Source of the DNA: Candidatus Gastranaerophilales bacterium
GTDB taxonomy: Bacteria > Cyanobacteriota > Vampirovibrionia > Gastranaerophilales > JANQFW01
Reading direction: 5' to 3'
Assembly: GCA_028280605.1 (NCBI GenBank)
Contig: JANQLL010000143.1
Coordinates: 4,218-68,217, forward strand
Length of the DNA stretch: 64,000 bases
Shown here: piece by piece, positions 1 to 64,000 of the stretch
How the letters are laid out: every line of letters begins with the position of its first letter
Numbering within the stretch: the first letter of the stretch is position 1
The notes under the pieces: model-generated
Databases searched by the model: none
Told to the model about the DNA's origin: nothing
Seen by the model: only the letters and a program-made list of their open reading frames with translations
Translations under genes and position numbers: made by a program

Positions 1-270
1 TGCAAGGTACTCCGAGCATTGATCAACTACTTCAAATCCGTCTATGTTTTTGTTAAATATCCTTATAAAGCATCTATCACAGCTAAACGTAATGCCAATT
101 AAATTTACTATCTCTTGTTTTAAAGTGCTTATATCATTGTTGTACTTGATAAAGATATCTGTAATATTGTTCAGTAGATTGATTTTTGCGTTTTTATCTA
201 TATCTAGTATGGATACAGCATTTTGAATTGATTTATGACATTTAAGATCATTATAATCTAATATAGCCAA
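1..270 (-). CDS. partial ORF (first 90 codons, continues beyond window start); unknown, possibly sensor partner of the adjacent response regulator
   Basis: Minus-strand frame is stop-free from TTG at 270-268 (2 nt after the regulator stop) to position 1, which is unusual in such AT-rich DNA. Not in the ORF track because it has no ATG or stop in the window. Confidence 0.35.
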   Translation of the reverse strand, partial: MAILDYNDLKCHKSIQNAVSILDIDKNAKINLLNNITDIFIKYNNDISTLKQEIVNLIGITFSCDRCFIRIFNKNIDGFEVVDQCSEYLA

Positions 271-272
271 TT

Positions 273-962
273 CTATTGTCCTTGTTTGTACCTAAACATA
301 TACCCCGCTCCATAGACGGATACAATAAGTTTAGCATAAGATTTTAATTTTTTCCTGATTTTGGCTATAACTGTATCGATAGCCCTATCGCCTACATTCT
401 CAGAATGCACATTGATTGCTTCAAGTATTTGCTCTCTTGATAAAACTCTATTTTTATTATTGATCAAATATAGTAATGTTTTGAACTCATGGCTGCTTAA
501 ATTGCTATCAACTCCATCTACAAAAACTTGTAAGGAGCCCTCATTAATTTCTAATCCTTCAATACTAAGCGTTTCTGTGTCACTAATGTAATTGTATTTT
601 CTTAATGCTGCTTTTATCCTTGCTATTAAAATATTTTGATTGAATGGTTTTGTGATATAATCATCAAAGCCAATATTTAACCCGTTTACTATGTCAAATT
701 CATTGTCCCTGGCAGTGAGTGCGATTACAGGTTTTTGACGATATGTAGGGTTTGATTTTAATATTTTGCATATTTCAATGCCGCTAATAGTTGGCAATTG
801 CAAGTCTAATAAAACAAGATCAATATTTATTTTATTATATTTATCTAAAAATTCATCTCCATTGTTGAATAAATATGTTTCAAATCCTGCTTTCATTAGT
901 AAGATTTTTAATAGATTACTTAATTCTAAATTATCTTCGACTATAGCTATTGAATAATTCAT
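273..962 (-). CDS. OmpR-family two-component response regulator (receiver + winged helix)
   Basis: Receiver motifs (IVEDN, LVLLDLQLP, ALTARD, KPF) and C-terminal LSREQIL...DRAIDTVIAKIRKKL...GAGYMFR winged-helix signature. Confidence 0.9.
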   Translation of the reverse strand: MNYSIAIVEDNLELSNLLKILLMKAGFETYLFNNGDEFLDKYNKINIDLVLLDLQLPTISGIEICKILKSNPTYRQKPVIALTARDNEFDIVNGLNIGFDDYITKPFNQNILIARIKAALRKYNYISDTETLSIEGLEINEGSLQVFVDGVDSNLSSHEFKTLLYLINNKNRVLSREQILEAINVHSENVGDRAIDTVIAKIRKKLKSYAKLIVSVYGAGYMFRYKQGQ

Positions 963-1270
963 TTCTAAATCACCAGGTAAAAACTTGTCTAAAAAACGTT
1001 GAATAAAAATATTTGGACACTATTCCTATTCGAGGTGTAAAATCAACTCTCAATAAATAAATTTAAATATTATCAGTTATTTTTAAATATTTATACACAC
1101 ATTATAGAACAATCAAACTATTTATACTACTTATTAATTTAATTAGTGTTTATACTTTAAAGAGGGTTCTAAAATATTAAAACATGCAGTTTCTCAATAT
1201 ATTTGCTTAAAAACTTTTTATATTTTATAATTTATTAATGTATATACAAGTTGAATTGGAGGAATGAGGA

Positions 1271-1618
1271 ATGAAGGGGTATAACTTTCATAAAATGTTA
1301 AAACAGGCGCAAGATATGCAAAAACAAATGGAAAGTACTCAACAAGAATTAGAAAATATAGAAGTTGAAGGTGTTGCAGGTGGTGGCGTTATAAATATTA
1401 AATTTAACGCAAAGAATGATCCTCTGGCTGTAAAAATAAAGCCTGAAGCTATTAATCCAGATAGTCCAGAAAGTGTAGATGAAGAGACCATCGAAATGCT
1501 TGAAGACTTGTTTTTAAGTGCGTTAAAAGATGCAAAAGTGAAGGTTGACGGCCTGGTTGAAGAAAAAATGTCATCAGTAACCGGAGGCTTGAATCTTAAT
1601 ATACCTGGTTTATTTTAA
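1271..1618 (+). CDS. ybaB: YbaB/EbfC nucleoid-associated DNA-binding protein
   Basis: 115 aa with [18 protein letters not shown] motif; GGAGG RBS; sits directly upstream of recR (conserved pair). Confidence 0.9.
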
Positions 1619-1620
1619 GT

Positions 1621-2217
1621 ATGCATTACACTAAACCTTTAGCTAAGCTAATAGAAGAGTTTCAAAAATTACCTGGAATAGGACCAAAATCAGCACAGCG
1701 AATGGCATTTCATTTGTTAAAAATGTCATATGATGATGTTAAGGCTTTTTCGCAAGCTGTAATTGATGCCAAAGAAAATATTAAATATTGCAGTATATGC
1801 TTTAATTTATCATCCATAGCTCCTTGTGAAATATGCTCTGATAAATCAAAAAGCGATAAGATTATATGTGTGGTGTCAGAATCTAAAGATATTATTCCTA
1901 TTGAAAAAACAAAAGAATTTAATGGGAAATATCATGTACTGCAAGGTTTGATTTCTCCATTGGATGGTATTGGACCGGAAGAACTAAAAATAAAAGAATT
2001 GGTTGAACGTATTGGTAAAGAAAACACAGAAGAAGTTATTTTAGCGTTAAATCCTTCTGTAGAAGGAGAAGCAACCAGCTTGTATATTAGTAAACTTTTA
2101 AAACCTATTGGAGTAAAAGTATCCAGAATTGCATTTGGATTGCCGGTGGGCGGTGATTTGGAATATGCAGATGAAATGACTTTGGCTAAAGCAATAGAAG
2201 GCAGAAGAGAAATTTAA
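1621..2217 (+). CDS. recR: recombination protein RecR
   Basis: HhH N-terminus [18 protein letters not shown]4 zinc finger CSICFNL..CEIC, Toprim segment [15 protein letters not shown]-terminal [13 protein letters not shown]. Confidence 0.95.
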
Positions 2218-2235
2218 TAAAAAAGAACAAAAAAA

Positions 2236-2277
2236 AGAGGGATCTGACCTTGTAAGTTAGGCCAGATCCCTCTTTTT
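2236..2277. terminator. bidirectional intrinsic terminator between recR and the tailspike gene
   Basis: 11-bp stem agagggatctg/cagatccctct flanked by an A-run and a T-run. Confidence 0.75.
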
Positions 2278-2312
2278 AGCTTCTATATAAGAAACTGATA
2301 TGATAAAAAATT

Positions 2313-4613
2313 TTATGCACTAAAAGTTGGATTGCTGAATCCAACGCTTGCACTTGATACAGTTGCATCAGCTGTTTTATTTAAGTAAGCAGTATTTCCT
2401 TCAAGTTTAGTTATTTCAAAGCTACCTGTTACTCCGGCAATTGTTATAAAATTACGCATAGGTCGCAGGTCCGTAGTATCGTTTAATGCAAGTACATTTG
2501 TTCCGGTTGTGATACTGCCGGTTATACCTGATAAGGTTCCACATGTTCCGCTAGCTGTACATCTCCATTTTACACCTAAGTCGTAAGTGTTTTGTTTAAT
2601 TAAATCACCTACCAGCCAGGTACCAACAGTAGGAGTAGCAGAAGAAATATAATATCCGTTTATTTTGTTATGAACGCCTGCATCTGTGATATATGCGCCT
2701 ATAGATCCGTTAATGTTGTTATTTTCTACTATGCAATCTTCAGATTCCGCAAATAGTCTTATTCCATAATAGAAATTTCCTTTAATTTGATTTCCTTTAA
2801 TTATAGTCCCAACTGATTTGACATAAATACCAGCACTGTTAGTATCTGTATTTGGATCAAGCTTGATACGTTCTATTATGTTATTATCAATTACTGTTGA
2901 TTTATCAGACTGGGTATCGTTCCATATGCCAATATTCCCCTGGATTTTAATGTGATTATTGCTAATTATATTTTGTACATCATAAGCCGCAGTTTGATAT
3001 GGTTCGTATTCGCTAGTAGCATTAATACCGCGCCCATTTCTTATGCCGGTTGAATATCCCCAGATTGTATTTCCAATTACTTTATTCTGAGATCGAGTTA
3101 AACGTATTCCATAATCTTCTCCATAACTAGTATAACTAGGATCTCTCATTATTTTGTTGTTACAAATATTTGAATGAGTTACCCTATCCATAGAGATTCC
3201 ATCACCATCACAATTATAAATTCTGTTTTCGTTTATATTAAGGTGTGTTGATAAAAATAATCTGATTGCTCCATAAGAAACACTATTAGCATCTTTTAAT
3301 AAATTGCCGTTCATATCAACATCTTTTAATTGTAAAAAAGTTTTTATAAGTTTGCTGGTGCCGGCTACATCGGCATTTTTGTCTAAAGTGACGGTTGTGC
3401 CGCTTATTGCTGTAATTTCAAATACACTAGGTGTTACATCTGTTATGCCTATAAATTCACCTACTTCTAAATTAGAGGCATCACTTACAAAGAGAGAGTT
3501 TGATCTGGCACTAATAGTCCCGGTTAGATTTAAGATTGAGCCATCGTTATTTCTTTTTGTATTGTATATCTGTAATGTGCCAGTGTTAATCGTATTATTT
3601 AATATTTTAATATTTCCGCAATATGCGGTTGATGTTGTAGGCTCAATGTCAACACCGGATTCAAAGTAATTGTTATTTATATAAAGGTTTTCACCGTGCA
3701 TAAATGATATATCCCATCTGCCGTTATTCGTGAATTTACAGTTTTCAATAATACCATTGTCACATTGTAATGGATTGCCTGCTTGCAATGGTGAACCAAT
3801 ATAAATACCGTCTCTGCCTGCATCTTGTAAGTTGCAATTTTCTACTTTATAATCGTCAGTATATTGTATATGAATACAGTCTGAGTATCCTGAGCTGGAA
3901 TTTCCTTTTACGGTTAAGTTTTTATAATTAACGTTTTTTATAACTTGGGTTGCTTCATTATCGTTAGGTATTCCAAGTACCGGCTGACTGCCTGAGACAG
4001 CATCTAAAACACTTTTATTTTTATCAATACCTATTAAAGTGGTATTTTCAACCTGCTGAATGCAGGGTTCTTTTCCTGCAAGTCCATCAGCATTTTGTAC
4101 ACTATGAGTACCTTTTGGGATAACAATATTGCCTGCCACACTTGCATTGCTTAAAGCTTGTGTATCGTCTGTTGCCCCATCACCAACTGGACCAAACCAG
4201 CAGGCTTGAACTTTTTCAACTTTATTACCAAAATCAATTATTCCTGTTCCTTGAAAAATTTTAGAATCGGGAACTTTTAGTGCACCATTTATAGTTAGTG
4301 TTGCACCATAAGCTATTGTCAAGATGGCACCTTGTTTAATTACTAGTTCAATATTATCAGGGATAGTAACATTGAAATCTATTGACCAGCTTCCTTGTGT
4401 TAGAACTAACATACATATTTCAGAGCCAAGTGAAGAAATTGCAGAATTTATAGTTGTTGAGTCTAAGGAGCTCCCATAATCAATTGCAGAGTACCCGGTT
4501 TTAGAATCTGTGTTATTTATAGCATTTTTAATAGTGCTAAAGTTTTCATTGTGTTTTGTTGCTTCTATCAAGTCATTGGCTGTAAATTCATTAAGGTTAA
4601 TAATTTGAGACAT
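2313..4613 (-). CDS. phage tailspike-like protein with pectate-lyase-type right-handed beta-helix
   Basis: WFGPVGDGATDDTQAL motif typical of pectate_lyase_3/tailspike domains; many NN..I/G..I beta-helix rungs; 766 aa; lies in a phage tail context. Confidence 0.7.
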   Translation of the reverse strand: MSQIINLNEFTANDLIEATKHNENFSTIKNAINNTDSKTGYSAIDYGSSLDSTTINSAISSLGSEICMLVLTQGSWSIDFNVTIPDNIELVIKQGAILTIAYGATLTINGALKVPDSKIFQGTGIIDFGNKVEKVQACWFGPVGDGATDDTQALSNASVAGNIVIPKGTHSVQNADGLAGKEPCIQQVENTTLIGIDKNKSVLDAVSGSQPVLGIPNDNEATQVIKNVNYKNLTVKGNSSSGYSDCIHIQYTDDYKVENCNLQDAGRDGIYIGSPLQAGNPLQCDNGIIENCKFTNNGRWDISFMHGENLYINNNYFESGVDIEPTTSTAYCGNIKILNNTINTGTLQIYNTKRNNDGSILNLTGTISARSNSLFVSDASNLEVGEFIGITDVTPSVFEITAISGTTVTLDKNADVAGTSKLIKTFLQLKDVDMNGNLLKDANSVSYGAIRLFLSTHLNINENRIYNCDGDGISMDRVTHSNICNNKIMRDPSYTSYGEDYGIRLTRSQNKVIGNTIWGYSTGIRNGRGINATSEYEPYQTAAYDVQNIISNNHIKIQGNIGIWNDTQSDKSTVIDNNIIERIKLDPNTDTNSAGIYVKSVGTIIKGNQIKGNFYYGIRLFAESEDCIVENNNINGSIGAYITDAGVHNKINGYYISSATPTVGTWLVGDLIKQNTYDLGVKWRCTASGTCGTLSGITGSITTGTNVLALNDTTDLRPMRNFITIAGVTGSFEITKLEGNTAYLNKTADATVSSASVGFSNPTFSA

Positions 4614-4680
4614 AGCAAACTCCTATATGTTAATTAAGTAACTAAAATATTTAATTTATTTGATATTTAATTATTTTGTA

Positions 4681-4868
4681 AGATTAAAATTCTATTTGGG
4701 AAAGACCGTGTTTACTCCTAAGAATTAAAAGCTTGTTGAAAGGATTGGTCTCCCACCTTTAAAATCCTAAAAATTGAACGGAATCTTAGGCATAAAGCCT
4801 GAATGAATAGGAAAAGTGTTGATTTTAAATGGTGAGTTCAAATAGAATTAATACAAACCTAAGAGGTA
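4681..4868 (+). ncRNA. candidate IS110-type bridge (guide) RNA / structured left end of the IS
   Basis: 188-nt ORF-free segment directly 5' of the IS110 recombinase gene. Long-range stem aattctatttg (4688-4698) / caaatagaatt (4839-4849), plus internal stems aggatt..aatcct and cctaaga..tcttagg. Confidence 0.35.
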
Positions 4869-5597
4869 TTGAAATTGACTAAAAATGTATTATATGTTGG
4901 CATTGATGTCTCTAAGTTGACTCTTAACCTTGCTATCACTGTTGATTCTAAAAAGATTTTAAGCTTTAAGAAAGTAAATAATAATTTATCAGGTTTCAAA
5001 ATGCTTCTTGATTGGGTTGAAAAACATTCATCAAAACAGAATTGTTCTGTTATTCATTTTTGTCTTGAATGCACTGGATCTTATAGTCAGGATTTGGTTG
5101 AATTTTTGCAAGAAAGAAATGAATTTCTTGTAAGTGTTGTAAATCCTGCTCAAATTAAAGCTTTTTCTCAAACTATTCTTTTAAGAACTAAAACAGATAA
5201 GGCTGATTGTCAGATGATTGCTATGTATTGTTCAACTATTAAGCCAGAAGCAACTGTTTTAGTAGCAAAAGAGTTTAAGCAACTGAGAGAACTATATCGT
5301 TATCTTGATTCATTAAAAGATAAAAGAGCTCAGGAAAAAACACGAATTCAATCAGTTAAAAACCATACTGTGGTTGCTTCAATAAAAGAAACTATCTCTT
5401 ATTACGATGAGCAAATTAAAAAAATTGAAAAAGAAATTAAAAAACATATTAATAATTATCCTCATTTGAAAGAAAAAGTTGACTTACTAAAGACTATTCC
5501 TGGTATTGCAGATAAGACTTCCCGGATGTTATTAAGTGAAATGAATGTTGAAGATGGAAGCGGATTATTAAATCCAAAATCACAAATCAAGTTTTAG
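4869..5597 (+). pseudogene. IS110-family (DEDD) recombinase, C-terminally truncated
   Basis: VGIDVSK, LECTGSY and NPAQIKAF..KTDKADC motifs of the RuvC-like DEDD domain. The ORF ends about 25 aa after the IPGIADKT motif, so the C-terminal catalytic Ser domain is missing. TTG start with AAGAGG RBS. Confidence 0.75.
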
Positions 5598-5638
5598 ATT
5601 AAAATTCTGAATTATATTTTATTTTTAAAATTTATTTG
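5591..5638 (+). repeat. direct repeat copy b flanking the higBA cassette
   Basis: gttttagattaaaattctgaattatattttatttttaaaatttatttg is about 85 percent identical by eye to 6422-6466. The core agattaaaattct also occurs at 4681-4693. Confidence 0.6.
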
Positions 5639-5723
5639 TCTGTTCAATATTTTTTATGTGTACAAAAAAACTATCCATTTTATTAGGATAGCTTTTTGAA
5701 TTTATTTTATTGCTTTTTGAGTT

Positions 5724-6020
5724 TTACCCGTACATAATTTCAACATCATCAGGTGTGTAATGTTGAGATTCTTTCCATAGGTCGTATTGCATTTGCAAGC
5801 CTAACCAAAATTCAGGAGTTGTTCCAAAAGCTTTACTTAATTTTAAAGCCATATAAGGGGTTACACTTGATTTGCCATTTATTAAATCAGATGCAGTCGC
5901 TCTTCTAACTTTAATTTTAGAAGCAAAAAGAGTAATAGTTATTTTTAAGGGATCAAGATATAATTCTTTTAGAATTTCGCCCGGATGTGGAGGATTATAC
6001 ATTTGTAAGTCTTTATTCAT
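5724..6020 (-). CDS. higA: HigA-family antitoxin (XRE HTH)
   Basis: PPHPGEILKE..L..L.IT...A.......R...S.L.NGK..VT..MALKL...FGT.PEFWL.LQ..YDLW signature; downstream of higB. Confidence 0.85.
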   Translation of the reverse strand: MNKDLQMYNPPHPGEILKELYLDPLKITITLFASKIKVRRATASDLINGKSSVTPYMALKLSKAFGTTPEFWLGLQMQYDLWKESQHYTPDDVEIMYG

Positions 6021-6095
6021 TTTTTTTACCTCCTATTAATGCTTCAATCCACGCGCTAGCGTGAGTTATATATTTGTAAGTCTTTATCCATTTTT

Positions 6096-6374
6096 TTAAT
6101 GATAATCTTCGTAATCTAAAATATATGCGTTTCCGTCTTCAAAGATAAAAGTGATCCTCCAATTTGCTCTTACTGTTACCGACCAAAATTCTTGTCTATT
6201 ACCTTTTAAATTGTGTAAATTCGCACCTACAAAGTTAGCATCTTCAATAGCTTTAGCCTTGTGGATAACAGCAAGGATTAATCTTAGTCTTTTGGCATGT
6301 TCAGGCATAACCTTTGAAGCATCACCGTTTAAGAATAATTTTTCTAAACCTTTATGTTTAAAACTTTTAATCAT
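6096..6374 (-). CDS. higB: HigB-like RelE/ParE-superfamily toxin (plasmid maintenance killer protein)
   Basis: MIKSFKHKGLEKLF...G....V.PEHAKRL...L..I.......D......LH.LKGNR...WSV.V..NWRITF.FEDG..Y.LDYEDYH pattern. Confidence 0.85.
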   Translation of the reverse strand: MIKSFKHKGLEKLFLNGDASKVMPEHAKRLRLILAVIHKAKAIEDANFVGANLHNLKGNRQEFWSVTVRANWRITFIFEDGNAYILDYEDYH

Positions 6375-6398
6375 ATTAATATTATAATCTATTTTTTG

Positions 6399-6420
6399 TA
6401 CGGTATCAACGTATACCGTA
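6399..6420. promoter_or_regulatory. palindromic operator-like site upstream of higB
   Basis: tacggtat-caacgt-ataccgta inverted repeat 25 nt upstream of the higB start. Confidence 0.4.
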
Positions 6421-6421
6421 T

Positions 6422-6466
6422 GGTTTTAGATTGAAATTCTGGATAATAATTTTAAAAATAAATTTG
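6422..6466 (+). repeat. direct repeat copy c flanking the higBA cassette
   Basis: ggttttagattgaaattctggataataattttaaaaataaatttg matches 5591-5638. Confidence 0.6.
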
Positions 6467-6643
6467 TTAGCAGTTGATATGGAAATCGGAATGAGGGGCT
6501 ACTTGCTGGCAGGTAAAGAATAATTTTTAGATCCATATAATAAAGGGAACTAAAAATTTTGATGAATTAATAAAAAAATTGCAAATAACAGTAAATGATA
6601 ATCCTAAGCAGGCTAAGCTTTTAGGCAGGGAGTTTTTATGGAC

Positions 6644-8296
6644 CTAAGGAGCAATTAGTCCATGAGTTCTAAGCATAGCAAGGATACTGTTTATTTTATT
6701 TATAACATCTGTTAATGTTGCAGAGCCTGCTAAGTTACTTATTGCAGATTGTTGAGAAGTTATAATTTGTGTACCATTGATTTTTAAGACATTGCCGCTA
6801 GTTATACTAATATTACCGTTCACTGTCAAAATTTCTGTTAAGCTGGTTGTGTTAATGCCTATCCTATAGTCTGCACTATCCTTATCTCCATAAATCCAAG
6901 GATTTGCAGCATTATTTGCTATATACAATTTATCGGAAGTTGTTTCATTTTCGCCAGCTTGAAAGCCAATTGATATATTCCTATCACCGTTTATATTATT
7001 TTTTCCAGCTAAAGAGCCTATATAAGTATTTTGACTAGAAAGTGAATTGTAGCCAGCTTGTGCTCCAATAAATATATTATTTGTGCCAGTTAAGTTATTT
7101 CGACCGGCATTATCTCCAATGAACAGGTTGTAATTACCGCTATTGTTGTAACCAGAATAACTTCCTAAGCAAACACTTGAATCACAATTGCCATTTCTAT
7201 TAGCACTTTTACCTATACATATGTTATCAGTTCCAGTTGTTAAAGAGTTACCGGCATAAGTCCCGATTAGCGCATTACTGTTTCCTGTATTTAAGGAATA
7301 TCCTGTTCGATATCCTATCAAGCAATTGTCAGAACCACTTGTTAGAGAAAATCCAGTATATGCACCAATAGCTGTATTTCTAGATGATCCAGCACTTCCA
7401 TCTTTTATAGATAGTTCTCCAATAGCAACATTGCTACTTCCTGTTGTGTTTTCTAAAGTTTGTGGACCTATGCCAACATTATTGGAGCCAGTTGAATTTC
7501 TGCCAGCTATTAGGCCAATGAATACGCAGTTTATTCCGGGTAAAATTTTTCCAGCTTGATAGCCTATATTTGTATTCCCTGTTCCAAATGCTAATTCCCC
7601 AGCTTGATTACCTATATTTATGTTGTTTGAAACACTATCATAGTTATAAATTAAGGTTGAACCTATTTTATAGCCATCAACGCTATTAACTGAATTAAAG
7701 GTTACGTCATCAGTAGTATCAAGGCTCTGGTTATAGTCAGTACCAACAGGAGAGCCGTTATAATACAAGTCGCCTGCCGCATCTGACAATAGATCAATCA
7801 CTGCTTTGTTGTCGTGCGTATGCCTTGCGCTGGTATTAGTAGATACATCGTTATTAGCACTTATTTCAGATTGTAAAAATGCATCATTTATAGCAATACT
7901 TCCGCTAGCATCTTGAAGTAAACCTGTGCCAGCAATATCTTGGTTTATTTTTTCTTTTGTAATAGCATTGTCAGCTACCTTGATAGTATTAATTCCAAGA
8001 TCTTTTATTTCCAATTTATTTTCATTATTTATTTGTATTGTAGAATTATCTGTTTGAATACTAAAATCTATTTTATCCAGTTCGTCATTATAGGTTGATA
8101 ATACACCAGCTTGGGTATTATCAACTAACATAGAGCCTACTATATCTTGAACATCTTCAGCTACACTTGATAGTTCAGGACTCGTTCCGTCAGAATTAAT
8201 TTTTAAATACTTATTTTCATTCCCTTGGTATTTGGGTACATCTAAAACGTGTTCAAGTTTTTGAATTTTAACTTTATGGGCAGGAAATTTTGGCAT
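6644..8296 (-). CDS. phage tail fibre protein with Gly/Asn-rich head-like repeats
   Basis: Long run of N..IG..AG.....G..N..IG repeats (YadA-head/tail-fibre-like) and a C-terminal LTVNGNISITSGN..INGTQI tip segment; 550 aa. Confidence 0.65.
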   Translation of the reverse strand: MPKFPAHKVKIQKLEHVLDVPKYQGNENKYLKINSDGTSPELSSVAEDVQDIVGSMLVDNTQAGVLSTYNDELDKIDFSIQTDNSTIQINNENKLEIKDLGINTIKVADNAITKEKINQDIAGTGLLQDASGSIAINDAFLQSEISANNDVSTNTSARHTHDNKAVIDLLSDAAGDLYYNGSPVGTDYNQSLDTTDDVTFNSVNSVDGYKIGSTLIYNYDSVSNNINIGNQAGELAFGTGNTNIGYQAGKILPGINCVFIGLIAGRNSTGSNNVGIGPQTLENTTGSSNVAIGELSIKDGSAGSSRNTAIGAYTGFSLTSGSDNCLIGYRTGYSLNTGNSNALIGTYAGNSLTTGTDNICIGKSANRNGNCDSSVCLGSYSGYNNSGNYNLFIGDNAGRNNLTGTNNIFIGAQAGYNSLSSQNTYIGSLAGKNNINGDRNISIGFQAGENETTSDKLYIANNAANPWIYGDKDSADYRIGINTTSLTEILTVNGNISITSGNVLKINGTQIITSQQSAISNLAGSATLTDVINKINSILAMLRTHGLIAP

Positions 8297-8450
8297 AAAT
8301 TTTCTCCTTTTTATGAATTAATTATATTTTTTACTTAAAAAATTTTAAAAAGTAATCTTTAAGAGCATAAGAATATTAAAAAATCAAGTTATAAAGGTTT
8401 ATTAGCTCTAATTTTAGATGATATTATGATTAGAATAGAACCTGACTAAC

Positions 8451-8478
8451 GAAAAGAGCCGACCCTAAAGTCAGCTCT
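8451..8478 (-). terminator. intrinsic terminator after the FG-GAP/RTX gene
   Basis: Stem agagccgac/gtcagctct followed by a T-run on the minus strand. Confidence 0.55.
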
Positions 8479-8509
8479 TAGCTTAGATTTATTGAGATAA
8501 TAATTTATT

Positions 8510-11500
8510 TTATGACCAATAAACTTGAAGTTCTTGCATTAAATCAGATTGAGCAGATACTTGGTTAACATTGCTGAAGTCAATATTATTTGTAGCTTCA
8601 TATGCTGCAATATGTTGTAATATTGAGTCTATATCAACTGATAAACCTGAAGAAACTTCTATATTTTCAATAGCAAAGCCTGGATCATTATACTTATGTA
8701 TATTTATAGTATCTTCAGACCCGTATTTAATATCTAAAGTATTATCGTGTGCAAAGAATGCGATATTTTCTTTTTGTACATCAGTACCAAATAGTATAGT
8801 ATCTTGACTATCAGTTCCTCTATCTTTTATTCTGTCTTGGCCGTCACCTATATTAAATTTATAAGTATCATTGCCTTTACCACCTTCAAGGGCGTCATCA
8901 CCTTTATTTCCTTGAATAATGTTGTCCAGACTATTCCCAACTATCCAGTTATCATAGTCATTGCCTGTTGCTTTTATTGCTTGGTCTAAAAGTATTACTT
9001 TTTCAAGGTTATCAGATAAAGTGTAGTCAATATATGAACTTACAGAGTCATAACCTTCGTTATCATAGATTACATCATTAGTATTATCAACAATGTAAGA
9101 ATCATTGCCCACTCCACCGTTCATTGTATCTGTACCACTACCTCCAGATAAATAATCATTGCCACTACCTCCAATAATACTATCATTTCCCGCTTTAGCA
9201 AATATAGTATCGTTGCCATTATTACCTTTTATAATATTGTCAATTGCGTTACCGGTTATAAGGTTGTCTAAACTATTGCCGGCAGCGTTTTTAGCAAAGC
9301 CAATTAATTGCAACTGTTCTATATTATTTGTTAACGTATGATCCACTGAAGCAGTTACTTTATCTTTTCCATTTGTGTCGTAAATGACATCATTCATGTT
9401 GTCTACAAAGTAGTAATCATTACCAGCACCACCATTCATAGTATCAGCACCAGTACCACCTATTAATGTATCACTACCATTGCCAGCTTCTATGCTGTCA
9501 TTTCCAGCAAAGCCTTCAATATAATTGTCTCCATTCTTCGCTTGAATAAAGTTATCCTGTGCATTGCCAACCATCCAGTTGTCATAGTTGTTACCTACAG
9601 CATTAACAGCATCTCCGATAAGAATTAATTTTTCAAGGTTATCCGATAAAGTATAATCAATATATGATCTTACAGTGTCCTTGCCTTCGTTATCATAGAT
9701 TACATCATTAGTATTATCAACAACATAAGAATCATTGCCACTACCGCCGTTCATTGTATCAACACCGCTGCCGCCATTTAATAAGTCATCACCGCAGCCA
9801 CCTTCAATACTATCATTATCTGCTTTAGAATGGATCATGTCATTTCCGGCATTTCCTATAATCGTATCTGATTTGGCACCGCCTTGAATTGTATCATTTC
9901 CGGCTTGAGCATCAATTATATTATTTTCAAATTCATAACCATAAATAGAATCGTTAAGTTGTGAACCAATTAGTTCTTTAATATATATACTCTTTGATTC
10001 TCCATACATTAAATAAGCTTCTCCGGCATTTTTACCGTTAGAATTAGCACCGGATGCTCCTATTATAATATCAGCAAATCCATCACCATTTATGTCACCT
10101 GCATTACTTAAGCTGCCACCGGAGTAGTCATATTTATTTTTGCCAGCAAATGATGCGTCTGCTAAAGATAAGTCAATTTGTCCGTTTAAGTTTGAACTTC
10201 CATATATTAAGTAGGATTCTCCGGCATTTTTTCCACTTGAATCAGTACCATATGCACCTATTAATATATCATCATAACCATCCCCGTTCACATCACCTGC
10301 ATTGCTCAGGCTGCTACCAGCATAATCATATCTGTTTATTCCTGAGAAGGTCACATCTGCTTGCGATAAATTTATTTTATAGTCTAAGTTTTCTTTTCCA
10401 TATATTAAGTATGCTTCACCAGAAGAACATCCGTTAGGATCAGCACCTGACGCACCTATTAATAAATCAGCATATCCATCGCCATTTACATCGCCAGCAT
10501 TACTTATGCTATAACTTGAGTAATCAAATCTGTTTTTTCCGGTGAAAGTAACGTCAGCTTGAGATAAACTCATTTTACTGCCTAAATCCTTTTTGCCGTA
10601 AATTAAGTATGTTTCTCCAGAAGAACATCCGTTAGGATCAGCACCTGATGCGCCTATAATTAAGTCATCATAACCGTCGCCATTTACATCACCAGCATTA
10701 CTTATGGTATACCCAGAGTAGTCATATCTATTCTTTCCAGAGAAAGTAACATCAGCCTTAGATAAATTGATTTTACCGCTTAATTCCGCTTTTCCGTATA
10801 TCAAGTAGGATTCACCTGAAGAGCGACCCTTAGGATCAGCACATGAGGCACCTATTATTAAATCATCATAACCATCACCATTTACATCACCGGCATTACT
10901 TACGCTGCTACCAGCATAATCAAATCTATTTTTCCCTGTAAAAGTTACATCAGAATCAGATAAGTCTATTTCACCATTTAAATTGGACTTTCCATATATT
11001 AGGTGTACTTTTCCAGAACCGCATTTGGCTCCAGGTGATGATATTAATAAATCATTATAACCGTCGCCATTAACATCGCCTGCGTTACTAATACTGCTTC
11101 CAGCCTGCTCAAATCTTTTTTTGCCTGTAAAAGTTACATCAGCATCTGATAAATCAAATTCACCGTTTATATTTTCTTTACCATAAATCAGGTATATTTT
11201 ACCAGAAGAGCATCTGCCAGAACTAGCACCGGGTGCGCTTATTAGTAAATCATCATATCCGTCACCATTAACATCGCCGGCATTACTTATGCTGCTACCA
11301 GCATAGTCATATCTGTTTTCACCTTTAAAAGTCGCATCAGCATCGTTTAAGCTGATATGTCCTGACAGCTTGTTGATCCTTCCTATATCAAGGGTATGTT
11401 CATTCAAGCCATCTTGTTTGATAATATTGTTTTTAAAATCTGCTAATATAGCATGTTCGTTGACTTTACTAAAATCTAGGGTTCCGATTGTTATGTCTTT

Positions 11501-11626
11501 TAATACATCTTTTCCCCAGTTGTCATCAAATTCATAAGTTTCATACTCATCTGAGCCAAGAAATGTTTCATCATAATCTTTGGCTCTAATTTTTATTGGT
11601 GTAGCCATACCGTTCCCTTTCATCAT
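8510..11626 (-). CDS. giant repeat protein: seven FG-GAP (integrin-alpha-like) repeats plus RTX/hemolysin-type Ca-binding repeats
   Basis: Seven units of SNAGDVNGDGYDDL(L/I)IGA..A....SG..YLIYG, then GG.G.D nonapeptide runs in three ~130-aa repeats (NDVIYDNEG.D.V.S.IDYTLSDNLE). No N-terminal signal peptide. Confidence 0.8.
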   Translation of the reverse strand: MMKGNGMATPIKIRAKDYDETFLGSDEYETYEFDDNWGKDVLKDITIGTLDFSKVNEHAILADFKNNIIKQDGLNEHTLDIGRINKLSGHISLNDADATFKGENRYDYAGSSISNAGDVNGDGYDDLLISAPGASSGRCSSGKIYLIYGKENINGEFDLSDADVTFTGKKRFEQAGSSISNAGDVNGDGYNDLLISSPGAKCGSGKVHLIYGKSNLNGEIDLSDSDVTFTGKNRFDYAGSSVSNAGDVNGDGYDDLIIGASCADPKGRSSGESYLIYGKAELSGKINLSKADVTFSGKNRYDYSGYTISNAGDVNGDGYDDLIIGASGADPNGCSSGETYLIYGKKDLGSKMSLSQADVTFTGKNRFDYSSYSISNAGDVNGDGYADLLIGASGADPNGCSSGEAYLIYGKENLDYKINLSQADVTFSGINRYDYAGSSLSNAGDVNGDGYDDILIGAYGTDSSGKNAGESYLIYGSSNLNGQIDLSLADASFAGKNKYDYSGGSLSNAGDINGDGFADIIIGASGANSNGKNAGEAYLMYGESKSIYIKELIGSQLNDSIYGYEFENNIIDAQAGNDTIQGGAKSDTIIGNAGNDMIHSKADNDSIEGGCGDDLLNGGSGVDTMNGGSGNDSYVVDNTNDVIYDNEGKDTVRSYIDYTLSDNLEKLILIGDAVNAVGNNYDNWMVGNAQDNFIQAKNGDNYIEGFAGNDSIEAGNGSDTLIGGTGADTMNGGAGNDYYFVDNMNDVIYDTNGKDKVTASVDHTLTNNIEQLQLIGFAKNAAGNSLDNLITGNAIDNIIKGNNGNDTIFAKAGNDSIIGGSGNDYLSGGSGTDTMNGGVGNDSYIVDNTNDVIYDNEGYDSVSSYIDYTLSDNLEKVILLDQAIKATGNDYDNWIVGNSLDNIIQGNKGDDALEGGKGNDTYKFNIGDGQDRIKDRGTDSQDTILFGTDVQKENIAFFAHDNTLDIKYGSEDTINIHKYNDPGFAIENIEVSSGLSVDIDSILQHIAAYEATNNIDFSNVNQVSAQSDLMQELQVYWS

Positions 11627-11924
11627 TTGAATTTAAGATGAATATTCATATAAATATTTATAATATTGTAAGTAGAAAGAGGCTTCAAAACAATATTACG
11701 CTTATCATTACAGTGTATATTATGTTTTTATCATTTAGAATATTTATTATATTTATACTACTCATCAATAAAATTTAGGATTATCACTTTGGCTTAATCC
11801 TTAAAATTATTGGTTTTGTGACCACTACATAATTTGTATAGTATTTTATTGCCAGTATATTAAATATTCATAAATTAAATACAAAGGCTGCCAAAACACA
11901 ACTTGACAGCCTTTATTTATAAAT

Positions 11925-12149
11925 TTACCTTGTAATATTATTTAATAATTTATCAATTTTTTCTTCCATTCGATCAAGGCGTTCTTTTAATTCCGTGACC
12001 AAGGTCCTGGGAGAGAATTCCATTTTACACTCAGTAATTACCTCACGGTGTTTTCTTTCTAATTGTTCTGGTGTAACAAAAACCCTAAATTGAATAAAAA
12101 AGATAAAGACTGCAATAATTAATGGAGCATAATAAAAAAATTTTTCCAT
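11925..12149 (-). CDS. small membrane protein (one N-terminal TM helix + coiled coil); holin/spanin-like candidate
   Basis: YYAPLIIAVFIFFIQF hydrophobic segment followed by a charged helical tail; hairpin downstream at about 11884-11916. Confidence 0.4.
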   Translation of the reverse strand: MEKFFYYAPLIIAVFIFFIQFRVFVTPEQLERKHREVITECKMEFSPRTLVTELKERLDRMEEKIDKLLNNITR

Positions 12150-12209
12150 AGTCGCACTCCTTTAGACATTTTTATGTGTAAAAAATTATATAAACAAAGC
12201 CAGTTCTAT

Positions 12210-12803
12210 TTAAAGTAACAATGGTAAAGCCATTTGTGCAGCCCTGCTGGCATCGGAAATAAGTGCGTTAATGTCAGTACCGGAAGACCCGTTTCCTTTC
12301 ATATAACTAAGCTTATTACTATAATTGCTCAAGTTATATTGATTTTTAGGATTCGCTATAGCTAGTCCAAGAGTATTGGCTTTGTAGTATCTATCAAGTA
12401 TTGAGTTAATCATATTTTGATTAAATGTAGCCCAATTCATTCTATCTTGCAGGGTTTGCATTTGGTATTGACGCGAAGCATCTGCAATAGATTGAGACTT
12501 TTGTTTATTTAACGCTACTGCCATATCTCTATATACAGAATTATTTAACCCTCCAAATCGATTAGCAACATTATTCATAGTTTGTTGCATCATTGGATTA
12601 TAAATATTATTCATCTGATTTGTTAATAAATTATTAAATGCCTGTTCTCGGGCATTTAAATAAGGGTTAAGCAAATCCTGGTTCAATAAGTTATTTCGGC
12701 TTTGTTGCAGAAAAACTTCTTCTTCAGGAGCAGGCATTAATTGTGGTACTGGTTTTGGTTCAACATATTTAGGTGCAGGTGGTGCAGATTTTTTTTTACT
12801 CAT
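12210..12803 (-). CDS. Q/N-rich hypothetical virion protein
   Basis: ATG at 12803 has an AAGGAG RBS. The longer track ORF (to 12863) would overlap the GNAT gene. Confidence 0.45.
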   Translation of the reverse strand: MSKKKSAPPAPKYVEPKPVPQLMPAPEEEVFLQQSRNNLLNQDLLNPYLNAREQAFNNLLTNQMNNIYNPMMQQTMNNVANRFGGLNNSVYRDMAVALNKQKSQSIADASRQYQMQTLQDRMNWATFNQNMINSILDRYYKANTLGLAIANPKNQYNLSNYSNKLSYMKGNGSSGTDINALISDASRAAQMALPLLL

Positions 12804-12819
12804 AATAAATCTCCTTAAA

Positions 12820-13296
12820 TTATAAGATATCACTACTAAAAATGGAATAAATATACCTGTCAATCAAACGATTCTGTCGTTTGATTTCTTGTTTTAACAG
12901 GGCTTCTTCTTTAAAGCCTGTTTTTTTTAAGGCATAAATTGCAGCTTTATTCTCTATATCTACAGTTGTTTTAACTTTAGTTAGCTTATATTGCTCAAAT
13001 ATATTTTTTAAAAACTCTTTTCCGGCTGGGATTGTGTATTTACTATATCCTCGTTTTGCAAATGCATTAAATTCGCAAGAATGATAATATCCTTGCCAGT
13101 CATTTAAAAATATACAACCAATAAATTCATTTTTTTCATTATAAACTTTATAAAAATGTCCCATACATTCATTTAAAAGCTCATCTAAAAAGGTTTTTTC
13201 ATCATCATAATCAGATAAAAAGAACTCTTTGACTTGATCAAAGAGTTCTTGTAGTTCTTTATCTTTAATTATGATAGGTTTAAATTTATATTTCAT
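12820..13296 (-). CDS. GNAT-family N-acetyltransferase-like protein
   Basis: 158 aa with GNAT-like core (FAKRGYSKY...GKEFLKNIFE...KAAIYALKKTGFKEEA). Its start overlaps the upstream stop (TAATG). Confidence 0.55.
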   Translation of the reverse strand: MKYKFKPIIIKDKELQELFDQVKEFFLSDYDDEKTFLDELLNECMGHFYKVYNEKNEFIGCIFLNDWQGYYHSCEFNAFAKRGYSKYTIPAGKEFLKNIFEQYKLTKVKTTVDIENKAAIYALKKTGFKEEALLKQEIKRQNRLIDRYIYSIFSSDIL

Positions 13297-14768
13297 TATC
13301 TTAAATGCCTCACATTCTCAAAACTAAATCCATAAATACTGAAATAATCAGTGTCTGAACTGGATGAAATTTTAATTTGTACTGAATTAAAGCGTTTATT
13401 TATTCCTTTAATTATTTTTAATTTGTCACTATCAGCATAATAATCAATATCATAGTAAGCACTATCATAGGTGCCATAATTGTTAGATAAGCTTATATCA
13501 TAGCTTCCGGCATGTATTTTTCTGGAATCATAAGATATTTGAAGATTGTAATTATTTTTTTCATAAGAATCATGCCAAATAATCAAGGATTTAGCAGTCT
13601 TTTTTTGAGATCTTCTACCAAAAGAAAACCATGGCGATATCCATTCAGACTTAATGCTAGTACCATCAAAGCTATCGCCTTTATCTTCTTCATACAACTT
13701 GCCAGAAGAGCTACCCGTTAATATTTGACCATTGAAAGCTGCTGCACTTATGATCGGTTTTGCTTTTCTTTTATAATAAATTATTCTTGGTGAATGTTGA
13801 AAATCTATAACCCAGCATAAAGGCAGCTCGCTTTGATTCTTTTGGGGCAGATACATCCAAATTTGTTTTTTATTATGATAAGGCACCAAAATAATATCTT
13901 GTAACCTTTTAGAATCAACATTGTCGAATTCTTTGGAGATTAGAGTAGTTAATTCACTGCTAATTCTTGATTGTCCAAGGTCGCCAAATCCTTTTATTGT
14001 TCGCAGCCCGTCAGAATAAAAATAAATATCATTGTTAAACCTGCAAACGTTATGTTTAGATTTTAATCCCGTATCTCCAAATCTTTGAACTTGAAAATTA
14101 GCAGGCTCTGTACCAGTAAATAAATAAACGCTATTAACAGTCCAAATAACAATATATTCATCAGTAGAAATCATACCAGTAATTGGTTCATCTATATCAA
14201 GAGCATATCCTGCATCTTTTTCTGTTACCCAATCAGTTGGATTACCAAGTGCAGACCAATAAATATCACTTCCTTCTGTTACGAATAATCTACCGGCATA
14301 GGCTGTTGCTAAGTTGCCTCTAATTCCTTTTGCAGTGCTTATACCTGTTTTAATAATAGAATCACTTGCCGCATCATATAAAAACGTCTCATCATAACCA
14401 TTGCAAACTACTAATTTGTTATTATATTCGGTATAAAAATATTTATTGGCATTGCTTAAGCCGGTACGCTTTTCTATTAATTTATTTAAGACTTGATTAT
14501 ATAAATATAGCTTGCCTTCATTTGTATTAATAAATAATAAAGGCGTATCACCAAATTTATATTCAGCAATGCCAACAATTTCGGCAGATGTGGGTAATAA
14601 ATTATTTAAAATATCAGTAGTGCCATTGCAGCGTTTAATAAGTTGTCCATCCGGCACAATATTTGTTGCATCATTCCAGAAAGTTTTTTTTACATTCTCT
14701 TTAATCTCATCATAAGAAGGACGAGCATCAATCCCTCCTGTAAGGTCGAAAAAATCTACTGTTTTCAT
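13296..14768 (-). CDS. putative tail tubular protein B / nozzle-like protein
   Basis: 490 aa, beta-rich, lying after the adaptor-like gene in a podovirus-type gene order. The call rests on position; no motif was recognised. Confidence 0.4.
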   Translation of the reverse strand: MKTVDFFDLTGGIDARPSYDEIKENVKKTFWNDATNIVPDGQLIKRCNGTTDILNNLLPTSAEIVGIAEYKFGDTPLLFINTNEGKLYLYNQVLNKLIEKRTGLSNANKYFYTEYNNKLVVCNGYDETFLYDAASDSIIKTGISTAKGIRGNLATAYAGRLFVTEGSDIYWSALGNPTDWVTEKDAGYALDIDEPITGMISTDEYIVIWTVNSVYLFTGTEPANFQVQRFGDTGLKSKHNVCRFNNDIYFYSDGLRTIKGFGDLGQSRISSELTTLISKEFDNVDSKRLQDIILVPYHNKKQIWMYLPQKNQSELPLCWVIDFQHSPRIIYYKRKAKPIISAAAFNGQILTGSSSGKLYEEDKGDSFDGTSIKSEWISPWFSFGRRSQKKTAKSLIIWHDSYEKNNYNLQISYDSRKIHAGSYDISLSNNYGTYDSAYYDIDYYADSDKLKIIKGINKRFNSVQIKISSSSDTDYFSIYGFSFENVRHLR

Positions 14769-14932
14769 ACTAATATTCCTTTTAATTTTTTATAATGAGT
14801 GAATAATCTGTATGTTTTTTATTTTTGATAATTTAAATATATAAATTTTTTTCTTAACTTGTAGACCTTTAATTCTAAATAATATAAAATATAACTTATG
14901 TTTAAATATTTTGGATTTAAGGAGTATATTAA

Positions 14933-15337
14933 ATGACTATTGTATGGAAAGATAATCTGGCTACAGGTATTAATGAAATAGATAGCCAGCACAAAGAATT
15001 ATTTGATAGAATTAATAAATTATTTCAAGCTTGCCATTCAGGGCGGGGAACACAAGAAGTTATGAATGTTATGAGTTTTTTGGAAAATTATGTTATTGAG
15101 CATTTTTCTTGCGAAGAAAAGTTGCAGTTAAAATCTAATTTTCCTAATTATACAGCTCATAAAAAACAGCACGAAGATTTTAAAGCTGAAATAAGTAAAT
15201 TAAAACAACAACTTGAAGCAAGTGCAGACTCAACAACATTTGTTATAAAAATAAATAATCTAATAGTAAATTGGTTATTAAATCATATAAAAAAGTCCGA
15301 CAAAGAGTTAAGTCAACACTTAAAAGAAAAAGTTTAA
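14933..15337 (+). CDS. bacteriohemerythrin-like protein
   Basis: W.D.L.TGI.EID.QHKELF..IN.L start and H..EH / H.K.H..F / NHI His-ligand pattern; opposite strand to the surrounding phage genes. Confidence 0.85.
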   Translation: MTIVWKDNLATGINEIDSQHKELFDRINKLFQACHSGRGTQEVMNVMSFLENYVIEHFSCEEKLQLKSNFPNYTAHKKQHEDFKAEISKLKQQLEASADSTTFVIKINNLIVNWLLNHIKKSDKELSQHLKEKV

Positions 15338-15351
15338 TAAAAGAATAATCA

Positions 15352-16026
15352 TTAAATTATTCTTTTATTAAATGGTGAGAAAACAAAACGTAAATGGCGT
15401 TGACTACTGCCGCTAGATTCAGATATCAAGTCTGACAATTTTTGTTTATATCTTTTTTCATAAATAGAATATTTGAAAGGATCATCATCAAATAAATTCA
15501 TCAATGCCTTATAGACTATAATATTATGATGTATATCCGAGAAATTAGGCTCATCGGTTTCTAAAGATAAGTATTGTTTTTCAATAGCTGCGTCAGTTAT
15601 AGCAAAATTAAATGTGTCATATAATATTGTAACACTGTATTGAGCTTCCGGTATAGGATCAAGCCAAATTTCGTTATTGTACGTTGTGTATTTATTGGGC
15701 TTACCTGTTGTAGTATCTGGGATAAAGTCCTTTAGATTTTTGCTGTTATGATATTCTAAAGGAGATGATTGAATAGAAGGTATAAATAAACCTCCAATTT
15801 TTATTACACCATCTGGTAGGCTATAAGCCTGCTGGTCAGCAATAGTGTTAAAAGTTGATTTTTTTTCTCTAAACTTAAATTTTTTATTTAAAAATATATC
15901 TTCCAGCGCAAAATTTATTTCCATTCTAATTTTTTCGTATTCATTATTTTGCGCTTGCGTAAATGTAGTAGGTTTTTCATAACCGTATAATACTGCTACA
16001 TTTTGGATAAGTTCCAGATAATTCAT
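15352..16026 (-). CDS. putative tail tubular protein A / head-tail adaptor-like protein
   Basis: N-terminal pattern LELIQNVAVLYGYEK........N.EY.KI...INFALEDI resembles T7 gp11-type proteins; 224 aa; lies upstream of the nozzle-like gene. Confidence 0.45.
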   Translation of the reverse strand: MNYLELIQNVAVLYGYEKPTTFTQAQNNEYEKIRMEINFALEDIFLNKKFKFREKKSTFNTIADQQAYSLPDGVIKIGGLFIPSIQSSPLEYHNSKNLKDFIPDTTTGKPNKYTTYNNEIWLDPIPEAQYSVTILYDTFNFAITDAAIEKQYLSLETDEPNFSDIHHNIIVYKALMNLFDDDPFKYSIYEKRYKQKLSDLISESSGSSQRHLRFVFSPFNKRII

Positions 16027-16165
16027 AAACTTTACCTCTTATTACTAAGTTTTGTAACTTGTTTTTATCTAATTTTGTTAAAATATTTTTTTTAGGGACT
16101 TATTATTATTGTTAGTAAGTAAGGAATAAAAAATTTATTAAAAATAATTTGGGTAAACTATAATA

Positions 16166-16744
16166 ATGTCAACAAATTTAGGTTTTATTAAAAATACAAT
16201 AGTAAAGCATCCTGTCAAGACATTTTCTGTTGTAGGTGCAGCTAGTACTGCAGCAATTTGGGGACTTTATACACCTTATTCAATGAGCAAAGATAATAAA
16301 TCTACAAGCTTTGCAATTAATGAATTCAAGGAAGTTATTAAACAATCTAATAATAAACGAGACTTAATTCGAAACTGTGTAAACATACAGAAGAAGTTAG
16401 AAAAACAATTTAAAATTACACCTAAAAAAGCTAAATTCGTTTTAAGTTCAACTATAGAAACAATAAAAAATTCAAAAGAAACTAATAAAGCCTGGTTAAA
16501 TAGTCTAGATCTATCTAAAAAGGATCAATTAATAAAATATATTGATGATACTCAAAATGATTTTAATGGCGCCTACAATAAAGCAAAGAAATTCACACCT
16601 ATTGTCCTAACTGCAGTTGGATTATTGATTGGAGCAGGGGTAGGTGCAGGAGGGGGAGCACTTCTTAAATTTATATTAGGCAAAGTAAAATCATCAAAGG
16701 CGCAAAATGTAGCTCTAAAAAAGCCTTTTGATATTAAGATATAA
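16166..16744 (+). CDS. hypothetical membrane protein with Gly/Ala-rich C-terminal anchor
   Basis: N-terminal MSTNLGFIKN, a hydrophobic segment FSVVGAASTAAIWGLY, and the C-terminal anchor LTAVGLLIGAGVGAGGGALL followed by a basic tail. Confidence 0.5.
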   Translation: MSTNLGFIKNTIVKHPVKTFSVVGAASTAAIWGLYTPYSMSKDNKSTSFAINEFKEVIKQSNNKRDLIRNCVNIQKKLEKQFKITPKKAKFVLSSTIETIKNSKETNKAWLNSLDLSKKDQLIKYIDDTQNDFNGAYNKAKKFTPIVLTAVGLLIGAGVGAGGGALLKFILGKVKSSKAQNVALKKPFDIKI

Positions 16745-16774
16745 AAAAGGCAGGTGGGTTTATCCCCACCTGCC
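16742..16774 (-). terminator. intrinsic terminator after the 129-aa gene
   Basis: 10-bp stem ggcaggtggg/cccacctgcc followed by a T-run on the minus strand. Confidence 0.7.
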
Positions 16775-16785
16775 ATGATAAAAAA

Positions 16786-17175
16786 CTATCCAATGCCTCG
16801 TTTTGTACCTGTTGCATAAATTATGCCGGTATGGCCTGTCTCAAAATCGATATGCAAAGCCCCGCCTGATTGTAAAAATCGTGCAGATTCTATTTGATCG
16901 ATTACCACTTGTCCGCCAGCCGGAATATTAAGAGTATAGTTTCCGATAGCAGATTTAACACATTGATCCATAGTCCCTGCACGAAGAGTTATATCTTTTG
17001 TGGAAGCTTCGGTATTGGTAATTATTACACGAGGATTAGAATGAGAAAAGAAATCAGTAACGCTTACCCCATTTGTAACTAATGTCGCGTCAATTGTAGT
17101 TAAAGTAGCATTAGCAAATGAGGGTGGTGTATCGCTACGATTTGCGGCATTTACAGTAATTGGTGTTCTAGTCAT
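16786..17175 (-). CDS. hypothetical phage structural protein (129 aa)
   Basis: Good-length ORF in the capsid-proximal module; beta-rich; function unrecognised. Confidence 0.45.
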   Translation of the reverse strand: MTRTPITVNAANRSDTPPSFANATLTTIDATLVTNGVSVTDFFSHSNPRVIITNTEASTKDITLRAGTMDQCVKSAIGNYTLNIPAGGQVVIDQIESARFLQSGGALHIDFETGHTGIIYATGTKRGIG

Positions 17176-17218
17176 AACATATCCTTTCTAACTTACCTAA
17201 TTTATATTTGCGCTCGCC

Positions 17219-17248
17219 AAAAAAGGAGTTAACTTTTAAGTCAACTCC
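17219..17248 (-). terminator. intrinsic terminator after the curlin-like repeat gene
   Basis: Stem ggagttaac/gtcaactcc (one mismatch) followed by T6 on the minus strand. Confidence 0.55.
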
Positions 17249-17313
17249 CTCTTCACTTTATTCAATTTTACTGGTCTAAGCTAATAGTGAGGTTCTCATG
17301 TTCTTACTTTTAC

Positions 17314-18126
17314 TTAATAAATTAAATTTGTTTGACTGCCGTCTGTAGTTCCGTAAGAGAAACTATTTTGAGCAGCGTTGTCAATACCACCATTGAACAT
17401 GGTTTGTTGAAGACCGCTACTGTTAGCTGCAACAGCTAACTGGTTGGCTCCGTTTGCGTCAATTTGAGTTAGTATTTGAGTGTTACCATCTCCTCTTAAG
17501 TCAACAGTTTTTTGTGTGTTATCTGAGCCATCAACACTGTTTAATACTTGAGTGGTACCTTGGCTTCCTTTAGCAACAGCTTTTTGAGTATTGTCTTCAC
17601 CACCGATACCATTTAAAACTTGTGTTGTATCTTGACTTCCTTTAGCAACAGCTTTTTGTAGATTGCCATCGCCACCAACATTATTTAAAAGTTGGTTTGT
17701 ATTATCACTTCTTACTGCTTTTGCTAATTGAGCAATATTATTTCCGCCTAAATTATTAGCAATTTGTGAAGCACCATTAGTCAATCTGGCAATAAGCTGT
17801 TGGACGATATTTGTTCCGCCTGCATTATTTGCAGCTTGTGATACATCAGTTGAACGCCCTGCAAATGCACCTTGATTAACGTTTGTTCCACCAAAGCTGG
17901 CTAATGATTGAAATATATTATCTGAGCCAAAAGCTCCATTTAACTGATTGAGTCCATTATTTAACATGCCTGTAGTTTGTTGTGCAGCGTTGTTTGTAAG
18001 AGCTGCAATATTACCTTGGTTAGCGAATATGTCTTGAATACTATTGTTAGCCTGGGCTAAATTGGTATTCAAACTTGATACGTTAAATTGACCTGTCCCC
18101 ACGTTAGGTAAAATTGGAAAATTCAT
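17314..18126 (-). CDS. Q/N/G-rich protein with curlin-like 22-24-aa tandem repeats
   Basis: Repeats S(Q/D).T(T/N)Q.LN..GG..N.QKAVAKG x3-4 plus degenerate copies. ATG at 18126 has a GGAGG RBS. Immediately downstream of the capsid gene. Confidence 0.5.
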   Translation of the reverse strand: MNFPILPNVGTGQFNVSSLNTNLAQANNSIQDIFANQGNIAALTNNAAQQTTGMLNNGLNQLNGAFGSDNIFQSLASFGGTNVNQGAFAGRSTDVSQAANNAGGTNIVQQLIARLTNGASQIANNLGGNNIAQLAKAVRSDNTNQLLNNVGGDGNLQKAVAKGSQDTTQVLNGIGGEDNTQKAVAKGSQGTTQVLNSVDGSDNTQKTVDLRGDGNTQILTQIDANGANQLAVAANSSGLQQTMFNGGIDNAAQNSFSYGTTDGSQTNLIY

Positions 18127-18350
18127 AGGTGAATACCTCCATCTCTCTCTTTCTTGTTTATATTTCAACATAATGAAAAGTTAACAATATCCAAGTAAAT
18201 AAAATTTAATATTTTTTATGTATAGTAAAATACTTTATTATTTCTCTCTCTATGTTTATATAAACAATTTTTCTTAGAGAATATTGCTTATTTATTTCTT
18301 TATGTTAAGTTATATAAATTATATATAAGAGGTAAGGTTTTATAAAATAA

Positions 18351-18460
18351 TATACTCCCACTAAAATACTTTTCAGATTATTAAATCGAGTTAAAGTTAA
18401 TAAAATAAACTATTCTCTGAAAAGAGTAATTTGAAATTCAATTGATGAGCAGTATAAATA
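18351..18460 (+). repeat. MITE-like dispersed repeat R1 (copy A)
   Basis: tatactcccactaaaatacttttcagattattaaatcgag...agagtaatttgaaattcaattgatgagcagtata has imperfect terminal inverted repeats (tatact..cttttcaga / tctgaaaag..agtata). It recurs at 44601, 42086 (inverted), 41691 and elsewhere. Confidence 0.75.
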
Positions 18461-18504
18461 GATAGGGGGAAAGCTCCCTGAGTCTCCCCAGGGAGCTTAA
18501 AATA

Positions 18505-19383
18505 CTAGCTTAAAATATCAGTAAAAGTACACTTAACTACTCCAAGTTTACGTGCATCATATAATCCTACTCCGAATAATCCTGCACCTTTAAAGGTTAA
18601 ATCTACAGAACTATCAGGTATATAGCTGATGAGCTCAATATCTTTTTGTACTGCAACAGCTAGCGCTTGTTTTTTAACACCAAAGTAACAATAATATGTA
18701 CCACCTGAATTAAAGCAATTATTAGACTCATATAAATCAAACCCCGCTATTTTCTTACCAATTTTACCGTTTTTATAAGTTTCCAATCTGGCTTCTTCAG
18801 TGTAGAATGGTTTACTATCTACCAATAAGTGGGCGTAATATACTGGTGGCGCAACAAAGAACAAGTCTTTCATTGCTAATCTGCCACAACCCAGCTTTTC
18901 TTTTAATTGGCGTTGACATTCAACCAATACTTTCCAAGCATTGCTACTTGATATCGAAATTGGTGATCCAGAAGAGTCGACTGTCATACCAGCTTGGTCA
19001 TATAAAGCTGCTAACTTTTCGTCAATATCGTTAGCAAATGAGTGGTTAGTTTTTTTAGTATATTTTTTAGCCATTTCAGGATCTTTGGCTGCTTGTTTGG
19101 CATCTGTACGTGGTATATAAAAGTGGACTTGACCACCGTGATTGATTTTAATTTTAGTAGTTGCAGCCTGCAATTTTTCTCTGGTATCTAAATCTCCGCC
19201 TGTCCAAGAATTATATGTAATTGATGGTTCGATGAAAACATCCACTTCGTCTCCATATTCTTTGACAGAGTTAGAAAATTCTGTATTAGCTATGTCTCCG
19301 AATACTAAAGATTCATAAATTTGTTCCACAAATGTTGTTTTAAATGTTTGTGGAATAAGTTGTTGAAGAGCCTGTACAGTCAT
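18505..19383 (-). CDS. phage major capsid protein
   Basis: N-terminal QQLIPQTFKTTFVEQIYESLVFGDIAN resembles the common capsid IPE.W...v...L....vf motif; 292 aa; directly follows the scaffold-like gene. Confidence 0.7.
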   Translation of the reverse strand: MTVQALQQLIPQTFKTTFVEQIYESLVFGDIANTEFSNSVKEYGDEVDVFIEPSITYNSWTGGDLDTREKLQAATTKIKINHGGQVHFYIPRTDAKQAAKDPEMAKKYTKKTNHSFANDIDEKLAALYDQAGMTVDSSGSPISISSSNAWKVLVECQRQLKEKLGCGRLAMKDLFFVAPPVYYAHLLVDSKPFYTEEARLETYKNGKIGKKIAGFDLYESNNCFNSGGTYYCYFGVKKQALAVAVQKDIELISYIPDSSVDLTFKGAGLFGVGLYDARKLGVVKCTFTDILS

Positions 19384-19400
19384 AATAAATTCCTTTCTTT

Positions 19401-20378
19401 TTAACTTTTAGCCCATCTGGCAAACTCATCAGAGGAAAGGTTGAGAATATCGTTAATCCCTAAACTTTTGTTAGCTATCGGGTTACTGGAAGAGTCGATG
19501 TCTTTAACAGTTCTGAGTCTTGCTTTTTCCATATCATTTTTTTGATTTAATTTAAGTTCCTCCTGGAATACTTTTCTTTCGTCCAGTCGAACTTTTTTAA
19601 TTAAATTCATAATGACATTGGGATCGTCTGCAGCATCGTTAAAGTACATTTCAAATATTTCATTGTTGATATGGTTTGTAAGGAACTCAGAATTCGATTC
19701 CATAAAGCCTTTCTGAGTATTTTCCAGCTCTTGAGTGTATTCATCATTAATCTGGTTGTTGAGAATTGATATTTTATTGTTTAATCTCATTTGGGCGTCT
19801 GATATTTCTCGAGACAGACTAAGTATAGAGTTGCTATCAAGCCTTGCAACTAAATCATTAATAATATTTTGAGTAGTATGAGTATCATTTTTTAACATTG
19901 CATCATGATAAAGTCTCAATTTTGTATCAATTGCAGGAATATTGAAATGGCGAGCGTATTTTTCAATAATTCTCAATTGTTCCGAATGAAATTCATTTTG
20001 CATTTGTTGAGAATAAATATGTTTTTTAACTTCAAGCTCGTTATTATAGCCGTTTTTAGCTGCAAGTTCTTTAAAATACTCAAGTTCTTTATCTTTTTCT
20101 TCAAATTCTTGTAGTTTTTGAGTTGCAAACTCTGTTTTCTGTTTACCTAAATAGCTTTCTAGCTCTTTATAACCTTTTTCAGCCTCATCTAGGGTTTTGT
20201 ATTTTCCAAAGATCAGTTTTTCATCAAGGTTTTTTATAACATAGTCACTTAAATTTTCACTAGTCTGGTTAGTATCAGGCTCTTTGGATAGTGAGGTATC
20301 CGTATTTACGGGCTCATTCAAAGAGGTATCTGGCACATTATTTTCCAGACTGGTTGAAAGATTAGCATCAAAATCCAT
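19401..20378 (-). CDS. putative scaffolding protein
   Basis: Acidic, highly helical/coiled-coil 325-aa protein immediately upstream of the capsid gene. ATG at 20378 has an AAGGAG RBS. Confidence 0.55.
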   Translation of the reverse strand: MDFDANLSTSLENNVPDTSLNEPVNTDTSLSKEPDTNQTSENLSDYVIKNLDEKLIFGKYKTLDEAEKGYKELESYLGKQKTEFATQKLQEFEEKDKELEYFKELAAKNGYNNELEVKKHIYSQQMQNEFHSEQLRIIEKYARHFNIPAIDTKLRLYHDAMLKNDTHTTQNIINDLVARLDSNSILSLSREISDAQMRLNNKISILNNQINDEYTQELENTQKGFMESNSEFLTNHINNEIFEMYFNDAADDPNVIMNLIKKVRLDERKVFQEELKLNQKNDMEKARLRTVKDIDSSSNPIANKSLGINDILNLSSDEFARWAKS

Positions 20379-20418
20379 AATAATCTCCTTAATTATACTT
20401 ATTACAAGCTTAAATATG

Positions 20419-20455
20419 AAAACTAACACTACAATGATTGAGTAGTGCTAGTTTT
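20419..20455. other. 14-bp hairpin in the scaffold gene 5' leader
   Basis: aaaactaacactac / gtagtgctagtttt (one mismatch), 9-nt loop. Confidence 0.4.
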
Positions 20456-20680
20456 GTTTTGATTTATATATTTGATTTGTTTTACTTCATAATAAAGAAT
20501 TATTTTAATTTTCTATGATAATATTGCATTTTTTATATAATTTTTTATATATCCTTTTAAACTGTTTGTTTGTTAATTAAATTTGAAAATATAAAAGTAA
20601 GTTTTGATTTAATCAATAATTAGATGTGAAATTATGTGTTGATTTTAAGGGAGTTTAAGTTTAGGAGTAAATAAATAAAA

Positions 20681-21124
20681 ATGGGATATTTTGAAGTTTT
20701 TAAAAATGTGAAAGGTTCGCCAAAAATATTATTATTAGTTTTAATACAGTTTATATCTTTGTTGTTAATCTCAGGTATAGGTGTGTTGATCTTATACAAT
20801 GCGCAAAATTCTCTTGAAAAAATTTATAACGATAACTTATTAATCTCAGAACGTTTATACAATTTAAGGATGGAGGTAAAAGACTTACCGAGCAATATAA
20901 CTTATCTAGTAAAATCATCAGGAAGTTCTCAAAAAAGAGAAAAGAAAGCGAGAAATATAGTAAAGCAAAGTCAAGAGAACATTGATAAAAATATCAATCA
21001 ATTATCAAAAATAGATTTTAGTAGTGATCAATCTAAAAGTTTTGACGAGTTAATAAAATTAAAAGAGCAAGTTGATGAAAATTTAAAAAAGATAAATGCT
21101 TTGCTTAAAGCGGAAGGTCATTAA
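20681..21124 (+). CDS. truncated paralogue of the chemoreceptor sensor domain (TM + 4-helix-bundle N-terminus only)
   Basis: 147 aa, alignable by eye to residues about 15-150 of the MCP at 22663 (LL.SE/TQNLY.LR......L......L..SSG.S.K.E.KAR). It lacks the HAMP and signalling domains. Confidence 0.6.
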   Translation: MGYFEVFKNVKGSPKILLLVLIQFISLLLISGIGVLILYNAQNSLEKIYNDNLLISERLYNLRMEVKDLPSNITYLVKSSGSSQKREKKARNIVKQSQENIDKNINQLSKIDFSSDQSKSFDELIKLKEQVDENLKKINALLKAEGH

Positions 21125-21566
21125 ACAGTCGGAATAAATAATTTTTATATGGCATGTATTTAATGTAAAGCTCTATTGATAAGTGTGAAATATTATGAAA
21201 GGCTAATTTGTATTAAAGAATAAGTCTGATATATGTTTTATACTGCGTTTACTTCTGATTTTTTATACCTAATTTTAAAAATATCATTGGGATCAAATAT
21301 GTTAAGTTACATTAAATTATTTGTAATAGGCATATAAAGGAAATATTTTAAAATTAGGTTAATTTTTGTCAAAATAGTTTAAACTTTTTATAAATTGATA
21401 CGATTATTATTATATAGGGATTAAATTTTTTATGAAATTTTGGAGATAGGAATACTTTTAGCTGTGTTTTGTTTTTAAAAAAAAAGATTGCGTAATTTAT
21501 AGAAAAAATATATAATTTAATTTGTGATTTATTGTGATATTTTTGTTTTGAAAAGGAGAGTAATGT

Positions 21567-22562
21567 ATGAGAAAGTTTAGTTGTTTTGTTTTAAGTATCT
21601 TTTTATTCTTATTTGCCTTTTTTATTGTAACTAATATAGAGGTATCTGCAGCTGCGCAAAAAATTGGCATCGTAATGTGGAATAACAAAAGTGGAGCGTA
21701 CTTAAAGCCACTTGCTAAAATAAAAGAAGAATTATTTAAAAAAGGATACACAGAAAGCCAATTAGAAGTGTTTTTTCCACCAGCTGCAGCTAAAAAAGCA
21801 GAGAAAAAGCAATTCTTTCAAAACTTATTCACCAGATTAAATGGTTCAAGTGACTATAAACTAGTTGTTACAAGTGGTACTAACTGTACTAAAATTGGTG
21901 CATCAATAGTTAAAGATAAACCTCTTGTATTTTTTAGTGTAACCGATCCGGTTGCTTCAAAACTAGTAGATTCTTGGGAGTCTTCAGGTAATAACTTAGC
22001 AGGTGTAAGTATTAAAGTTCCAATTAAAACAGTTATGTATACATTTACCCAAGTAGCACCTGATGCAAGTACAATTGGTGTAATTCACAAAAAAGGTGAT
22101 TTCTCAGGTTTACCATATATTGATGAAATCAAAAAATTTGCAACAAACCTTTCAGTAAAATTTATTATCGAAGAAGTTGATGATCATACTCAGTTAAAAC
22201 AAAAAACTAGAGAAATGTTAAGTAAAGTTGATGGGTTTTTCTTACACGGTGAAACAATTATATCAACTTATGGAAAAGACATTGTAGATGTTGCAACTGA
22301 GAATAACAAACCAACCTTAGGATTAAAAAAGTATATAGTAAAAGACTGGGGTTGTACATTAGGTAACGTTGTTGACTTTGAATTGGTTGGTATAAAAGCT
22401 GCAGGTATTATCGATAGAGTATATAAAGGTGCGGATCCTGCAAGTCTTAATGTAGTTCTTTTAAAAGAGTTTCCATTGTTAATTAACCTCAAAAACATTA
22501 AACAAATTGGTTTAGACTTACCCTATGACGCTATAGACTTAGCTGATGAAGTTATTGAATAA
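21567..22562 (+). CDS. periplasmic substrate-binding protein (ABC_sub_bind / BMP-like family)
   Basis: Signal peptide, KIGIVMW start, and FFSVTDPVASKLVDSWESSGNNLAGVS, which matches the family motif FTAVTDPV..GLV.S...PG.NVTGVS. Confidence 0.65.
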   Translation: MRKFSCFVLSIFLFLFAFFIVTNIEVSAAAQKIGIVMWNNKSGAYLKPLAKIKEELFKKGYTESQLEVFFPPAAAKKAEKKQFFQNLFTRLNGSSDYKLVVTSGTNCTKIGASIVKDKPLVFFSVTDPVASKLVDSWESSGNNLAGVSIKVPIKTVMYTFTQVAPDASTIGVIHKKGDFSGLPYIDEIKKFATNLSVKFIIEEVDDHTQLKQKTREMLSKVDGFFLHGETIISTYGKDIVDVATENNKPTLGLKKYIVKDWGCTLGNVVDFELVGIKAAGIIDRVYKGADPASLNVVLLKEFPLLINLKNIKQIGLDLPYDAIDLADEVIE

Positions 22563-22662
22563 TTGATTCAAATTACTATTTATTTTAATCTTTAAAGTTT
22601 TATTTATTGTATACTTACTAAAGATTGAAATCGAGTTTAAAAAGATGAGGTTGTAAATTATA

Positions 22663-24402
22663 ATGAACCCTTTTAATTTTAAGATTTTTTACAATATGAA
22701 TGTTTTCCACAAAATTTTATCAATGGTTGTAATAATGCTTATGTCCCTGATTTTAATCGGGGGCATAAGTGTGATCAGCACTTACAACTCTGGAAACGTT
22801 CTTAGTCAAATATATGAGAATAATCTCTTAAGTACACAAAATTTATATAGTTTAAGGAATGATGCTGATAAACTATCAATCAGTATATCAGATTTAATAA
22901 GGTCTTCAGGTAGGTCTGCAAAAAAAGAAGCAAAAGCCAGAAAATTAATAAGAACCTTTAAACAAAATATAATTGAAAATATTGAAAAATTAAATGATAA
23001 AAAATTAAAAAGTGAACAAGCTAAAAACCTTGAGATTTTACTAGGTATCAAAAAAGACATTGATAATAACTTAATACAGCTAAATAAGCTGCTTAAAGAT
23101 GATGCATCGATTAAAGAAATTTATAATATGGATAAAATCATCAAAGAGCAAATTTCTTCAAAGTTTATTGCACAAGTAGATGTTCTTATTGATAATAATC
23201 AAAAAGAAGCAAAAAGTGTTATAAACCAAAATGTAAGAAATGCTTATTGGCAAGTCTTTGTAATATTTTGCATTTTTATATCATTTACCCTAGTTACTGT
23301 TGCTCTTGGTATAAAATTGTCTACTATGATATCTACGCCACTAAATAAAGTTGACAAAAATATTGATAAACTCTCACAAGGTGATTTAACAATCGCTGAC
23401 ACTGAGATTACATCAAGCGATGAAATAGGAAAAATTACAAAATCAATTAACCTGTTAAAAAATCAATGGCATTTGCTAATAAAAGATATCAAAACAATGT
23501 CAACAGATTTATCTAATAGTTCTAAGGATGTAGTAAGTGCGACCAATTCCTACTACGATGAATTTAAAAAGATCAGAGATAATGTTGATGAGTTAAATAG
23601 TTTGTATAGTACACAACGTAGTGAACTTGATGAAGGTGTTAATTGTATTAATAGCTTAAACAATGTTATTGAACAGATTTCAGAAAGTTCAGACAGTACT
23701 GCAAAATTATCACGCCTCTCTCAAGACAAAATTAACGATGCGTTAAGCGGGATGAGAAAATCAAAAGTAAAAATTGATCAAGTGAAATCAAAAACAGCAA
23801 ATACTTCAAACTCTATCCATGAACTAAGTAAATTTAACTCTGAGATTCAAAAAATTACAGAACTTATTAATAATATTGCAAATAATACAAACTTATTAGC
23901 GCTTAATGCAGCTATTGAGGCAGCAAGAGCAGGTGAAGCCGGTAAAGGTTTTGCTGTAGTAGCTGACGAAATAAACAAGCTGGCTAAGCAATCTTCTGAT
24001 TCTACAACCTTAATTGCAAAAACAATTAAGCAGATACAAGAAAACATAAATGAAGCTGTGGCAGCAATGGACGAAAGCGCTATGGAAGTTGATGCAAGTG
24101 TAGAATTAATCGATATTGTAGATACTTTATTAGTTGAAATTCTAGAGTTCTCACAAAAAAATACAGAAAATATGAACGAAATCGAGAATGTATCCAAGGT
24201 TATGGTTGATAATTCCAGTGAAATGGTAGATAAGCTCGAAAGTATTTCTGCTATTAACGAAGAAGCAATCGCCGGAAATGATATGATATTAGAGGCATCT
24301 AAATCTCAAGCTGAGAATTTAAATGTAATCAAAGATTATCTTAATTTGTTAGGCAAAAATATGGATAATCTTGAAAACGAGACACAAAAATTCAAAACCT
24401 AG
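22663..24402 (+). CDS. methyl-accepting chemotaxis protein
   Basis: Two TM segments, a HAMP region, and the invariant signalling hairpin [31 protein letters not shown]. Confidence 0.9.
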
Positions 24403-24433
24403 TATCATTGCATTCCATAATTAATTTTTAGAA

Positions 24434-24467
24434 AAATCCCTGCTTGTCTTGACTAAGCGGGGATTTT
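24434..24467. terminator. bidirectional terminator closing both the MCP gene and the cassette array
   Basis: Stem atccctgctt/aagcggggat flanked by an A-run and a T-run. Confidence 0.65.
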
Positions 24468-24837
24468 AGGATTCAGGAGGTTTTATTTTCTGTAAAATTC
24501 TATGCGTCGAATAGTAATATTGCTCATCAAGCACTTGTGTTCGTTCAAGCTCTTCCAATCGTTTTATAAATCTAACATCTTTTATTTTTTGCCTGACGTC
24601 ATCTTTTGTATAATAAGCTGGATCATCTAGTTCATCCCTTGTTTTAGCAAGGCAATCTACCAATTCAATGTGATAATGAAGGTCTTGAATAATATCAAAC
24701 TCAGCATCTGTTATTTCATCCTCTGGAGCATAGTCATCAGTCACACAAAACATTTCATCTGCGTATACACCCATAAATGTATCTATATCATCCTTTTTAC
24801 AGGACTCTAATATTCTTTTAGCTATATCTGTTAACAT
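24466..24837 (-). CDS. array cassette 10, family B small acidic protein
   Basis: MLTDIAKRILESCKKDDIDTF...LEELERTQVLD. ATG at 24837 chosen by analogy with the other B copies. The centre carries the A-type motif AKTRDELDD. Confidence 0.7.
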   Translation of the reverse strand: MLTDIAKRILESCKKDDIDTFMGVYADEMFCVTDDYAPEDEITDAEFDIIQDLHYHIELVDCLAKTRDELDDPAYYTKDDVRQKIKDVRFIKRLEELERTQVLDEQYYYSTHRILQKIKPPES

Positions 24838-24954
24838 ATTGCGCACCCCTTATTATTTATGATCCCAGCTGTTCATTTTACTTGCACTCAACGCTTTACC
24901 TGTTTTCATGCCAGCCTCCTTTCTATTTTTACAATAGTTTATTAGATTGTTTTT

Positions 24955-25281
24955 TTATTCATCAAGTACCTGAGTTCGTTCAAGCTCTCCTAGCTTTTCT
25001 ATTATTCTTTTGTCTTTAACTTCTTCCAGCATTTCATACCTTGTATAAGAGTTTCTTTTATCACTGAGCTCATCTTTAGTTCTAGCATTTACTACACAGA
25101 GATCACCTTCAATGAATATAATTTCCAAGATATCATCTTCAGCTTCAGTTGTTCCAGCAAAATGTGCGTTATATACATATTCTTCTTTGTAAAGGTCAAT
25201 AAATTCCACCAGTGCATCTTCATCTCCATTAATAGCTTTTTTGCCTAGTTCATATAATTCACGTGCTAATTTTGACAACAT
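24955..25281 (-). CDS. array cassette 9, family A small acidic protein
   Basis: MLSKLARELYELGKKA..GDEDAL N-terminus, with a B-type tail LGELERTQVLDE. Confidence 0.7.
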   Translation of the reverse strand: MLSKLARELYELGKKAINGDEDALVEFIDLYKEEYVYNAHFAGTTEAEDDILEIIFIEGDLCVVNARTKDELSDKRNSYTRYEMLEEVKDKRIIEKLGELERTQVLDE

Positions 25282-25399
25282 ATCATACCCACTCCTTGTT
25301 TTTTACGTCTCCAGTTGTTCGTTTTACTTGCATTCAACAGTTTGCCTGTTATCATGCCAGCCTCCTTTCTATTTTACAATGATAATAAAGCTTAGTTAT

Positions 25400-25738
25400 C
25401 TATTTATTCACATCATTTTCATCAATAACCTGTACTTTATCTAGTTCTTCTAGTCGTTCTATTACTCTACGGCCTTGCATTTCTTCTAGGACGTCATATA
25501 TTGTATAGTTATCCTCATCATATAGTTTATCAGGTGTCCTAGCCTGTCGTTCACATGTTTCACCAGCTGTATGTATACTTAATAAAATGTTATATTCATC
25601 CTCTGTCAGGTTAGCATCATTTAAATTATCTACATACTCATCACGATAAAGATCAATAAAATTCAATAGTGCATCTTCATCACCTATTAAAGCTTTTTTA
25701 CCTAATTCATATAATTCACGTGCTAATTTTGATAACAT
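25400..25738 (-). CDS. array cassette 8, family A small acidic protein
   Basis: MLSKLARELYELGKKALIGDEDAL...LEELDKVQVIDENDVNK. Confidence 0.7.
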   Translation of the reverse strand: MLSKLARELYELGKKALIGDEDALLNFIDLYRDEYVDNLNDANLTEDEYNILLSIHTAGETCERQARTPDKLYDEDNYTIYDVLEEMQGRRVIERLEELDKVQVIDENDVNK

Positions 25739-25808
25739 ATCATACCCACTCCTTGTTTTTTACGTCTCCAGTTGTTCGTTTTACCTGCATTCAACAGTTT
25801 GCCTGTTA

Positions 25809-26150
25809 TCATACCAGCCTCCTTTCTACTTTACATTGATTATCATCAAGCACCTGTGTTCGTTCAAGCTCTTCTAGCCGTTCTATAAACCTAACATCTT
25901 TTATTTTTTGCCTAACTTCATCTACTGTATAAAAAGCTGGATCTTCCAATTCCTCTCTGGTACCAGATTGTACCAGTTCAATGTGTTCATGGATGTCTTC
26001 GATAATATCTATTTCAGCATCAGTCATTTCGTCATATGGTGCATAATCATCAGTCACGCATGATATTTCATCTGCATATATACTCATAAATGTATCTATA
26101 TCATCATTTTTACAGGACTCTAATATTTTTTTAGCTATGTATGTTAACAT
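25809..26150 (-). CDS. array cassette 7, family B small acidic protein
   Basis: MLTYIAKKILESCKNDDIDTF...LEELERTQVLDD. The C-terminus reads on into sequence that is the leader in other units. Confidence 0.7.
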   Translation of the reverse strand: MLTYIAKKILESCKNDDIDTFMSIYADEISCVTDDYAPYDEMTDAEIDIIEDIHEHIELVQSGTREELEDPAFYTVDEVRQKIKDVRFIERLEELERTQVLDDNQCKVERRLV

Positions 26151-26253
26151 ATTGCGCCCACTCCTTCGACTCTCGTTTTACTTGCATTCAACAGTTTGCC
26201 TGTTATCATGCCAGCCTCCTTTCTATTTTACAATGATAATAAAGCTTAGTTAT

Positions 26254-26592
26254 CTATTTATTCACATCATCTTCTTCAATGACCTGTACTTTATCAAGCT
26301 CTCCTAGTTGTTCTATTATTTTCCAGGTTTTTAATTCTTCTAGCAGATCATATATTGTATAATTTTCTTCTTCATATAGTTCATCTGGTGTTTTTGCCTG
26401 TCTTTCACAAAGCTCACCTGCTGTATGTACAATAAATAAAATTCTCTTTTCGGCTTTTGTTACGTTGGCATCATTCAATTTATCTACATACTCATCACTA
26501 TAAAGATCAATAAATGCTAATAAAGCATTCTCATCTCCAGTTAGAGCTTTTTTACCTAGTTCATATAATTCTTGTGCTAATTCTGATAACAT
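26254..26592 (-). CDS. array cassette 6, family A small acidic protein
   Basis: MLSELAQELYELGKKALTGDENAL...LGELDKVQVIEEDDVNK. Confidence 0.7.
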   Translation of the reverse strand: MLSELAQELYELGKKALTGDENALLAFIDLYSDEYVDKLNDANVTKAEKRILFIVHTAGELCERQAKTPDELYEEENYTIYDLLEELKTWKIIEQLGELDKVQVIEEDDVNK

Positions 26593-26706
26593 ATCATACC
26601 CACTCCTTGTTTTTTACGTCTCCAGTTGTTCGTTTTACCTGCATTCAACAGTTTGCTTGTTATCATGCCAGCCTCCTTTATATTTTACAGTGATTGTTCA
26701 TTATTT
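26593..26706 (-). promoter_or_regulatory. representative conserved inter-cassette leader (SD + mini-ORF); 9 copies in the array
   Basis: Minus strand reads AAAGGAGGCTGGC-ATG ATA ACA .GC AAA CTG TTG AAT GCA .GT AAA ACG. The same core is in all nine spacers between 24847 and 28445. Confidence 0.6.
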
Positions 26707-27027
26707 TTACTCAACAACTTGTACTTTATCCAATTCTTCTAATTCTTCTATAATTTTACGTTCTTTTATTTCTTCTAATGCCTCATATCTTGTATAAGAC
26801 TCTTCATCATATAGTTCATCTCGTGTTTTTGCATTTAATTCACAAATTTCAATAGTTATATATATATCAAATAAAATGCTATCTTCATCTTCAGTTAACT
26901 TAGCATAATCTAAATTATTTATGTATTCTTGACGATAAAGATCAATAAAGTCAACCAATGAATCTTCATCTCCTGCAATAGCTTTTTTGCCCAACTCATA
27001 TAATTCTTGCGCTAATGTTGACAACAT
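26707..27027 (-). CDS. array cassette 5, family A small acidic protein
   Basis: MLSTLAQELYELGKKAIAGDEDSL...LEELDKVQVVE. Confidence 0.7.
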   Translation of the reverse strand: MLSTLAQELYELGKKAIAGDEDSLVDFIDLYRQEYINNLDYAKLTEDEDSILFDIYITIEICELNAKTRDELYDEESYTRYEALEEIKERKIIEELEELDKVQVVE

Positions 27028-27122
27028 AATATTGAGCTCTTTCCTTCGACTCTCGTTTTACTTGCATTCAACAGTTTGCCTGTTATCATGCCAGCCTCCT
27101 TTCTGTTTTACTAAAGTATTTA

Positions 27123-27434
27123 CTATTTATCAAGCACCTGTGTTCGTTCAAGCTCTTCCAATCGCTCTAAAAATCTAACATCTTTTATTTTTTGCCTAAC
27201 TTCATCTACAGTATAATAAGCTGGGTCATCCAACTCTTCTCTTGTACCAGCTTGAACCAGTTCAATGTATTCATGAATTTCTTCAATAATATCTATTTCA
27301 GCACGAGTCATTTCGTCATGTGGAGCATAATCATCAGTCACACAAAACATTTCTCTTGAGTATACGCATATAAATCTATCTATATCATCGTTCTTACAAG
27401 ATTCTAATATTCTTTTAGCTATGTATGTTAACAT
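27123..27434 (-). CDS. array cassette 4, family B small acidic protein
   Basis: MLTYIAKRILESCKNDDIDRF...LEELERTQVLDK. The internal ATG at 27434 is preferred over the 17-codon extension in the ORF track. Confidence 0.7.
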   Translation of the reverse strand: MLTYIAKRILESCKNDDIDRFICVYSREMFCVTDDYAPHDEMTRAEIDIIEEIHEYIELVQAGTREELDDPAYYTVDEVRQKIKDVRFLERLEELERTQVLDK

Positions 27435-27569
27435 ATTGCGCCACCCCTTATTATTTATGATTCCAGCTGTTAGTTTTACTTGCATTCAACATTTTGCCTG
27501 TTATCATGCCAGCCTCCTTTCTATTTTACAATGATAATAAAGTTTAGTTATCTATTTATTCACATCATC

Positions 27570-27890
27570 TTATTCAATAACCTGTATTTTATCTAGCTCT
27601 TCTAGCTTGTCTATTACTTTCCAAGTTTTCAATTCTTCTAGTACGTCATATATTGTATAACAATCTTCCTCATATAGCTCATCTGGAGTTCTAGCTTGTA
27701 GCTCACATATATCAATACCCGTGTGTATAATTAATAAAATATTGGATTCATCTTTTGTTAAACCTGCATTGCTTAATTTCTCAATATACTCATTACTATA
27801 AAGCATAATAAATTCTACCAGTGCATCTTCATCACCAGCTGTAGCTTTTTTACCTAACTCATATAATTCTTGTGCTAATTCTGACAACAT
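27570..27890 (-). CDS. array cassette 3, family A small acidic protein
   Basis: MLSELAQELYELGKKATAGDEDAL...LEELDKIQVIE. A TAA replaces the GAA that continues as EDDVNK in cassettes 6 and 8. Confidence 0.7.
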   Translation of the reverse strand: MLSELAQELYELGKKATAGDEDALVEFIMLYSNEYIEKLSNAGLTKDESNILLIIHTGIDICELQARTPDELYEEDCYTIYDVLEELKTWKVIDKLEELDKIQVIE

Positions 27891-28003
27891 ATTGCGCCCA
27901 CTCCTTCGACTCTCGTTTTACTTGCATTCAACAGTTCGCCTGTTATCATGCCAGCCTCCTTTCTGTTTTACGCTTTACATTTTACAATGATTGTCAATTA
28001 TTT

Positions 28004-28324
28004 TTACTCAACAACTTGTACTTTATCCAATTCTTCCAGTTTTTCTACTATTTTCCAGGTTTTAATTTCTTCCAATACTTCATCTATAGCATAACAATAT
28101 TCATCATCCAGTTCGTCTCGAGTTTTTGCATCAAGTTCACAGGTGTCACCAGCTGTATATATAGTAAATAAAATTTTCTTTTCGGCTCTAGTAATATCAG
28201 CGTAATCTAAATTTTCTACATATTCCTTACGGTAAAGTATAATAAATTTCATTAAAGCATTTTCATCTCCAGCTAGAGCTTTTTTACCTAATTCATATAA
28301 TTCTTGTGCTAATTCTGATAACAT
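28004..28324 (-). CDS. array cassette 2, family A small acidic protein
   Basis: MLSELAQELYELGKKALAGDENAL...LEELDKVQVVE; internal ATG at 28324 preferred. Confidence 0.7.
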   Translation of the reverse strand: MLSELAQELYELGKKALAGDENALMKFIILYRKEYVENLDYADITRAEKKILFTIYTAGDTCELDAKTRDELDDEYCYAIDEVLEEIKTWKIVEKLEELDKVQVVE

Positions 28325-28445
28325 ATTGCGCCACCCCTTATTATTTATGATTCCAACTGTTCGTTTTACTTGCATTCAACAGTTTGCCTGTTATCATGCC
28401 AGCCTCCTTTCTGTTTTACAATGATAATAAAATTTAGCTATCTAG

Positions 28446-28808
28446 TTATTCTTCTTCACCTTCGTCATCATAATCATCATCTTCTTCTTCAATAACTTGC
28501 ACTTTATCAAGTTCTCCAAGTTTTTCTATCATTTTATCGTCTTTAACTTCTTGTAAAAATCCATACCTTGTATAAGAGTTTCTTTTATCATAGAGGTCAT
28601 TTTTAGTTTTGGCATTTACCTCACAGAGATCGCCGGCAATAAATGTGATACATAAAATATCACGCTCCGCATCAGTTATATCCGCAAAATGTGCGTTATC
28701 TACATATTCGTCCTTGTAAAGGTCAATAAATTCCACCAGTGCATCTTCATCACCAGCAATAGCTTTTTTGCCTAGTTCATATAATTCTTGTGCTAATTCT
28801 GACAACAT
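28446..28808 (-). CDS. array cassette 1, family A small acidic protein; candidate cognate partner (immunity-like) of the upstream 634-aa protein
   Basis: Starts 30 nt after the 634-aa gene stop with its own RBS and lacks the conserved leader; poly-acidic tail EEEDDDYDDEGEEE. Confidence 0.7.
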   Translation of the reverse strand: MLSELAQELYELGKKAIAGDEDALVEFIDLYKDEYVDNAHFADITDAERDILCITFIAGDLCEVNAKTKNDLYDKRNSYTRYGFLQEVKDDKMIEKLGELDKVQVIEEEDDDYDDEGEEE

Positions 28809-28838
28809 ATTATATTTGTCCTTTCTAATATATTTTGA

Positions 28839-30743
28839 TTATTCAACATTTTTTTTAATAATAGTCCATTTTTCTGAATCTGTATTTGTCTTTAAAAGAT
28901 TCACAGTATCAGCTCGGAAGAATGTAACAACCTCATCTGTATGCTCATCCAAGACAACAACATAACGATCACTGTTTATTATTTTTGTTTTAATAATTTT
29001 AAAACCAGGTTCATCTTTCTTCTTTTCAAAATATCTCTGGCCTGTTTCTTTTGTTATTTTAATAAAATTCACGTCACTCACTTCATATCTATTAATGTTT
29101 GTTATAAGTCGATACTGCCCGTGCTTAGTAAATTTAAGCCCTTTTTTTTCGAGATCTCTGAGATGTTTAAAAGATTTAGTGACACCTTTAATCTTTACAG
29201 TATGTTTTTCTCCTTTAGGGCAGTAACGCACAAAATCTTTAGCTCTTTCAAGCTCTTCTGATAGAAGCTCTTTGGATTTTTCTATTTCTTTTATTGTAGT
29301 CTTTATTCTATCACGAATTTCTGCAGGACTTAAATTTTCTGTCGATTCACATAGCTCTGCTAGTTGCTCAGGAGGAAGCTTTCCTTTTTTCTTTTTGCTT
29401 TTTCTTTTTACTCCTTTAATCGTCTTTCCAATAGAGAATCCGCCTAAAGTTAATTCCGCTAAATTAGTTCCAATTGAGCCTGCATGCGCTATGGCCTCTA
29501 AGTCAGAATACCTATTTTCATATGTACCACCAGAAGGATGAGGCATATTTCGTATATCAGGCAGTTGATAAGGCTTATATTTCTTACCGGTATAAGTAGA
29601 AGCTAATCCAGTCAGCATATTCACTGAATCTTGCATGTTATCCCTTAAGGTTCTAGCTGCTCCATAATTGAATGCGTTTTGAGTATCCAGAATCGTTCTA
29701 TAGGGATTTTGTCTAAGAGCACCACCATAAGATTGAATACTATTATTCAAATAGTTGCCATAATCCATTAAACCTTGAGGCAAGTTTTTTATAACTTCAG
29801 GTATGCTTGCTATGCTGTTAATTCCTGCATCCATCAAGTTATACAGGCCATCATAATGAATAGAATAATCTGGGTCATACAAGTTATTTGGATTTAAAGA
29901 AGTAGTAAAAGGTTGCATCCAGGAGGGTGGTTCAGTAACTATTGGTTTTCTTCTTGTATTATTGCTATTTGAATCAAAATACGGCATTTGCTCAAAAGCA
30001 GGTGGAGGAACATCCAACGGCAAATCCCCACCAATCTTAGGATTGGTATTGATATTTGGCATAGGATTATAACCAGGTGCTCCTTGCCTCTGACGGCTAA
30101 GTTCACTATATGCTTTTGTCGTCGTAGATGTAATATTAAGAATATTATTGATTGCAGACTTAACTTGTTCTTTAGTAATACCGTCCTTAGGCTCTTGTGG
30201 GTCTTGAGGCTCTTTGGGCTTGACTGGAGGCGGTGATGGAGGAGGCTCTAGATACTCATTTTTTGTAATACCTAATATAAGTTTGCCTCTTTCACTGTCA
30301 TAAGTATATCCTTCACCTGCGTCAGCTCCTGGATTATCTTTATTAGCCATCAATGGAGCGGGTCTGGTTGGATTGAATGGGTCATAGCGCATTAATAAAT
30401 CATGAGTTTGTGGATCATAATAATACCAATCTCTAGGTTTTCTTGACCAGCTTGGCATCGGTACAGGACCAAATTCTGGAGGTATGTCAGGAAAATCATC
30501 AGGCCAAGGACTAAATCCCGGATCTGGATCATAATAATCCCAATAATCCCAAATGTCAGGTTTTCTTGGCCAGCTAGGCATAGGTACAGGACCAAATCCT
30601 GGATCGGGATAATACCCACTCCAAGGTCTACGCTTAGGGTAAATTCTAATTGCTTTAAAATTTTCACGTGGCGGTAATTTCACCGGAGAGTTAACCTCAG
30701 GTAAATGAGGTATCAATCCTGGATCAATATTTATCATTGCCAT
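28839..30743 (-). CDS. 634-aa modular protein: W/P/D-rich repeat N-terminus, Lys-rich linker, C-terminal ~180-aa domain resembling DUF4258/RelE-fold toxin modules (inference)
   Basis: Duplicated FGPVPMPSW.RKP..W.YYDP units, PPPSPPPVKPKEPQDPQEP linker, KRKSKKKKGK linker, and a C-terminal FTKHGQYRL...VSDVNFI...DRYVVVLDEHTDEVVTFFRA pattern. Confidence 0.5.
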   Translation of the reverse strand: MAMINIDPGLIPHLPEVNSPVKLPPRENFKAIRIYPKRRPWSGYYPDPGFGPVPMPSWPRKPDIWDYWDYYDPDPGFSPWPDDFPDIPPEFGPVPMPSWSRKPRDWYYYDPQTHDLLMRYDPFNPTRPAPLMANKDNPGADAGEGYTYDSERGKLILGITKNEYLEPPPSPPPVKPKEPQDPQEPKDGITKEQVKSAINNILNITSTTTKAYSELSRQRQGAPGYNPMPNINTNPKIGGDLPLDVPPPAFEQMPYFDSNSNNTRRKPIVTEPPSWMQPFTTSLNPNNLYDPDYSIHYDGLYNLMDAGINSIASIPEVIKNLPQGLMDYGNYLNNSIQSYGGALRQNPYRTILDTQNAFNYGAARTLRDNMQDSVNMLTGLASTYTGKKYKPYQLPDIRNMPHPSGGTYENRYSDLEAIAHAGSIGTNLAELTLGGFSIGKTIKGVKRKSKKKKGKLPPEQLAELCESTENLSPAEIRDRIKTTIKEIEKSKELLSEELERAKDFVRYCPKGEKHTVKIKGVTKSFKHLRDLEKKGLKFTKHGQYRLITNINRYEVSDVNFIKITKETGQRYFEKKKDEPGFKIIKTKIINSDRYVVVLDEHTDEVVTFFRADTVNLLKTNTDSEKWTIIKKNVE

Positions 30744-30865
30744 ACGTTCAACTCCTTATAATTTAAAGAAGCCCCATTATGGACTTCTTTACTTGCTAAC
30801 ACGTCATATATCACCAATAATAATACTTATTGGTAAACTCAAGTTATATCAAAAGCTTATTGCGA

Positions 30866-31123
30866 TCACTCAGAGCGCTTCACCTTTGCTTCAAATTCAT
30901 CAGCATTTTTTGCCATACTCTTAATCATTTCAAGAATCCGCCTCATACCAACCGCAATAAAATAATTGCTAATAGACCCAAAAAGCGTCAAAATATTTGC
31001 CCTCTGTATCATCCCCAGTACTTCACTATTCACGGCATTCTCAAAAACCTTATAAGCATCGCTTTTATAAAACTCACGTACCTTTTTGTTATCGTGATAT
31101 TGCTTAAAGCATTCGTTTTTCAT
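30866..31123 (-). CDS. hypothetical 85-aa protein with one hydrophobic segment; first gene of the toxin/array unit
   Basis: AAGGAG RBS; ILTLFGSISNYFIAVGM hydrophobic stretch; preceded by the structured leader. Confidence 0.45.
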   Translation of the reverse strand: MKNECFKQYHDNKKVREFYKSDAYKVFENAVNSEVLGMIQRANILTLFGSISNYFIAVGMRRILEMIKSMAKNADEFEAKVKRSE

Positions 31124-31150
31124 AAATAAACTCCTTATATTATTCAGAAT

Positions 31151-31300
31151 AAAAAGGGAACAGGCGGTGACCTTGACACCGCCTGCCAGACCGGACCAAG
31201 GTCCCGGTCTGTATAATGTGGGATCCCCAACTGGCGCACGCCATCAACAAGAAAAGCACCCATCCCCTCAGTTCCCTTCCCTGGAATGGAAGGGGAGGAT
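31151..31300 (-). ncRNA. GC-rich structured leader or small RNA ending in an intrinsic terminator
   Basis: Consecutive GC stems: cccttcc/ggaaggg (31274-31294), cagaccgg/ccggtctg (31187-31211), caggcggtg/caccgcctg (31161-31185). The last is followed by a T-run on the minus strand. Composition contrasts sharply with the AT-rich flanks. Confidence 0.4.
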
Positions 31301-31339
31301 CAAAAGCATAAAATATAAATAAAAAAATTAGTTTTTATA

Positions 31340-31381
31340 AAAAAGAAGAAAAAAGCGGGCCTGCAAAAGCATAAAGCCCGC
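31340..31381 (-). terminator. intrinsic terminator after the portal gene
   Basis: Stem gcgggc/gcccgc followed by a long T-run on the minus strand. Confidence 0.6.
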
Positions 31382-31407
31382 CAGACAAAAGGACGAGTAA
31401 GGGTATT

Positions 31408-33150
31408 TTACATAATAGGTGGAGGAACATTAGCAGGTGATGGGACCTCTTCAGGAGGTGCGCCTCTCATAGCTTGCATTTGCTGAACAAGAAAGTCAGC
31501 AAGCTGATTTTTCACCTGAGGCAGCATATCTGGTGGGAACTGATTAAGCAATACATCAAGCTTATCAGCCAGCACAAAACGCTCAGGGTGTTTGATATTT
31601 TGGAATTCTAACCAATATTTAAATGTTTCAGCAGTGTTAACAGGCGCACCTGCTACCATAAATTTTTCCAAACCCTGAACAAAATTATCTATTTCACCCT
31701 GACGCTGTAATAAGCCCTTACGATCAGTATAGTCATATTTATAAGAGCCTTGACGTACATCTGGCGTAATATTTAAGTTAATAAGCTGATGCTTCAAGTA
31801 TATAGGGATATTTTCTTCATCCAATTTAAAATTACCAAGCAAATCAGCAATTTTCATAATAATATCAATCAAAAATTCTTGAATCTCTTCAATAACAAGC
31901 ATCAAGCGTATTTGTTGCCCGTTAACAAGTATATTAGCCTCGGTAGCCGTTCTTGTAGAATCATCCTGAATACCTGCCATATAAGGAAATATCCCGGACG
32001 TACTTTGCATAACAGATTTAAAATAATCCAAAAACTTAAAATCAACCCAAGTAGAATCAAATCTAACAGGTTGAGGCATTTGTTGCACCTGCCAATTATC
32101 GATTGCATAATAACGCCCCGGCTCCCATTCAATATCGCCGGTATCATCAGCCAGACCTTCAGGTCCAATCATTGGTGGGTTTTGGACTAACTCTAATATA
32201 TTCATCATTCTGGTTAATATGTGGCTGGAAACCAAATTATGAGCAATCAACACCTTAAGCGGAGACACACCCCGTTTGGTTTCATGATCTTTTACCACCT
32301 GATAAATAACAAAAGGATTACTAATATAAGGATTTTGTTCAAACCTGATAACGTGTTTATTATCTGCAATAACAACAAGCCAATTTTTCAAATTCGTCCC
32401 GTCTGATAGCTTAACATCGCCCCAGCATTCTAGTAGTTCTATTTTGTTGGGTTCAGTAGACGCATGATATTTTTCTTTCAACTCAGACTTAACTTCTTTG
32501 CTAAGATTAAAAGTTTTTTCCTCCAGCAAATGCTCATAAGATATATGTTTTCTGCGTATTTTCAATGCCCTGTCAAAGTCCGTACAATCCACATCATAAA
32601 CAAAGTCTTTGCTGTCAACATTTTCTGTCTTAGGCCCGTCGTATACGGTTTCGTTTAATAAAACGAACTTATTTTCAGTCTCATCTTTTCGCCTAACCTG
32701 TTTAACCTTTGTTTGCCAACCGATTTCAGCAATAAACTCGCCATAAATCAAATAATTTTCAAGTATATCCCTGGACTCCTTTTTAAACTCCATATCTCTC
32801 AAAGCATATAAAAGCGCTTCTTTTTGCGCATAAGAATTATTATGGCTAACCTCATCCCTGCCCAAAACCGCAAAATTCTCCAGATGACTGTCCATATATT
32901 GTCTTAAATTTGCTTTAAGCGTTTCTTTTAGTTCATACATAGTATCAGTATCAATAAGATCATTATATTTGATATCTGACACAGCATCCCTGTCAATCAT
33001 TTTCAAAAGCGTTTCGCCATCTTTAAGATGTCTTTTTCTGCTATTATCAAATTTAACAAACTTGGAAGACAGCTCTTGAGCCAATTTTTCAGCCAAGCTG
33101 TCGCTAAGGCGGACTTCTTTATCCTCCTTAATAAACACAAAACTATCCAT
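31408..33150 (-). CDS. putative phage portal protein
   Basis: 580 aa, lying between the terminase/lysozyme genes and the capsid module. The call rests on size and position only. Confidence 0.55.
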   Translation of the reverse strand: MDSFVFIKEDKEVRLSDSLAEKLAQELSSKFVKFDNSRKRHLKDGETLLKMIDRDAVSDIKYNDLIDTDTMYELKETLKANLRQYMDSHLENFAVLGRDEVSHNNSYAQKEALLYALRDMEFKKESRDILENYLIYGEFIAEIGWQTKVKQVRRKDETENKFVLLNETVYDGPKTENVDSKDFVYDVDCTDFDRALKIRRKHISYEHLLEEKTFNLSKEVKSELKEKYHASTEPNKIELLECWGDVKLSDGTNLKNWLVVIADNKHVIRFEQNPYISNPFVIYQVVKDHETKRGVSPLKVLIAHNLVSSHILTRMMNILELVQNPPMIGPEGLADDTGDIEWEPGRYYAIDNWQVQQMPQPVRFDSTWVDFKFLDYFKSVMQSTSGIFPYMAGIQDDSTRTATEANILVNGQQIRLMLVIEEIQEFLIDIIMKIADLLGNFKLDEENIPIYLKHQLINLNITPDVRQGSYKYDYTDRKGLLQRQGEIDNFVQGLEKFMVAGAPVNTAETFKYWLEFQNIKHPERFVLADKLDVLLNQFPPDMLPQVKNQLADFLVQQMQAMRGAPPEEVPSPANVPPPIM

Positions 33151-33414
33151 AAGCTAACACCTTTCTTTAACTTAATATTTTTTTAAATTTTTAATTTTAA
33201 ACTTTCCGGCTTAATTAAAATAAGGTTAAATTTCAGAATATTCTTAAAATTCAACCTAAAAAGAAAATTTTTAAAAAAATTAAATTTAAACACTTGATTA
33301 CTAGAAACATCTTTGCTAATATGTTAGTAACCATAAATTTTATCATTTCCAAATAGATAATCATTTCCTAATCAGCTCAACTTGGGCTGATTTATTTTTT
33401 TAAATAGTTAAAAA

Positions 33415-33930
33415 TCAAATATAATTATTAAAATCATTTTGCCTCGGCATTCTTTGTCTTTTAAGCAACATCATTTTTACTTTATCTTGGGCTTCTTTAC
33501 CCAAAAGCGTTGGTTCTAATTCAAAAGTTTTTAATAAATTGGCATTATTTTGCGCATCATCAACTATTCTCATTTGATCCATATATTGATTTGAGTATGT
33601 ATTGTATTCTTCATCATTCTTGGCTTGACCCACCAAGTTCAAGAATTCTTCAGCTCTTTTGTTCCCTTCTTTAATAATCGTCATTTCGTTTTGTAAGGAG
33701 TTAGCTAGAATGTCTTTGTGGTTATTGTCAAATTGATAGTTATTAATAGGTTGTGAGTAGAACTCTTGCATTTTTAATGTATTAAAGTCATTTTCCAGAT
33801 TTTCAACATGCTGCATTTGTTGCATATATTGTTTTGCATAGTCATTATACTCATTATCATTTTTAGCAAACTTTACCATATTTAGCAGCTGTTCGGATTT
33901 TTTTTTTATTTTTTTCAATATCGGTTTCAA
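33415..33930 (-). CDS. hypothetical protein with two ~45-aa internal repeats
   Basis: Repeat (L/F)LN(M/L)V..AKND.EYN.Y..QYM.QM..V occurs twice. Start is uncertain (TTG at 33930 or ATG at 33879), and either overlaps the upstream gene end. Confidence 0.4.
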   Translation of the reverse strand: MKPILKKIKKKSEQLLNMVKFAKNDNEYNDYAKQYMQQMQHVENLENDFNTLKMQEFYSQPINNYQFDNNHKDILANSLQNEMTIIKEGNKRAEEFLNLVGQAKNDEEYNTYSNQYMDQMRIVDDAQNNANLLKTFELEPTLLGKEAQDKVKMMLLKRQRMPRQNDFNNYI

Positions 33931-35056
33931 TACTATTTTTTTTATCTATAGCATTGACAGCCGGAGCATTAGTAACCGGTGTTTTAATATCGTTAACCTT
34001 TATGGTGTTAGCGTTATTAGTTTTTGTATCTACAGCTTTAAGATCATTAGCGTTAACATTTTTATGAATATGAAGTTTGTATACATTATCAATTTTATAA
34101 TTATTATCTTTTTTGATATCTCCTGGCTTTATATTATTTGAAATTGTATCTATTCGACCGGTAAAAGTTTTAAGTTTATCTTTTTTATAGCGATCATAAG
34201 TAAATTCTTTTGAGTAACTGTCAATCTTGATTTTATTTTTTTTGTAGACATTAGTAACATTTTGTAATTCTTGGCTTGTTATATTATTTGGATCATTAAA
34301 AAGCCCAAAGTTATCAGCACTGCCATAATATCTGTTAGCCAATCCCTGTCTGACTCCAGCAGAATTCTTTGGGCCATTGGTATTATAAGCTATTTCATAA
34401 ACTACTTCGGCTCTATTTCCTTTATCTAATGCAGCCATTAAGCCTTTACCTATCAAACCTGTTCCGCCATTATATGCTAGGTTTTCAAGCACTGCTATTT
34501 CTTTCGTATATTTATATTTATCATATAATCCCTTTTTATATTTATCTAAATGGCTTTTTAACTCCTTTCTTTTTTGATTTGCATCAACATTAAATAGAGC
34601 TCTTGCTTCATCATCTTCTATGCTAGTTGTCCATTTTGTATCGGCAATCAGTTTTTTAGCTTCGGCAACTTTTCCTTTTTGCAACTTTTTTCCTATTTCT
34701 TCAAGCTTTTTTAACTCATCTTCACTTAATGTTATTTTTGCTTCTTGCAAGGTAGAGTTTATATCTTTTTTTGTGTATCCGTTATTAAAAAGGTTATGCC
34801 CATAGCCAATAGTGGGTATGCCAGTTCCATCATCGTAAACTAATTTCTTATAGCCTTCATCTTTTGCAACATCATTAAATAGCTCATTATTCATTTCTTG
34901 TTGAGCATCTGTTAATTTTGTTAAGTCATCCGTTATTGGTCTTAATTTTATATTAAAGCTTACTAGTCCTTTAAGTGGAGGCGTGCTGCTTTGTTTTTTT
35001 GCGTTAACTTTTTTTTCTTCAGATGAAGAGGTATTTATTATTTTTTTTGTATCCAT
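33863..35056 (-). CDS. GH24 (T4-type) lysozyme domain protein with long C-terminal extension
   Basis: AKDEGYKKLVYDDGTGIPTIGYGHNL matches the T4 lysozyme catalytic motif DEG....Y.D..G..TIG.GH. Confidence 0.8.
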   Translation of the reverse strand: MDTKKIINTSSSEEKKVNAKKQSSTPPLKGLVSFNIKLRPITDDLTKLTDAQQEMNNELFNDVAKDEGYKKLVYDDGTGIPTIGYGHNLFNNGYTKKDINSTLQEAKITLSEDELKKLEEIGKKLQKGKVAEAKKLIADTKWTTSIEDDEARALFNVDANQKRKELKSHLDKYKKGLYDKYKYTKEIAVLENLAYNGGTGLIGKGLMAALDKGNRAEVVYEIAYNTNGPKNSAGVRQGLANRYYGSADNFGLFNDPNNITSQELQNVTNVYKKNKIKIDSYSKEFTYDRYKKDKLKTFTGRIDTISNNIKPGDIKKDNNYKIDNVYKLHIHKNVNANDLKAVDTKTNNANTIKVNDIKTPVTNAPAVNAIDKKNSIETDIEKNKKKIRTAAKYGKVC

Positions 35057-35116
35057 AAGTATATCCTTTCTGTTATTATTATATTAAATAATTTTTTATA
35101 TATAGGGAGAAATGGA

Positions 35117-36004
35117 ATGAAATCCAAAATAATAATTATAAGCAGCGCAATTCTAACAATATTAGGCATTACAATTTTTTCGCTTATAAGCAAGCCGGGA
35201 GAGGATTATTTAGTTTATAAAGATTCTTTAAGATTTTTTAAAGGCATAAAATACTATTTAGCAAAAAATGAATATATAACTCAAGACGAAAAATTTTGTA
35301 ATGCATTTTTTAATGATTTTAAACAAGAAAAAAATATAGAAGTAATAGAACCCGTAGTTGTAACTTCTGATATTAATGATCCTAAGTTCAAAAAATACAC
35401 TGGCGAATCACTTGATTCAAACCAGCATTGCAGGATGTACTATTGTTCACTAAAAGATCTTTTAACTAAGCACATAGACTATGCACGACCACTTAAAAAA
35501 TTTCTTTACTGGCATAATGAAACTATATTGCACTTGTATGGTAATGAATATACTGCCCGACATTTTAAGCTGTATGATATTGACTTTAACAATACCCCTG
35601 AAGACGGCAAGCATTCATTCTTTATCAGTCAAAATTATACTATGAGCAGGTCGCATAATAATTTAGATGAAATAAAAGATATTTTACCAACTCTTGTATA
35701 CGAAGTAGCAGTTAGAGATTATATTACCCATTATGAAAAATACAAATATGATTCTGATAATTATTTTATCGTAGATTTTAATATTCCTAAAATACACTAC
35801 TCTTCTAACATTGTTAACTATAAAAGCACTGATTTAGGTTACTCCTATGATTACCACTTGGGAATTATAGAATATAAAAAGAAAATATATATGTACGATA
35901 TTAACCATAGATATTTTAAGTTAACTGAACTCCCAGCTAAACCGGAATGGCAATCTAGCTTTAGAGTTGAACGCAAATGTATCTTTTGGCCTAAAAAATT
36001 ATAA
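35117..36004 (+). CDS. hypothetical membrane-anchored protein (opposite-strand cargo)
   Basis: N-terminal TM helix IIIISSAILTILGITIFSLI; 295 aa; no recognisable domain. Confidence 0.5.
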   Translation: MKSKIIIISSAILTILGITIFSLISKPGEDYLVYKDSLRFFKGIKYYLAKNEYITQDEKFCNAFFNDFKQEKNIEVIEPVVVTSDINDPKFKKYTGESLDSNQHCRMYYCSLKDLLTKHIDYARPLKKFLYWHNETILHLYGNEYTARHFKLYDIDFNNTPEDGKHSFFISQNYTMSRSHNNLDEIKDILPTLVYEVAVRDYITHYEKYKYDSDNYFIVDFNIPKIHYSSNIVNYKSTDLGYSYDYHLGIIEYKKKIYMYDINHRYFKLTELPAKPEWQSSFRVERKCIFWPKKL

Positions 36005-36088
36005 ATTTCAAGATTCTGTTAAATAATCTTTTATACATAGGGAAAAACCAAATGAAATCTAAAAATATAATAATCATAAGTAGCACTC

Positions 36089-37375
36089 TCACCGCCTAAC
36101 CACCTTAATAGGATAAAAGAATTCAATGGGATAACTTGCCGCATCAAATATGTGCCCCATAAACTTAGCGTTTCGATCCGTCTTTATTTGCTGATGAGAA
36201 GGCACATCAAGCTGGGTTGTCCCCTCTTTGTATTTTAAATTCCTAATATTATGCAGCAACCACTTGCATCTGGGATTTACAAAAAGCTCTCTTTTGCCGT
36301 TCTGATTTAATACTTTTGCATTAAAAGCAGCAATCCTGCTGTTAACAGAAGGATTAAAATTACGTATCTTAACCTTTGGCCTGTATCCGTATTTTTTCAA
36401 TTGATTAAATATAATTGCATAATCAGTAAAAATACTGCTGGTCTTTCTATAATCACCGGACGCATCGCCAGTTATAACGATTTTGCCCTTATGATGTGGA
36501 TACCTGTGAATAAATTCTTCGGCAGCATCTTTAGTAGTGGTATTTTCAATAACAATCTCATCAAAAAAATAAAAAGCCCCGTCACGAACAAAAAATACCA
36601 CCCACGACATAGGATCAACGTTAAAATCACATCCGATAAATAATGTCTCATCGTCCTTGTATTCAATATTATTTTTAATATTTACACCGGTAAAATGCTT
36701 AACAACAAGCCCTTTTGTATAATCTCCAAACTGCCCCAGAACATTTATTTTATAGTAGTCAGGGTCAAATTTGTCTTTCATGTTGTCAATATACTCATCA
36801 GGCAGGTGAATATTTTCAGTAGTAGGTGCAATCAATAGCCTGTAGTTTTCTTTTTCATTCTCAACAAAATGTTTGTAAATCCATCCCTTGTTAGGTTCAG
36901 GGTTAGTATGCCCAAACAGTCTGTATCTAGGTATCCCTGACTGTCTTAAACGACTTAAAAGCATAAAAAAAGATGCCTCAGGGACATCCGATACTTCTTC
37001 TATTTCAACAAACCCCAGGTTTAGCGATTTCAAGCTTTCCGGCTCATCCAAATATTTAAACATAATTTCCGAAGAATTTTTAAACTTTATTTTATGGTCT
37101 GTTTTGTTAAATTCGTAGTCTATCTTCATATTTCTTAAATGTTCAAAATACGTTTGTAACGTAGTTTCAGAAACAAGTTTAAATGTTTTGGCGCCAACCA
37201 GTCCTTTAATTCCTGGGTATTTTTGTGCCAGCAGTATGCCAAGTAGAGCTCCAGACCAGGTTTTACCACTGCCGTAGCCTCCCTGGTAAATTGCAACATC
37301 AATTTTATGTTCATGTTCGATTTCCAAAAAGTCCTTTTGAGCAGGTAATAACGTGTATTCATTCATATTTAGCAC
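36089..37375 (-). CDS. terL: phage terminase large subunit
   Basis: Walker A GGYGSGKT, Walker B-like LGFVEIEE, and nuclease-domain acidic motifs IGCDFNVDP / ITGDASGD. Confidence 0.85.
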   Translation of the reverse strand: MLNMNEYTLLPAQKDFLEIEHEHKIDVAIYQGGYGSGKTWSGALLGILLAQKYPGIKGLVGAKTFKLVSETTLQTYFEHLRNMKIDYEFNKTDHKIKFKNSSEIMFKYLDEPESLKSLNLGFVEIEEVSDVPEASFFMLLSRLRQSGIPRYRLFGHTNPEPNKGWIYKHFVENEKENYRLLIAPTTENIHLPDEYIDNMKDKFDPDYYKINVLGQFGDYTKGLVVKHFTGVNIKNNIEYKDDETLFIGCDFNVDPMSWVVFFVRDGAFYFFDEIVIENTTTKDAAEEFIHRYPHHKGKIVITGDASGDYRKTSSIFTDYAIIFNQLKKYGYRPKVKIRNFNPSVNSRIAAFNAKVLNQNGKRELFVNPRCKWLLHNIRNLKYKEGTTQLDVPSHQQIKTDRNAKFMGHIFDAASYPIEFFYPIKVVRR

Positions 37376-37846
37376 CTTTATTTTCTATTTTAAATCTCTT
37401 TTAAAAATTTAAAGCTATAAAATTAATTGTTATTTTATAATTTTAAGTTTTTTATTTATTTATCAAAATTTTAAAAATTATGTTTATAAAAATTTAAAAA
37501 AGTTAAAAGTCAATAAGCACAAACATTTTTAGCTAAAATACAACTTTAGTATATTATCTCCTAAACCTTAAAAGAATATTAAATACTTTTATTAATTCTA
37601 AAATGAGTATATAAAGAATATCTCCAGTCAAATCTTCCTGATAGTAAAAATATAAAAATAATATTAATAATTTGCAAAATTGATTTCATATATTACCATA
37701 TTTGTAAAACAACAAACAATGTTCCACAGCTATTCTCAAGCTTGAGTTAATATCTCAAGCTTTTTACTTTTTTGTATAAAAAAATAAGCCTGAATATACA
37801 TTCAGACTAAGTGCTTTTGTTTATAGCTAGAATTAGTAGTGTTTTT

Positions 37847-38740
37847 TTATAACTTTCTAAATATAACTGTTTTGTTGTTATTCAAAAGAACTCTGCGCTC
37901 TATATGATATTTTACAGCTTTAGATAGAACCACAGATTCTATGTCCCTACCGGTTGCGATTAAATCATCAATATTAAAAGTATGATCAACTCTTTCAACC
38001 GACTGTTCAACAATAGGACCCTGGTCAAGGTCTTCTGTTACATAATGAGCAGTTGCCCCAATAAGTTTTACACCTCTGTCATGCGCTCTATGATAAGGCA
38101 TAGCTCCTACAAAACTAGGTAAAAAAGAATGGTGTATATTTATACATCTACCTTTTAAAAACTCACACAAGTCAGGCGAGAGTATTTGCATGTATCTTGC
38201 TAAAACAACAAGATCAGCATTCAGCTTATTTATCAGCTCTTTTACTTGCTCTTCCTGTTGCGTTTTAGTTTCTTTAGTTACAGGAAGATGATAATAATCA
38301 ATTCCATACCATTTAACAATATCTTCCATTTCTGTATGATTAGATATAACTGCAACTATATCCATTTCCAATTGACCTATCTTGACTTTATTCAAAAGAT
38401 CAAGCAGGCAGTGTCCAAATTTAGATACTGCAATAACAACCCTGGGGCGATATTGTTTTTCGGTTATAGCCCAATCCATATCATACTTAAGAGCAATAGG
38501 TTCAAACTTTTCTTTAAATTCTTCAATAGAAGACAATTTAGGACCAACAGAATTAAAAACTGTTCTCATAAAAAATTTATTTGTATCAGGGTCCCCAAAG
38601 TGTGCAGATGATGAAATAAAACCATCATTTTCCGCAATAAAGTTTGATACAGATGAAGATATGCATACTGTATCAGGGCATGTCATGGTAAATATATAAT
38701 CTTTATTTCTTTCAGTCATTTGTGCTTTCCATATTATCAT
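37847..38740 (-). CDS. purU: formyltetrahydrofolate deformylase
   Basis: N-terminal ACT-like domain plus the formyltransferase core INIHHSFLPSF.GA.PY.RA...GVKLIGATAHYVTEDLDQGPI. The likely true start is ATG 38719. Confidence 0.9.
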   Translation of the reverse strand: MIIWKAQMTERNKDYIFTMTCPDTVCISSSVSNFIAENDGFISSSAHFGDPDTNKFFMRTVFNSVGPKLSSIEEFKEKFEPIALKYDMDWAITEKQYRPRVVIAVSKFGHCLLDLLNKVKIGQLEMDIVAVISNHTEMEDIVKWYGIDYYHLPVTKETKTQQEEQVKELINKLNADLVVLARYMQILSPDLCEFLKGRCINIHHSFLPSFVGAMPYHRAHDRGVKLIGATAHYVTEDLDQGPIVEQSVERVDHTFNIDDLIATGRDIESVVLSKAVKYHIERRVLLNNNKTVIFRKL

Positions 38741-38810
38741 ATAATAGTATAATTAATCATACTATAATGGTTTTTTCGTGTAAAACACTTGATGATGTAT
38801 TGATGCAAAG

Positions 38811-39230
38811 TTAATTATTTTCTTTCTTTCCATTACTGATATTAATTCCAAGCTTTACGGCAAATGTATATATAGCCGCACTACTAAGGGCAGTTGTTAG
38901 AACCCTTTTAGTCAGGAATTTTTTAACAAGTTGATTTTTATCTGCTTTAGTTTTTGCTTGTTTCATTTTATCCCTTAACTTGAAATATTTATGAGCATTA
39001 AATAATGGGATTGATAATAATGTAGATGGAATTAATCCCCAAAGTGCTGGTAATCTTGTACCTTTATCAGTATAAGGAGATAAAAAATTACTGCAATCTT
39101 TAACAATATTTCTTAAAGTTCCAATTTTAGTCCCTTCCAAGTTATCAGTTTTTTTATTTTGAGAAGTTTGATAATTAGAAGAAAAGCTTGGCTTTATGAA
39201 ACTTGATTTAAAATTAATTGAATTAACCAT
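38811..39230 (-). CDS. hypothetical membrane protein with N-terminal SINFK motif
   Basis: MVNSINFKSSF start (ATG 39230), two hydrophobic segments, no recognisable domain. Confidence 0.45.
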   Translation of the reverse strand: MVNSINFKSSFIKPSFSSNYQTSQNKKTDNLEGTKIGTLRNIVKDCSNFLSPYTDKGTRLPALWGLIPSTLLSIPLFNAHKYFKLRDKMKQAKTKADKNQLVKKFLTKRVLTTALSSAAIYTFAVKLGINISNGKKENN

Positions 39231-39368
39231 AAATTTGCACAAAATTCTAAAATTAGTTAACTAATGAATAAAATATTATTACAAAAAGAAATGTACACAA
39301 TGTTAAAATGATTTTTCTTTACTTTTTTTAACTTATAATTTCACCCTAATTTTTTGTCATTTTATATA

Positions 39369-39397
39369 TTGACACTCAAGTTGTCATGCTATATAAT
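39369..39397 (+). promoter_or_regulatory. consensus sigma70-type promoter of the hicB-like gene with embedded inverted repeat
   Basis: TTGACA (39369-39374), a 17-nt spacer, and TATAAT (39392-39397). TGACA..TGTCA inverted repeat lies in the spacer. Confidence 0.7.
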
Positions 39398-39422
39398 GAT
39401 AATTATAGAAAGTGAGAGATAA

Positions 39423-39782
39423 GTGAAAAAAAATATTAAAAAAAATTTAGAATACTACTTAAACTTACCTTGGAAGTTTGAGTATGAAAAAGCTCTTGAA
39501 GGTGGCTTTTATGTTAGAGTAAAAGGTCTGGCGTGTCATTCGCATGGCGATAATATGGAAGAAGCTTATCAAAATATTCAAGAAGCTTTGGAATGCTTTT
39601 TAGAAACAGCTGTTGAAAATAATATTCTTGTAAATGAGCCTGTAAGTCAAGCTGATTGTAATGGTAGGCTTAGCTTTAGAACCACTAAATCTATGCACTG
39701 TAAATTAGCTCAAATTGCAAAAGAAGAAGATGTAAGCGTTAGCCATCTTATCAATGACGCTATCACTAAAATGTATGGTTAA
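39423..39782 (+). CDS. HicB-family antitoxin-like protein (RNase H-like fold + RHH tail), orphan
   Basis: GGFYVRVKGLACHSHGDNMEEAYQNIQEALE and a C-terminal RLSFRTTKSMHCKLAQIAKEEDVSVSHLINDAI ribbon-helix-helix. No hicA-sized ORF adjacent. Confidence 0.7.
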   Translation: MKKNIKKNLEYYLNLPWKFEYEKALEGGFYVRVKGLACHSHGDNMEEAYQNIQEALECFLETAVENNILVNEPVSQADCNGRLSFRTTKSMHCKLAQIAKEEDVSVSHLINDAITKMYG

Positions 39783-40157
39783 TTAAAGCTTTTTTCCCCT
39801 AAGCTCATTTATTAAAAAGATAGAAGTTTCACTAGCATTGTCGCCCGTCTTGGATTCATCTACTTTTTGTTTTAAATTTATAACCTTGCATAATACCTCA
39901 GCATATTCTTTAATCCCATGTAAGTCACTTACTTGACTAAAATCTCCTAACTTACCAAGCAAAGAATCTAAAATACCAATAGAATTATGAAGCTTAAATT
40001 CGCTACTTTCTTTCTTTTTTTCTTCTTCCCATTTTTTGATAAGCCAGCATTCATCATAATTTAATTTCATATCCAGACCTGCAACAAATTCAGTTGCTTC
40101 ATTTAGCTTACTATCCATAAACTTTTTATGTAGTTCTTGCCATTTTATACTACCCAT
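39783..40157 (-). CDS. hypothetical protein (124 aa)
   Basis: ORF length in AT-rich DNA; tightly spaced (18 nt) after the upstream 168-aa gene. Confidence 0.45.
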   Translation of the reverse strand: MGSIKWQELHKKFMDSKLNEATEFVAGLDMKLNYDECWLIKKWEEEKKKESSEFKLHNSIGILDSLLGKLGDFSQVSDLHGIKEYAEVLCKVINLKQKVDESKTGDNASETSIFLINELRGKKL

Positions 40158-40175
40158 AATAAAATCTCCTATATG

Positions 40176-40682
40176 TTAACTCGCAATCAAGTTTTCAATT
40201 TTAAGTTCCGGCTTAATTTTTCTGCCAGTAGAATTACCGTTTATATTGTATTCTCGTTGCCTGTTGCTCTTGCCGTCCCAATAATGAATATTTATATTAT
40301 TAGTACCTTTAGCCGGTAAAAATATAGGACCTGGAATCTTAACCAACTCACAAGAGTCTTTTATTTTTCTCATATGTTCTTTGGCATTTTTACCGCAATA
40401 TCTACAGGTTTTTATCAGCTCTTTATCTTCATCAAATCTAAAAACAAAGCAAACATTGCAATCGTTTTTTATACAGGTCAAAAGTACAGTCATCTCAAAA
40501 AATATTTCAATTTCTGACAGATTTTTTTTAGTAGGGTTATTTTTAAATAGCCTTAAATATTTATAAGTATCAATATTTCCAAAAGAGTAAGGTTTTGCAC
40601 AGCAAAAAAATTGCACAGTTATCCTCCTTTCAACTGTTCGCAATACATCAGCTATTTTTGATGAAAAAACTTTCAACAGCAA
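40176..40682 (-). CDS. hypothetical Cys-rich protein (168 aa)
   Basis: CC..., C.V and CRYCGKNAKEH motifs; no recognised family. Confidence 0.45.
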   Translation of the reverse strand: MLLKVFSSKIADVLRTVERRITVQFFCCAKPYSFGNIDTYKYLRLFKNNPTKKNLSEIEIFFEMTVLLTCIKNDCNVCFVFRFDEDKELIKTCRYCGKNAKEHMRKIKDSCELVKIPGPIFLPAKGTNNINIHYWDGKSNRQREYNINGNSTGRKIKPELKIENLIAS

Positions 40683-40714
40683 TTCGGTCGGCTTATAACA
40701 ATAATAAACCCCAC

Positions 40715-40750
40715 AAAAGTAATTTTTAATTTAATTGATTAGCAGTATAA
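40715..40750 (+). repeat. R1 repeat fragment (3' end only)
   Basis: aaaagtaatttttaatttaattgattagcagtataa matches the R1 end. Confidence 0.55.
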
Positions 40751-40765
40751 CGTATTCAAGATTCA

Positions 40766-41101
40766 CTATTCATTAGGTTTTTTGTGATTTAAGCTCTTCG
40801 CAAATTCTTTTAATATTTTTGCAAAGCTAATATTTTTGCTAATTTTATCCCTAAGCATCATATTCTCTGGCAATAATAGCTCTGCTTCTCTATTTTTAGG
40901 GTTTATGTGAATTGTAAAAACATAAATGCTAGATAATAAACATACGTACAATATCACAATATTCTCCTGAAAATTATGAGCTTCCAGCGTTAAAGGGCCT
41001 AATTTAGTCTTATAATTTTTTCCTTTTAGCAAAAATCCTCTAAAATTGGGAATTATTGAATTTAAAGCATTAAAAATATCATCATAAAACATAAACAACA
41101 C
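40766..41101 (-). CDS. hypothetical protein (111 aa)
   Basis: ORF only; one hydrophobic segment. Confidence 0.35.
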   Translation of the reverse strand: MLFMFYDDIFNALNSIIPNFRGFLLKGKNYKTKLGPLTLEAHNFQENIVILYVCLLSSIYVFTIHINPKNREAELLLPENMMLRDKISKNISFAKILKEFAKSLNHKKPNE

Positions 41102-41257
41102 CTCTCAAACGATCAATAAGTAAAACTCTATGATACATAGCCCGTAATCTCTGTATTTAAATTGTCATAATGAATAGGTACAGGCATACCTAATGGCATA
41201 ATCACAAATAATAAGCACAATGTAATAACCAATCTTTTCATAGTCCGCCGCCTTTTT

Positions 41258-41512
41258 TTATAATTTGTAAATAAGACTTTTTTGTTTCTTTTTTAAAGTT
41301 TTAATTCTCTGGGTTAATTCAAAAATTGTATAGTTTAGAACTTTAATTTTTATAGTCTCAGGCAATTCTACACTGCTTTTACATCCAAGTAAAAAAGCAT
41401 TTGTTTCTTGGTTCATGTTATCAAGCAGTTTAATTTTTTGCTTTAATAAATCTATTTGAGAATCAATCAGCTCAAATTGTTTGGCATTATCTAGGGTAAA
41501 CAATATTTCCAT
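41258..41512 (-). CDS. hypothetical coiled-coil protein (84 aa)
   Basis: ORF only; heptad-like sequence. Confidence 0.35.
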   Translation of the reverse strand: MEILFTLDNAKQFELIDSQIDLLKQKIKLLDNMNQETNAFLLGCKSSVELPETIKIKVLNYTIFELTQRIKTLKKKQKSLIYKL

Positions 41513-41552
41513 AGCAAATTCCCCGCTTTCGTTCCGGTTGTACTTTTATACA

Positions 41553-41610
41553 GCTCATTAATTAAATTTCAGATTAAACAATCTAAAAAATATTATTGAG
41601 TTAGTATAGC
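41553..41610 (-). repeat. R1 repeat, short internally deleted copy
   Basis: cagctcattaattaaatttcagatta...gagttagtata retains both R1 ends. Confidence 0.5.
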
Positions 41611-41690
41611 TATAACTTTAATTTACTTAAGTATAAATTGGTGGATGTAAAACAAAAGAAAAATATTTGTACTGGCGCTCGATTTAATTT

Positions 41691-41773
41691 TATACTACAT
41701 TTTTCAGAATATAGTCTATTTTATTAGATTTAACGTGATAAAAAAATCTGAAAAGTATTTTAGAGCTAGTATA
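41691..41773 (+). repeat. R1-family MITE-like repeat (copy E)
   Basis: tatactacatttttcaga ... tctgaaaagtattttagagctagtata terminal inverted repeats. Confidence 0.6.
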
Positions 41774-42085
41774 ATTAAATTTGGTGAATGTAAGTAACTT
41801 CAATACGGTAAAATAAGACATAATATTTCTTTAAATATATAGTTTAGTTGTGTTTCACCCCCTTTTTGTAATTCTCTTCAAAATTGATACTATTATTATA
41901 GTATAAAAAAAATATCTTTGCACGAAAAAATTCCGATAATCAGAAATTTTCATTATTTTCGTAATATAACGTTACAAAAAAATATTTATATTTAAATTAA
42001 AAAAAGAAAAACTCTAGCAATTTCAAGCTTTTCATGGTTTTAATAATTATGGGTGGATTTTTATATTTTATTAAATATACAGGTT

Positions 42086-42182
42086 CTTAATTAAATTTCA
42101 GATTACTCTTTTCAGAGAATACTTTATTTTATTAACTTTTACACGATTTAAAAATCTGAAAAGTATTTTGAAGTTAGTATAA
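42086..42182 (-). repeat. R1 repeat, inverted copy abutting the phosphatase gene start
   Basis: Near-full reverse complement of 18351-18445. Confidence 0.75.
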
Positions 42183-42205
42183 AAGTTTTGAAGCTGGGGA
42201 AAAAC

Positions 42206-42991
42206 ATGATTAAAAATATAAATAATATTCCTAAATCTAATTTAATTGCCAGGGCTGACACAAATTTTTGTGCACGCTGGCCTTTATTTAAAGGTGAAGC
42301 CTCAGCCCCGGATACAGTTAGCCTTCTTAATTGCCCCGGCAAAAAACTTGGCGCTTTAAAACAAATTAAAAAGTTTTTTAAAACAACTTATAAAAATATT
42401 AAAAAATTTGGTAAAAAAACATATAAAAAAATAAAAAAATTTTTCAAAAATTTAATAAGCAGATTAAAAAATCTACTTTTAACAACAGAAGATAAACGCA
42501 TAGACAATTTTCATACTGTAGGCGGAAAGCTTTTAAGAGGTGCCCAGCCTGATACTGAAAAAGCAATGCAAGCTTTGCACGAAAAAGGCGTTAAAACGAT
42601 TATTGACCTTAGGTCAACCAAAACTTTGCCTCCCGAAATTATGAGACAAGAAATAGAAATGGCAGCTCGTCATGGTATAACGCACGTAAACATACCAATG
42701 CATGCCAATAAAAAAATAACAGAAGCAAACATAAGAGAATTTTTTAAAGCTATTAATAAAACGGATGGAATAGTATACGTACACTGTAAACAAGGCATAG
42801 ACAGAACCGGTATAACAACAGCGCTATACGAAATGAAAAAATTTGGTAAAACCCCAGAACAAGCATTTGAAAACATGAAAAAATTTGGATACAACTGGTA
42901 TCACAAAATTAAATTTAAAGCTCAAATGGACTATCTGCTTAACGATAGAGATAAGTGGCAACCAATTTTAGATAAAGTTACTGTTAATTAA
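42206..42991 (+). CDS. protein tyrosine / dual-specificity phosphatase with N-terminal FKG motif and Lys-rich amphipathic repeat
   Basis: Active-site P-loop VHCKQGIDRTG (CX5R), N-terminal PLFKGEASAP, and KKFFKTTYKNIKKFGKKTYKKIKKFFKN repeat. Confidence 0.8.
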   Translation: MIKNINNIPKSNLIARADTNFCARWPLFKGEASAPDTVSLLNCPGKKLGALKQIKKFFKTTYKNIKKFGKKTYKKIKKFFKNLISRLKNLLLTTEDKRIDNFHTVGGKLLRGAQPDTEKAMQALHEKGVKTIIDLRSTKTLPPEIMRQEIEMAARHGITHVNIPMHANKKITEANIREFFKAINKTDGIVYVHCKQGIDRTGITTALYEMKKFGKTPEQAFENMKKFGYNWYHKIKFKAQMDYLLNDRDKWQPILDKVTVN

Positions 42992-43004
42992 AAGCTGCTT
43001 TATT

Positions 43005-43472
43005 TTATACTTTAGACTTTTCAATAATATTAGTAGTGGATTTACCCTCAACAAAAGAAACAAACTCCACTCGTCCGCCGGCATCCATAACAGTTTTAGC
43101 TTCAGGCAGGCTGTTAATACTATAGTCTCCGCCTTTAACGTGTACATCAGGTTTGATTTGACCTAATAAGCTCACAGGCGTGCCTTCATCAAATATTACA
43201 ACATAATCTATAAATCCTAATGCTGCCATAACTTCGGCTCTGTCATCCTGATTATTTATAGGGCGCTTAGGCCCTTTCAATTTTTTAACCGAACTGTCAG
43301 AATTCAAACCTAATATAAGCACATCGCCGTATGATTTAGCCTGCTTCAAATACCTCACATGTCCCACGTGCAGAATATCAAAGCAACCGTTGGTGGTAAC
43401 AATTTTTTTGTTCTCCGCCCTTAGCTTATTGACCAAATCTTCAATTTCGTTTCTGTTTATAACCTTACCCAT
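43005..43472 (-). CDS. hldC: D-glycero-beta-D-manno-heptose 1-phosphate adenylyltransferase
   Basis: TNGCFDILHVGHVRYL cytidylyltransferase motif, NSDSSVKKLKGPKRP, and VKGGDY. Confidence 0.9.
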   Translation of the reverse strand: MGKVINRNEIEDLVNKLRAENKKIVTTNGCFDILHVGHVRYLKQAKSYGDVLILGLNSDSSVKKLKGPKRPINNQDDRAEVMAALGFIDYVVIFDEGTPVSLLGQIKPDVHVKGGDYSINSLPEAKTVMDAGGRVEFVSFVEGKSTTNIIEKSKV

Positions 43473-43490
43473 AATCCTGCCCGTCTATAC

Positions 43491-44510
43491 TTAAATACAG
43501 CAAACTTCTTCTTTTTGCTCTGCCTGACTAAAATGTTGTTTGATAATTTCTTTAATTTCATCCGGCTTAATAGTTGTCGTCCCGATTTTTCTAACAGCAA
43601 CACCGGCAGCATAATTCCCTATCCAAATAGAATCCGCAAGCTCAAAGCCAGATGCGGCCAGGCTCAACGCAAGCGTAGAAATTAAAGAATCCCCTGCCCC
43701 TGTTACATCGTATACCTGAGAAGAAATAGCCGGTATTTGCTCAATCTGGTCATCTTTATATATCAATACTCCGTTCTCGCCCAGAGTAACTAAAATAGTA
43801 TCTATATCAGTTATTCTTTGCAGATTTTTTGCCATTTGCTCAGGGCATGTGCCTTTTGGCGATTGACTGGCAAGTTCAGCTTCAAGCCTGTTAGGGGTAA
43901 TAATATCAGCATTGTTATACTTGATGTAATCAATACCTTTAGGGTCGATCAAAACCTTTTTGCCGTGCTTGTGACAAATTTTAATAGTTTGTTCAATCAA
44001 AAAGGGCGTAAGCACGCCTTTTGCGTAGTCTGACAAAACAACAATATCAACGCCGTTAATTAGTTCTTCAACAATTTGTAGCAGCTCATTTTCAATTTCA
44101 GCAGGTATTGACTTGGTTGATTCTTTATCAATCCTTGCTATTTGTTGCCTGCTATGTGCTAACAGTCTGGTTTTTGTAGTCGTAGGCCGGCTTTTATCTT
44201 TTACAATGTAGCTACTTAATACATTATTTTGTCTCAATTCTGAAATCAAAATATTAGCCTGATGATCATCGCCAACCACGCCTAAGATATATGCATTGCC
44301 GCCAAGAGATTTAATATTACTGGCCACGTTAGCGGCCCCACCCAATATATATTTATAATCTTCCGCTTCCAGTACAGGCACGGGCGCTTCCGGTGATAGT
44401 CGGCTGGCATTCCCGCAAATATATTCATCCAATATAATATCGCCCAATATCAAAACACTATAATCACTAAACCTATCAATAATATCGAATAATTTATCCT
44501 GTTTTTTCAT
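43491..44510 (-). CDS. hldA: D-glycero-beta-D-manno-heptose 7-phosphate kinase (PfkB family)
   Basis: ILGDIILDEY..G...RLSPEAPVPV, GGAANVA.N...LG and DVTGAGD motifs. ATG at 44510 has an AGGAGA RBS. Confidence 0.9.
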   Translation of the reverse strand: MKKQDKLFDIIDRFSDYSVLILGDIILDEYICGNASRLSPEAPVPVLEAEDYKYILGGAANVASNIKSLGGNAYILGVVGDDHQANILISELRQNNVLSSYIVKDKSRPTTTKTRLLAHSRQQIARIDKESTKSIPAEIENELLQIVEELINGVDIVVLSDYAKGVLTPFLIEQTIKICHKHGKKVLIDPKGIDYIKYNNADIITPNRLEAELASQSPKGTCPEQMAKNLQRITDIDTILVTLGENGVLIYKDDQIEQIPAISSQVYDVTGAGDSLISTLALSLAASGFELADSIWIGNYAAGVAVRKIGTTTIKPDEIKEIIKQHFSQAEQKEEVCCI

Positions 44511-44600
44511 ATATTTTCTCCTGCCTGGCATATTTCCCATATATTACCCCAAAATCATAGTTCAGTCGATTTTTTTGTTACATATTTTAAGTAATTTAAG

Positions 44601-44770
44601 TATACTCCCACTAAAATATTTTTCAGATTATTAAATCGAGTTAAAGTTAATAAAATAAACTATTCTCTGAATTGCGAAGCGGGAGTGTTAAAAAGTTAAA
44701 TGGTCAATTTTACTTTTTATAAACTCATTCAAAAGAGTAATCTGAAATTTAATTGATTAGCAGTATAAAT
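44601..44770 (+). repeat. R1 repeat (copy B) carrying a ~60-nt internal insertion
   Basis: First 70 nt are nearly identical to 18351-18420. Insert lies at 44671-44731, then the R1 3' end follows. Confidence 0.75.
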
Positions 44771-45199
44771 AAGTTTTTTAAGCGCACCTATCATTTTTTG
44801 ATAATTTCTTTAAAATTTAGTTTATTTTTTTCTTTTTATTTAATAAAAAAATAATAAAAAGAAACTATCTGCCCACCTATGCCTACATATTTATTTAAAA
44901 TATTACCCATCTGGCTATGTTTACTTGTTGCTGTGGATAATGTAAATAAATATTAAGTAATAAATTTAAATTAGCAATTTTTTTTATCAGGTACTTTAAA
45001 TATTATAGCAAGTCGATTAATAGGAAGGATTGCGTCTCATTAACCAATTAGGAATAAAAAAACTGTAACGATTTTTTAACTTTTAAAAAAATTAATAACA
45101 ACTTATTATATATTTCAACTTAAAATGAATTAGATAATCACAATAAATTAAAAAAAAGTTAACATAAAAATAGTAGTAAGGAAGAAAGGGAAAGCCCAT

Positions 45200-45856
45200 A
45201 TGTCTATCAATTCAGTAAGCGGCATTCAAAGACAAAGACAAGCAGTTCAGTTCAGAGGAACGCAAGACGCGCAGCAATCAGATGGTCAAAAAAATGGTAT
45301 GAATAAAGCTGCAATTATAGGTGGTAGCGCTCTAGCGGGTGGTGCAGCCGGTGGAGCTGTTTCATATTTTACAGCTCCCGGTTCAGACAAAGTAGCTGAG
45401 CAAATCAATAATAAAGCTTTAGAAGGTTCAAAAAAATTAATTGAAGATACTAGCATCTTTGAAAAACTTAAAGACTTCACTGAAAAATTAACTGGCAATA
45501 TTGAAAGACAAGAAGAGAAAAATGTGTTCAAATTTACTGATGGTATTAAGAGTGCATTAGGAGATAAAACAGAAGCAGCTGAAAAGCTAATGAATGATAC
45601 AATTGGAGAAGGCTTATTATCTAAAGCTGGAGGTACTCTCGAATTAGCGTCTAAGCCCACCGGTGAAGGTGCTGAAAAAAAATTATCAGAGTTCACGGCT
45701 GAAGGCGCTAAAAAGTTAGACGTTATTGCTGAAAAGGTAAAAGTTGGTGCTGGTAGAATTGCACTAGGTGTTGCAGCAGGATTGGCATTATGTGCTGGTG
45801 CAGCAGCTCTATTTACCCGTGGTAAAAAAGCAGCAGAAGGCGAGCAACAACAGTAA
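45200..45856 (+). CDS. FKG-motif family protein P1 (YtxH-like Gly/Ala segment + C-terminal anchor)
   Basis: MSINSVSGIQRQRQAVQFRG, AAIIGGSALAGGAAGGAVSYFTAPGS, and C-terminal IALGVAAGLALCAGAAALF with a Q-rich tail. Confidence 0.65.
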   Translation: MSINSVSGIQRQRQAVQFRGTQDAQQSDGQKNGMNKAAIIGGSALAGGAAGGAVSYFTAPGSDKVAEQINNKALEGSKKLIEDTSIFEKLKDFTEKLTGNIERQEEKNVFKFTDGIKSALGDKTEAAEKLMNDTIGEGLLSKAGGTLELASKPTGEGAEKKLSEFTAEGAKKLDVIAEKVKVGAGRIALGVAAGLALCAGAAALFTRGKKAAEGEQQQ

Positions 45857-45885
45857 TCAATAATATGTATAAATAATTTAAAAAA

Positions 45886-45918
45886 AGACTATCCCATAGC
45901 CAAATAGGATAGTCTTTT
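45886..45918 (+). terminator. intrinsic terminator after P1
   Basis: Stem agactatcc/ggatagtct followed by a T-run. Confidence 0.7.
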
Positions 45919-45946
45919 GACATTTTATTGACTTATAAATGTAACA

Positions 45947-45959
45947 TTTTGTTTACATT
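45947..45959. promoter_or_regulatory. perfect 13-nt palindrome AAATGTAACATTT upstream of P2
   Basis: The same 13-mer is at 47245-47257 upstream of P3, and a degenerate copy is at 49903-49915. Confidence 0.45.
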
Positions 45960-46078
45960 TGCAAAAAACACTGACAATTATATTTATGTTTCTGGTTATT
46001 ATAGTTAGAATAAAGTCAATAAAAAATAAGTATAAATAAATAATGAAGAAGAAGTAAGATAAGAAGGGAAGAATCCAA

Positions 46079-47179
46079 ATGTCTATCAATCTAGGAATGA
46101 TTGGGGCTAAGAGATCTATAAGCTTTAAAGGTGCTAGCTCAGCTCCAAGTGATCAAGAGTTGAAAAGAATGGGAAAAGGTTCAGCTTCTGGTTCAGCGGG
46201 GTTATCACGTACTAATTCAGCTCCAACTGCAGCTGAATTAGCAAGAAAGACAACACCTAAATCCCCAGAGAAACTTGTAGGTGATTTTTTCAAAGGAGTT
46301 GAGAAATCAGCAAAAAAAGCGTCACCCAAAAAGATTATTGAAAATATTTTAAATGGATTAGATAAAGAAGAAGCAAGAACTTTAGCAAGAAAGACAACAC
46401 CTAAATCCCCAGAGAAACTTGTAGGTGATTTTTTCAAAGGAGTTGAGAAAACAGCAGCAAGAAACTCACCAGAAGCTTTAGCAAAGATAAAGGCAAGAAA
46501 ATTTGCAAAAAAACTAACACCGAAGTCTCCAGAGAAACTTGTAGGTAAATTTTTTGAAGGAATTGAGAATCCTCCAAAGTCAATATCAAAGCCATCGAAT
46601 GAAAGACTTGTAGGTGAATTTTTTGAAGGAGTTGCTGCTTTAGAAAAAAGAGAAGCCAAAATAGCAGCTAAAAAAGCTAAAGCTGAAGCAGGAAGGAAAG
46701 CTAAAGCCGAGGCAGGAAAAGTCGCCAGGGAAGCAGCAAAAATATCCCCAGAGGCGATTGCAAAAAGAGAAGCAAGAAAGTTGGCAAAAGAGGCAGCAAA
46801 GAATCCAGAAGTAATAGATGCAGCTGCAACACATGTTGGTCAATTATTTAAAGGTGTAGAATCACAAGTTGCAGCGGAAAATATGGCTAAAAATATTAAT
46901 ACAATTTATGGTGCTCAGACCGGAATTGCTGAATGTACTGGGAAAATACCTAAAGCATCCAATGGGCCAAAGGGAATGGGTGGATCTTCGCTCCCAGCAA
47001 GGAAGAATGCAGTAAAAGCTGCCGGTGAAACAGCTGGAAATGTTGCTAAAGGTAAAGGCGGATGGATTGCTGCAGGTGTAGTAGGAGGATTGGTGTTAGC
47101 CGGTGGTCTTACAGCATACTTTATGAATAGATCCCACAAAAACCCTGAGCAACAATCAAACCCAACCCAACAAGCATAG
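46079..47179 (+). CDS. FKG-motif family protein P2 (five LVG.FF(K/E)G(V/I)E repeats, Lys/Ala-rich helix, C-terminal anchor)
   Basis: MSINLGMIGAKRSISFKGASSAP, repeats ARKTTPKSPEKLVGDFFKGVEK, the anchor WIAAGVVGGLVLAGGLTAYF, and the tail EQQSNPTQQA. Confidence 0.65.
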   Translation: MSINLGMIGAKRSISFKGASSAPSDQELKRMGKGSASGSAGLSRTNSAPTAAELARKTTPKSPEKLVGDFFKGVEKSAKKASPKKIIENILNGLDKEEARTLARKTTPKSPEKLVGDFFKGVEKTAARNSPEALAKIKARKFAKKLTPKSPEKLVGKFFEGIENPPKSISKPSNERLVGEFFEGVAALEKREAKIAAKKAKAEAGRKAKAEAGKVAREAAKISPEAIAKREARKLAKEAAKNPEVIDAAATHVGQLFKGVESQVAAENMAKNINTIYGAQTGIAECTGKIPKASNGPKGMGGSSLPARKNAVKAAGETAGNVAKGKGGWIAAGVVGGLVLAGGLTAYFMNRSHKNPEQQSNPTQQA

Positions 47180-47208
47180 TAAACAATCAAAAAAATAATA
47201 TATACAAA

Positions 47209-47234
47209 AGCAGGCTAATCTTACAGCCTGCTTT
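47209..47234 (+). terminator. intrinsic terminator after P2
   Basis: Stem agcaggct/agcctgct followed by a T-run; identical hairpin at 48346-48373. Confidence 0.7.
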
Positions 47235-47244
47235 AAATATTAAC

Positions 47245-47257
47245 AAATGTAACATTT
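47245..47257. promoter_or_regulatory. palindrome AAATGTAACATTT upstream of P3
   Basis: Identical to 45947-45959. It is followed by a conserved ~100-nt leader (ttatgttt.tggttattata.ttagaataaag). Confidence 0.45.
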
Positions 47258-47383
47258 CTTCTATGATTTAAAATAAGTCTAACAACAATACTTATGTTTT
47301 TGGTTATTATATTTAGAATAAAGCTAGTAAAAAGTAATATAAATAAAAACAATAATAATAAAAGAAAGACGGGAAGGATACAA

Positions 47384-48316
47384 ATGTCAATTAGTTCAGT
47401 AAAAACAGGCTGTGCAAGGCAATCAATTCAGTTTAAAGGGGCTCAACAGTCAAAGCAAGTAGATAATCAAAATAACGGCAAAAGAGCAGCTATTGTAGCT
47501 GGTAGTACAGTAGCTGGAGCAGCAACTGGTACAGCAGTTCCTTATTTTGTTACAAGGAAGTCAATGAAAAAAACTGAAGAGGCTGCAAATAAGCAAATTA
47601 CGCAAGCTGCTAATGATTTACTTAATAATGATCAAAAGGCCGTTTCTGCCATACTTTGTGACTCTGAAAATTTTGCTGTTAATGTCATTGATAATGGTAA
47701 AAATAAATCTATTAATGTGAAGCCAAACGCAGGGGTTTTAGAACAAATTAGTCAAAATTGTTCCCATAATGACCTGAAGGCATCCGCAAGTACGATTGAA
47801 GAAGCCTTTAATAAAGTAAATCTTAGTGAATTCGCAGAAGGTCCTGTTTCATTAGGTAATAAGCAATTTCAGCAAATGTGTACTAGTTTAGTTGAAAATG
47901 AGTCAAATAAAAAAGTCAGGAACGCATTGCAGTACATTGATGATTACACTCTTAAGATTGTAAATAATGGTGAAAAAAAGGTTATTAAATTAGTTCCTAC
48001 AGAAGAGGCAATTCAGAGTAGCAAACGTTACTATAAGAAAGACGTATTATTATCTGCAAGTGAACTTGGTGAAGCCTTAACTGAAAATTTAAACCTTGAT
48101 AAATTAAAAGAGGGATCAATTACCTTCACCGAAACAATTATAGATGGAGCTAAAGAACTCTCCGCCAAAGGTGCTAAGGCTGCAGGGAACGCTTCTCATA
48201 TAGTGGCAGGTGTTGCTGGTGGTGCAATGGTTGGTCTTGGTGCGTTAGCTTTAGCAGCTTTTTTAACTCGCAAAAAAACATCAAACGCTGAGCAACAACC
48301 AACCCAACAAGCATAG
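47384..48316 (+). CDS. FKG-motif family protein P3 (two ~65-aa internal repeats, C-terminal anchor)
   Basis: MSISSVKTGCARQSIQFKGAQQ, AAIVAGSTVAGAATGTAVPYF, the anchor VAGVAGGAMVGLGALALAAF, and the tail EQQPTQQA. ATG at 47384 has a GGAAGGA RBS. Confidence 0.65.
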   Translation: MSISSVKTGCARQSIQFKGAQQSKQVDNQNNGKRAAIVAGSTVAGAATGTAVPYFVTRKSMKKTEEAANKQITQAANDLLNNDQKAVSAILCDSENFAVNVIDNGKNKSINVKPNAGVLEQISQNCSHNDLKASASTIEEAFNKVNLSEFAEGPVSLGNKQFQQMCTSLVENESNKKVRNALQYIDDYTLKIVNNGEKKVIKLVPTEEAIQSSKRYYKKDVLLSASELGEALTENLNLDKLKEGSITFTETIIDGAKELSAKGAKAAGNASHIVAGVAGGAMVGLGALALAAFLTRKKTSNAEQQPTQQA

Positions 48317-48345
48317 TAAACAATAAAAAAAATAATATATACAAA

Positions 48346-48373
48346 AGCAGGCTAATCTTACAGCCTGCTTTTT
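48346..48373 (+). terminator. intrinsic terminator after P3
   Basis: Same hairpin as after P2, followed by a T-run. Confidence 0.7.
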
Positions 48374-48476
48374 AAATTAAATAAATATAAGAGAAGTTTG
48401 AATAAAATTTAAATTCCCACCTTGAAAAAATCCCACAATGGGTTATAATGATATCATAAAAAATGGAGGATAAACC

Positions 48477-48749
48477 ATGGCTGCAGTTGAAAAATATTTG
48501 AGACCTGACTCAAAAGGGAGAATTACTCTAGGTAGTCTCGCAAAAAATGTTAGTAGCTACAAAGCCTACTTTAATGAAGATGGCTCTATTACACTGGAAC
48601 CTCAAGTGGAAATCCCGGCTAAAGAAGCTTGGTTATATCAAAATAAAGAAGCAATTGAAGCCGTTAAAGAAGGTTTGCAGGATGCTTCCTCGGGTAATGT
48701 TAAAAAACGTGGAAGCTTTGCAGTGTATGTGGAAAGTGAAGAGGATTAA
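48477..48749 (+). CDS. AbrB/SpoVT-fold antitoxin-like protein
   Basis: DSKGRITLGSLAK swapped-hairpin motif; 90 aa; its stop overlaps the start of the downstream toxin gene. Confidence 0.6.
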   Translation: MAAVEKYLRPDSKGRITLGSLAKNVSSYKAYFNEDGSITLEPQVEIPAKEAWLYQNKEAIEAVKEGLQDASSGNVKKRGSFAVYVESEED

Positions 48750-49045
48750 TGTCATTTGAATTACTTTTTACAGATCGTGCTGACTCTGATTTAAAAAAGC
48801 TGGAGTCAAATAAAAGCCTAAAAAAACGACTAAATGCAGTGAGAAAAACTCTTGGCTACCCGGAAGTCAATCCAAGACACCAGAGTCTCAATACTCATGA
48901 ATTTACTTCATTGACAAAAGCATACGGTTTCAAGATATATGAAGCCTATGCGGAAAATAATACCCCCGCCGCATACAGAATATTCTGGTATTATGGGCCT
49001 GACAAGCGTCAAATAACAATTATAGCTATTACTCCTCATCCTTAA
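48749..49045 (+). CDS. RelE/ParE-superfamily toxin-like protein
   Basis: 98 aa, C-terminal YRIFWYYGPDKRQITIIAITPHP pattern typical of RelE/ParE-fold toxins; overlapping TAATG junction with the antitoxin. Confidence 0.6.
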   Translation: MSFELLFTDRADSDLKKLESNKSLKKRLNAVRKTLGYPEVNPRHQSLNTHEFTSLTKAYGFKIYEAYAENNTPAAYRIFWYYGPDKRQITIIAITPHP

Positions 49046-49184
49046 TATTGTGATGCATTGTAAACTTTTTTATAACTTTCCCGCCAAACCTATCAACTTT
49101 ATTTATGTTTAAAGTTAAATAAATAGTGAGCAGATTTTTTATAAGCCACCCATCGGAGCTTTTAAACTAGGAGAATTAAAAATA

Positions 49185-49868
49185 ATGATACATACAAACA
49201 AGTCAGCACAACCAATAAGATTCGCATCAAATCAACATCAAACCGGCGATAGAAAAAGTTCCATGGGTAAATACCTTGCAACAGGCGCAGCTGGTGGAGT
49301 AATAGGTGCAGGTACCAGTTATAAAATGAGCTCAGTCAAGGGTGACAAATTTTTAAAGGAAGTAGGCGATGTTATTAAAAAAGAGAACTTCGCCAAAACT
49401 TTAGGCATTACAAAGGCAGGAAACTCAACTACCTTAGAAATTGTAGAAAATACAGCTGCAAAACCAGAAGCTACAAATATTTTTAAAAAGGCTTATCTCA
49501 AATTATTCCCTCAAAAACAAATGGAATTCCGGTTGGGAGACAAAAAAGCTAAGGATGCTCTAAATAAAGGTCTAAGCCATATGCTGGGCGATGTTCAACA
49601 GGCTGCAAAGTTAACAGTGACAAATAAAACTGCTGTGCAAAAGTCGCACGGTATTGGTGGAATGTTTAATTGGGTTAAAAACATCTTTAACAAGTCCGCA
49701 CCTAAGACAGAACAAATCTTTGAAGTTGCCGGTAAATCAAATGCCAATCCAATAAAATTAAATAAGCATGCGTGGGCTTATTCAGGAACAGGTGCAGTAA
49801 CAGGTGTAGGTGCAGGCCTGTTAATTACAGGCTTGGCAGCCCTAAAGAAAAGCAAATCAGAAAATTAA
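49185..49868 (+). CDS. FKG-motif family protein P4 (divergent)
   Basis: SAQPIRFASNQ, LATGAAGGVIGAGTSY, and the C-terminal anchor GAVTGVGAGLLITGLAAL. Confidence 0.55.
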   Translation: MIHTNKSAQPIRFASNQHQTGDRKSSMGKYLATGAAGGVIGAGTSYKMSSVKGDKFLKEVGDVIKKENFAKTLGITKAGNSTTLEIVENTAAKPEATNIFKKAYLKLFPQKQMEFRLGDKKAKDALNKGLSHMLGDVQQAAKLTVTNKTAVQKSHGIGGMFNWVKNIFNKSAPKTEQIFEVAGKSNANPIKLNKHAWAYSGTGAVTGVGAGLLITGLAALKKSKSEN

Positions 49869-50377
49869 TAATATAATATTTTGGATTTAGTCTATTGTAA
49901 AGAAATGTTACTTTTGTCGCATTTAGCACTTTTTTGACTGCAAATATTTTTAAAAAGATGTTATTATATATATTAAGTATATATTTATCGGTTTATATAA
50001 ATTTTAAAAACCAGAAAGAGAATAAAGGGATGTATTGATATGAAATTATCACAATACACAAAAACTTTATTATCTGTTTTGTGGAATATAATGACATTCC
50101 TATGCTCCTCAATTTCACTAAACAATACTACAGAAAAGAAAACACCTTTTTTTCCTGATTTTGTGCTTATTGATAATTATTTATTTTCTATATATAAGAT
50201 TCTAAAAGAATTAATAAATAAAAAAATATTAAAAAATAAAAATAATACCACTGCCGAAACATCGGTAGTGCCAAACAATATATATAAAAATAAAAATTCT
50301 GTATCAAGCAGAATAAATACTAATAATATAATAATAAATCAAGCACAACAATGTGTGAATTTGTTATATATCAAGAA

Positions 50378-50432
50378 GTTAAAGGATGCGCTAGCCACGC
50401 AAATCTTAATTTCAAAACAGTACACTTTTCGC
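50378..50432 (+). repeat. R2 dispersed repeat (gcgctagccacgc core)
   Basis: gttaaaggatgcgctagccacgcaaatcttaatttcaaaacagtaca is matched at 58867-58926. Confidence 0.55.
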
Positions 50433-50748
50433 ATGAAGGATAAGTGTGCCTATTTTTCCCCTTTTGCTATGCAAGATTATCATTGCCTTTATATTTTTTA
50501 ATTTTTACGCAACATACAATTGAATAATTTTTTTTCGTCTCTTTAAGGCTAAAGGAGCGGGATATTCTAATGGAAAACATTTTATTGCGCTTATAGAATC
50601 TATTTTTAGTATCTAATTAAGCGTAAATTTTTTTTTACTTAGCAATTTTTTTTATGTTTCTGTTTTATATTTATGAAATCATTATTTTGTACAAAGTAAT
50701 AATAAATTTTTATAATAAATGGAGTAAAGTAAATAAGGGAGTAATATT

Positions 50749-51240
50749 ATGACTAGTATGCCACCACAACCATTGCCTCCATTGGCGCAATTAGCCCAAT
50801 GCTCGCAATCTCCTGAGCCTGGCGCTATAAGACAGATGCAACAACCACAATTAAGTCCGCAAGATATGCAAGATATGATTATTGCAGCTCAAGCAATGCA
50901 ACAAATGCAAGGCGGTGAACCTCCGGCAATACCGGCAGGAGCTATTAAAATGCCAAAGCAATCTATAATACCAATGCTTATAGCAGGTGCTGGCGTTATA
51001 GGTGGTGGTGTGCTTGGTTTTGCTTCAAAAGGCAAAGGGCAATTTGCCCGGTTTTTAAGAGATGCCGGCAGAACGGGTGTAGGTGCAGTAATTGGTGGAG
51101 CTATCGGTATGATTGGCGCGTCAGTAGTAGCCAGAAATATGGCTATGAAGCAATTGAAAGCTATGGATAAAATGCTTGCAGGAATGCAAGGGGTGCCTCA
51201 GCAGCTACCCAACTCGACACAACAACCTCCACAAAGGTAA
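50749..51240 (+). CDS. Q/P-rich protein with two Gly-zipper membrane segments (loosely related to P1-P4)
   Basis: PMLIAGAGVIGGGVLGF and GVGAVIGGAIGMIGASVV; Q/P-rich termini. Confidence 0.55.
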   Translation: MTSMPPQPLPPLAQLAQCSQSPEPGAIRQMQQPQLSPQDMQDMIIAAQAMQQMQGGEPPAIPAGAIKMPKQSIIPMLIAGAGVIGGGVLGFASKGKGQFARFLRDAGRTGVGAVIGGAIGMIGASVVARNMAMKQLKAMDKMLAGMQGVPQQLPNSTQQPPQR

Positions 51241-51409
51241 TAATATCAGGCTATTATATTATTAAAAATATATACAGACAAGCAAAGAGTAGGTTTATAC
51301 CTGCTCTTTGTTGATACTGTATTAAAATTTAACAATTTGTCTGCCTACTTGCCTCAAAAGTATTTTAATCATAAAATTATTATGAAATTATTGTTGATAA
51401 GGGAATGTT

Positions 51410-52543
51410 ATGAAAAAAGAACTGTATGAAAATTCTAAAACTTACACAATAGAAGAAATAAACAGTATTGTAGGCGGTATACTTAATAAAGTTGAGGAAA
51501 ACATCAAAATTAACAGGATCGCATCCCCGGTTGATGCGGATGAAAATACATTAGCGCTTGCATTTGAGGAAAGATTTATAGAAAGCCTGCCTCATACCAA
51601 AGCAAAGGTTGCACTGGTACCTTTAGGCGTGTCTCTTGACAATATCTCAACAATAGAAGTAGAACGCCCTAAACTGGCAATGATGAAGATTTTACATCTT
51701 TTTTATGTACCACCTGATGCACATACAGGCATTCATCCTTCAGCAATAGTGCATCCTGATGCAAAATTGGGTAATGATGTATCAATAGGGCCAAATGTAG
51801 TGATAGGGCGTGGAGCTGTTATAGGTGATAATACAAAAGTATTGGCAAATGTATATATAGGCAAGTTCGCTGAAGTTAAGAAAAATTGTTTGTTATATCC
51901 CGGTGTTTACGTGGGTGATTGCATAGAAATCGGTAATAATGTTATAATACACAATGGCGCAAGCATTGGGGCGGATGGTTATAGCTTTGTCACAGAAACA
52001 CCAAGCAATGTAGAAACGGCCAAAAAAGAAGGCAAAGTCGGTGATGATGCTACGCAGCAAAAAATATATAAAGTACCTTCACTTGGTGCAGTAACTATAG
52101 CTGATGATGTTGAAATTGGTGCAAATGCTGCTATAGATAGAGGTACTATTGAAAATACGTATATTGGTAAAGGCACTAAAATAGATAACCTTGTCCAAAT
52201 TGGACATAACTGCATTGTTGGCGAAAATTGTTTAATAATTTCTCAAGCTGGTGTTTCAGGTAGTGTCAAGCTTGGTGATAGAGTTGTTTTGGCAGGGCAA
52301 GCCGGCATTGTTGATCATCTTGAAATAGGCAGTGACAGTATTATTATGGCAAAATCAGGTGTTACAAAAAACTTGCCCGATAAGAGTATAGTAATGGGTA
52401 CACCTGCAATACCCCGTAAAGAGTTTGTTAAGCAAATCAAAAATGTTAAAGAGCTTGATGTAGTGTTAAAAGAAATTAAAAAGTTTAAAAAAGATTTTGA
52501 TTCAATAAGAGAAAGCTTAAATATCGAAAATGTTGAGGTTTAA
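51410..52543 (+). CDS. lpxD: UDP-3-O-acylglucosamine N-acyltransferase
   Basis: Left-handed beta-helix hexapeptide repeats, IHPSAIVHPDAKLG start of the repeat domain, and lpxD-lpxC-fabZ-lpxA synteny. Confidence 0.9.
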   Translation: MKKELYENSKTYTIEEINSIVGGILNKVEENIKINRIASPVDADENTLALAFEERFIESLPHTKAKVALVPLGVSLDNISTIEVERPKLAMMKILHLFYVPPDAHTGIHPSAIVHPDAKLGNDVSIGPNVVIGRGAVIGDNTKVLANVYIGKFAEVKKNCLLYPGVYVGDCIEIGNNVIIHNGASIGADGYSFVTETPSNVETAKKEGKVGDDATQQKIYKVPSLGAVTIADDVEIGANAAIDRGTIENTYIGKGTKIDNLVQIGHNCIVGENCLIISQAGVSGSVKLGDRVVLAGQAGIVDHLEIGSDSIIMAKSGVTKNLPDKSIVMGTPAIPRKEFVKQIKNVKELDVVLKEIKKFKKDFDSIRESLNIENVEV

Positions 52544-52546
52544 TCA

Positions 52547-53359
52547 ATGATAACATTGAATAAAGAAATAGAATTAAAGGGCACCTGCCTGATGGACGGC
52601 AAAGAATCAATTGTTAAAATTATACCGTCTGATAAAAAGGGTATCTCTTTTTATCCTGCTAATTCTAATGTAGAAATAGAAGCAAAACCTCAAAATGTTA
52701 TATCTACTCAGCACTGCGTTGTCTTGGGTAAAGAAAGCCAGCATATAAAGTTAGTTGAGCATTTTATGGCAGCTTGCGCATTTGCCGGGATACAAGGACT
52801 TAATGTTTATACATCATCTAATGAAATGCCGATATTTGATGGCAGTTCTAAGGTATGGCTTGAAGAATTTAATAAAGCCGGTCTAACTAGTCAAGTATCA
52901 TCAGAGATGATTGATATTGCGAGTCCCGTATATGTGCAGTCTGATGACTCAAGTGTGGTTATGCTACCGGCTAATAGTTTTAAGATTACATATTGTGTGT
53001 ATTTTAATCATAAAGACTATATTAACAGATGGTATACCTGGGATCACTCAAAATCCAGTGATGAAATAGCAAATGCAAGAACTTTTGGGTACTTAAGAGA
53101 TCTGGAAAAATTCCAGAAAGCTGGTTTCTCTCTTGGTGTTACAAAAGACAATACAATAGGTTTAACTGATGATGGTGGTTATACCACAGAACTACGCTTT
53201 GATATGGAACCAATAAAGCATAAAATATTGGATTTGATAGGTGATTTATATTTAACAGGTATTAATCCGCTTAATATAAAAGCCAATATTATTGCTACGT
53301 TAGCTGGACATAATTTACATGTTGAGGCGGCTAAGAAATTAATGGAGGCGATGAGGTAA
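52547..53359 (+). CDS. lpxC: UDP-3-O-acyl-N-acetylglucosamine deacetylase
   Basis: LVEHFMAAC, TFGYLRDLE and IKHKILDLIGDLYL motifs. Confidence 0.9.
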   Translation: MITLNKEIELKGTCLMDGKESIVKIIPSDKKGISFYPANSNVEIEAKPQNVISTQHCVVLGKESQHIKLVEHFMAACAFAGIQGLNVYTSSNEMPIFDGSSKVWLEEFNKAGLTSQVSSEMIDIASPVYVQSDDSSVVMLPANSFKITYCVYFNHKDYINRWYTWDHSKSSDEIANARTFGYLRDLEKFQKAGFSLGVTKDNTIGLTDDGGYTTELRFDMEPIKHKILDLIGDLYLTGINPLNIKANIIATLAGHNLHVEAAKKLMEAMR

Positions 53360-53364
53360 AAAGA

Positions 53365-53826
53365 ATGGCTGAAACTGAAACTCAAGAAATATTACAAATG
53401 GATGTTATGGAAATAATGAAATTAATTCCGCATAGATATCCGTTTTTATTAGTAGATAGAATAACCGAATGTGCACCTGGTAAGTATGTTAAAGGTTATA
53501 AGAACGTAACTTTTAACGAAGAATTTTTTCAAGGGCATTTTCCTAATAATCCTATTATGCCTGGGGTTTTAATGATAGAAGCTCTAGCTCAAATAAGCAG
53601 TGGGATTATTATGACACTACCACAATATAAAGAAAAATTGCTATTATTCGCAGGTATAGACGGGGTTAGATTCAAAAGAATTGTAAGGCCCGGCGATAAA
53701 CTTGATTTATATGCTGAAGTGTTAAGGTTAAAAGGCCTAATCTGTAAGGCAAAATGTCGTGCTTCTGTAGATGGCGAACTTGTGACAGAAGCAGATTTAA
53801 TGTTTTCCGTACAAGACATACCGTAA
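53365..53826 (+). CDS. fabZ: 3-hydroxyacyl-ACP dehydratase FabZ
   Basis: LIPHRYPFLLVDRI, GHFP.NPIMPGVLMIEALAQ. Confidence 0.95.
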   Translation: MAETETQEILQMDVMEIMKLIPHRYPFLLVDRITECAPGKYVKGYKNVTFNEEFFQGHFPNNPIMPGVLMIEALAQISSGIIMTLPQYKEKLLLFAGIDGVRFKRIVRPGDKLDLYAEVLRLKGLICKAKCRASVDGELVTEADLMFSVQDIP

Positions 53827-53861
53827 ACAAACAGCGTTAACTAACTTGAAGGATAACTATA

Positions 53862-54662
53862 ATGTCTAATATACATCCAAGTGCAATAATTGATCCTACA
53901 GCACAAATAGGGGAAGGGGTGTCAATAGGACCCTATGCAGTAATTGGTCCAGAGGTTAAACTCGGTGATGGTGTTCAAATATATCCGAATGCCTATGTTG
54001 AGCATTCTAAGATAGGAAAAAATACCATGATAGCTAATGGGGCTATTGTAGGCACGCCACCTCAAGATTATAGATATAAGGGCGAAAAGAGTAATGTTAT
54101 TATTGGTGAAAACTGTCAAATAAGAGAACATGCTACAATAAATAGAGGTACCGGCGAGAATACCTCTACGGTGATTGGTGATAATTGCATACTTATGATA
54201 GGTTCGCACGTTGCGCATAATTGCTTGATTGGTAATAACGTTAGTTTGGCAAATCTTGTATCGGTTGCAGGGCACGTAACATTAGAAGATCATGTCTTTA
54301 TTGGTGGAACAGTTGTTCTACATCAGTTTGTAAGAGTAGGTAAAATGGTAATTATGGGAGGTTTCTCCGGCACCAGACAAGATATCCCTCCTTTTGCAAA
54401 AACTGATGGCAGGCCAGCCGGAATAATTGGTATTAATACTATTGGTTTAAAAAGATGTGGTCTTTCACTTGAAGAGAGAACCAATTTAAAAAAAGCGTTT
54501 AATTTAATCTGGTTTTCAGATTATAATACACAGTCTGCTCTTGAAAAAATCAAAGACGAAATACCTACAAATGAGCATATTGAGCATTTGATTAATTTTA
54601 TTCAAACAAGCAAGCGTGGTGTAACAAAGCTTAGAGGCAAGCAAGGATACGAAGCTGGTTAA
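53862..54662 (+). CDS. lpxA: acyl-ACP--UDP-N-acetylglucosamine O-acyltransferase
   Basis: IHPSAIIDPTAQIGEGVSIGPY hexapeptide repeats; GSHVAHNC; C-terminal helical domain. Confidence 0.9.
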   Translation: MSNIHPSAIIDPTAQIGEGVSIGPYAVIGPEVKLGDGVQIYPNAYVEHSKIGKNTMIANGAIVGTPPQDYRYKGEKSNVIIGENCQIREHATINRGTGENTSTVIGDNCILMIGSHVAHNCLIGNNVSLANLVSVAGHVTLEDHVFIGGTVVLHQFVRVGKMVIMGGFSGTRQDIPPFAKTDGRPAGIIGINTIGLKRCGLSLEERTNLKKAFNLIWFSDYNTQSALEKIKDEIPTNEHIEHLINFIQTSKRGVTKLRGKQGYEAG

Positions 54663-54726
54663 TGTTTTAGTAAATAAAAATAAAAAATTAAGAAATGAGA
54701 ATGGTTGTCGCTTGGGCAATCATTAC

Positions 54727-54927
54727 TTATAAGTTAACATTAAATTCAATAGCGATCTTTTTTACTTTTTTTATAATTTCAGGGTCGTCTAAGTGGTGTT
54801 CATCATAATTAGTTACATTTATACCCTTTAGTTCGAACTTTGATATTATTTTATCCTTTATAACAACATTGCCTTTAGCACTTTTATCGATGATTTTATC
54901 TATCATTTTTTTTATTAGGCCAGGCAT
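54727..54927 (-). CDS. small hypothetical protein (66 aa)
   Basis: ORF with AGGAAG-like RBS; no recognised motif. Confidence 0.3.
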   Translation of the reverse strand: MPGLIKKMIDKIIDKSAKGNVVIKDKIISKFELKGINVTNYDEHHLDDPEIIKKVKKIAIEFNVNL

Positions 54928-55164
54928 TAATCACTTCCTTTCTATAAGGCTATAGCCTCTCATCTTATATGATAACCTTATTTTATTATGATTTCATATA
55001 TACTTTATTATAGTTTTTTGCATACTATTTGAGTAATCTTTAAAGATAAATCAAAATAGCAAAAAAAAATGCAGTGATATACTGCATTAGCATGAGGTAA
55101 CACAATTTAATTAATTGGATATAAAATTACATATTAGTTTGATAATTAATAAATTTTGAATTAA

Positions 55165-55240
55165 GCTTTTCAGAGGATAGCTTAATTTATAATTTAATAA
55201 GTTGGTTGACCAATCTGAAAAGCACTTGAAGATTAGTTTA
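55165..55240. repeat. R1-related degenerate repeat
   Basis: gcttttcaga ... tctgaaaagc inverted-repeat core. Confidence 0.4.
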
Positions 55241-55870
55241 AAATATTGTTAAACCCTTAATTCTTTGTCTCTTAATCTTTAATATCTTATACAGTTAAAT
55301 ATATATATTAATAAAAACAAATAATAGTTAAACATTTTGTCGTTAATTTTATCCACTTTTTTTAATTTAAGCAAAATATATAAATAGAATACTGAAAGCA
55401 TATATTGAATAATTCTACTATACCTTATATAAATGTCAAAAAAAAAATTAATAAAAATTAATAAATAAAAAAGCAATACCAGATGTATTGCTTGTTAAAT
55501 TATTGGTATTGAGATAATTGAGGAGAATTGTTGGTAGATATTACACAATAATTCTCATATAGTTTTTGTGGATTTGATAAAATTTTAAGAGCCTGCCTAC
55601 TTAAAAAAACAAGTTTATTATATCAATAATAAATGATTTGTTTATGGTCTGCTATATTAAGCTGAAACCGCTTGATTCGCAATGCGTTGCAAACTTTAAT
55701 AAGACTGCTTCTATTAGTTGTTTTGTTTAATATCTCTTGAATTTCTGGTTTTATATATTTAAAAAAACTAGTTATACTTGAAAATTTCCTCAATTTTTAT
55801 ACTACTTTGCTAATATATTGCGTTGAATATAGAGAATAAATAATATAAATATAAGCACTATTTTGTTTAC

Positions 55871-55975
55871 TATACATCCACTAATATAGCTTATAATTAA
55901 GTTTTGTTATATAGTAACTCAAATTACTTTTTAGATTATTTAATCAGGTTGAATCTAATAAAATGGACTATATTT
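55871..55975 (+). repeat. R1-related degenerate repeat
   Basis: tatagtaactcaaattactttttagattatttaatcaggttgaatctaataaaatggactat parallels the R1 5' half. Confidence 0.45.
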
Positions 55976-55989
55976 AATTTGCTCCAATT

Positions 55990-56256
55990 TTAGTTGAATT
56001 TATATAATTTTCTAACTGGTTCCAACACATTCCAAACACATTTTAAGCCTTTTGCAAAAACTACCAAATCACCTTTTTCTACAGTTATTTCACCTTTGTC
56101 AGTTTCAATAATCACTTTACCTTCTAAAAAATAGCAAATTTCTTCTTCTGTATACTCCCAGTTAAATTTTGATTCGCCACAAATCCAAGTATCCCAGCTA
56201 TCTATGCTCAATTTTGCTAATTCTTCTTGAGTTGGTTTTTCTACTTTTATATCCAT
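55990..56256 (-). CDS. small cupin-domain protein (DUF861/Cupin_3-like)
   Basis: W.C....F.W.Y.EEE.CYFLEGKV.IET..G....V..GDLVVF..GL.C.W.V...V.K.Y pattern. Confidence 0.75.
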   Translation of the reverse strand: MDIKVEKPTQEELAKLSIDSWDTWICGESKFNWEYTEEEICYFLEGKVIIETDKGEITVEKGDLVVFAKGLKCVWNVLEPVRKLYKFN

Positions 56257-56366
56257 TTTTATAACCTCTATCTACCAGTATTTTTTGATTCAGCTTGATA
56301 TAATATAAAATTAATCATATCAGATATACAAACAGCTGTGCAAATTTTTTTATAAATTTTAAAGCA

Positions 56367-56420
56367 TTATACTGGCGCTTAATTAGATTTTAGATTATTC
56401 TTTAAAGTACTATAGTGTTA
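56367..56420 (+). repeat. R1-related fragment
   Basis: tatactggcgcttaattagattttagattatt; compare tgtactggcgctcgatttaatttt at 41668. Confidence 0.4.
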
Positions 56421-56445
56421 AATATAACTAATAAGGATTCGTAAT

Positions 56446-56898
56446 ATGGAAAAAGCAACATTTGCTGCAGGATGCTTTTGGGGGGTAGAGTCTGCGTTTA
56501 GAAAATTAAACGGAGTTATCTCAACGCAAGTCGGATACATTGGAGGAAAAACCGAAAATCCAACTTATGAAGAAGTCTGTACAAGTACTACAGGACATGC
56601 CGAGGCTGTTGAAATAATATTTGATCCTGAAATTTTATCTTATGATGAGCTTTTAAGCGTTTTTTGGAAAATTCATAATCCTACAAGTCTTAATAGACAA
56701 GGCTTTGACGTAGGTAGTCAATATAGATCAGCAATATTTTACCACAATACAGACCAACAAAAATTAGCAATAGATTCTATGAAAAAACTTGACGAATCTG
56801 CTAAGTATAAACGTCCAATAGTTACTGAGATAATTGCAGCATCTCAATTTTGGAAAGCTGAAGACTATCATCAGCAATATCACGAAAAAAGAGGCTAG
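56446..56898 (+). CDS. msrA: peptide-methionine (S)-S-oxide reductase
   Basis: [12 protein letters not shown] active-site motif, GH.E.V...FDP, and QY.S.IF. Confidence 0.95.
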
Positions 56899-56909
56899 TA
56901 CTATAGTAT

Positions 56910-57350
56910 TTAAATTAAATTAGCGTGTTCCACTTTAATGCATTTATTCATAACAACAGATAAGCCGGATTTTCTTGCTTTGGCAGCTGAGCTGTTGTTT
57001 GCAAGACCAAGTTGCATCCATACGGTTTTTGCATTTATATCTATGGCTTCATCAACTACAGCCGGGATAGCTTCTGGTTTTCTAAATATTACAACTATAT
57101 CTATAGGCTGTGGTATTAATTTTAGATTTTTATAACATTTTTCTCCAATTACTTCATCATATTTTGGGTTAACAGGAAAAATTTGATAGTTTTTTTGTTT
57201 TATATATTTTGCCACGCTGTTGCTGTCTTTGGTTTCATCTGCAGAAATACCAACTATGGCAATATTTTTTGAATCCTTTAATATTTTTGTTATTTCTTCG
57301 TTAGAAGCATTATCTCTTGGAATTTCGCACATAGGTTGTACCTTTCTCAA
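56910..57350 (-). CDS. CoA-binding domain protein (YccU/YneT-like)
   Basis: IAIVGIS......SN.VAKY....Y.IFPVNP..DE..G..CY..L..IP..IDIV.IFR and VWMQLG. Confidence 0.8.
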   Translation of the reverse strand: MRKVQPMCEIPRDNASNEEITKILKDSKNIAIVGISADETKDSNSVAKYIKQKNYQIFPVNPKYDEVIGEKCYKNLKLIPQPIDIVVIFRKPEAIPAVVDEAIDINAKTVWMQLGLANNSSAAKARKSGLSVVMNKCIKVEHANLI

Positions 57351-57379
57351 TACTCAATAGACACAAAAGTACATTACAT

Positions 57380-58246
57380 CTATGGAATCATTTGGTCAAC
57401 TGACATAATTAATATGCCTGTTGCTCCAAGCTGCTTAAGCTTATCTACACTTTCGTATATTTTTTTCTTGTCAATAACAACGTGAATTGCAACAGTATCA
57501 GGGTTATCTAATAATGTTGTTACTGTTGGAGAAGTAATGCCAGGCAAAAAGTTTTTTACGTTATCCAGCTCTGTTTTTGGAAGGTTTGCCATTAAGTATT
57601 TTTTCTCCTCAGCAGCTATTGCCGATTTTATAGCTCTAATAAATTTATTAATTTCATCTTTTAGTTCATTGCAAATACCTGGTCGTCCAATTATAGTTGC
57701 TGTTGATTCAAGTATTTGGTCAAGAATTTTTAACTTGTTAACTTTTAAAGTAGATCCTGTAGAAGTTATATCAACAATTAAATCAGCTAAACCCAACTCG
57801 GGTGTAACTTCTGTCGCACCTGATACTTCTATAATATGTACATTTTTATTTTTGCTGTCAAAATAGTTTTTTGTAATATTTGGAAAACTTGTGGCAATTT
57901 TGCACCCATCTTTAACATCATCAATGGATTGAACGGATGATGTTTCTTTTGCTGCAACTATCATTTTGCAATACCCAAAATTAAGTGGCATTATGTTTTC
58001 AACTTCTGCTTCGCATTCTTTTACCACGTCATAACCTGTTATTCCCAGGTCAGTGACACCATCATTAACAAAGTTGGGTATATCTTGAGTTCTAACAAAA
58101 ATAATTTTATATAACCCATCGTGTGTTTTAGCATATAGGCTTCTTGTATTTTGTTTTTTTATAGACAATCCTGCTCTTTGAAGCAAATCAAATATATCTT
58201 CAGACAAACGCCCTTTATTAGGAATCGCAATAGTCAAGTTACACAT
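57380..58246 (-). CDS. hisG: ATP phosphoribosyltransferase, long form
   Basis: LTIAIPNKGRLSE..F.LL..AG, DIP.FV..G..DLGITG.D, DITSTGSTL, and a C-terminal regulatory domain. Confidence 0.9.
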   Translation of the reverse strand: MCNLTIAIPNKGRLSEDIFDLLQRAGLSIKKQNTRSLYAKTHDGLYKIIFVRTQDIPNFVNDGVTDLGITGYDVVKECEAEVENIMPLNFGYCKMIVAAKETSSVQSIDDVKDGCKIATSFPNITKNYFDSKNKNVHIIEVSGATEVTPELGLADLIVDITSTGSTLKVNKLKILDQILESTATIIGRPGICNELKDEINKFIRAIKSAIAAEEKKYLMANLPKTELDNVKNFLPGITSPTVTTLLDNPDTVAIHVVIDKKKIYESVDKLKQLGATGILIMSVDQMIP

Positions 58247-58542
58247 ATTAAACTTTTTACCTCCTACATATGATATTTGTTACAAAAAAAGTATAGCACG
58301 AAAGTTAAACTAAGCTTAAGACAACCTGATAATTAGTGTTGTCACATAGAAAGTAGTATTTAAGAAATAAATAAAATTTAGTGTTGACACCACACTTTTT
58401 TTAGCATTTAATATTAATGTTCAAAAAAGTGTAAGCAAAACACTTAAAAACTCCCGATAGTAATAATTTTGTAAGCTAATATACAAATTAATATAATATT
58501 CAAACAAATTGGAAGAAGAGAACATTAGATTGCAGAGTATAT

Positions 58543-58574
58543 AAGTCACTTGATATCAAGTGGCTTTTTTTTTT
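58543..58574 (+). terminator. terminator-like hairpin + T10 with no annotated plus-strand gene upstream
   Basis: gtcacttgat/atcaagtggc stem (one mismatch) followed by tttttttttt. Confidence 0.5.
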
Positions 58575-58866
58575 AAAGTGTGCCCGACATATTTGACAGC
58601 TAGGACGAATAGAAATCACATATAAAGCATAGCTGGGATGGACGAGCTTGCTTTACAAGGCAAAGTCCAATACCACCGAAAATATGGCAGATATATGAGA
58701 TGAAAGCGGTCGAGTTTACTCGGGGATGTCTTAAAAACAATAAAGCTGATACCACATCAGTACAAACTATTAATAAAAATAAAAAACAAATATTAAACAA
58801 GTTTGATGCTAATAATCAAGTATCAAGTCGAGTATTAAAATCTTTAAAAATATTATCTTACTTGAG

Positions 58867-58926
58867 ATTAAAGGCTGCGCTAGCCACGCAAAATTTAATT
58901 TCCAATTTAAACCAGTACATTCACGG
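58867..58926 (+). repeat. R2 dispersed repeat
   Basis: attaaaggctgcgctagccacgcaaaatttaatttccaatttaaaccagtaca. Confidence 0.55.
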
Positions 58927-59103
58927 ATAAATTAACTCAGCAAGGTGAAGTAAAAGAGCCTTTTTTTCTAATACTACGTGCGAATTTATAATTATAGGTT
59001 AGCGGACATTCTGAGAATCGGGCAAATTTATGCCTAGTGACGCATGGCTTTTGGGGGCTGAAAATAGCAGAGTTTAGTTTCAGAATTATTCCGCTTTCTG
59101 TCC

Positions 59104-59268
59104 CTAAATTGTATAAAATGGGGTCGGTTTTGAGGATGCTTTGGGAATTATATTTTCCAAGGAATAGCCTTGATCGCTAGTTACAACTAGGGTTTTGGCG
59201 ATAGGGCAGAAAAAGGACATTTTTTTTGAAAAGGCCACAGACGGAACATGCCAGGAACATTGGGACAT
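59104..59268 (-). CDS. possible 54-aa ORF translationally coupled to the giant TPR-like gene
   Basis: Its ATG overlaps the upstream stop (TAATG at 59270-59266). It lies in a GC-enriched patch and is below the 60-aa cut-off of the track. Confidence 0.25.
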   Translation of the reverse strand: MSQCSWHVPSVAFSKKMSFFCPIAKTLVVTSDQGYSLENIIPKASSKPTPFYTI

Positions 59269-62200
59269 TAAAAGATGCACATAATTATATTTCTCAAGAA
59301 CTCTTTATAATATTCATTTATACTTGGGATTTTTTTATCCTTTAACACGTCCAGTAATTTTTTTATTGATTCATACATATTTGGGAATTCATCATTTGAA
59401 GATAAATATAAGGCATTTCTGAAAAAAGCTTTAGATTGCTTAAAAATATATTTTTTTCCCTTTTCTCCTTTTGCAAGTTCAGTAGAAATCCAATAAACAA
59501 TTGCTCTTAAAGCTATTTCTTGAATCTTAAGATAAATAGGTATATCATCAAATTTTTTATATAAGTCCACTTTTATTTGATCGTCCAGTGTAAAAAGTTT
59601 ATAAATATGTTTTTCCTTTTTATTTTTTTCCTTTTGTTGCTCTTTATCATCTTTGTTCTCTTTATTATTAGAATCAAGGCAATCCATTATATGTTCGATT
59701 TCTATTATTGCTTCAATAAATTTTAGTTTTAGTTCAAATACCGGATAGTCTGATATTGGTTTATACAATTGTTTAATTTTATCTAATAATGATTCTGTTT
59801 CATTCAATTTATTAACAGGTTCTGTATCTTTTAGTTCCTTAGCTTTTAAATATAAAGCAGATTTATTATATAAAATATCAAAATAATGAACATCATCATG
59901 TTCAAATTCTTTACCATTATTTTCTATTAATTTTTCTGCTATATCGTAATATTTTTTTGCCTGTTCATAATTTTTTAATTTATCTTTATCTTCAGAACCT
60001 AATATCTTTGACATGTAGTAATTTGCTAACTGTAGCCTATATTTTATTTCTTGAGAATCTCCTGCATCCAAAAAATCCTCCGGTAACTCTTGTTTTAGCT
60101 TTGGATCTTTATCAGTTATATTGATATCTTTTTGATTTTCAAACTTTAACTTCAGATTATCGGCTAAAAGTTTAGAGCTTAGTAGCCAATAGTTAAACTT
60201 TTCTTTTTTCACCTTATTTAAGGGTTTATCAACATTATTTTTAATCTTTTCTTCAGCTCTTTTGATATTTTCTTTAAAATCTTTATATTCAGCGAAGTCT
60301 AAAAATAAATAAATCATATTTAAATTTACAAAAATATTATCATTAAAGTGTTTTTCCGGAGTGTATTCTGCTAATGCATTGGTATACCATTTTTTAGCTT
60401 CTTCAAAGTATTCTTTTTTCCAGGTTAGTCTAAATAGTTTATGATTTGCATCACCCAAATTATTACAAATTTTTGCGTATAAATGAGGACAATTATCTTC
60501 ATTTATAATTTTATTACTTAAAGCTATTTTATTATAGTAAGCTGCCTGTTTAATATTGACTTTAAAAGATTCTATACCACAAATAAGACTGTAAATATAA
60601 CCTAAATAAAAGCTGTTATCAACTTTATATTGGCTAATTGAATTATGTTCATTATCAAAATCAATTGAAATTAACTGTTTAAATTCTGTTTTATTATTCT
60701 TTAATTTATTTATACAATCTTGTGCATCTGAATAGCAAGTTTTTGCTTGATTTAGATCATTAAAATTCTTACTTATTTTATATTTTTCTAAAAAACAAAA
60801 ACCAAGCTTATGATTTAAATCTATATAAACAAAACTGAATTTTTTATCAAACCAGTCAATCTGCTCCTCATAAAATTTAATTGAATCATCTATTAGCTTG
60901 ATTCCTTTTAAATCATTAATAACTTGATATTCCCTTGAAAAATTAAGCATTTTTTGAGTATAAAAGAAAGAATTAGCAATATAAATTTGCAAATTTTTAA
61001 AAGTCCAGCTATTTTTAAACTTATCCCAATCAATACTTTCTAATACTTTATTAATTTCACTAATTCCATCATAAAAATATCTGTTTTTACAGGATTTATG
61101 AATTTTTATATAAATATGAAACATTAATACATGTGCCAAACCTCTCATACACATAGTTTTTAAAAAATGAATATTATACTCATCTGGTTTAAAGAATACC
61201 AAGTTATCATTAAAAATATCAATTGCTTCACTATATGCACTTTCCATAGATTTTTGAGTATCATCAGATGGATGGTCAATATCAAGAAGATATTTGATTT
61301 TTAAAATACAAGAATATCCTATTTCATTTTTTATAATGGCAAATAAAACCGGGTATTCGGCAATTGTAAAATTATTCAAAGCTTTTTTATACAGATCTAT
61401 TGCAGATTCTATTAGATGTCTTTTAGTTGCACTTGAAGACTTTTCAATTTTTGAATGCAATTTAAATAAATAACCTTGTTTTTGTATTACAAGAAGATAT
61501 AAATAATTATTATTATCTTTTGACTTGGATTTTAGTTCACTTAATAATGATTTTATTTCTTCTATGTCACTGTCATCTATGGTAATTTCCGATATAAATA
61601 ATCGAACCTTAGCTATATAGAATATAACCCAGTTTACTTTATAAAAATTCTTTAAATCTTGATAACTTTTCTTTATTAACTTAAGGTCTTTAAGAATATT
61701 TTGAAGATCATCCAGTAAATAATTATTTTTTGAAAATTTAACTTCAATAAAGTTAAAAGCTTCTCCTCTATTAACTTTTTGCATTTCTTCAGGTTTAATG
61801 TCTTTGTATAATTCTATATACTTAATAAGTATTTTATTTTCAACCTCCTTTATTTCTAAAAATACTTTGTCTTTATATTTTTGATCATCGCTTAAATATT
61901 TATATTTTTGATTAAAACATTCTTTTGCCGCATTTATGTTAAAAATTGCATTATTAAAATCTGTATCAAGCATATAATGCTTGTATAAAAGTCTGTAAGC
62001 TTCTGAAGTATCTTTTAAAACTTTAATCTCATAATCAATTTTAATTTCATCTTCTAATAATACCAACTCTTTTTTAAGCTTGGCTAATACACTAAGAGCC
62101 TTGTTGCAATTACTTTTAGGATCTACATAATTTGCAAGAGTTATATACGCATTGCCAAGAAGATAATTTATCTCAGTATAGTCAAGTAAGCAATCAGTTT

Positions 62201-63941
62201 GAATTTCTTCTTTATTCAGAGAATATTTTTCTATATCAATTACTTCCACGCCCAGAGAGTTTTGATCTGTACTAATACCTTTAAAATCAAGACTTTCTAT
62301 AACTAATTCATTATTTTTAGTAAATTTTGCAATCAAATTTTTGTATATATTAATAGCTTTTTCAATACACTCAATGCTATCGTTAACTTCAGCACTTTGT
62401 ATATAGATTTCTGCCATTTTTTTTAATTTTGTAGTTTTTTCTGTCTTTTCAAGTATACCTATTGCTTTATTTAAATTAGCTTTTTTTTCTTCGTACTTAG
62501 AAAGCTCAATTAATACATCGCATATTTTTCCGTCTAACTTTTGAATATCTATCTTTAGCCAACCAGAGCAAATTAAATCTTTATTATTTTTACAACATTG
62601 ATTTTGCCTTTCAGCACAACATTTTTTAGCTTCTTCATAGCAAGCTGTTGAATGTTTTAAATTTTCTTGAGGCTCTGCTGCTGCTTCCGCTGCTTCTGCC
62701 TGTTTAGCATAGAGTTTATAATAGTCCCCAAGCAGCTTGTTTGTTATTGAATATCCGCATAAGAATTCTTGCGTGACAAATAATTTATGAGCCATGTCAA
62801 GAGATTGTTTAGCCCCCTCGAACCTTCTTTTATTATCAGGATTATCAGCATTATGCTCTATATAATTAAGGTAAGCAAGAGCAATTTTGGCGTAAGTTCT
62901 ACCGGCTTTTAAATTTAGTATTCGTTTTTTTTCTTTATCTAAGGCAAACTTGTTTTTCTTTTCAGCTAAAGATTTATATTTACTATTAGCCTGTTGGTAT
63001 TGTGTTATAGCTTTGTCTATATTAAACGCATCATTTACCAAAACTAAAAAGGCATCACCTTCTTTCTCCTGCAAGCTTGCAAGTTCATAAGAATTTTCCT
63101 CATAAAAGTTCTCTTGTTTTGAGTAAAATTCTATGGCTAAATAAAAATTAAACTCTTTTTCTTTTTTTTCAGGTTTATCAGAGTGATATTTTGCCAGTTC
63201 TGTATAGGTATCTCCAAGATATTCATAAGCTTTGTTTTTTTCTGCAAAACCGGGGTTTATTATGACATCATTAAATTTTTCAATGGCTTTTAAGAGATCA
63301 TTTTTTATACTTTCATTAGAATATTTTGCTTTTTCTAAATATAATCTGCCAAGATAATAATTTAGCAACTTTTTTGGATAGAAAAGCCTTGTTATAAAGC
63401 TTAATGAATAAAAGTTAGGCTTAACATCTCCACTTAAGAGCTGATTTTCTGCATTATTATAAATTTCTAATAAATTTTCAAATTCTTCAATAATTTTATC
63501 CGGAGTTGTATAGTCATTTTTTTCTTCTTTAAATTTAGATTCATTTATATAAAATATTTTTTTTCTTAAATTATAAATATCCCAATATTTTTTTATAATA
63601 TAAACCATAAAAAATATACCTATAAATATTATTACAAGCAGTCCTATTCCGGTTATATCTATAGGCTTTAAATTTATAATTTGTAATAAATAGTCGAATA
63701 TATTACTAATAGTCGAAATTATATTTTTAGAAATAAAAGATTCTATCACCAGGTAATAATATCCGTCGTCTAATGCCAAAAATGTAATTATATAAAGAAT
63801 TAATATGGAGACAAACAGTATAAAATTAGCTTTTTTAGCTATTATAAAGTCCCAAGACCTCTCAATCTGTTGTATTATATATTGTAAAAAATTGCATACG
63901 AATTTTAAGATATCAAGTAATATTTTAAAAATAAATTTCAT
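59268..63941 (-). CDS. giant (1557 aa) membrane-anchored all-helical repeat protein (TPR-like)
   Basis: Three to four N-terminal TM segments, then about 1400 aa of repeated helical hairpin motifs (Y..LG..Y.....Y..A...Y..A) consistent with TPR/Sel1-like solenoids. Confidence 0.7.
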   Translation of the reverse strand: MKFIFKILLDILKFVCNFLQYIIQQIERSWDFIIAKKANFILFVSILILYIITFLALDDGYYYLVIESFISKNIISTISNIFDYLLQIINLKPIDITGIGLLVIIFIGIFFMVYIIKKYWDIYNLRKKIFYINESKFKEEKNDYTTPDKIIEEFENLLEIYNNAENQLLSGDVKPNFYSLSFITRLFYPKKLLNYYLGRLYLEKAKYSNESIKNDLLKAIEKFNDVIINPGFAEKNKAYEYLGDTYTELAKYHSDKPEKKEKEFNFYLAIEFYSKQENFYEENSYELASLQEKEGDAFLVLVNDAFNIDKAITQYQQANSKYKSLAEKKNKFALDKEKKRILNLKAGRTYAKIALAYLNYIEHNADNPDNKRRFEGAKQSLDMAHKLFVTQEFLCGYSITNKLLGDYYKLYAKQAEAAEAAAEPQENLKHSTACYEEAKKCCAERQNQCCKNNKDLICSGWLKIDIQKLDGKICDVLIELSKYEEKKANLNKAIGILEKTEKTTKLKKMAEIYIQSAEVNDSIECIEKAINIYKNLIAKFTKNNELVIESLDFKGISTDQNSLGVEVIDIEKYSLNKEEIQTDCLLDYTEINYLLGNAYITLANYVDPKSNCNKALSVLAKLKKELVLLEDEIKIDYEIKVLKDTSEAYRLLYKHYMLDTDFNNAIFNINAAKECFNQKYKYLSDDQKYKDKVFLEIKEVENKILIKYIELYKDIKPEEMQKVNRGEAFNFIEVKFSKNNYLLDDLQNILKDLKLIKKSYQDLKNFYKVNWVIFYIAKVRLFISEITIDDSDIEEIKSLLSELKSKSKDNNNYLYLLVIQKQGYLFKLHSKIEKSSSATKRHLIESAIDLYKKALNNFTIAEYPVLFAIIKNEIGYSCILKIKYLLDIDHPSDDTQKSMESAYSEAIDIFNDNLVFFKPDEYNIHFLKTMCMRGLAHVLMFHIYIKIHKSCKNRYFYDGISEINKVLESIDWDKFKNSWTFKNLQIYIANSFFYTQKMLNFSREYQVINDLKGIKLIDDSIKFYEEQIDWFDKKFSFVYIDLNHKLGFCFLEKYKISKNFNDLNQAKTCYSDAQDCINKLKNNKTEFKQLISIDFDNEHNSISQYKVDNSFYLGYIYSLICGIESFKVNIKQAAYYNKIALSNKIINEDNCPHLYAKICNNLGDANHKLFRLTWKKEYFEEAKKWYTNALAEYTPEKHFNDNIFVNLNMIYLFLDFAEYKDFKENIKRAEEKIKNNVDKPLNKVKKEKFNYWLLSSKLLADNLKLKFENQKDINITDKDPKLKQELPEDFLDAGDSQEIKYRLQLANYYMSKILGSEDKDKLKNYEQAKKYYDIAEKLIENNGKEFEHDDVHYFDILYNKSALYLKAKELKDTEPVNKLNETESLLDKIKQLYKPISDYPVFELKLKFIEAIIEIEHIMDCLDSNNKENKDDKEQQKEKNKKEKHIYKLFTLDDQIKVDLYKKFDDIPIYLKIQEIALRAIVYWISTELAKGEKGKKYIFKQSKAFFRNALYLSSNDEFPNMYESIKKLLDVLKDKKIPSINEYYKEFLRNIIMCIF

Positions 63942-64000
63942 TTATTTTTCTCCAGGCAAGTATAGTAATCATGCATTTATTACCATTATCATTTACTAGT

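Follow-up and report, generated by a model that had tools for sequence, protein, structure and literature searches.

A candidate toxin gene followed by a tandem string of ten putative immunity genes in a prophage-like element of a Gastranaerophilales bacterium

Introduction

Nuclease colicins and S-type pyocins are accompanied by acidic immunity proteins, and their operons may contain additional orphan immunity genes. An overview of these bacteriocins is available (PMC5536347). Polymorphic toxin systems, as defined by Zhang et al. 2012, combine an N-terminal trafficking domain, a swapped C-terminal toxin domain and a downstream immunity gene (PMC3482391). In the MuF polymorphic toxins of temperate phages, a large protein encoded directly downstream of the portal gene has a C-terminal extension, and the following ORF of less than 150 aa is taken as the immunity gene (PMC5576092; PMC3482391). 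In the orphan modules of CDI (cdiA-CT/cdiI) and Rhs systems (Poole et al. 2011, cited in PMC5576092), a toxin-CT fragment is retained together with a homology handle derived from the main gene. In Staphylococcus aureus, the T7SS nuclease toxin EsaD has the cognate protein EsaG and strings of up to 10–12 non-identical esaG (DUF600) paralogues. Streptococcal tipC arrays are likewise strings of immunity genes, and in both types of string the 5′ and 3′ blocks as well as the intergenic regions are conserved and the genes are mosaic (PMC9484751).

Here we describe a unit of similar layout in a 64,000-nt stretch of a Candidatus Gastranaerophilales genome (contig JANQLL010000143.1), hereafter the window. 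The original prediction had read this unit as a toxin-like gene with a train of orphan immunity genes.

Results

The unit occupies positions 24432–31295 of the window. All its genes are co-oriented on the minus strand, and it has one terminator, at the far end only. In the direction of transcription, a leader is followed by an 85-aa ORF, a 634-aa ORF and ten small acidic genes, termed cassettes. The predicted core of this layout was reproduced: the 634-aa ORF (28839–30743, minus strand) is separated by 30 nt (28809–28838) from a 120-aa acidic ORF (28446–28808), and nine further ORFs of 103–123 aa follow at start-to-start distances of 407–484 nt. The bidirectional terminator proposed to end the array is a hairpin at about 24432–24467 with a fold on either strand (z −3.7 and −3.9); it closes the unit and faces a convergent plus-strand MCP gene. 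At the other end, the portal gene (31408–33150; SU10_portal match) has its own terminator and is followed by the GC-rich leader, in agreement with the claim that the unit stands behind the portal terminator with a structured leader of its own. The unit had also been placed between the portal and scaffold genes. This was correct on the portal side, but the scaffold gene is not next to the array: three cellular-type plus-strand genes intervene, namely the MCP gene (22663–24402), ABC_sub_bind (21567–22562) and a 4HB_MCP fragment (20681–21124), and the putative scaffold gene (19401–20429) and the major head gene (18505–19383) lie beyond them.

The unit is carried by a prophage-like element whose host belongs to the gut Melainabacteria (Gastranaerophilales-type). 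The chromosome into which it is integrated is that of a diderm: RecR and YbaB lie to one side of the element, and LpxC, LpxD and HisG to the other. Genes for an integrase or for replication were not seen in the element, a Pfam scan of the neighbouring ORFs revealed no recombinase, and no recognisable lysis gene is present. An independent Logan assembly confirmed the junction between the array and the cellular genes, with cassette 10 adjoining the MCP gene on one contig. The interior of the array is spanned by one short-read assembly only, and the order and number of the cassettes depend on one contig because the Logan assemblies break at the array edges.

The leader (31150–31295, minus strand; fold z −2.25) delimits the mobile unit on the left. 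Its 3′ end is a terminator-like hairpin (31159–31187) with a T-run, directly before the RBS of the 85-aa ORF, and a terminator scan of the leader gave a match at 31187–31159. This terminal hairpin, CAGGCGGUG...CACCGCCUG followed by UUCCCUUUUU, is common to the window and to the related locus described below. The leader had no Rfam match, even at E ≤ 1. Two further hairpins (30764–30836, minus strand; fold z −2.9 in the window) separate the 85-aa ORF from the large gene, and the second (30764–30791) consists of a terminator-like stem followed by UUUAAAUUAU. The related locus retains both hairpins upstream of its large gene, with stem sequences that differ. Two upstream terminator-like hairpins whose structure is kept despite sequence change suggest that the unit is tightly regulated.

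The first of the unit's genes, the 85-aa ORF (30866–31123, minus strand), was absent from the original account; the related locus keeps it at the same position. Its product is basic (pI 9.3) and helical with a moderately hydrophobic centre (maximum KD19 hydropathy 1.3), and had no family match in Pfam, PHROG, PADLOC or NCBIfam.

The 634-aa protein begins with repeats rich in Pro, Trp, Tyr and Asp (aa 1 to about 290), in which Pro makes up 24% of aa 1–130 and 16% of aa 131–296. A central domain (aa ~297–447) and a Lys-rich linker with a long helix (aa ~448–510) lead to a basic alpha/beta C-terminal domain (aa ~511–634, pI 9.7). We treated aa 448–634 (28842–29402, minus strand; net charge +12) as the candidate effector or toxin region; the C-terminal domain has a pI of 9.5–9.7 (net +9 to +12). 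A search of 5.8 G clustered and 1.84 G representative proteins returned a single homologue (P0012), with 43% identity overall. In both proteins the first ~30 residues are conserved, and identity falls from 65% (aa 1–255) to 42% (aa 297–447) and 33% (aa 448–634). The C-terminal module had been described as demarcated, but this gradient sets no sharp limit to it. The invariant residues of both C-termini include two His and one Arg, H73, H87 and R91 of the C-terminal alignment, which correspond to H527, H541 and R545 of the full protein. Besides P0012, the central domain had a marginal likeness (E 6e-4 library-wide) to an unannotated protein of 312 aa that has hydrophobic stretches rich in Gly and Ala. 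Neither a signal peptide nor a known export domain was found in the large protein, and, as predicted, no known trafficking domain was detected: neither it nor its homologue contains a Pfam or NCBIfam domain, and an exhaustive phmmer search gave no relatives with trafficking domains.

The profile and fold searches that had been proposed for the C-terminal domain gave no toxin match. Searches of Pfam, PHROGs, PADLOC, NCBIfam and PDB sequences placed no protein of the unit in a family of toxins, immunity proteins or trafficking factors. For the C-terminal domain, a low-confidence AF2 model (pLDDT 52) shows helices followed by three strands, and Foldseek against the PDB found nothing significant (best E 0.74). 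For the cassette model (pLDDT 69) there was no significant structural neighbour in the PDB or BFVD. The highest-probability PDB matches of this model were non-significant (E~2) and were to ImmD, the colicin D immunity protein (probability 0.44–0.57, target-normalised TM 0.62).

All ten cassettes are intact and acidic (pI 4.06–4.48), all-helical, and contain up to 37 D+E in 120 residues. Queries with the cassettes in tblastn found exactly ten copies in the array and none elsewhere in the window. Cassette 1 (28446–28808; subtype A″, 120 aa, acidic tail) is the candidate cognate partner of the large protein. It is followed on the minus strand by cassettes 2 (28004–28324; family A, 106 aa), 3 (27570–27890; A′, 106 aa), 4 (27123–27434; B, 103 aa), 5 (26707–27027; A, 106 aa), 6 (26254–26592; A′, 112 aa), 7 (25809–26150; B, 113 aa), 8 (25400–25738; A′, 112 aa), 9 (24955–25281; A″, 108 aa) and 10 (24466–24837; B, 123 aa), the last gene. 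The EDDVNK tail of cassette 3 is shortened by a GAA->TAA change. Cassette 7 lost its stop codon by a 17-nt deletion, so that its ORF extends into the spacer. The nine cassettes after the first start with ML(S/T), and each has its own SD. The family-specific N-terminal motifs and the shared C-terminal motif are as originally described. The division into family A (seven cassettes) and family B (three), with 32–35% identity between them, also stood, but two families do not describe the array fully, which resolves into four mosaic subtypes.

Identity of the paralogues to cassette 1 ranges from 32 to 74% at the amino acid level. Within families the cassettes are old (dS 0.45–1.2) and under purifying selection (dN/dS 0.2–0.35), with more constraint on the ends than on the centre and no sign of positive selection at the resolution of windows along the genes. 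By this measure of dN/dS, all ten cassettes are functional genes. The nearest neighbour changes along the cassette genes, and cassette 9 is a mosaic with a B-type 3′ end. The cassettes are lineage-restricted, and our searches returned no homologues beyond the related locus.

Nine spacers separate the cassettes (24838–28445, minus strand; none before cassette 1), each of roughly 85–135 nt from stop codon to next start codon; in spacer 8, the cassette 7 ORF enters by 51 nt and 70 nt of non-coding sequence remain. Every spacer contains a near-identical 45-nt core, GGAGGCUGGCAUGAUAACAGGCAAACUGUUGAAUGCAAGUAAAAC, located by alignment on the minus strand at 28363–28407, 27915–27959, 27473–27517, 27055–27099, 26632–26676, 26175–26219, 25778–25822, 25321–25365 and, more diverged, at about 24875–24919. 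In the core, a strong SD is followed after 5 nt by the AUG of a mini-ORF of 18–29 aa (MITGKLLNASKT...), and this AUG sits within a 12-bp hairpin. Eight copies have at most two mismatches, while none is expected by chance. Across the cores, the hairpin pairs show four one-sided changes that keep a wobble pair, two broken pairs and no compensatory pairs. Identity is 75–99% among the spacers and 61–86% among the coding sequences (pS ~0.35–0.67), and the spacers are conserved far beyond synonymous sites. They have no similarity to the large genes.

Only one related locus was found (L001), in a Ca. Gastranaerophilales MAG. Its homology with the window begins exactly at the leader, and the sequence upstream is unrelated. 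It is flanked by other phage-like genes, encoding a TerS-like 898-aa protein, a tail protein and an endolysin; the unit is transcribed divergently from the TerS-like gene, with no adjacent portal. Given this different phage-like context, the unit is mobile cargo. The gap between the large gene and the first cassette is 30 nt in the window and 18 nt in L001, where the first cassette is of family B and not of subtype A″. This first cassette is ~99% identical in nucleotides to cassette 7 of the window, while the other window B copies differ from cassette 7 by 14–19% and the large proteins of the two loci are only 43% identical. The large-protein C-terminus and the adjacent cassette thus appear to change together, in a comparison of two loci in which the L001 contig ends within its array. 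Like the two C-termini, A and B cassettes share about 33% identity. We found no orphan toxin fragments: tblastn with both C-termini returned the two full genes only. The comparison with L001 in part supports, at the level of sequence, a layout of toxin plus immunity genes.

Discussion

The unit appears nearest in layout to the S. aureus esaD-esaG strings and the phage MuF toxins. As in esaD-esaG, a toxin-like gene is directly followed by a first small gene and then by about ten diverged, non-identical paralogues, with conserved 5′ and 3′ ends, a conserved intergenic block, mosaics by tandem recombination and no toxin fragments within the array. The toxin and immunity roles in the window are putative. 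The protein families are unrelated to those of esaD-esaG, with no DUF600, LXG or WXG domain by Pfam; the carrier is a prophage-like element, and the spacers bear the core of strong SD, hairpin and mini-ORF. Moreover, EsaD/EsaG is T7SS-dependent, whereas a T7SSb is unexpected in the window host because this host is diderm, with LpxC/LpxD adjoining the element. In the window, the unit shares with the MuF toxins a location downstream of the portal, a prophage setting, a large protein with a C-terminal extension and a small ORF after the large gene. However, neither the 634-aa protein nor, at E ≤ 10, its sub-regions matched a MuF domain (PF04233/PF06152), the portal and the large gene are set apart by the leader and the 85-aa ORF, the unit in L001 is not beside a portal, and ten paralogues follow the large gene instead of one ORF.

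The large protein also resembles nuclease colicins and pyocins in size (~550–700 aa). It shares with them a low-complexity N-terminus, central domain, helical linker and small basic C-terminal domain, as well as the co-transcribed small acidic gene immediately 3′ and tight transcriptional control. Its N-terminus is proline-rich rather than glycine-rich, the unit has no recognisable lysis gene, and its string of ten paralogues by far exceeds the one or two additional immunity genes present on colicin plasmids. Sequence searches of the unit detected no colicin-type cytotoxic domain (HNH DNase, E3 rRNase, E5/D tRNase) and no Im family member. Like the rAID arrays, the window array is a long series of co-oriented (here putative) orphan immunity genes on mobile DNA with repetitive intergenic sequence, and orphan copies match the cognate immunity genes of other strains' effectors. 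Yet rAID arrays mix many unrelated families and lack a toxin, while the window array consists of paralogues of one fold directly behind a candidate toxin. Unlike in rAID-1 and integron-like arrays, no XerD-like recombinase was found among the Pfam-scanned neighbouring ORFs, and the spacer hairpin overlaps the SD and start codon instead of forming an imperfect attC-type palindrome. CDI/Rhs orphan modules likewise have a first pair followed by further immunity-type genes, with recombination swapping modules. The window array differs in that it contains no CT fragment and its spacers are unrelated to the large gene by tblastn; VENN, PAAR and YD motifs or domains are absent from the unit.

When the unit was compared with polymorphic toxin systems, no N-terminal trafficking domain or signal was found, and Pfam, PHROG, PADLOC, NCBIfam and PDB searches of the C-terminal domain were negative for known toxin folds and families. 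In the two available homologues the C-terminus is the most diverged part (33% vs 65%), yet homology extends across it and identity declines gradually; domain swapping, the hallmark of polymorphic toxins, is at most a possibility here. A small gene does follow at 30 nt and 18 nt, acidic where the C-terminal domain is basic, and neutralisation by its product is putative.

Because no protein of the unit matches a known family, its function can only be inferred. We favour a new toxin with a tandem immunity string, in which the large protein would be the toxin and the cassettes putative immunity proteins, and consider its chances to be evenly balanced. The original reading as a toxin-immunity locus held in its layout, through co-variation, the exchange of cassette 7, charge and mosaic anatomy, but not in family or fold matches. 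The charge complementarity of the basic C-terminal domain and the acidic cassettes speaks for it. Mosaic tandem paralogues with conserved spacers, on the other hand, are expected in any tandem gene family.

Small, very acidic (pI 4.1–4.5), all-helical, lineage-restricted proteins without homologues, phage-borne, shuffled between elements and placed behind a regulated promoter region of their own, could also form a bank of anti-defence proteins or DNA mimics. In that case the ten cassettes would have diversified to inhibit variable host defences, for example as mimics that obstruct restriction or other systems that bind nucleic acids, and the large protein would be unrelated or loosely coupled. 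We consider this unlikely: a first cassette adjoins the large gene in both loci and its type changes with the large-protein C-terminus, no PADLOC or PHROG anti-defence family was matched, and we know of no anti-defence locus that is a ten-fold paralogue string. In addition, the element looks integrated and possibly defective, without replication or integrase genes seen, and an arsenal for counter-defence at infection would therefore be less needed.

The place of the unit between the portal and the scaffold and capsid genes, a classic minor head/MuF site (PMC5576092), suggests instead a large protein that is internal to the head or ejected, like SPP1 gp7/MuF or the T4 internal proteins, with cassettes acting as chaperones, packaging adaptors or decoys. 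The conserved first ~30 residues could then be a targeting signal, and the marginal similarity of the central domain to the 312-aa protein has been counted on the same side. That the unit in L001 is not beside a portal and diverges from the TerS-like gene, that it has its own leader and terminators instead of belonging to a late operon, and that no MuF or other virion-protein family was matched make such a role quite improbable, and ten diverged chaperone paralogues for one client are hard to rationalise; this role may overlap with that of a toxin if the ejected protein is toxic. We likewise give little probability to an intracellular toxin-antitoxin, abortive-infection or superinfection-exclusion system, in which an unexported effector would kill or arrest the infected cell and labile acidic antitoxins would restrain it. 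The basic/acidic pairing and tight gene coupling fit this as well as they fit a delivered toxin, as do the prophage location, the lack of a detected export signal and a terminator-controlled leader resembling those of other tightly repressed toxic genes. However, one antitoxin would suffice, and thus a string of ten old, maintained and exchanged paralogues goes unexplained; there was no PADLOC model match, and a 290-aa proline-rich repeat N-terminus is atypical of such toxins.

If the large protein is a toxin and the cassettes are its immunity string, the unit would be a single antagonism module, mobile and self-regulated, that prophage-like elements of Gastranaerophilales-type bacteria carry as cargo. 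Conditional read-through of the two terminator-like hairpins would hold the large gene tightly off. Its product would be a bacteriocin-like or polymorphic-toxin-like effector, in which the proline-rich N-terminal repeats and the central domain may serve delivery or uptake and the basic C-terminal domain of ~125–190 aa would be the toxic part, at a guess a small metal-independent nuclease-type domain. Exit from the producer could be through phage-type lysis or particle packaging. Cassette 1 would encode the cognate cytoplasmic immunity protein that binds the basic domain. The remaining nine paralogues would serve as extra immunity proteins and shield the lysogen from toxin variants that related elements carry. 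The conserved gene ends and spacers may act as recombination handles through which cassettes are reshuffled, gained and lost. The SD, hairpin and mini-ORF of each spacer may load ribosomes anew or lend stability to the long polycistronic mRNA, and each distal cassette would then still be translated.

Taken to its full extent, the proposal of a toxin with its immunity string would describe a class of interbacterial weapon not seen before, borne by phages in non-photosynthetic relatives of cyanobacteria. Its bacteriocin-like protein would have a new toxin fold and be freed by phage-type lysis or delivered in particles. With it would come a library of recombining genes for a new immunity fold, through which the lysogen withstands the toxins of rival elements; a leader, riboswitch-like or an attenuator and not yet catalogued, that controls the unit as a whole; and a repeated SD-hairpin-mini-ORF spacer that drives the expression of each cassette. 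That all four parts hold together is conceivable but doubtful. The element, in which no integrase or replication genes were seen, might be a domesticated particle dedicated to warfare. The only transposase is an IS110 transposase, ~19 kb away.

Organization of the unit

The feature is real and non-random. ORF mapping reproduced the originally predicted arrangement, in which a 634-aa ORF (28839–30743, minus strand) is followed after 30 nt by a 120-aa ORF (28446–28808, minus; cassette 1, or c1) and then by nine more ORFs. The large gene is itself preceded by an 85-aa ORF (30866–31123, minus) missing from that prediction. At the end of the array, the hairpin at about 24432–24467 faces a convergent plus-strand gene and folds well on either strand (z = −3.7 and −3.9), in line with the bidirectional terminator proposed there. 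The unit had also been placed behind a portal terminator and credited with its own structured leader, and both were found: the SU10-type portal gene upstream (31408–33150) has its own terminator, and an AT-rich stretch followed by a GC-rich leader separates this gene from the 85-aa ORF.

The large protein is comprised of four parts: N-terminal tandem repeats rich in proline and aromatic residues (24% proline in aa 1–130), a polar central domain, a Lys-rich linker bearing a long helix, and a basic alpha/beta C-terminal domain with a pI of 9.7 and a net charge of +9, or +12 once the linker is counted. The cassettes, by contrast in charge, are acidic, so that the two kinds of product are complementary. 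Neither the large protein, its sub-regions, the cassettes nor the 85-aa ORF had a credible match in Pfam, PHROGs, PADLOC or NCBIfam, which agrees with the earlier remark that no known trafficking domain is present. Searches of PDB sequences with single sequences and with profiles returned nothing for the proteins of the window.

Structure prediction was no more productive. The AF2 model of the C-terminal domain was poor (pLDDT 52), and Foldseek returned nothing below E 0.7 for it in PDB. The cassette model, built from the ten-sequence alignment, has six helices (pLDDT 69), and neither PDB nor BFVD yielded a significant neighbour for it (nothing with E < 0.4). The Foldseek comparison suggested for both regions in the original prediction thus yielded no significant structural relative. 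The highest-probability PDB matches listed for the cassette model were to the colicin D immunity protein ImmD (1v74_B, 1tfk_B; probability 0.44–0.57, target-normalised TM 0.62, E of ~2), which are non-significant; the modelled resemblance may serve as a lead only.

Leader

The leader is a structured, GC-rich element of ~145 nt (about 31150–31295, minus), with a GC content of ~58% by eye in a genome of ~30%; the surrounding kilobase was computed at 39%. Its 3' end forms a strong hairpin resembling an intrinsic terminator, followed by UUCCCUUUUU and immediately thereafter by the ribosome-binding site of the 85-aa ORF. Another terminator-like hairpin (30764–30791) lies ahead of the ribosome-binding site of the large gene. 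No Rfam family was found in the unit, either at gathering thresholds over the whole window or at E ≤ 1 over 24300–31500, and no tRNA genes were found in the window. These hairpins look like a device for conditional read-through, by attenuation or riboswitch-like control, which would suit a gene that needs to stay silent. The leader itself is a candidate for a riboswitch or attenuator of a new type.

The cassette array

Each cassette ORF was taken to start at its conserved ML(S/T) codon, which follows a Shine-Dalgarno (SD) sequence, AAGGAG/AAGGGG. So delimited, the ten cassettes encode 103–123 aa each, are spaced 407–484 nt from start to start, and have a pI of 4.06–4.48 with 26–37 Asp and Glu residues apiece. 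A tblastn search found exactly ten copies in the window, all in the array, matching the predicted count. In a MAFFT alignment, seven cassettes belong to family A and three to family B (32–35% identity between families). As had been described, both families share a conserved N-terminus (ML..), a variable centre and a C-terminal L(E/G)EL(D/E)(K/R)(V/T)QV motif.

All ten cassettes are under purifying selection. Within families, dN/dS (Nei-Gojobori) was 0.17–0.36 for nearly all pairs, at dS of 0.45–1.35, and reached 0.53 among pairs containing c9. The ends of the cassettes are the most tightly constrained (omega ~0.1), while the centre is looser (omega up to ~0.4). Positive selection on the variable centre was considered and rejected, since dN/dS was at most 0.45 in every analysis window.

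By nucleotide identity, the cassettes fall into four subtypes: A'' (c1, c9), A (c2, c5), A' (c3, c6, c8) and B (c4, c7, c10). The series c2-c3-c4 and c5-c6-c7 retain traces of a duplicated three-cassette block, and a sliding nearest-neighbour analysis revealed mosaic cassettes. Over its first 90 nt, c2 is 95–97% identical to c6, after which the best partner switches; c7 resembles c10 in its 5' half and c4 in its 3' half; and c9 joins an A''-type body to a B-type ...ELERTQVLD end. Small marks of decay were seen as well: in c3 (27552–27572, minus) a GAA to TAA change removes the EDDVNK tail still present in c6 and c8. The cassettes are therefore old, maintained genes that recombine. Contigs from the Logan assemblies stop at both edges of the array, as expected of repeats, and the internal order of the cassettes consequently depends on one NCBI contig.

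Inter-cassette spacers

Nine inter-cassette spacers contain a shared core, GGAGGCUGGCAUGAUAACAGGCAAACUGUUGAAUGCAAGUAAAAC, which is absent from the gap preceding cassette 1. Eight copies have at most two mismatches and one further copy is more diverged; the chance expectation is zero. Spacers are 75–99% identical, as compared with 61–86% for the coding parts of the cassettes, whose synonymous sites differ at 35–67%. Since the spacers are better conserved than both, they are either under strong constraint or homogenized by conversion.

The core carries a consensus SD sequence, then 5 nt, then the AUG of a mini-ORF (MITGKLLNASKT..., 18–29 aa) that ends just ahead of the start of the next cassette or overlaps it. 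The AUG lies within a 12-bp hairpin. Among the spacer copies, four one-sided changes in this hairpin keep pairing via G-U and two break a pair; no compensatory double change was found. A by-eye count over the shared codons of the mini-ORF gave about nine nonsynonymous substitutions and one synonymous. A conserved peptide was rejected on this count, and conservation probably does not concern the amino-acid sequence; the pattern would rather argue for constraint on the RNA, or on translation as such. We propose that the element may re-load ribosomes or stabilize the mRNA along a 6.8-kb polycistronic message, and that it may also act as a recombination handle. Together with the leader, it is a candidate new cis-regulatory RNA.

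Other roles for the spacers were rejected. A sigma-70 consensus scan placed no site inside them, which speaks against promoters. An integron/attC reading lacks an integrase, and the spacer hairpin overlaps the SD sequence and start codon. Orphan toxin stubs of the CDI/Rhs style were also discarded, as tblastn and blastn revealed no similarity of the spacers to the large gene and no orphan C-terminal fragments.

A second locus

Homologues were sought at several levels. The cassette profile and the large protein were each searched against 5.8 billion clustered proteins (word-indexed); residues 190–634 of the large protein were compared exhaustively by phmmer with 1.84 billion representatives without a word index; and the mid-domain was used in a further profile search. 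At the nucleotide level, IMG/VR, JGI metagenomes and GTDB genomes were scanned by pattern and tblastn, INPHARED phages by tblastn, and the spacer and leader were hunted by exact-pattern scans. Across all of these searches, the matches were confined to the source contig, a pair of Logan contigs belonging to related runs, and a single 13.8-kb contig (JANQHM010000272.1; loci L001/L004) from a Candidatus Gastranaerophilales metagenome-assembled genome. The only other signal was a marginal match of the mid-domain (E 6e-4) to a protein of 312 aa that lacks annotation and is encoded on a 2-kb contig.

Locus L001 has the same order as the window: GC-rich leader (9440–9585, plus), 85-aa ORF, a 662-aa large protein (P0012), a cassette 18 nt beyond it, and the same spacer element, past which the contig stops. 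Homology starts exactly at the leader (window ~31295), and the sequences upstream are unrelated; in L001 they belong to divergently transcribed phage-like genes, which encode an 898-aa protein whose N-terminus is TerS-like, together with a tail protein and an endolysin. The unit is thus a discrete mobile module. From the leader to the 85-aa ORF, mean column identity is 85%, and the hairpin ahead of the large gene is preserved in structure, though its stem differs in sequence.

The two large proteins are 43% identical overall, and this identity is unevenly spread: 65% over residues 1–255, 42% over residues 297–447 and 33% over residues 448–634. P0012 has one additional N-terminal repeat unit. 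The residues invariant between the two include two His and one Arg, which would be compatible with a small metal-independent nuclease. The last 119 aa of P0012 (L001 11630–11986) had a lone PDB match (E 1.3e-4) to residues 184–263 of a DEAD/DEAH-box helicase chain (8s35_M), spanning a motif-II-like stretch; it is not seen in the window homologue and is unexplained, probably spurious.

The first cassette after the large gene belongs to family B in L001 and to subtype A'' in the window. Between the two loci, the C-terminus of the large protein and the first cassette thus vary together. At the nucleotide level, the L001 cassette and c7 of the window (25809–26150) are about 99% identical, from the start codon on into the downstream spacer, while c7 differs from the other two B copies of the window by 14–19%. 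Relative to the L001 copy, a 17-nt deletion in c7 (25809–25860, minus) took the stop codon, so that the ORF enters the spacer. The gene found in the 'cognate' position of the other element, beside a diverged large protein, is thus present in the window array as a nearly identical copy. Such a match would be expected if the first cassette were specific for the adjacent C-terminal domain and arrays gathered the partners of rival variants. The comparison of related genomes suggested earlier covers two loci, and the L001 contig ends inside its array.

Interpretation

In anatomy, the closest analogues are the esaD-esaG arrays of S. aureus and the streptococcal tipC arrays, in which a toxin and its cognate immunity gene precede strings of up to 10–15 non-identical paralogues, with conserved 5' and 3' blocks and conserved intergenic regions mediating recombination (PMC9484751). 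Nuclease colicins and S-pyocins are similar in domain plan and in basic/acidic pairing. The repetitive spacers recall those of rAID-1 arrays, with which the unit also shares an orphan copy matching the cognate gene of another strain (bioRxiv 10.1101/471110). However, the unit has no DUF600 or LXG domain of the esaD-esaG type, no MuF domain of phage MuF toxins, neither a cytotoxic nor an Im domain of the colicin type, no orphan CT stubs of CDI/Rhs arrays, and, among the neighbouring ORFs scanned against Pfam, no XerD/IntI recombinase of rAID-1 or integron arrays. Thus it resembles known systems in layout and belongs to none of them.

In the best-supported reading, to which we give about even chances, the unit is an autonomous, tightly gated module of a toxin-like effector, its cognate immunity gene and nine further immunity paralogues, carried by prophage-like elements. 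The toxin and orphan-immunity reading of the original prediction is partly supported: it gained from the two-locus comparison, the charges and the mosaic anatomy with conserved handles, but found no family or fold match. Within it we infer toxicity of the C-terminal domain, its binding to cassettes, the nature of the target and release route of the effector, and the roles of spacers and leader. It is unlikely that the cassettes are instead a bank of anti-defence or DNA-mimic proteins. A virion-internal role for the large protein, with the cassettes as its helpers, is rather improbable, though compatible with the toxin reading, and an intracellular module of the TA/Abi type is just as improbable. 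None of these three accounts for both the coupling to the large gene and the need for ten maintained, exchanged paralogues. Should the toxin-immunity reading be wrong, a ten-fold bank of acidic paralogues would still want explanation, as it is old, intact and selectively maintained.

The general strategy of a toxin with tandem immunity genes is already known; new here are the protein families, the host lineage, the phage-like carrier and the unusual spacer and leader. To date, most documented cases of a toxin with recombining immunity paralogues concern T7SS toxins of Firmicutes. If the toxin-immunity reading is true, the strategy reaches Gastranaerophilales, a diderm, uncultured gut lineage, and extends to a phage-like carrier; its toxin and immunity folds would both be new, and both go undetected by current profile libraries; and c7, as a nearly identical copy of the first-position cassette of a rival element, is a concrete, testable case of immunity acquisition between competing prophages.

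Genomic context

The window is a chromosomal segment rather than a free phage genome. Host genes lie at its left edge (response regulator, YbaB and RecR; 273–2217) and on its right side (PTPase, PfkB, LpxD, LpxC and HisG; 42–58 kb), and a podovirus-like gene set lies between them at about 2.3–41 kb. This set includes the large terminase (36089–37375), an SU10 adaptor (15352–16026), a P22-like major head protein (18505–19383), a lysozyme, an amidase/internal-virion-like protein, tail-spike-like beta-helix proteins and an FG-GAP/RTX protein. Genes for an integrase or for replication were not seen in it, and the element may accordingly be a prophage that is defective or domesticated.

The unit shares the interval between portal and scaffold/capsid with other cargo. 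The predicted placement held on the portal side, but on the scaffold side three cellular-type plus-strand genes intervene (20681–24402): a 4HB_MCP fragment, an ABC_sub_bind periplasmic binding protein and a full methyl-accepting chemotaxis protein (MCP). An independent Logan contig (L005, SRR20820735) has the order cassette 9 end, cassette 10, MCP, ABC, 4HB, scaffold, capsid, and the array/MCP junction is therefore not an assembly artefact. Chemoreceptor genes are unusual on a phage-like element.

Several other genes of the window deserve mention. In the tail region, a 1038-aa protein (8510–11626, minus) carries seven FG-GAP repeats alongside RTX calcium-binding nonapeptide repeats, which is unusual for a phage tail or host-recognition protein, and an IS110-family (DEDD) transposase ORF (4869–5597, plus) is inserted amid the tail-spike genes in the opposite orientation. 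Upstream of the terminase, the small genes include a Formyl_trans_N protein (37847–38740) and a HicB-like antitoxin (39423–39782, plus), the latter from a weak precomputed Pfam match on the Logan copy. Just outside the prophage-like region, a 267-aa protein (42188–42991, plus) matches DSP-PTPase phosphatase families, among them the 'polymorphic toxin system' phosphatase Tc-R-P (PF22785). Finally, a gathering-level Rfam match to group II intron D1-D4 (RF02001, 39.5 bits) at 58605–58700 (plus) adjoins a 1557-aa ORF (59268–63941, minus) without a Pfam family.

Follow-up and report, generated by a model that had tools for sequence, protein, structure and literature searches.

A conserved inter-cistronic module recurs between paralogous, putative immunity genes of a Gastranaerophilales prophage

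The window, a stretch of 64,000 nucleotides from a Gastranaerophilales MAG (3.3-Mb genome, 230 contigs), contains a gene array that sits in a prophage and has head and packaging genes as neighbours. The array is made of a 634-aa polymorphic-toxin-like gene, an adjoining small gene and nine orphan paralogues, in this order. For the toxin-like gene, Pfam, NCBIfam and PHROG gave no match and no MuF domain was detected; a Trp/Pro/Asp-rich repeat of unassigned kind makes up its N-terminal region, and the boundary between its conserved and diverged parts lies after LGG..IGKT(I/V)KGV. We found no LXG or T7SS link for the array, Pfam and NCBIfam domains being absent. Among 1.8 billion cluster representatives, which stand for about 15 billion public proteins, no relative of the toxin or of the immunity family turned up beyond the genus. 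The terms "toxin" and "immunity" are putative labels taken from the architecture of the locus. Its features are the following:

28839..30743, minus strand: polymorphic-toxin-like gene, 634 aa; N-terminal ~445 aa kept in a congener, C-terminal ~185 aa diverged
28446..28808, minus strand: cassette 1, type A, 120 aa, presumed cognate immunity gene; its spacer differs from the others (30 nt, leader absent)
28356..28421, minus strand: leader u2; mini-ORF 28341-28397, 18 aa, type 1 tail
28004-28324, minus strand: cassette 2, type A, behind leader u2
27908..27973, minus strand: leader u3; mini-ORF 27875-27949, 24 aa, type 2
27570-27890, minus strand: cassette 3, type A, behind leader u3
27466..27531, minus strand: leader u4; mini-ORF 27451-27507, 18 aa, type 1
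27123-27434, minus strand: cassette 4, type B, behind leader u4
27048..27113, minus strand: leader u5; mini-ORF 27012-27089, 25 aa, type 2 variant
26707-27027, minus strand: cassette 5, type A, behind leader u5
26625..26690, minus strand: leader u6; mini-ORF 26577-26666, 29 aa, type 3
26254-26592, minus strand: cassette 6, type A, behind leader u6
26168..26233, minus strand: leader u7; mini-ORF 26144-26209, 21 aa, type 2
25809-26150, minus strand: cassette 7, type B, without its own stop, reading into leader u8
25771..25836, minus strand: leader u8 (GGT ATG); mini-ORF 25723-25812, 29 aa, type 3
25400-25738, minus strand: cassette 8, type A, behind leader u8
25314..25379, minus strand: leader u9; mini-ORF 25266-25355, 29 aa, type 3
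24955-25281, minus strand: cassette 9, type A with a B-like C-terminus, behind leader u9
24868..24933, minus strand: leader u10, most diverged; mini-ORF 24853-24909, 18 aa, type 1
24466-24837, minus strand: cassette 10, type B, behind leader u10
24433..24467, no strand assigned: inverted repeat and T-run after cassette 10, probable terminator common to a convergent chemoreceptor gene

The ten paralogous cassettes fall into types A and B, which share about 31% identity. Their dS values range from 0.45 to 2.1, with synonymous differences (pS) of 0.51 in type A and 0.38 in type B and a dN/dS of about 0.25. Near-identical pairs are absent, the closest pair having a dS of 0.45. In fold searches, a cassette model matched best, though weakly, to ImmD, the immunity protein for the tRNase colicin D.

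A core of about 62 nt, GTAAAAYAGAAAGGAGGCTGGCATGATAACAGGCAAACTGTTGAATGCAAGTAAAACGA, is present in nine copies, one ahead of each of cassettes 2-10. Exactly these nine copies were recovered by BLAST and a covariance model in the whole genome (3.3 Mb), all of them within the array, and a 46-nt core had 8 sites at three mismatches or fewer, against 0 expected from 100 shuffles. The initial annotation had described nine inter-cassette spacers with a conserved leader and a mini-ORF. We reproduced the nine ATG positions on the minus strand (28397, 27949, 27507, 27089, 26666, 26209, 25812, 25355, and 24909), the mini-ORF lengths of 18-29 codons and the AGGAGG lying 5 nt ahead of the ATG (9/9 copies). 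The three versions of the mini-ORF 3′ part were real as well (type 1 in u2, u4, and u10; type 2 in u3, u5, and u7; type 3 in u6, u8, and u9), and the copy at 24909 (u10) was the most diverged. The spacer at 25739-25808 is short in appearance only: cassette 7, having lost its stop codon, continues through the 5′ half of leader u8, and its TGA overlaps the u8 mini-ORF ATG.

The mean identity of the 62-nt core was 0.91 (0.93 when u10 was left out) and reached 1.00 over the 15 columns from the Shine-Dalgarno sequence (SD) to the ATG, AGGAGGCTGGCATGA, which are adjoined by two single-copy changes (GGT ATG instead of GGC ATG in u8 and ATAAAGG instead of AGAAAGG in u6). In u10, both SD and ATG were unchanged despite 6 changes over the next 36 nt. 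A sliding identity profile gave 0.86-1.00 for the leader versus 0.52-0.81 for the cassette bodies. Measured against the synonymous sites of the genes between which it stands, the leader, common to both cassette types and to a second species, is conserved several-fold better. Since these sites differ by about 50%, the core cannot be put down to passive duplication; nor, as near-identical cassettes are lacking, can recent duplication of whole units account for the identical leaders.

In the congener (G002, a Gastranaerophilales MAG), the toxin-like gene showed 75% nucleotide identity to ours in its N-terminal part and 65% in its C-terminal part. Next comes a B-type gene with 98.1% identity to cassette 7, and behind that gene stands the same leader, inside which the contig breaks. 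The small gene adjoining the toxin is of type A here versus type B in the congener. For the conserved leader, two genomes do not suffice to separate selection from short-tract gene conversion.

Eleven distinct substitutions were counted in codons 2-12 of the mini-ORF among the nine copies, 9 non-synonymous and 2 synonymous (random expectation for the synonymous share, 23%). Codon positions 1, 2, and 3 had 5, 4, and 2 changes, the third being the least variable, and the three tail versions (6-17 codons) differ by indels. No relatives of the peptide were found in the genome or in the collection of 15 billion proteins. The idea of an expressed micropeptide or of a sequence-specific leader peptide, raised in the initial annotation, found no support, given the preponderance of non-synonymous changes, the indel-bearing tails and the lack of relatives, and conservation by codon position revealed no constraint at the peptide level, the outcome that the initial annotation had set as refuting a conserved peptide. 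A functional micropeptide or regulatory leader peptide could find support in the optimal SD and ATG, in the ORF being open in all nine copies and in the public annotation, which calls one copy a gene; however, because the copies are near-identical DNA, an ORF open in every one is no independent evidence, and we regard such a peptide as very unlikely. The module is conserved as DNA or RNA, not as a peptide.

The 16S 3′ end reads ...CACCTCCTTTCTA in the four genomes of the same order from which the anti-SD was taken (the MAG's own 16S is absent from the assembly), so that the mini-ORF SD, (T)AGAAAGGAGG, pairs perfectly with it over 10-11 nt, being complementary to ...CCTCCTTTCTA of the same-order 16S genes. 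The motif AGAAAGGAGG occurs 11 times genome-wide, including 8 times in the array; elsewhere in the genome, an ORF of at least 60 aa begins at 58% of the AAGGAGG-N4-9-ATG sites. Judging from sequence, the SD is a real signal in this host. As had been proposed, it is stronger than the SD of the main genes, being longer and better spaced, although the cassettes also possess respectable SDs, AAGGAGTGGG or AAGGGGTGG, about 10 nt from their ATG. In all nine cases the mini-ORF ends close to the cassette ATG, with its stop either 16-19 nt upstream or 1-16 nt downstream. The perfect SD, the invariant ATG and this stop, no more than about 20 nt away from the cassette start codon, make translational coupling, or ribosome loading via the mini-ORF, plausible. 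In the nine leaders, no dependence of the cassette start on the mini-ORF was apparent: the cassettes' own SDs are present and no conserved structure hides them, as predicted folds vary among leader types and leave the cassette SD not consistently hidden.

A possible hairpin of 12 bp (36 nt, -8.6 kcal/mol) starts directly after the mini-ORF SD and takes in the ATG, whose A and U are paired. Its loop positions are more variable than the stem, and the stem changes outside u10 keep the pairing in the form of wobble pairs. No compensatory changes or covariation were observed among the nine copies; three pairs were altered on one side only, giving wobbles, and two pairs were broken in u10. The fold z-scores were unremarkable and the leader matched no Rfam family. 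No promoter-like site recurred from leader to leader, and the hairpin lacks a T-run behind it.

Exact tracts of at least 40 nt shared between units were located on leaders in 12 of 13 cases, with endpoints differing between pairs (for example, from -61 to +36 in u7 and u9, -15 to +47 in u5 and u7, +10 to +82 in u6 and u8, and +13 to +63 in u3 and u7). The thirteenth spans the ends of cassettes 2 and 5 plus their 5′ flanks. When 5′ flank types were crossed with 3′ tail types, 8 of the 9 possible combinations were present. The leader-centred tracts with varied ends and the flank combinations thus designate the core as a recombination joint, in agreement with the earlier suggestion of a homology tract for cassette duplication and shuffling. 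The reassorted flanks clearly indicate that cassettes were exchanged by homologous recombination, with joints inside the leader module. The longest exact repeat (98 nt) is near short-read k-mer sizes, so the order of the cassettes could be partly misassembled.

We lean, with some reserve, towards reading the nine repeats as one conserved inter-cistronic module of an orphan-immunity array that follows a prophage polymorphic toxin, a module conserved at the nucleotide level and having a role in expression. It would have been kept conserved because it also acts in expression. The perfect SD would recruit ribosomes, which would bridge the 95-135-nt gap by translating the short ORF and come off at most about 20 nt from where the cassette begins; coupling or gap-filling would then keep each distal cistron of a ~4.4-kb polycistronic RNA translated, the mini-ORF peptide itself being without function. 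The polycistronic reading is backed by the lack of terminator-like sites, none of which was found inside the array. The expression role is weakened by the SDs that the cassettes carry and by the lack of a conserved structure coupling them to the mini-ORF, as well as by the hairpin's missing compensatory changes and unremarkable z-scores. Alternatively, the core could be a pure homology tract kept by short-tract gene conversion or repeated exchange, in which SD, ATG, and ORF are an inert relic. The mosaic tracts and reassorted flanks, which show recombination in the core, the mini-ORF without coding signature and the cassettes' own SDs all fit this possibility, and the intergenic blocks of Staphylococcus aureus esaG were interpreted as mere recombination substrates (PMC9484751). 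We nevertheless consider it unlikely. An island of 60 nt amid diverged sequence is a poor substrate for self-maintenance via conversion, and unequal crossing-over would homogenise whole units, whereas the closest cassettes have a dS of 0.45. SD and ATG are intact even in u10, and no gene was found from which the relic could stem; the toxin 5′ and 3′ ends matched only with E values of at least 0.2.

It is rather improbable that the core is a cis-acting RNA element (SD plus hairpin), that is, a STAB-SD-like determinant of processing or stability without productive translation. The 10-11-nt complementarity to the anti-SD and the hairpin, with a stem that varies less than its loop, begins right behind the SD and pairs two bases of the ATG, would suit such an element, and the leader SD is identical to GAAAGGAGG, the STAB-SD sequence. 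However, the ATG at ideal spacing favours initiation over mere binding, covariation and an Rfam match are absent, and RNase J (TIGR00649) was without a match in the MAG itself. In 20 relatives, which bring the searched genomes of the order to 21, no match passed the family cut-off; these are draft genomes, so that its absence is not proven. An artefact of MAG assembly could be suspected from the 230 contigs, the congener contig breaking within the leader and the 98-nt repeat, but it is scarcely credible as the source of the pattern: the nine copies bear distinct substitutions and flanks, the intervening cassettes are all different and intact, and the leader was seen independently in a second assembly. 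More speculatively, and with little likelihood, the leader could be a toxin-sensing translational switch. The starting point is the weak match of the cassettes to ImmD: were the toxins of this family to attack tRNA or ribosomes, translation would stall on the mini-ORF, which is loaded at all times and whose tails of types 2 and 3 include Arg codons and extend over the cassette SD and ATG. Orphan immunity genes could then be translated more strongly, and only under attack. In a milder variant, the leader may be a "cassette boundary" that resembles those of integrons but needs no recombinase, serving both to express immunity genes and to move them between prophages.

The finding opens no long-standing question. 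As an example it is small and clean: the best-conserved piece of the array, at once its recombination joint, is a translation-initiation module and not coding sequence; if the role in expression is true, it would show how long orphan-immunity operons keep their distal cistrons translated.

Several known systems resemble this array in part. Jamet et al. (2017, PMC5576092) outline MuF-type polymorphic toxins as encoded by temperate phages; the toxin-like gene is likewise phage-borne, among head and packaging genes, but had no detectable MuF domain. The rAID-1 clusters of Bacteroidales contain co-oriented orphan immunity genes with repetitive intergenic sequences (Ross et al., 2019, 10.1101/471110), as here, whereas our cassettes are paralogues and not unrelated genes, unlike those of rAID-1 or integron arrays. 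The tyrosine recombinase family PF00589 had 7 matches in the genome and none on the 69-kb contig (C203). An integron attC site would be an imperfect palindrome (R''-L''...L'-R') of about 57-141 bp at each cassette boundary; the leader offers only the 36-nt hairpin. Its GTTGAAT fits GTTRRRY, but the complementary RYYYAAC partner is missing. In Bacillus thuringiensis cry3A, STAB-SD is a 5′ mRNA stabiliser that has no translation start and acts against RNase J (PMC4113751). The leader resembles it in having an extended SD that is complementary to the 3′ end of 16S, and differs by the ATG 5 nt downstream (9/9, 18-29 codons) and by RNase J not being found in the searched genomes of the order. The PeSL of T4-type phages (promoter plus terminator stem-loop between small accessory genes) are also shuffling joints (Arbiol et al., 2010, PMC2839356), and are similar to our leaders as short repeated expression signals between small phage genes that double as recombination joints; our leaders have no consistent promoter or terminator, their signal being translational (SD and ATG).

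By analogy, the closest known case is that of the esaG homology blocks, and the shuffling-joint pattern is already known for such arrays. In the esaG (S. aureus) and tipC (Streptococcus) arrays, a polymorphic toxin gene and the cognate immunity gene stand ahead of a series of paralogues that are not identical, with highly similar intergenic regions of similar length, and recombination between the blocks of similarity reshapes them (Garrett et al., 2022, PMC9484751). We likewise observed a toxin-like gene followed by ten non-identical paralogues, the first of them being the presumed cognate immunity gene; the orphan cassette 7 is 98% identical to the presumed cognate gene of the congener. Blocks of high similarity, including the intergenic region, also alternate here with variable regions, and the paralogous units recombine, as seen from mosaic tracts and reassorted flanks. 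The homology-block pattern of tandem immunity paralogues is thus extended beyond Firmicutes T7SS to a prophage of gut Melainabacteria (Gastranaerophilales), with no link to a firmicute T7SS or LXG system. In contrast to the esaG and tipC arrays, the best block here is a self-contained 60-nt module of SD, ATG, and hairpin that surpasses every coding block in conservation, is common to two cassette types only 31% identical and opens a short ORF crossing the spacer.

The conserved leader belongs to an array of ten small genes on the minus strand, each encoding 103-122 aa, downstream of a gene encoding a 634-aa toxin-like protein. The array is located within a prophage, and the toxin-like gene and the assigned prophage genes are the following:

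28839-30743, minus strand: toxin-like gene, 634 aa
18505-19383: prophage gene, major head protein
31408-33150: prophage gene, portal/adaptor
36089-37375: prophage gene, terminase large subunit

Seven of the cassettes are of type A (MLSELAQELYELGKKA...) and three of type B (MLTYIAKKILESCKNDDID...), the two types being about 31% identical and clearly homologous. The spacer between the 634-aa gene and cassette 1 is 30 nt, and in front of each of cassettes 2-10 stands one of 95-135 nt with the core GTAAAAYAGAAAGGAGGCTGGCATGATAACAGGCAAACTGTTGAATGCAAGTAAAACGA inside it. This layout is that of a polymorphic toxin gene accompanied by cognate and orphan immunity genes, the names "toxin" and "immunity" being taken from that architecture. 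The longest exact repeat in the array is 98 nt, and with a repeat of that length the assembled cassette order is provisional. Directly upstream of the toxin gene, an 85-aa ORF (30866-31123, minus strand), without family match, is kept in the congener (locus L041, 2518-2776) with most residues the same by eye, and could encode a chaperone or adaptor for the putative toxin. This two-gene unit is preceded at a short distance by a strong terminator-like hairpin (31159-31187, minus strand; 11 pairs, seven being GC) set in a GC-rich patch. Further along, Rfam gives a match to group II intron D1-D4-3 at 58605-58700 on the plus strand (39.5 bits for a gathering score of 32), beside an ORF of 1557 aa that runs the other way.

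Re-derivation of the leaders, named u2-u10 after the following cassette, agreed with the initial annotation on where they and their ATGs lie and on mini-ORFs of 18-29 codons. The range of the spacer before cassette 8 (25739-25808) was also correct, but its shortness is only apparent, cassette 7 having lost its own stop and reading on into the next leader. A 46-nt core pattern matched eight sites with at most 3 mismatches, against none expected in shuffles, and in the whole 3.3-Mb genome BLAST and a covariance model recovered nine copies and no more, every one in the array. Mean identity over the 62-nt core was 0.91 (0.93 without the most diverged copy), and the 15-column window AGGAGGCTGGCATGA reached 1.00 in a sliding profile in which the cassette bodies stood at 0.52-0.81. 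Pairwise synonymous differences between cassettes (pS) amounted to 0.51 in type A and 0.38 in type B, with a dS of 0.45 for the closest pair and a dN/dS of about 0.25, and the core is common to units whose cassettes agree at only about 53% of DNA positions. These values exclude passive inheritance of the core from old duplications; a recent duplication of whole units is excluded as well, no cassette pair being near-identical. The leader is a real, strongly conserved module of a non-peptide nature.

No further copies were found by a pattern scan of JGI metagenomes, and none was confirmed by a protein scan of genome contigs, in which the confirming query was of type A so that B-type relatives could escape. 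The DNA pattern scan of genome contigs gave a single other match, the congener contig JANQHM010000272.1, which identifies the source organism as a Candidatus Gastranaerophilales MAG. BLAST and the covariance model, run over 60 to 100 relatives, likewise recovered the leader in the congener only. A match in genome G023 (E 0.05) turned out to be an unrelated hairpin repeat, and the Rfam search was empty both at the gathering threshold and at E <= 1. An origin as a relic of either end of the toxin gene was rejected: in blastn (word size 7) against the two toxins with the regions upstream of them, no match was better than E 0.2; the short matches to the toxin start, TGGC(A)ATGATAA, and to the toxin stop, AAAATGTTGAAT, are not colinear.

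The leader ATG, 5 nt after the SD, opens a mini-ORF for which an expressed micropeptide had been considered. Over codons 2-12, the copies differ by 11 distinct substitutions (five, four and two at codon positions 1, 2 and 3), nine non-synonymous and two synonymous, where random changes would be expected to give 23% synonymous. Past codon 12 the sequence falls into three tail versions, set apart by indels and by stop position. The codon-conservation check proposed in the initial annotation thus spoke against a conserved peptide, and the search for relatives was equally negative: none exists in the genome, and the exact peptides were found on this contig only, where one is annotated as a gene. 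We consider a functional micropeptide very improbable, and the leader is conserved at the DNA or RNA level. A programmed frameshift from mini-ORF to cassette was also discarded, the A-run being present in type 3 leaders (u6, u8, u9) only. A second ATG (GAATGCAAG) in the type 1 leaders (u2, u4, u10) shares the reading frame of cassettes 2 and 4 and opens the following ORFs there:

28004-28375, minus strand: extended ORF, 123 aa
27123-27485, minus strand: extended ORF, 120 aa

Gene callers probably choose these N-terminally extended ORFs; u10 has the frame disrupted, so the extension is not conserved.

Of the 13 exact tracts of at least 40 nt common within the array, 12 lie on the leaders; the other takes in cassettes 2 and 5 at their 3' ends, plus their 5' flanks. 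Their end points vary between pairs, as in the following examples, numbered relative to the ATG:

-61 to +36: exact tract, u7 = u9
-15 to +47: exact tract, u5 = u7
+13 to +63: exact tract, u3 = u7
+10 to +82: exact tract, u6 = u8
-35 to +14: exact tract, u4 = u7 = u9

The 5' flank of the leader is of three kinds, each travelling with the cassette tail before it, and the three 3' versions are independent of cassette type; eight of the nine combinations of 5' kinds and 3' versions are present. Because the tract ends differ and the flanks combine so freely, the leader core is the recombination joint of the orphan-immunity array, in line with the earlier suggestion of a homology tract for cassette shuffling. 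The same tracts would suit an inert homology tract, a substantial alternative even if we hold it to be unlikely; within AGGAGGCTGGCATG, the SD and ATG are unchanged in all copies. The sole difference there is a spacer base before the ATG (GGT for GGC in u8). Just upstream of this stretch u6 has ATAAAGG for AGAAAGG, and in u10, the most diverged copy, the stretch is intact, with six changes in the following 36 nt. The 16S 3' end of four same-order genomes is ...GGATCACCTCCTTTCTA (16S is unassembled in the window's MAG), and (T)AGAAAGGAGG is therefore a perfect 10-11-nt anti-SD complement. Eight of the 11 genome occurrences of the SD 10-mer AGAAAGGAGG fall in the array, and since 58% of the AAGGAGG-N4-9-ATG sites outside it lead into ORFs of 60 aa or longer, the signal is in use by the organism. 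The mini-ORF stops 16-19 nt before the cassette ATG in type 1 leaders and 1-16 nt after it in type 2 (u3, u5, u7) and type 3 leaders. An SD of its own (AAGGAGTGGG or AAGGGGTGG) lies about 10 nt ahead of each cassette ATG, and no conserved structure hiding it was seen in predicted folds, so that nothing points to strict dependence of the cassettes on the mini-ORF. Besides being the recombination joint, the leader probably also has a role in translating the distal cistrons, through ribosome loading, coupling or gap-filling.

An RNA-stability element would be another function at the RNA level. A consensus hairpin of 12 pairs and -8.6 kcal/mol (GCU.GGCAU..UAACA-loop-UGUUG.AUGC.AGU) follows the SD directly, with the A and U of the ATG among its paired bases. 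No compensatory changes were found in it; three pairs are altered on one side only, to wobble, two are broken in u10, and whole-leader fold z-scores are unremarkable. The predicted hairpin is compatible with the data but unproven. Unlike in STAB-SD (PMC4113751), an ATG stands at ideal spacing and RNase J was not found in the genome, and for these reasons a STAB-SD-like role as such is unlikely. For RNase J (TIGR00649), the window's genome gave no hit, and none above cut-off was found in the 21 draft Gastranaerophilales genomes searched (G000-G020), several of them 99% complete; it is present in photosynthetic cyanobacteria (Synechococcus control). We regard the RNA-stability function as decidedly improbable.

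The system is present in two genomes only, and the congener array is assembled no further than its first leader. The big protein of the congener is 43% identical overall to the toxin-like protein (28839-30743, minus strand), with the first ~445 residues conserved and divergence after LGG..IGKT(I/V)KGV; the polymorphism boundary lies right after LGG(F/S)(S/F)IGKT(I/V)KGV(K/R). Nucleotide identity is 75% in the N-terminal part and 65% in the C-terminal part. The small gene beside the toxin is of type B in the congener versus type A in the window. This B gene (L041, 61-372), followed by the same leader at which the contig ends, and orphan cassette 7 (25809-26150, minus strand) share 98.1% DNA identity; the cassette lacks ~16 nt, with the stop codon among them, that are kept in the congener copy. 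Such a match would fit a cassette-plus-leader unit exchanged laterally in recent times, or protection against the relative's toxin. The N-terminus of the toxin-like protein carries a Trp/Pro/Asp-rich unit of ~60 aa (DPDPGFSPWPD..IPPEFGPVPMP..W.R.P), in two copies in the window's genome and three in the congener MAG, and no known trafficking domain was found in the protein.

Neither the toxin-like nor the cassette proteins matched a Pfam, NCBIfam or PHROG family, and a DUF4258/RelE-like identity of the toxin C-terminus was rejected, Pfam giving no match even at E <= 1. In the word-indexed protein search, the cassettes matched only the window's own proteins and the toxin only those of the window and congener, none outside the genus; an exhaustive HMMER search of 1.84 billion representatives returned just two proteins, with lengths and matched stretches fitting the window's own cassettes. 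For the toxin C-terminus, PDB sequence searches were empty and the structure model was unusable (pLDDT 47). The AlphaFold model of one cassette (26254-26592; pLDDT 82) is a helical bundle whose two best PDB matches are ImmD, the immunity protein of the tRNase colicin D (1v74_B and 1tfk_B; TM 0.55-0.68, E > 1, not significant), a resemblance that may serve as a lead only.

Repetitive intergenic sequences also occur in the Bacteroidales rAID-1 clusters (10.1101/471110), but the present contig has no tyrosine recombinase and the repeat is not attC-like. A functional analogue is seen in the PeSL cassettes of phages, which combine an expression signal with a shuffling joint (PMC2839356), whereas no recurrent internal promoter or terminator was found in the present leaders. 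In the S. aureus esaG and streptococcal tipC arrays, recombination between conserved blocks, intergenic ones included, expands, deletes and reshuffles immunity paralogues (Garrett et al., PMC9484751), a pattern matched by the leader joint. This kind of feature is thus already known, and what is new here is its unusual host and gene family.

Follow-up and report, generated by a model that had tools for sequence, protein, structure and literature searches.

The window, a stretch of 64,000 nucleotides from a Candidatus Gastranaerophilales bacterium, contains five plus-strand open reading frames, P1 to P5, where the initial annotation had placed four plus-strand genes and a looser fifth. P1 (45200..45856, 218 aa, TRGKKAAEGEQQQ) combines an N-terminal module with a helical middle, a C-terminal transmembrane (TM) segment and a tail. 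P2 (46079..47179, 366 aa) carries the N-terminal motif, five LVG.FF(K/E)G repeats, a Lys/Ala-rich helix and a C-terminal TM segment, and P3 (47384..48316, 310 aa) has the N-terminal module, two ∼85-aa helix/β-hairpin/helix repeats that weakly resemble FlaG, and again a C-terminal TM segment. The P3 frame is open from 47294; its true start is the MSISS codon at 47384. P4 (49185..49868, 227 aa) begins with a degenerate motif (..PIRFAS; its orthologue in the congener G002 begins MINSNKATCRSLTFTGK) and ends in a C-terminal TM segment and the tail KKSKSEN, and P5 (50749..51240, 163 aa) consists of a Pro/Gln/Met-rich N terminus, two Gly-zipper segments and a long Gln/Pro tail. The cluster sits between hldE and lpxD, amid LPS genes. 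Within the genus, lpxD always lies immediately downstream of P5. G002 carries a syntenic five-gene cluster, and the lpxD and hldE neighborhood is not kept there as a unit.

The N termini of P1 and P3 share 47% sequence identity over 75 aa (E = 2e-14), and by alignment P1, P2 and P3 are true paralogues. P4 and P5 have no significant protein similarity to P1–P3. We retain P4 and P5 in the set because of their shared upstream element and architecture, not because of protein similarity. Homology between P1-type and P3-type proteins is confined to residues 1–62 (hhalign E = 3e-16, probability 98.7%), in line with the claim that the middles are swapped. The five LVG.FF(K/E)G(V/I)E repeats reported for P2 were recovered as four DNA copies of 72–92% identity and a fifth, divergent copy, and the two-repeat organization of P3 reflects a real internal duplication (Smith-Waterman z = 11 versus shuffles). 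P2 and P3 also agree at their 3′ ends, with 95% identity across 82 nt, and the ends of the family genes, as judged from such alignments, show concerted evolution or gene conversion. A search of 1.84 billion representative proteins returned 11 family matches, by which the family is restricted to one Gastranaerophilales genus. This range and the end of homology at residue ∼62 bear out the proposed lineage-specific family, in which the ends stay constant and the middles are swapped. Several profile libraries gave no match to a well-characterized family with a known role, to which the proteins might instead have belonged. Two AlphaFold models were of poor quality (pLDDT 54 and 32), and a fold search found no match.

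The regions upstream of P1–P5 have in common a ∼75-nt element with a TGTAAC-N6-GTTACA-type palindrome. Sites were scored by nhmmer, and their coordinates in the window are those of contig C203 minus 4217. The plus-strand element is located at 45061..45133 upstream of P1, as a promoter/operator element defined by alignment (E = 3.3e-8), at 45936..46009 upstream of P2 (E = 3.1e-14; palindrome AAATGTAACATTT), at 47243..47317 upstream of P3 (E = 6.4e-12), at 49055..49128 upstream of P4 (E = 1.1e-10) and, as a partial copy, at 50618..50676 upstream of P5 (E = 1.4e-3). Within the 3.3-Mb genome it is significant at these five sites only, and a weaker copy precedes a further locus of the family, on contig C78. 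In G002 the element is kept before Q1, Q2, Q5 and the P4 orthologue. A terminator had been assigned to every gene; we find strong plus-strand hairpins after P1 (45883..45918, fold z = −5.0), P2 (47207..47234, inside the 82-nt block shared with the 3′ end of P3), P3 (48343..48372) and P5 (51281..51312, fold z = −5.7), and none after P4.

The segments near the C terminus could plausibly span the membrane as helices (Hessa ΔG −1.4 to +2.6 kcal/mol). P1–P4 have a single such helix and match the earlier description of a C-terminal Gly-zipper anchor followed by a short tail; P5 departs from it, with two Gly-zipper segments 18 residues apart and a 35-aa tail, and is not tail-anchored. The tails, basic and rich in Gln, open with TR.KK, RKK or KKSK after the TM helix. 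The N-proximal Gly/Ala-rich segment, which starts at residue ∼35, is not a plausible TM helix (ΔG +4 to +14). Previously listed as a shared feature, it is found in P1 and P3, and also in Q1, Q2 and Q4, and is absent from P2, P4, Q3 and Q5. The N termini are polar over their first 30 residues, where the maximum 12-residue hydropathy averages 0.65 (1.27 in other proteins). We could detect no Sec-type hydrophobic core, Tat signal or lipoprotein signal in the N termini and no Cys lipobox in P1–P5. The suggestion that the proteins are membrane-displayed finds no backing in a set with neither Sec nor Tat signals and with a Gly/Ala segment implausible as a TM helix. The simplest topology, judged by hydrophobicity, would be a tail-anchored one, with the bulk of the protein in the cytoplasm. 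The dense Arg/Lys cluster just after the TM helix also fits an N-out/C-in arrangement, given some export route. C-terminal sorting signals of the LPXTG, PEP-CTERM or GlyGly-CTERM kind were rejected, as an alignment of eight sequences contains no conserved motif before the TM helix and there is no Sec signal; a Gram_pos_anchor match on Q5 reached only E = 0.063.

The strict MSI..F[KR]G pattern is limited to P1–P3 in the whole genome. Its core is not private to the family, as had been assumed for MSI..FKG, and represents a local version of the x-F-[KR]-G motif that ∼70 otherwise unrelated, mostly orphan proteins of this genome carry at their N termini. The motif is enriched 2.77-fold at N termini (p = 8e-21), its flanks are non-random, and the N termini of the motif class are acid-poor and S/T/N/Q-rich, with Ile or Val at positions 2–3. 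Among 20 motif carriers that we scanned, 15 are orphans and others include two HAD-type hydrolases and an M20 peptidase; in these enzymes, and in the PTP phosphatase of the window, the enzyme domain begins 60–100 aa after the start. The conserved first 20 residues of the family are thereby one copy of this N-terminal tag, which may be an undescribed targeting signal. For a motif this short, paralogous expansion of N-terminal cassettes rather than signal function could give part of the enrichment. We rejected an N-terminal propeptide of the L27 type cleaved by Prp, as there is no Peptidase_Prp in the genome and L27 starts with MAHKKG.

Paralogy, modularity and genus restriction are established, as are the common upstream element, the single plausible TM helix and the enrichment of the N-terminal motif across the genome. 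On this basis we propose, at about an even chance, that P1–P5 and the C78 locus encode genus-restricted, co-regulated small membrane proteins built from cassettes, which would be tail-anchored, face the cytoplasm and carry a lineage-wide recognition peptide. The putative 5′ cassette would comprise a private promoter, whose operator is the TGTAAC-N6-GTTACA-type palindrome, as well as a GGA-rich ribosome-binding site and an N-terminal module of ∼60 aa, in which an acid-free polar start (M-S-I-N..) would lead through x-F-[KR]-G and a Gln-rich linker into a Gly/Ala-rich amphiphilic helix. The presumed 3′ cassette would supply the TM helix with its Gly zipper, a basic stop, a tail rich in acidic residues and Gln, and the terminator, and mutually unrelated middle domains would be placed between the two. 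The proteins would insert post-translationally into the cytoplasmic membrane as tail-anchored proteins, their variable domain would face the cytoplasm, and the motif may be read as a lineage-wide recognition or targeting peptide by a common putative partner. On this view, the cluster would hold an exchangeable collection of domains at the membrane, all controlled by a single regulator. A bolder extension, which we regard as unlikely, is that the acid-free polar N terminus ending in x-F-[KR]-G is an undescribed Gastranaerophilales targeting or export signal used by about 2–3% of the proteome (orphans, phosphatases, HAD hydrolases, the M20 peptidase and many tail-anchored proteins), perhaps via a second flagellar-type export gate or a paralogue consisting of the FlhA C-terminal domain only, with P1–P5 as regulated membrane-inserting clients.

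Export also underlies a doubtful alternative, in which a type III export gate of the flagellar type has P1–P5 as its clients or regulators. The x-F-[KR]-G N terminus, polar and free of acidic residues, would serve as a signal for docking or export, P3-type proteins would bind an FlhA torus as FlaG-like proteins tethered to the membrane, and other members might be membrane-inserting substrates resembling chlamydial Inc proteins. FlaG (PF03646) is a filament-length regulator that docks on FlhA, has a flexible N terminus and is secreted via the flagellar T3SS (PMC11536152), properties that we count in favor of this model. The helix and β-hairpin of the P3-type repeat align to the FlaG core (hhalign E = 0.0035), repeat 2 of P3 is the second-best FlaG match of the genome (E = 0.064–0.066), the family profile matches two true FlaG proteins (E = 5e-4 among 1.84 billion sequences), and some FlaG proteins likewise begin with MSI.S. 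and a polar flexible N terminus. The lineage has two full FlhA paralogues and one protein with the FlhA C-terminal domain alone, and both the composition of the class N termini and the only moderate hydrophobicity of the TM helices fit export. The likeness is weak, however: the hhalign probability is 9%, and P3 repeat 2 scores 13.8–15 bits (13.8 in Pfam) against a 23.8-bit threshold. The P3-type unit, unlike FlaG, is duplicated and fused to a membrane anchor, and P1, P2, P4 and P5 have no FlaG likeness. The cluster lies outside the fliD/fliS late operon with no flagellar genes adjacent; the canonical FlaG-FliS pair is found on contig C178, and this FlaG lacks the motif. No σ28 motif was found upstream of the class genes, and the class member G304, which has two FlhA copies, shows no N-terminal F[KR]G enrichment (1.2-fold). 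Chlamydial Inc and other lineage-specific effector families with an N-terminal signal and a hydrophobic segment are likewise orphan, fast-evolving tandem membrane proteins defined by architecture, with a polar N terminus and no Sec signal. Inc proteins form a bilobed two-TM hairpin, whereas the family here has one C-terminal TM helix; we discarded an Inc-type bilobed domain, as only P5 has two segments.

E. coli has tail-anchored proteins, ElaB and YqjD, in which a C-terminal Gly-zipper TM helix is followed by basic residues. It is distinctly unlikely that P1–P5 are YtxH/ElaB-like general stress proteins, helical, LEA-like and membrane-associated, which as a small expanded regulon would shield the membrane or the ribosomes under stress or during stationary phase. 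The ElaB/YqjD/YgaM-type architecture (DUF883, PF05957) is present, with a single C-terminal Gly-zipper TM helix, trailing basic residues and no signal peptide, and those proteins are also small, with a charged helical body and several paralogues per genome; the family here adds the N-terminal motif, a Gln-rich C-terminal tail, swapped middles and a private operator, and no DUF883 match at E ≤ 1 was found among 10 proteins. The middles of P1 and P2 are helical and Lys/Glu/Ala-rich, the dedicated operator suggests condition-specific induction, and there are weak matches to GvpT/GvpP and MamC. YtxH (PF12732), like GvpT/GvpP, has a Gly/Ala-rich helix, an AP.S/G turn and a charged helix, and it matches the same segment of P3 (17.8 bits, E = 0.0045), Q4 (14.6 bits) and P1 (12.1 bits), with E between 0.0045 and 0.29 across the three and with the P1 sequence YFTAPGS resembling its hallmark. 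All of these scores fall short of the gathering score of 37.5, the remaining members among the 10 proteins gave no match, and the YtxH resemblance noted earlier stays below threshold. In YtxH the Gly/Ala helix lies at the extreme N terminus, but here it comes after 35 residues of N-terminal sequence and is absent in half of the members, with FTAPGS in P1 only, which led us to reject this layout. P3-type middles are α/β repeats rather than LEA-like, and a stress role leaves the genome-wide motif unexplained. We rate it as very unlikely that the proteins are exported and displayed on the envelope as variable proteins oriented N-out/C-in, with the motif as a non-Sec export signal and the middles under phage or host pressure. 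As in variable surface-protein families, the ends are constant and subject to gene conversion, the swapped middles evolve fast and the genes stand in tandem arrays; LPS genes flank the cluster, and the basic residues right behind the TM helix fit a cytoplasmic tail; yet Sec, Tat and lipoprotein signals and a known C-terminal sorting motif are absent, the lpxD/hldE neighborhood breaks up in G002, and the motif is linked to no export machine.

Gut Melainabacteria, relatives of the cyanobacteria, are uncultured, and orphans make up a large share of their genes. The locus provides a handle on such genes: it forms a small regulon whose palindromic operator is defined, its modular design holds promoter, N-terminal module and membrane anchor constant and varies the functional part between them, and its short N-terminal motif recurs in about 70 further proteins. 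Should this motif serve as a signal for sorting or docking, it would mark out a client class in this lineage, including secreted-effector-like hydrolases, and what the duplicated export gate of the flagellar type does would become testable. If it is not, the locus is still a clear case of cassette-wise evolution in bacterial tail-anchored proteins, which to our knowledge have been little studied outside E. coli.

A two-gene toxin-antitoxin-like module (48477..49045, plus strand; 90 and 98 aa, overlapping stop/start at 48749), missing from the G002 cluster, is inserted in the window. It had been annotated as an AbrB-like/RelE-like pair; the toxin stays below threshold for ParE_toxin (14.8 bits versus a cut-off of 23 bits, E = 0.044), and the antitoxin assignment is upheld by a match to the antitoxin family PHROG 19414 (E = 3.4e-6).

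The five plus-strand genes studied here (P1 at 45200, P2 at 46079, P3 at 47384, P4 at 49185 and P5 at 50749) are all present as described in the initial annotation, and they belong to a genus-restricted modular family of at least seven genes over two loci, in which unrelated middle domains are combined with a common 60-residue N-terminal module and a common C-terminal anchor, and recombination has homogenised both of these ends. P1 and P3 are 47% identical over their first 75 residues (E 2e-14) and, judged by sequence, are clear paralogues. When we compared subfamily profiles that include the proteins of a congener (G002), P1-type and P3-type sequences aligned with a probability of 98.7% (E 2.8e-16) and homology ended at residue ∼62. 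Because this strong homology stops there, the earlier description of constant ends with swapped middles is correct. P2 has its first 18 residues in common with the P1/P3 N-terminus, and its ribosome binding site and start region are shared at the DNA level (repeat D6). Its C-terminal anchor and tail are common to P3 (E 0.023), and an 82-nt block running from the last codons through the terminator is 95% identical in the two genes (D4), which indicates recent gene conversion between their 3' ends. P4 and P5 have no significant protein similarity to P1–P3.

The repeats reported in the middle domains of P2 and P3 are real, and the internal duplication of P3 yields a Smith-Waterman score of 88 versus 28.3 ± 5.4 in shuffles (z = 11). 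Each P2 repeat unit (..TPKSPEKLVGDFFKGVEK.., window 46238-46652) holds the tripeptide FKG or FEG, so that something close to the N-terminal motif of P2 recurs inside the protein; the units also bear SPKK-like TPKSP motifs. Strong terminator hairpins follow P1, P2, P3 and P5, and none is found downstream of P4, the one gene for which the notion of individual terminators fails.

The C-terminal segments score between -1.4 and +2.6 kcal/mol on the Hessa biological scale and are plausible transmembrane helices of moderate hydrophobicity, versus +4 to +14 kcal/mol for the N-proximal Gly/Ala segments. These scores argue for P1–P4 being single-pass proteins anchored at their C-termini. The Gly/Ala segment had been ascribed to every protein but is absent from P2 and P4, and likewise from Q3 and Q5 (Q1–Q5 are the proteins of the syntenic five-gene cluster in G002). 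Similarly, the Gly-zipper anchor with a short tail applies to P1–P4 but not to P5, which carries a pair of Gly-zipper segments and a tail of 35 residues.

An element of ∼75 nt precedes all five genes. In order, it comprises a palindrome (AAATGTAACATTT in P2 and P3), ∼28 nt, TAACAA, 6 nt and TTATGTTTTTGGTTATTATATTTAGAAT, and is followed on its 3' side by a leader of 60–80 nt with a GAAGGGAA Shine-Dalgarno region. A profile of the element returns only the five P1–P5 sites in the whole genome at E < 0.01 (E 3e-14 to 1.4e-3), and in G002 it matches at Q1, Q2, Q5 and the P4 orthologue. The family has, in other words, a private operator/promoter, which we read as a putative weak sigma-70-type promoter (TTTATG, 17 nt, TAGAAT) preceded by an operator that a dimeric regulator would bind; there is no sigma-28 motif. 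A weak sixth match leads to contig C78 of the source genome (C78:17900-20593), where a 609-aa tail-anchored protein starting ..MLINAVRHNTVKFRG (C78:18059-19888) is accompanied by a 210-aa protein starting MSINNININ..IAFAG (C78:19961-20593) that matches the N-module profile at E 1e-5. On the 5' side of this locus, TGTAAC-N6-GTTAC forms a perfect inverted repeat, and the promoter core TTTTATGTTTAAAC is the one seen at P4. The region C78:17900-20593 is another locus belonging to this family and its regulon.

The lineage specificity proposed earlier was confirmed. A word-indexed protein search with P3 returned only P3 itself, and a search for related loci with P3 gave no match. When 1.84 billion representative proteins were scanned in full with the family profile (HMMER), 11 matches came back, 8 of them query sequences; outside the query set there are two FlaG proteins, a variant of Q1 and one additional protein of P3 type. 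In the order Gastranaerophilales, 301 genomes were compared, and only the source genome and G002 have significant family matches. The source is a draft genome of 3.3 Mb with ∼32% G+C, whose two closest LpxD relatives (88–91% identity) come from 'Candidatus Gastranaerophilales bacterium' MAGs. Its cluster is flanked by a divergently transcribed hldE/rfaE pair (43005-44540, minus strand) on one side and by lpxD-lpxC-fabZ (from 51410) on the other. G002 carries five tandem MSIN.. genes at the same position adjoining hldE and has its P4 and P5 orthologues at other places, and in each of the three species of the genus P5 is the gene immediately before lpxD. No claim of absence can be made for the third congener (G001), whose assembly lacks the orthologous hldE region. 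The hldE neighbourhood in three other families of the order contains no P1–P5-type genes, and a conserved variable-gene slot adjoining hldE was not found there. The pair inserted in the cluster at 48477-49045 had been called an AbrB-like/RelE-like toxin-antitoxin pair; the antitoxin is supported by a PHROG family match (E 3.4e-6), but the ParE match of the toxin is below threshold.

Weak profile matches in other families of the order have the same architecture. An amidohydrolase-like protein with an IIDAHTHLG motif (G038:C13, L021, family f3) has an N-terminal MISRINMTQRPYNQSFRG (..QSFRG) and a C-terminal Gly/Ala transmembrane anchor with the tail HNKKPAAQNV.., and both modules can therefore flank a recognisable enzyme. 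Next to the cluster, a dual-specificity/PTP-type phosphatase (42206-42991, plus strand; PF22741, E 6e-17; active site HCKQGIDRTG) is extended at its N-terminus by ∼100 aa that include ..WPLFKGEASAPD, which matches the P2 motif and the residues after it; the G002 orthologue reads ..WPLFTGKEAD. These two proteins prompted a census of the motif (x-F-[KR]-G, MSI..FKG in P1–P3) in 2706 crudely called ORFs. Residues 7–72 hold 114 occurrences of F[KR]G versus 170 at all other positions, a 2.77-fold N-terminal excess per residue (p 8e-21) and roughly 70 extra instances, and MSI..FKG can thus no longer be taken as a mark of this family alone. The residues around the motif are non-random: Pro/Ile/Val stand at -2 and Ala/Ser/Gly at -1, and the stretch before them is rich in Asn/Lys. 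Within their first 20 residues, carriers hold fewer acidic residues than other proteins (0.67 versus 1.9, p 1e-10), more S/T/N/Q (6.4 versus 4.6) and no hydrophobic core, and Ile/Val is found at positions 2–3 in 48% versus 25% of cases; since a position matrix around the motif served to select the class, these comparisons are partly circular. Carriers include many small tail-anchored proteins and several tandem paralogue pairs. Among 20 larger carriers scanned, 15 have no Pfam domain, and those above the cut-off are two HAD-type hydrolases and an M20 peptidase; in these three and in the window phosphatase the enzyme domain begins 60–100 residues in. A second family of the order shows a weaker enrichment (1.9-fold, p 0.04), and there is none in two other orders of the class Vampirovibrionia, of which one lacks FlhA and the other has two copies. 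The motif is therefore an order-level feature that has expanded in this genus. A search for a sigma-28 or any other promoter common to the wider motif class found none. A Prp/L27-type propeptide was rejected, there being no Prp protease and no N-terminal extension on L27.

The reading we favour, with about even confidence, is that tail anchors would fix the proteins in the cytoplasmic membrane, that their variable domains would face the cytoplasm, and that the N-terminal motif would act as a recognition peptide for one partner common to the ∼70 carriers. Searches of P1–P5 against Pfam, NCBIfam, PHROGs, PADLOC and PDB sequences returned nothing above threshold, and with no PHROG or PADLOC matches we rejected a phage or defence origin; nor were relatives of solved structure found by sequence. 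The AlphaFold model of P3 is poor (pLDDT 54, with 70–84 in the repeated helix/β-hairpin/helix unit) and gave meaningless Foldseek matches (best E ∼0.1, TM < 0.2), and that of P1 is unusable (pLDDT 32). The YtxH resemblance noted initially is reproducible at the same segment of P3, Q4 and P1 but lies far under the cut-off, and we doubt that these are YtxH/ElaB-like stress proteins. Exported envelope proteins with variable domains seem more doubtful still.

It is unlikely, if somewhat less so, that family members serve a flagellar-type export gate as clients or regulators. In C. jejuni, FlaG binds to the FlhA torus and is itself exported through the flagellar T3SS, and its N-terminus is flexible (PMC11536152). 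The two library-wide FlaG matches of the family profile (E 5e-4) are genuine, carrying PF03646 at E 6e-26 and 1e-21, and in a FlaG search of the whole genome P3 repeat 2 ranks second to a canonical FlaG adjoining fliS on C178. Aligned by hhalign, the P3-type repeat and the FlaG core are in sensible register with a probability of only 9%, and P1-type proteins have no FlaG likeness. We regard possible FlaG kinship of the P3-type repeats as a lead, not a finding. That the motif tracks the presence of FlhA or a type III gate is not supported, as the order with two FlhA copies is not enriched.

Outside the window, the source genome encodes two complete FlhA paralogues and a ∼495-aa protein holding only the FlhA C-terminal domain (C63:5095-7194, C90:6089-16514, C109:1072-2559). 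The second paralogue, on C90, is clustered with divergent FlgB/C-like and rod-like genes, FliF, FliG and FliI. Across the order, most of the 40 relatives examined have this same triple, the first FlhA being the canonical one; in family f3 only the second FlhA type and the C-domain protein are present, and families f12 and f17 of the class have neither FlhA paralogues nor the C-domain protein.

Between P4 and P5, a 153-aa ORF (MKLSQYTKTLLSVLWNIMTFLC.., 50040-50501, plus strand), with nothing above threshold in Pfam, PHROG or PADLOC, is one member of a dispersed family whose N-termini are near-identical; others lie on C40, C73 and C158 (two copies), and the ORF may come from a repeated or mobile element. 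Near the cluster, a 139–143-aa protein (38811-39242, minus strand) starts MVNSINFKSSF.., ends NGKKENN and has a hydrophobic C-terminal segment; it is a further small protein with the N-terminal motif and C-terminal hydrophobic-segment architecture.
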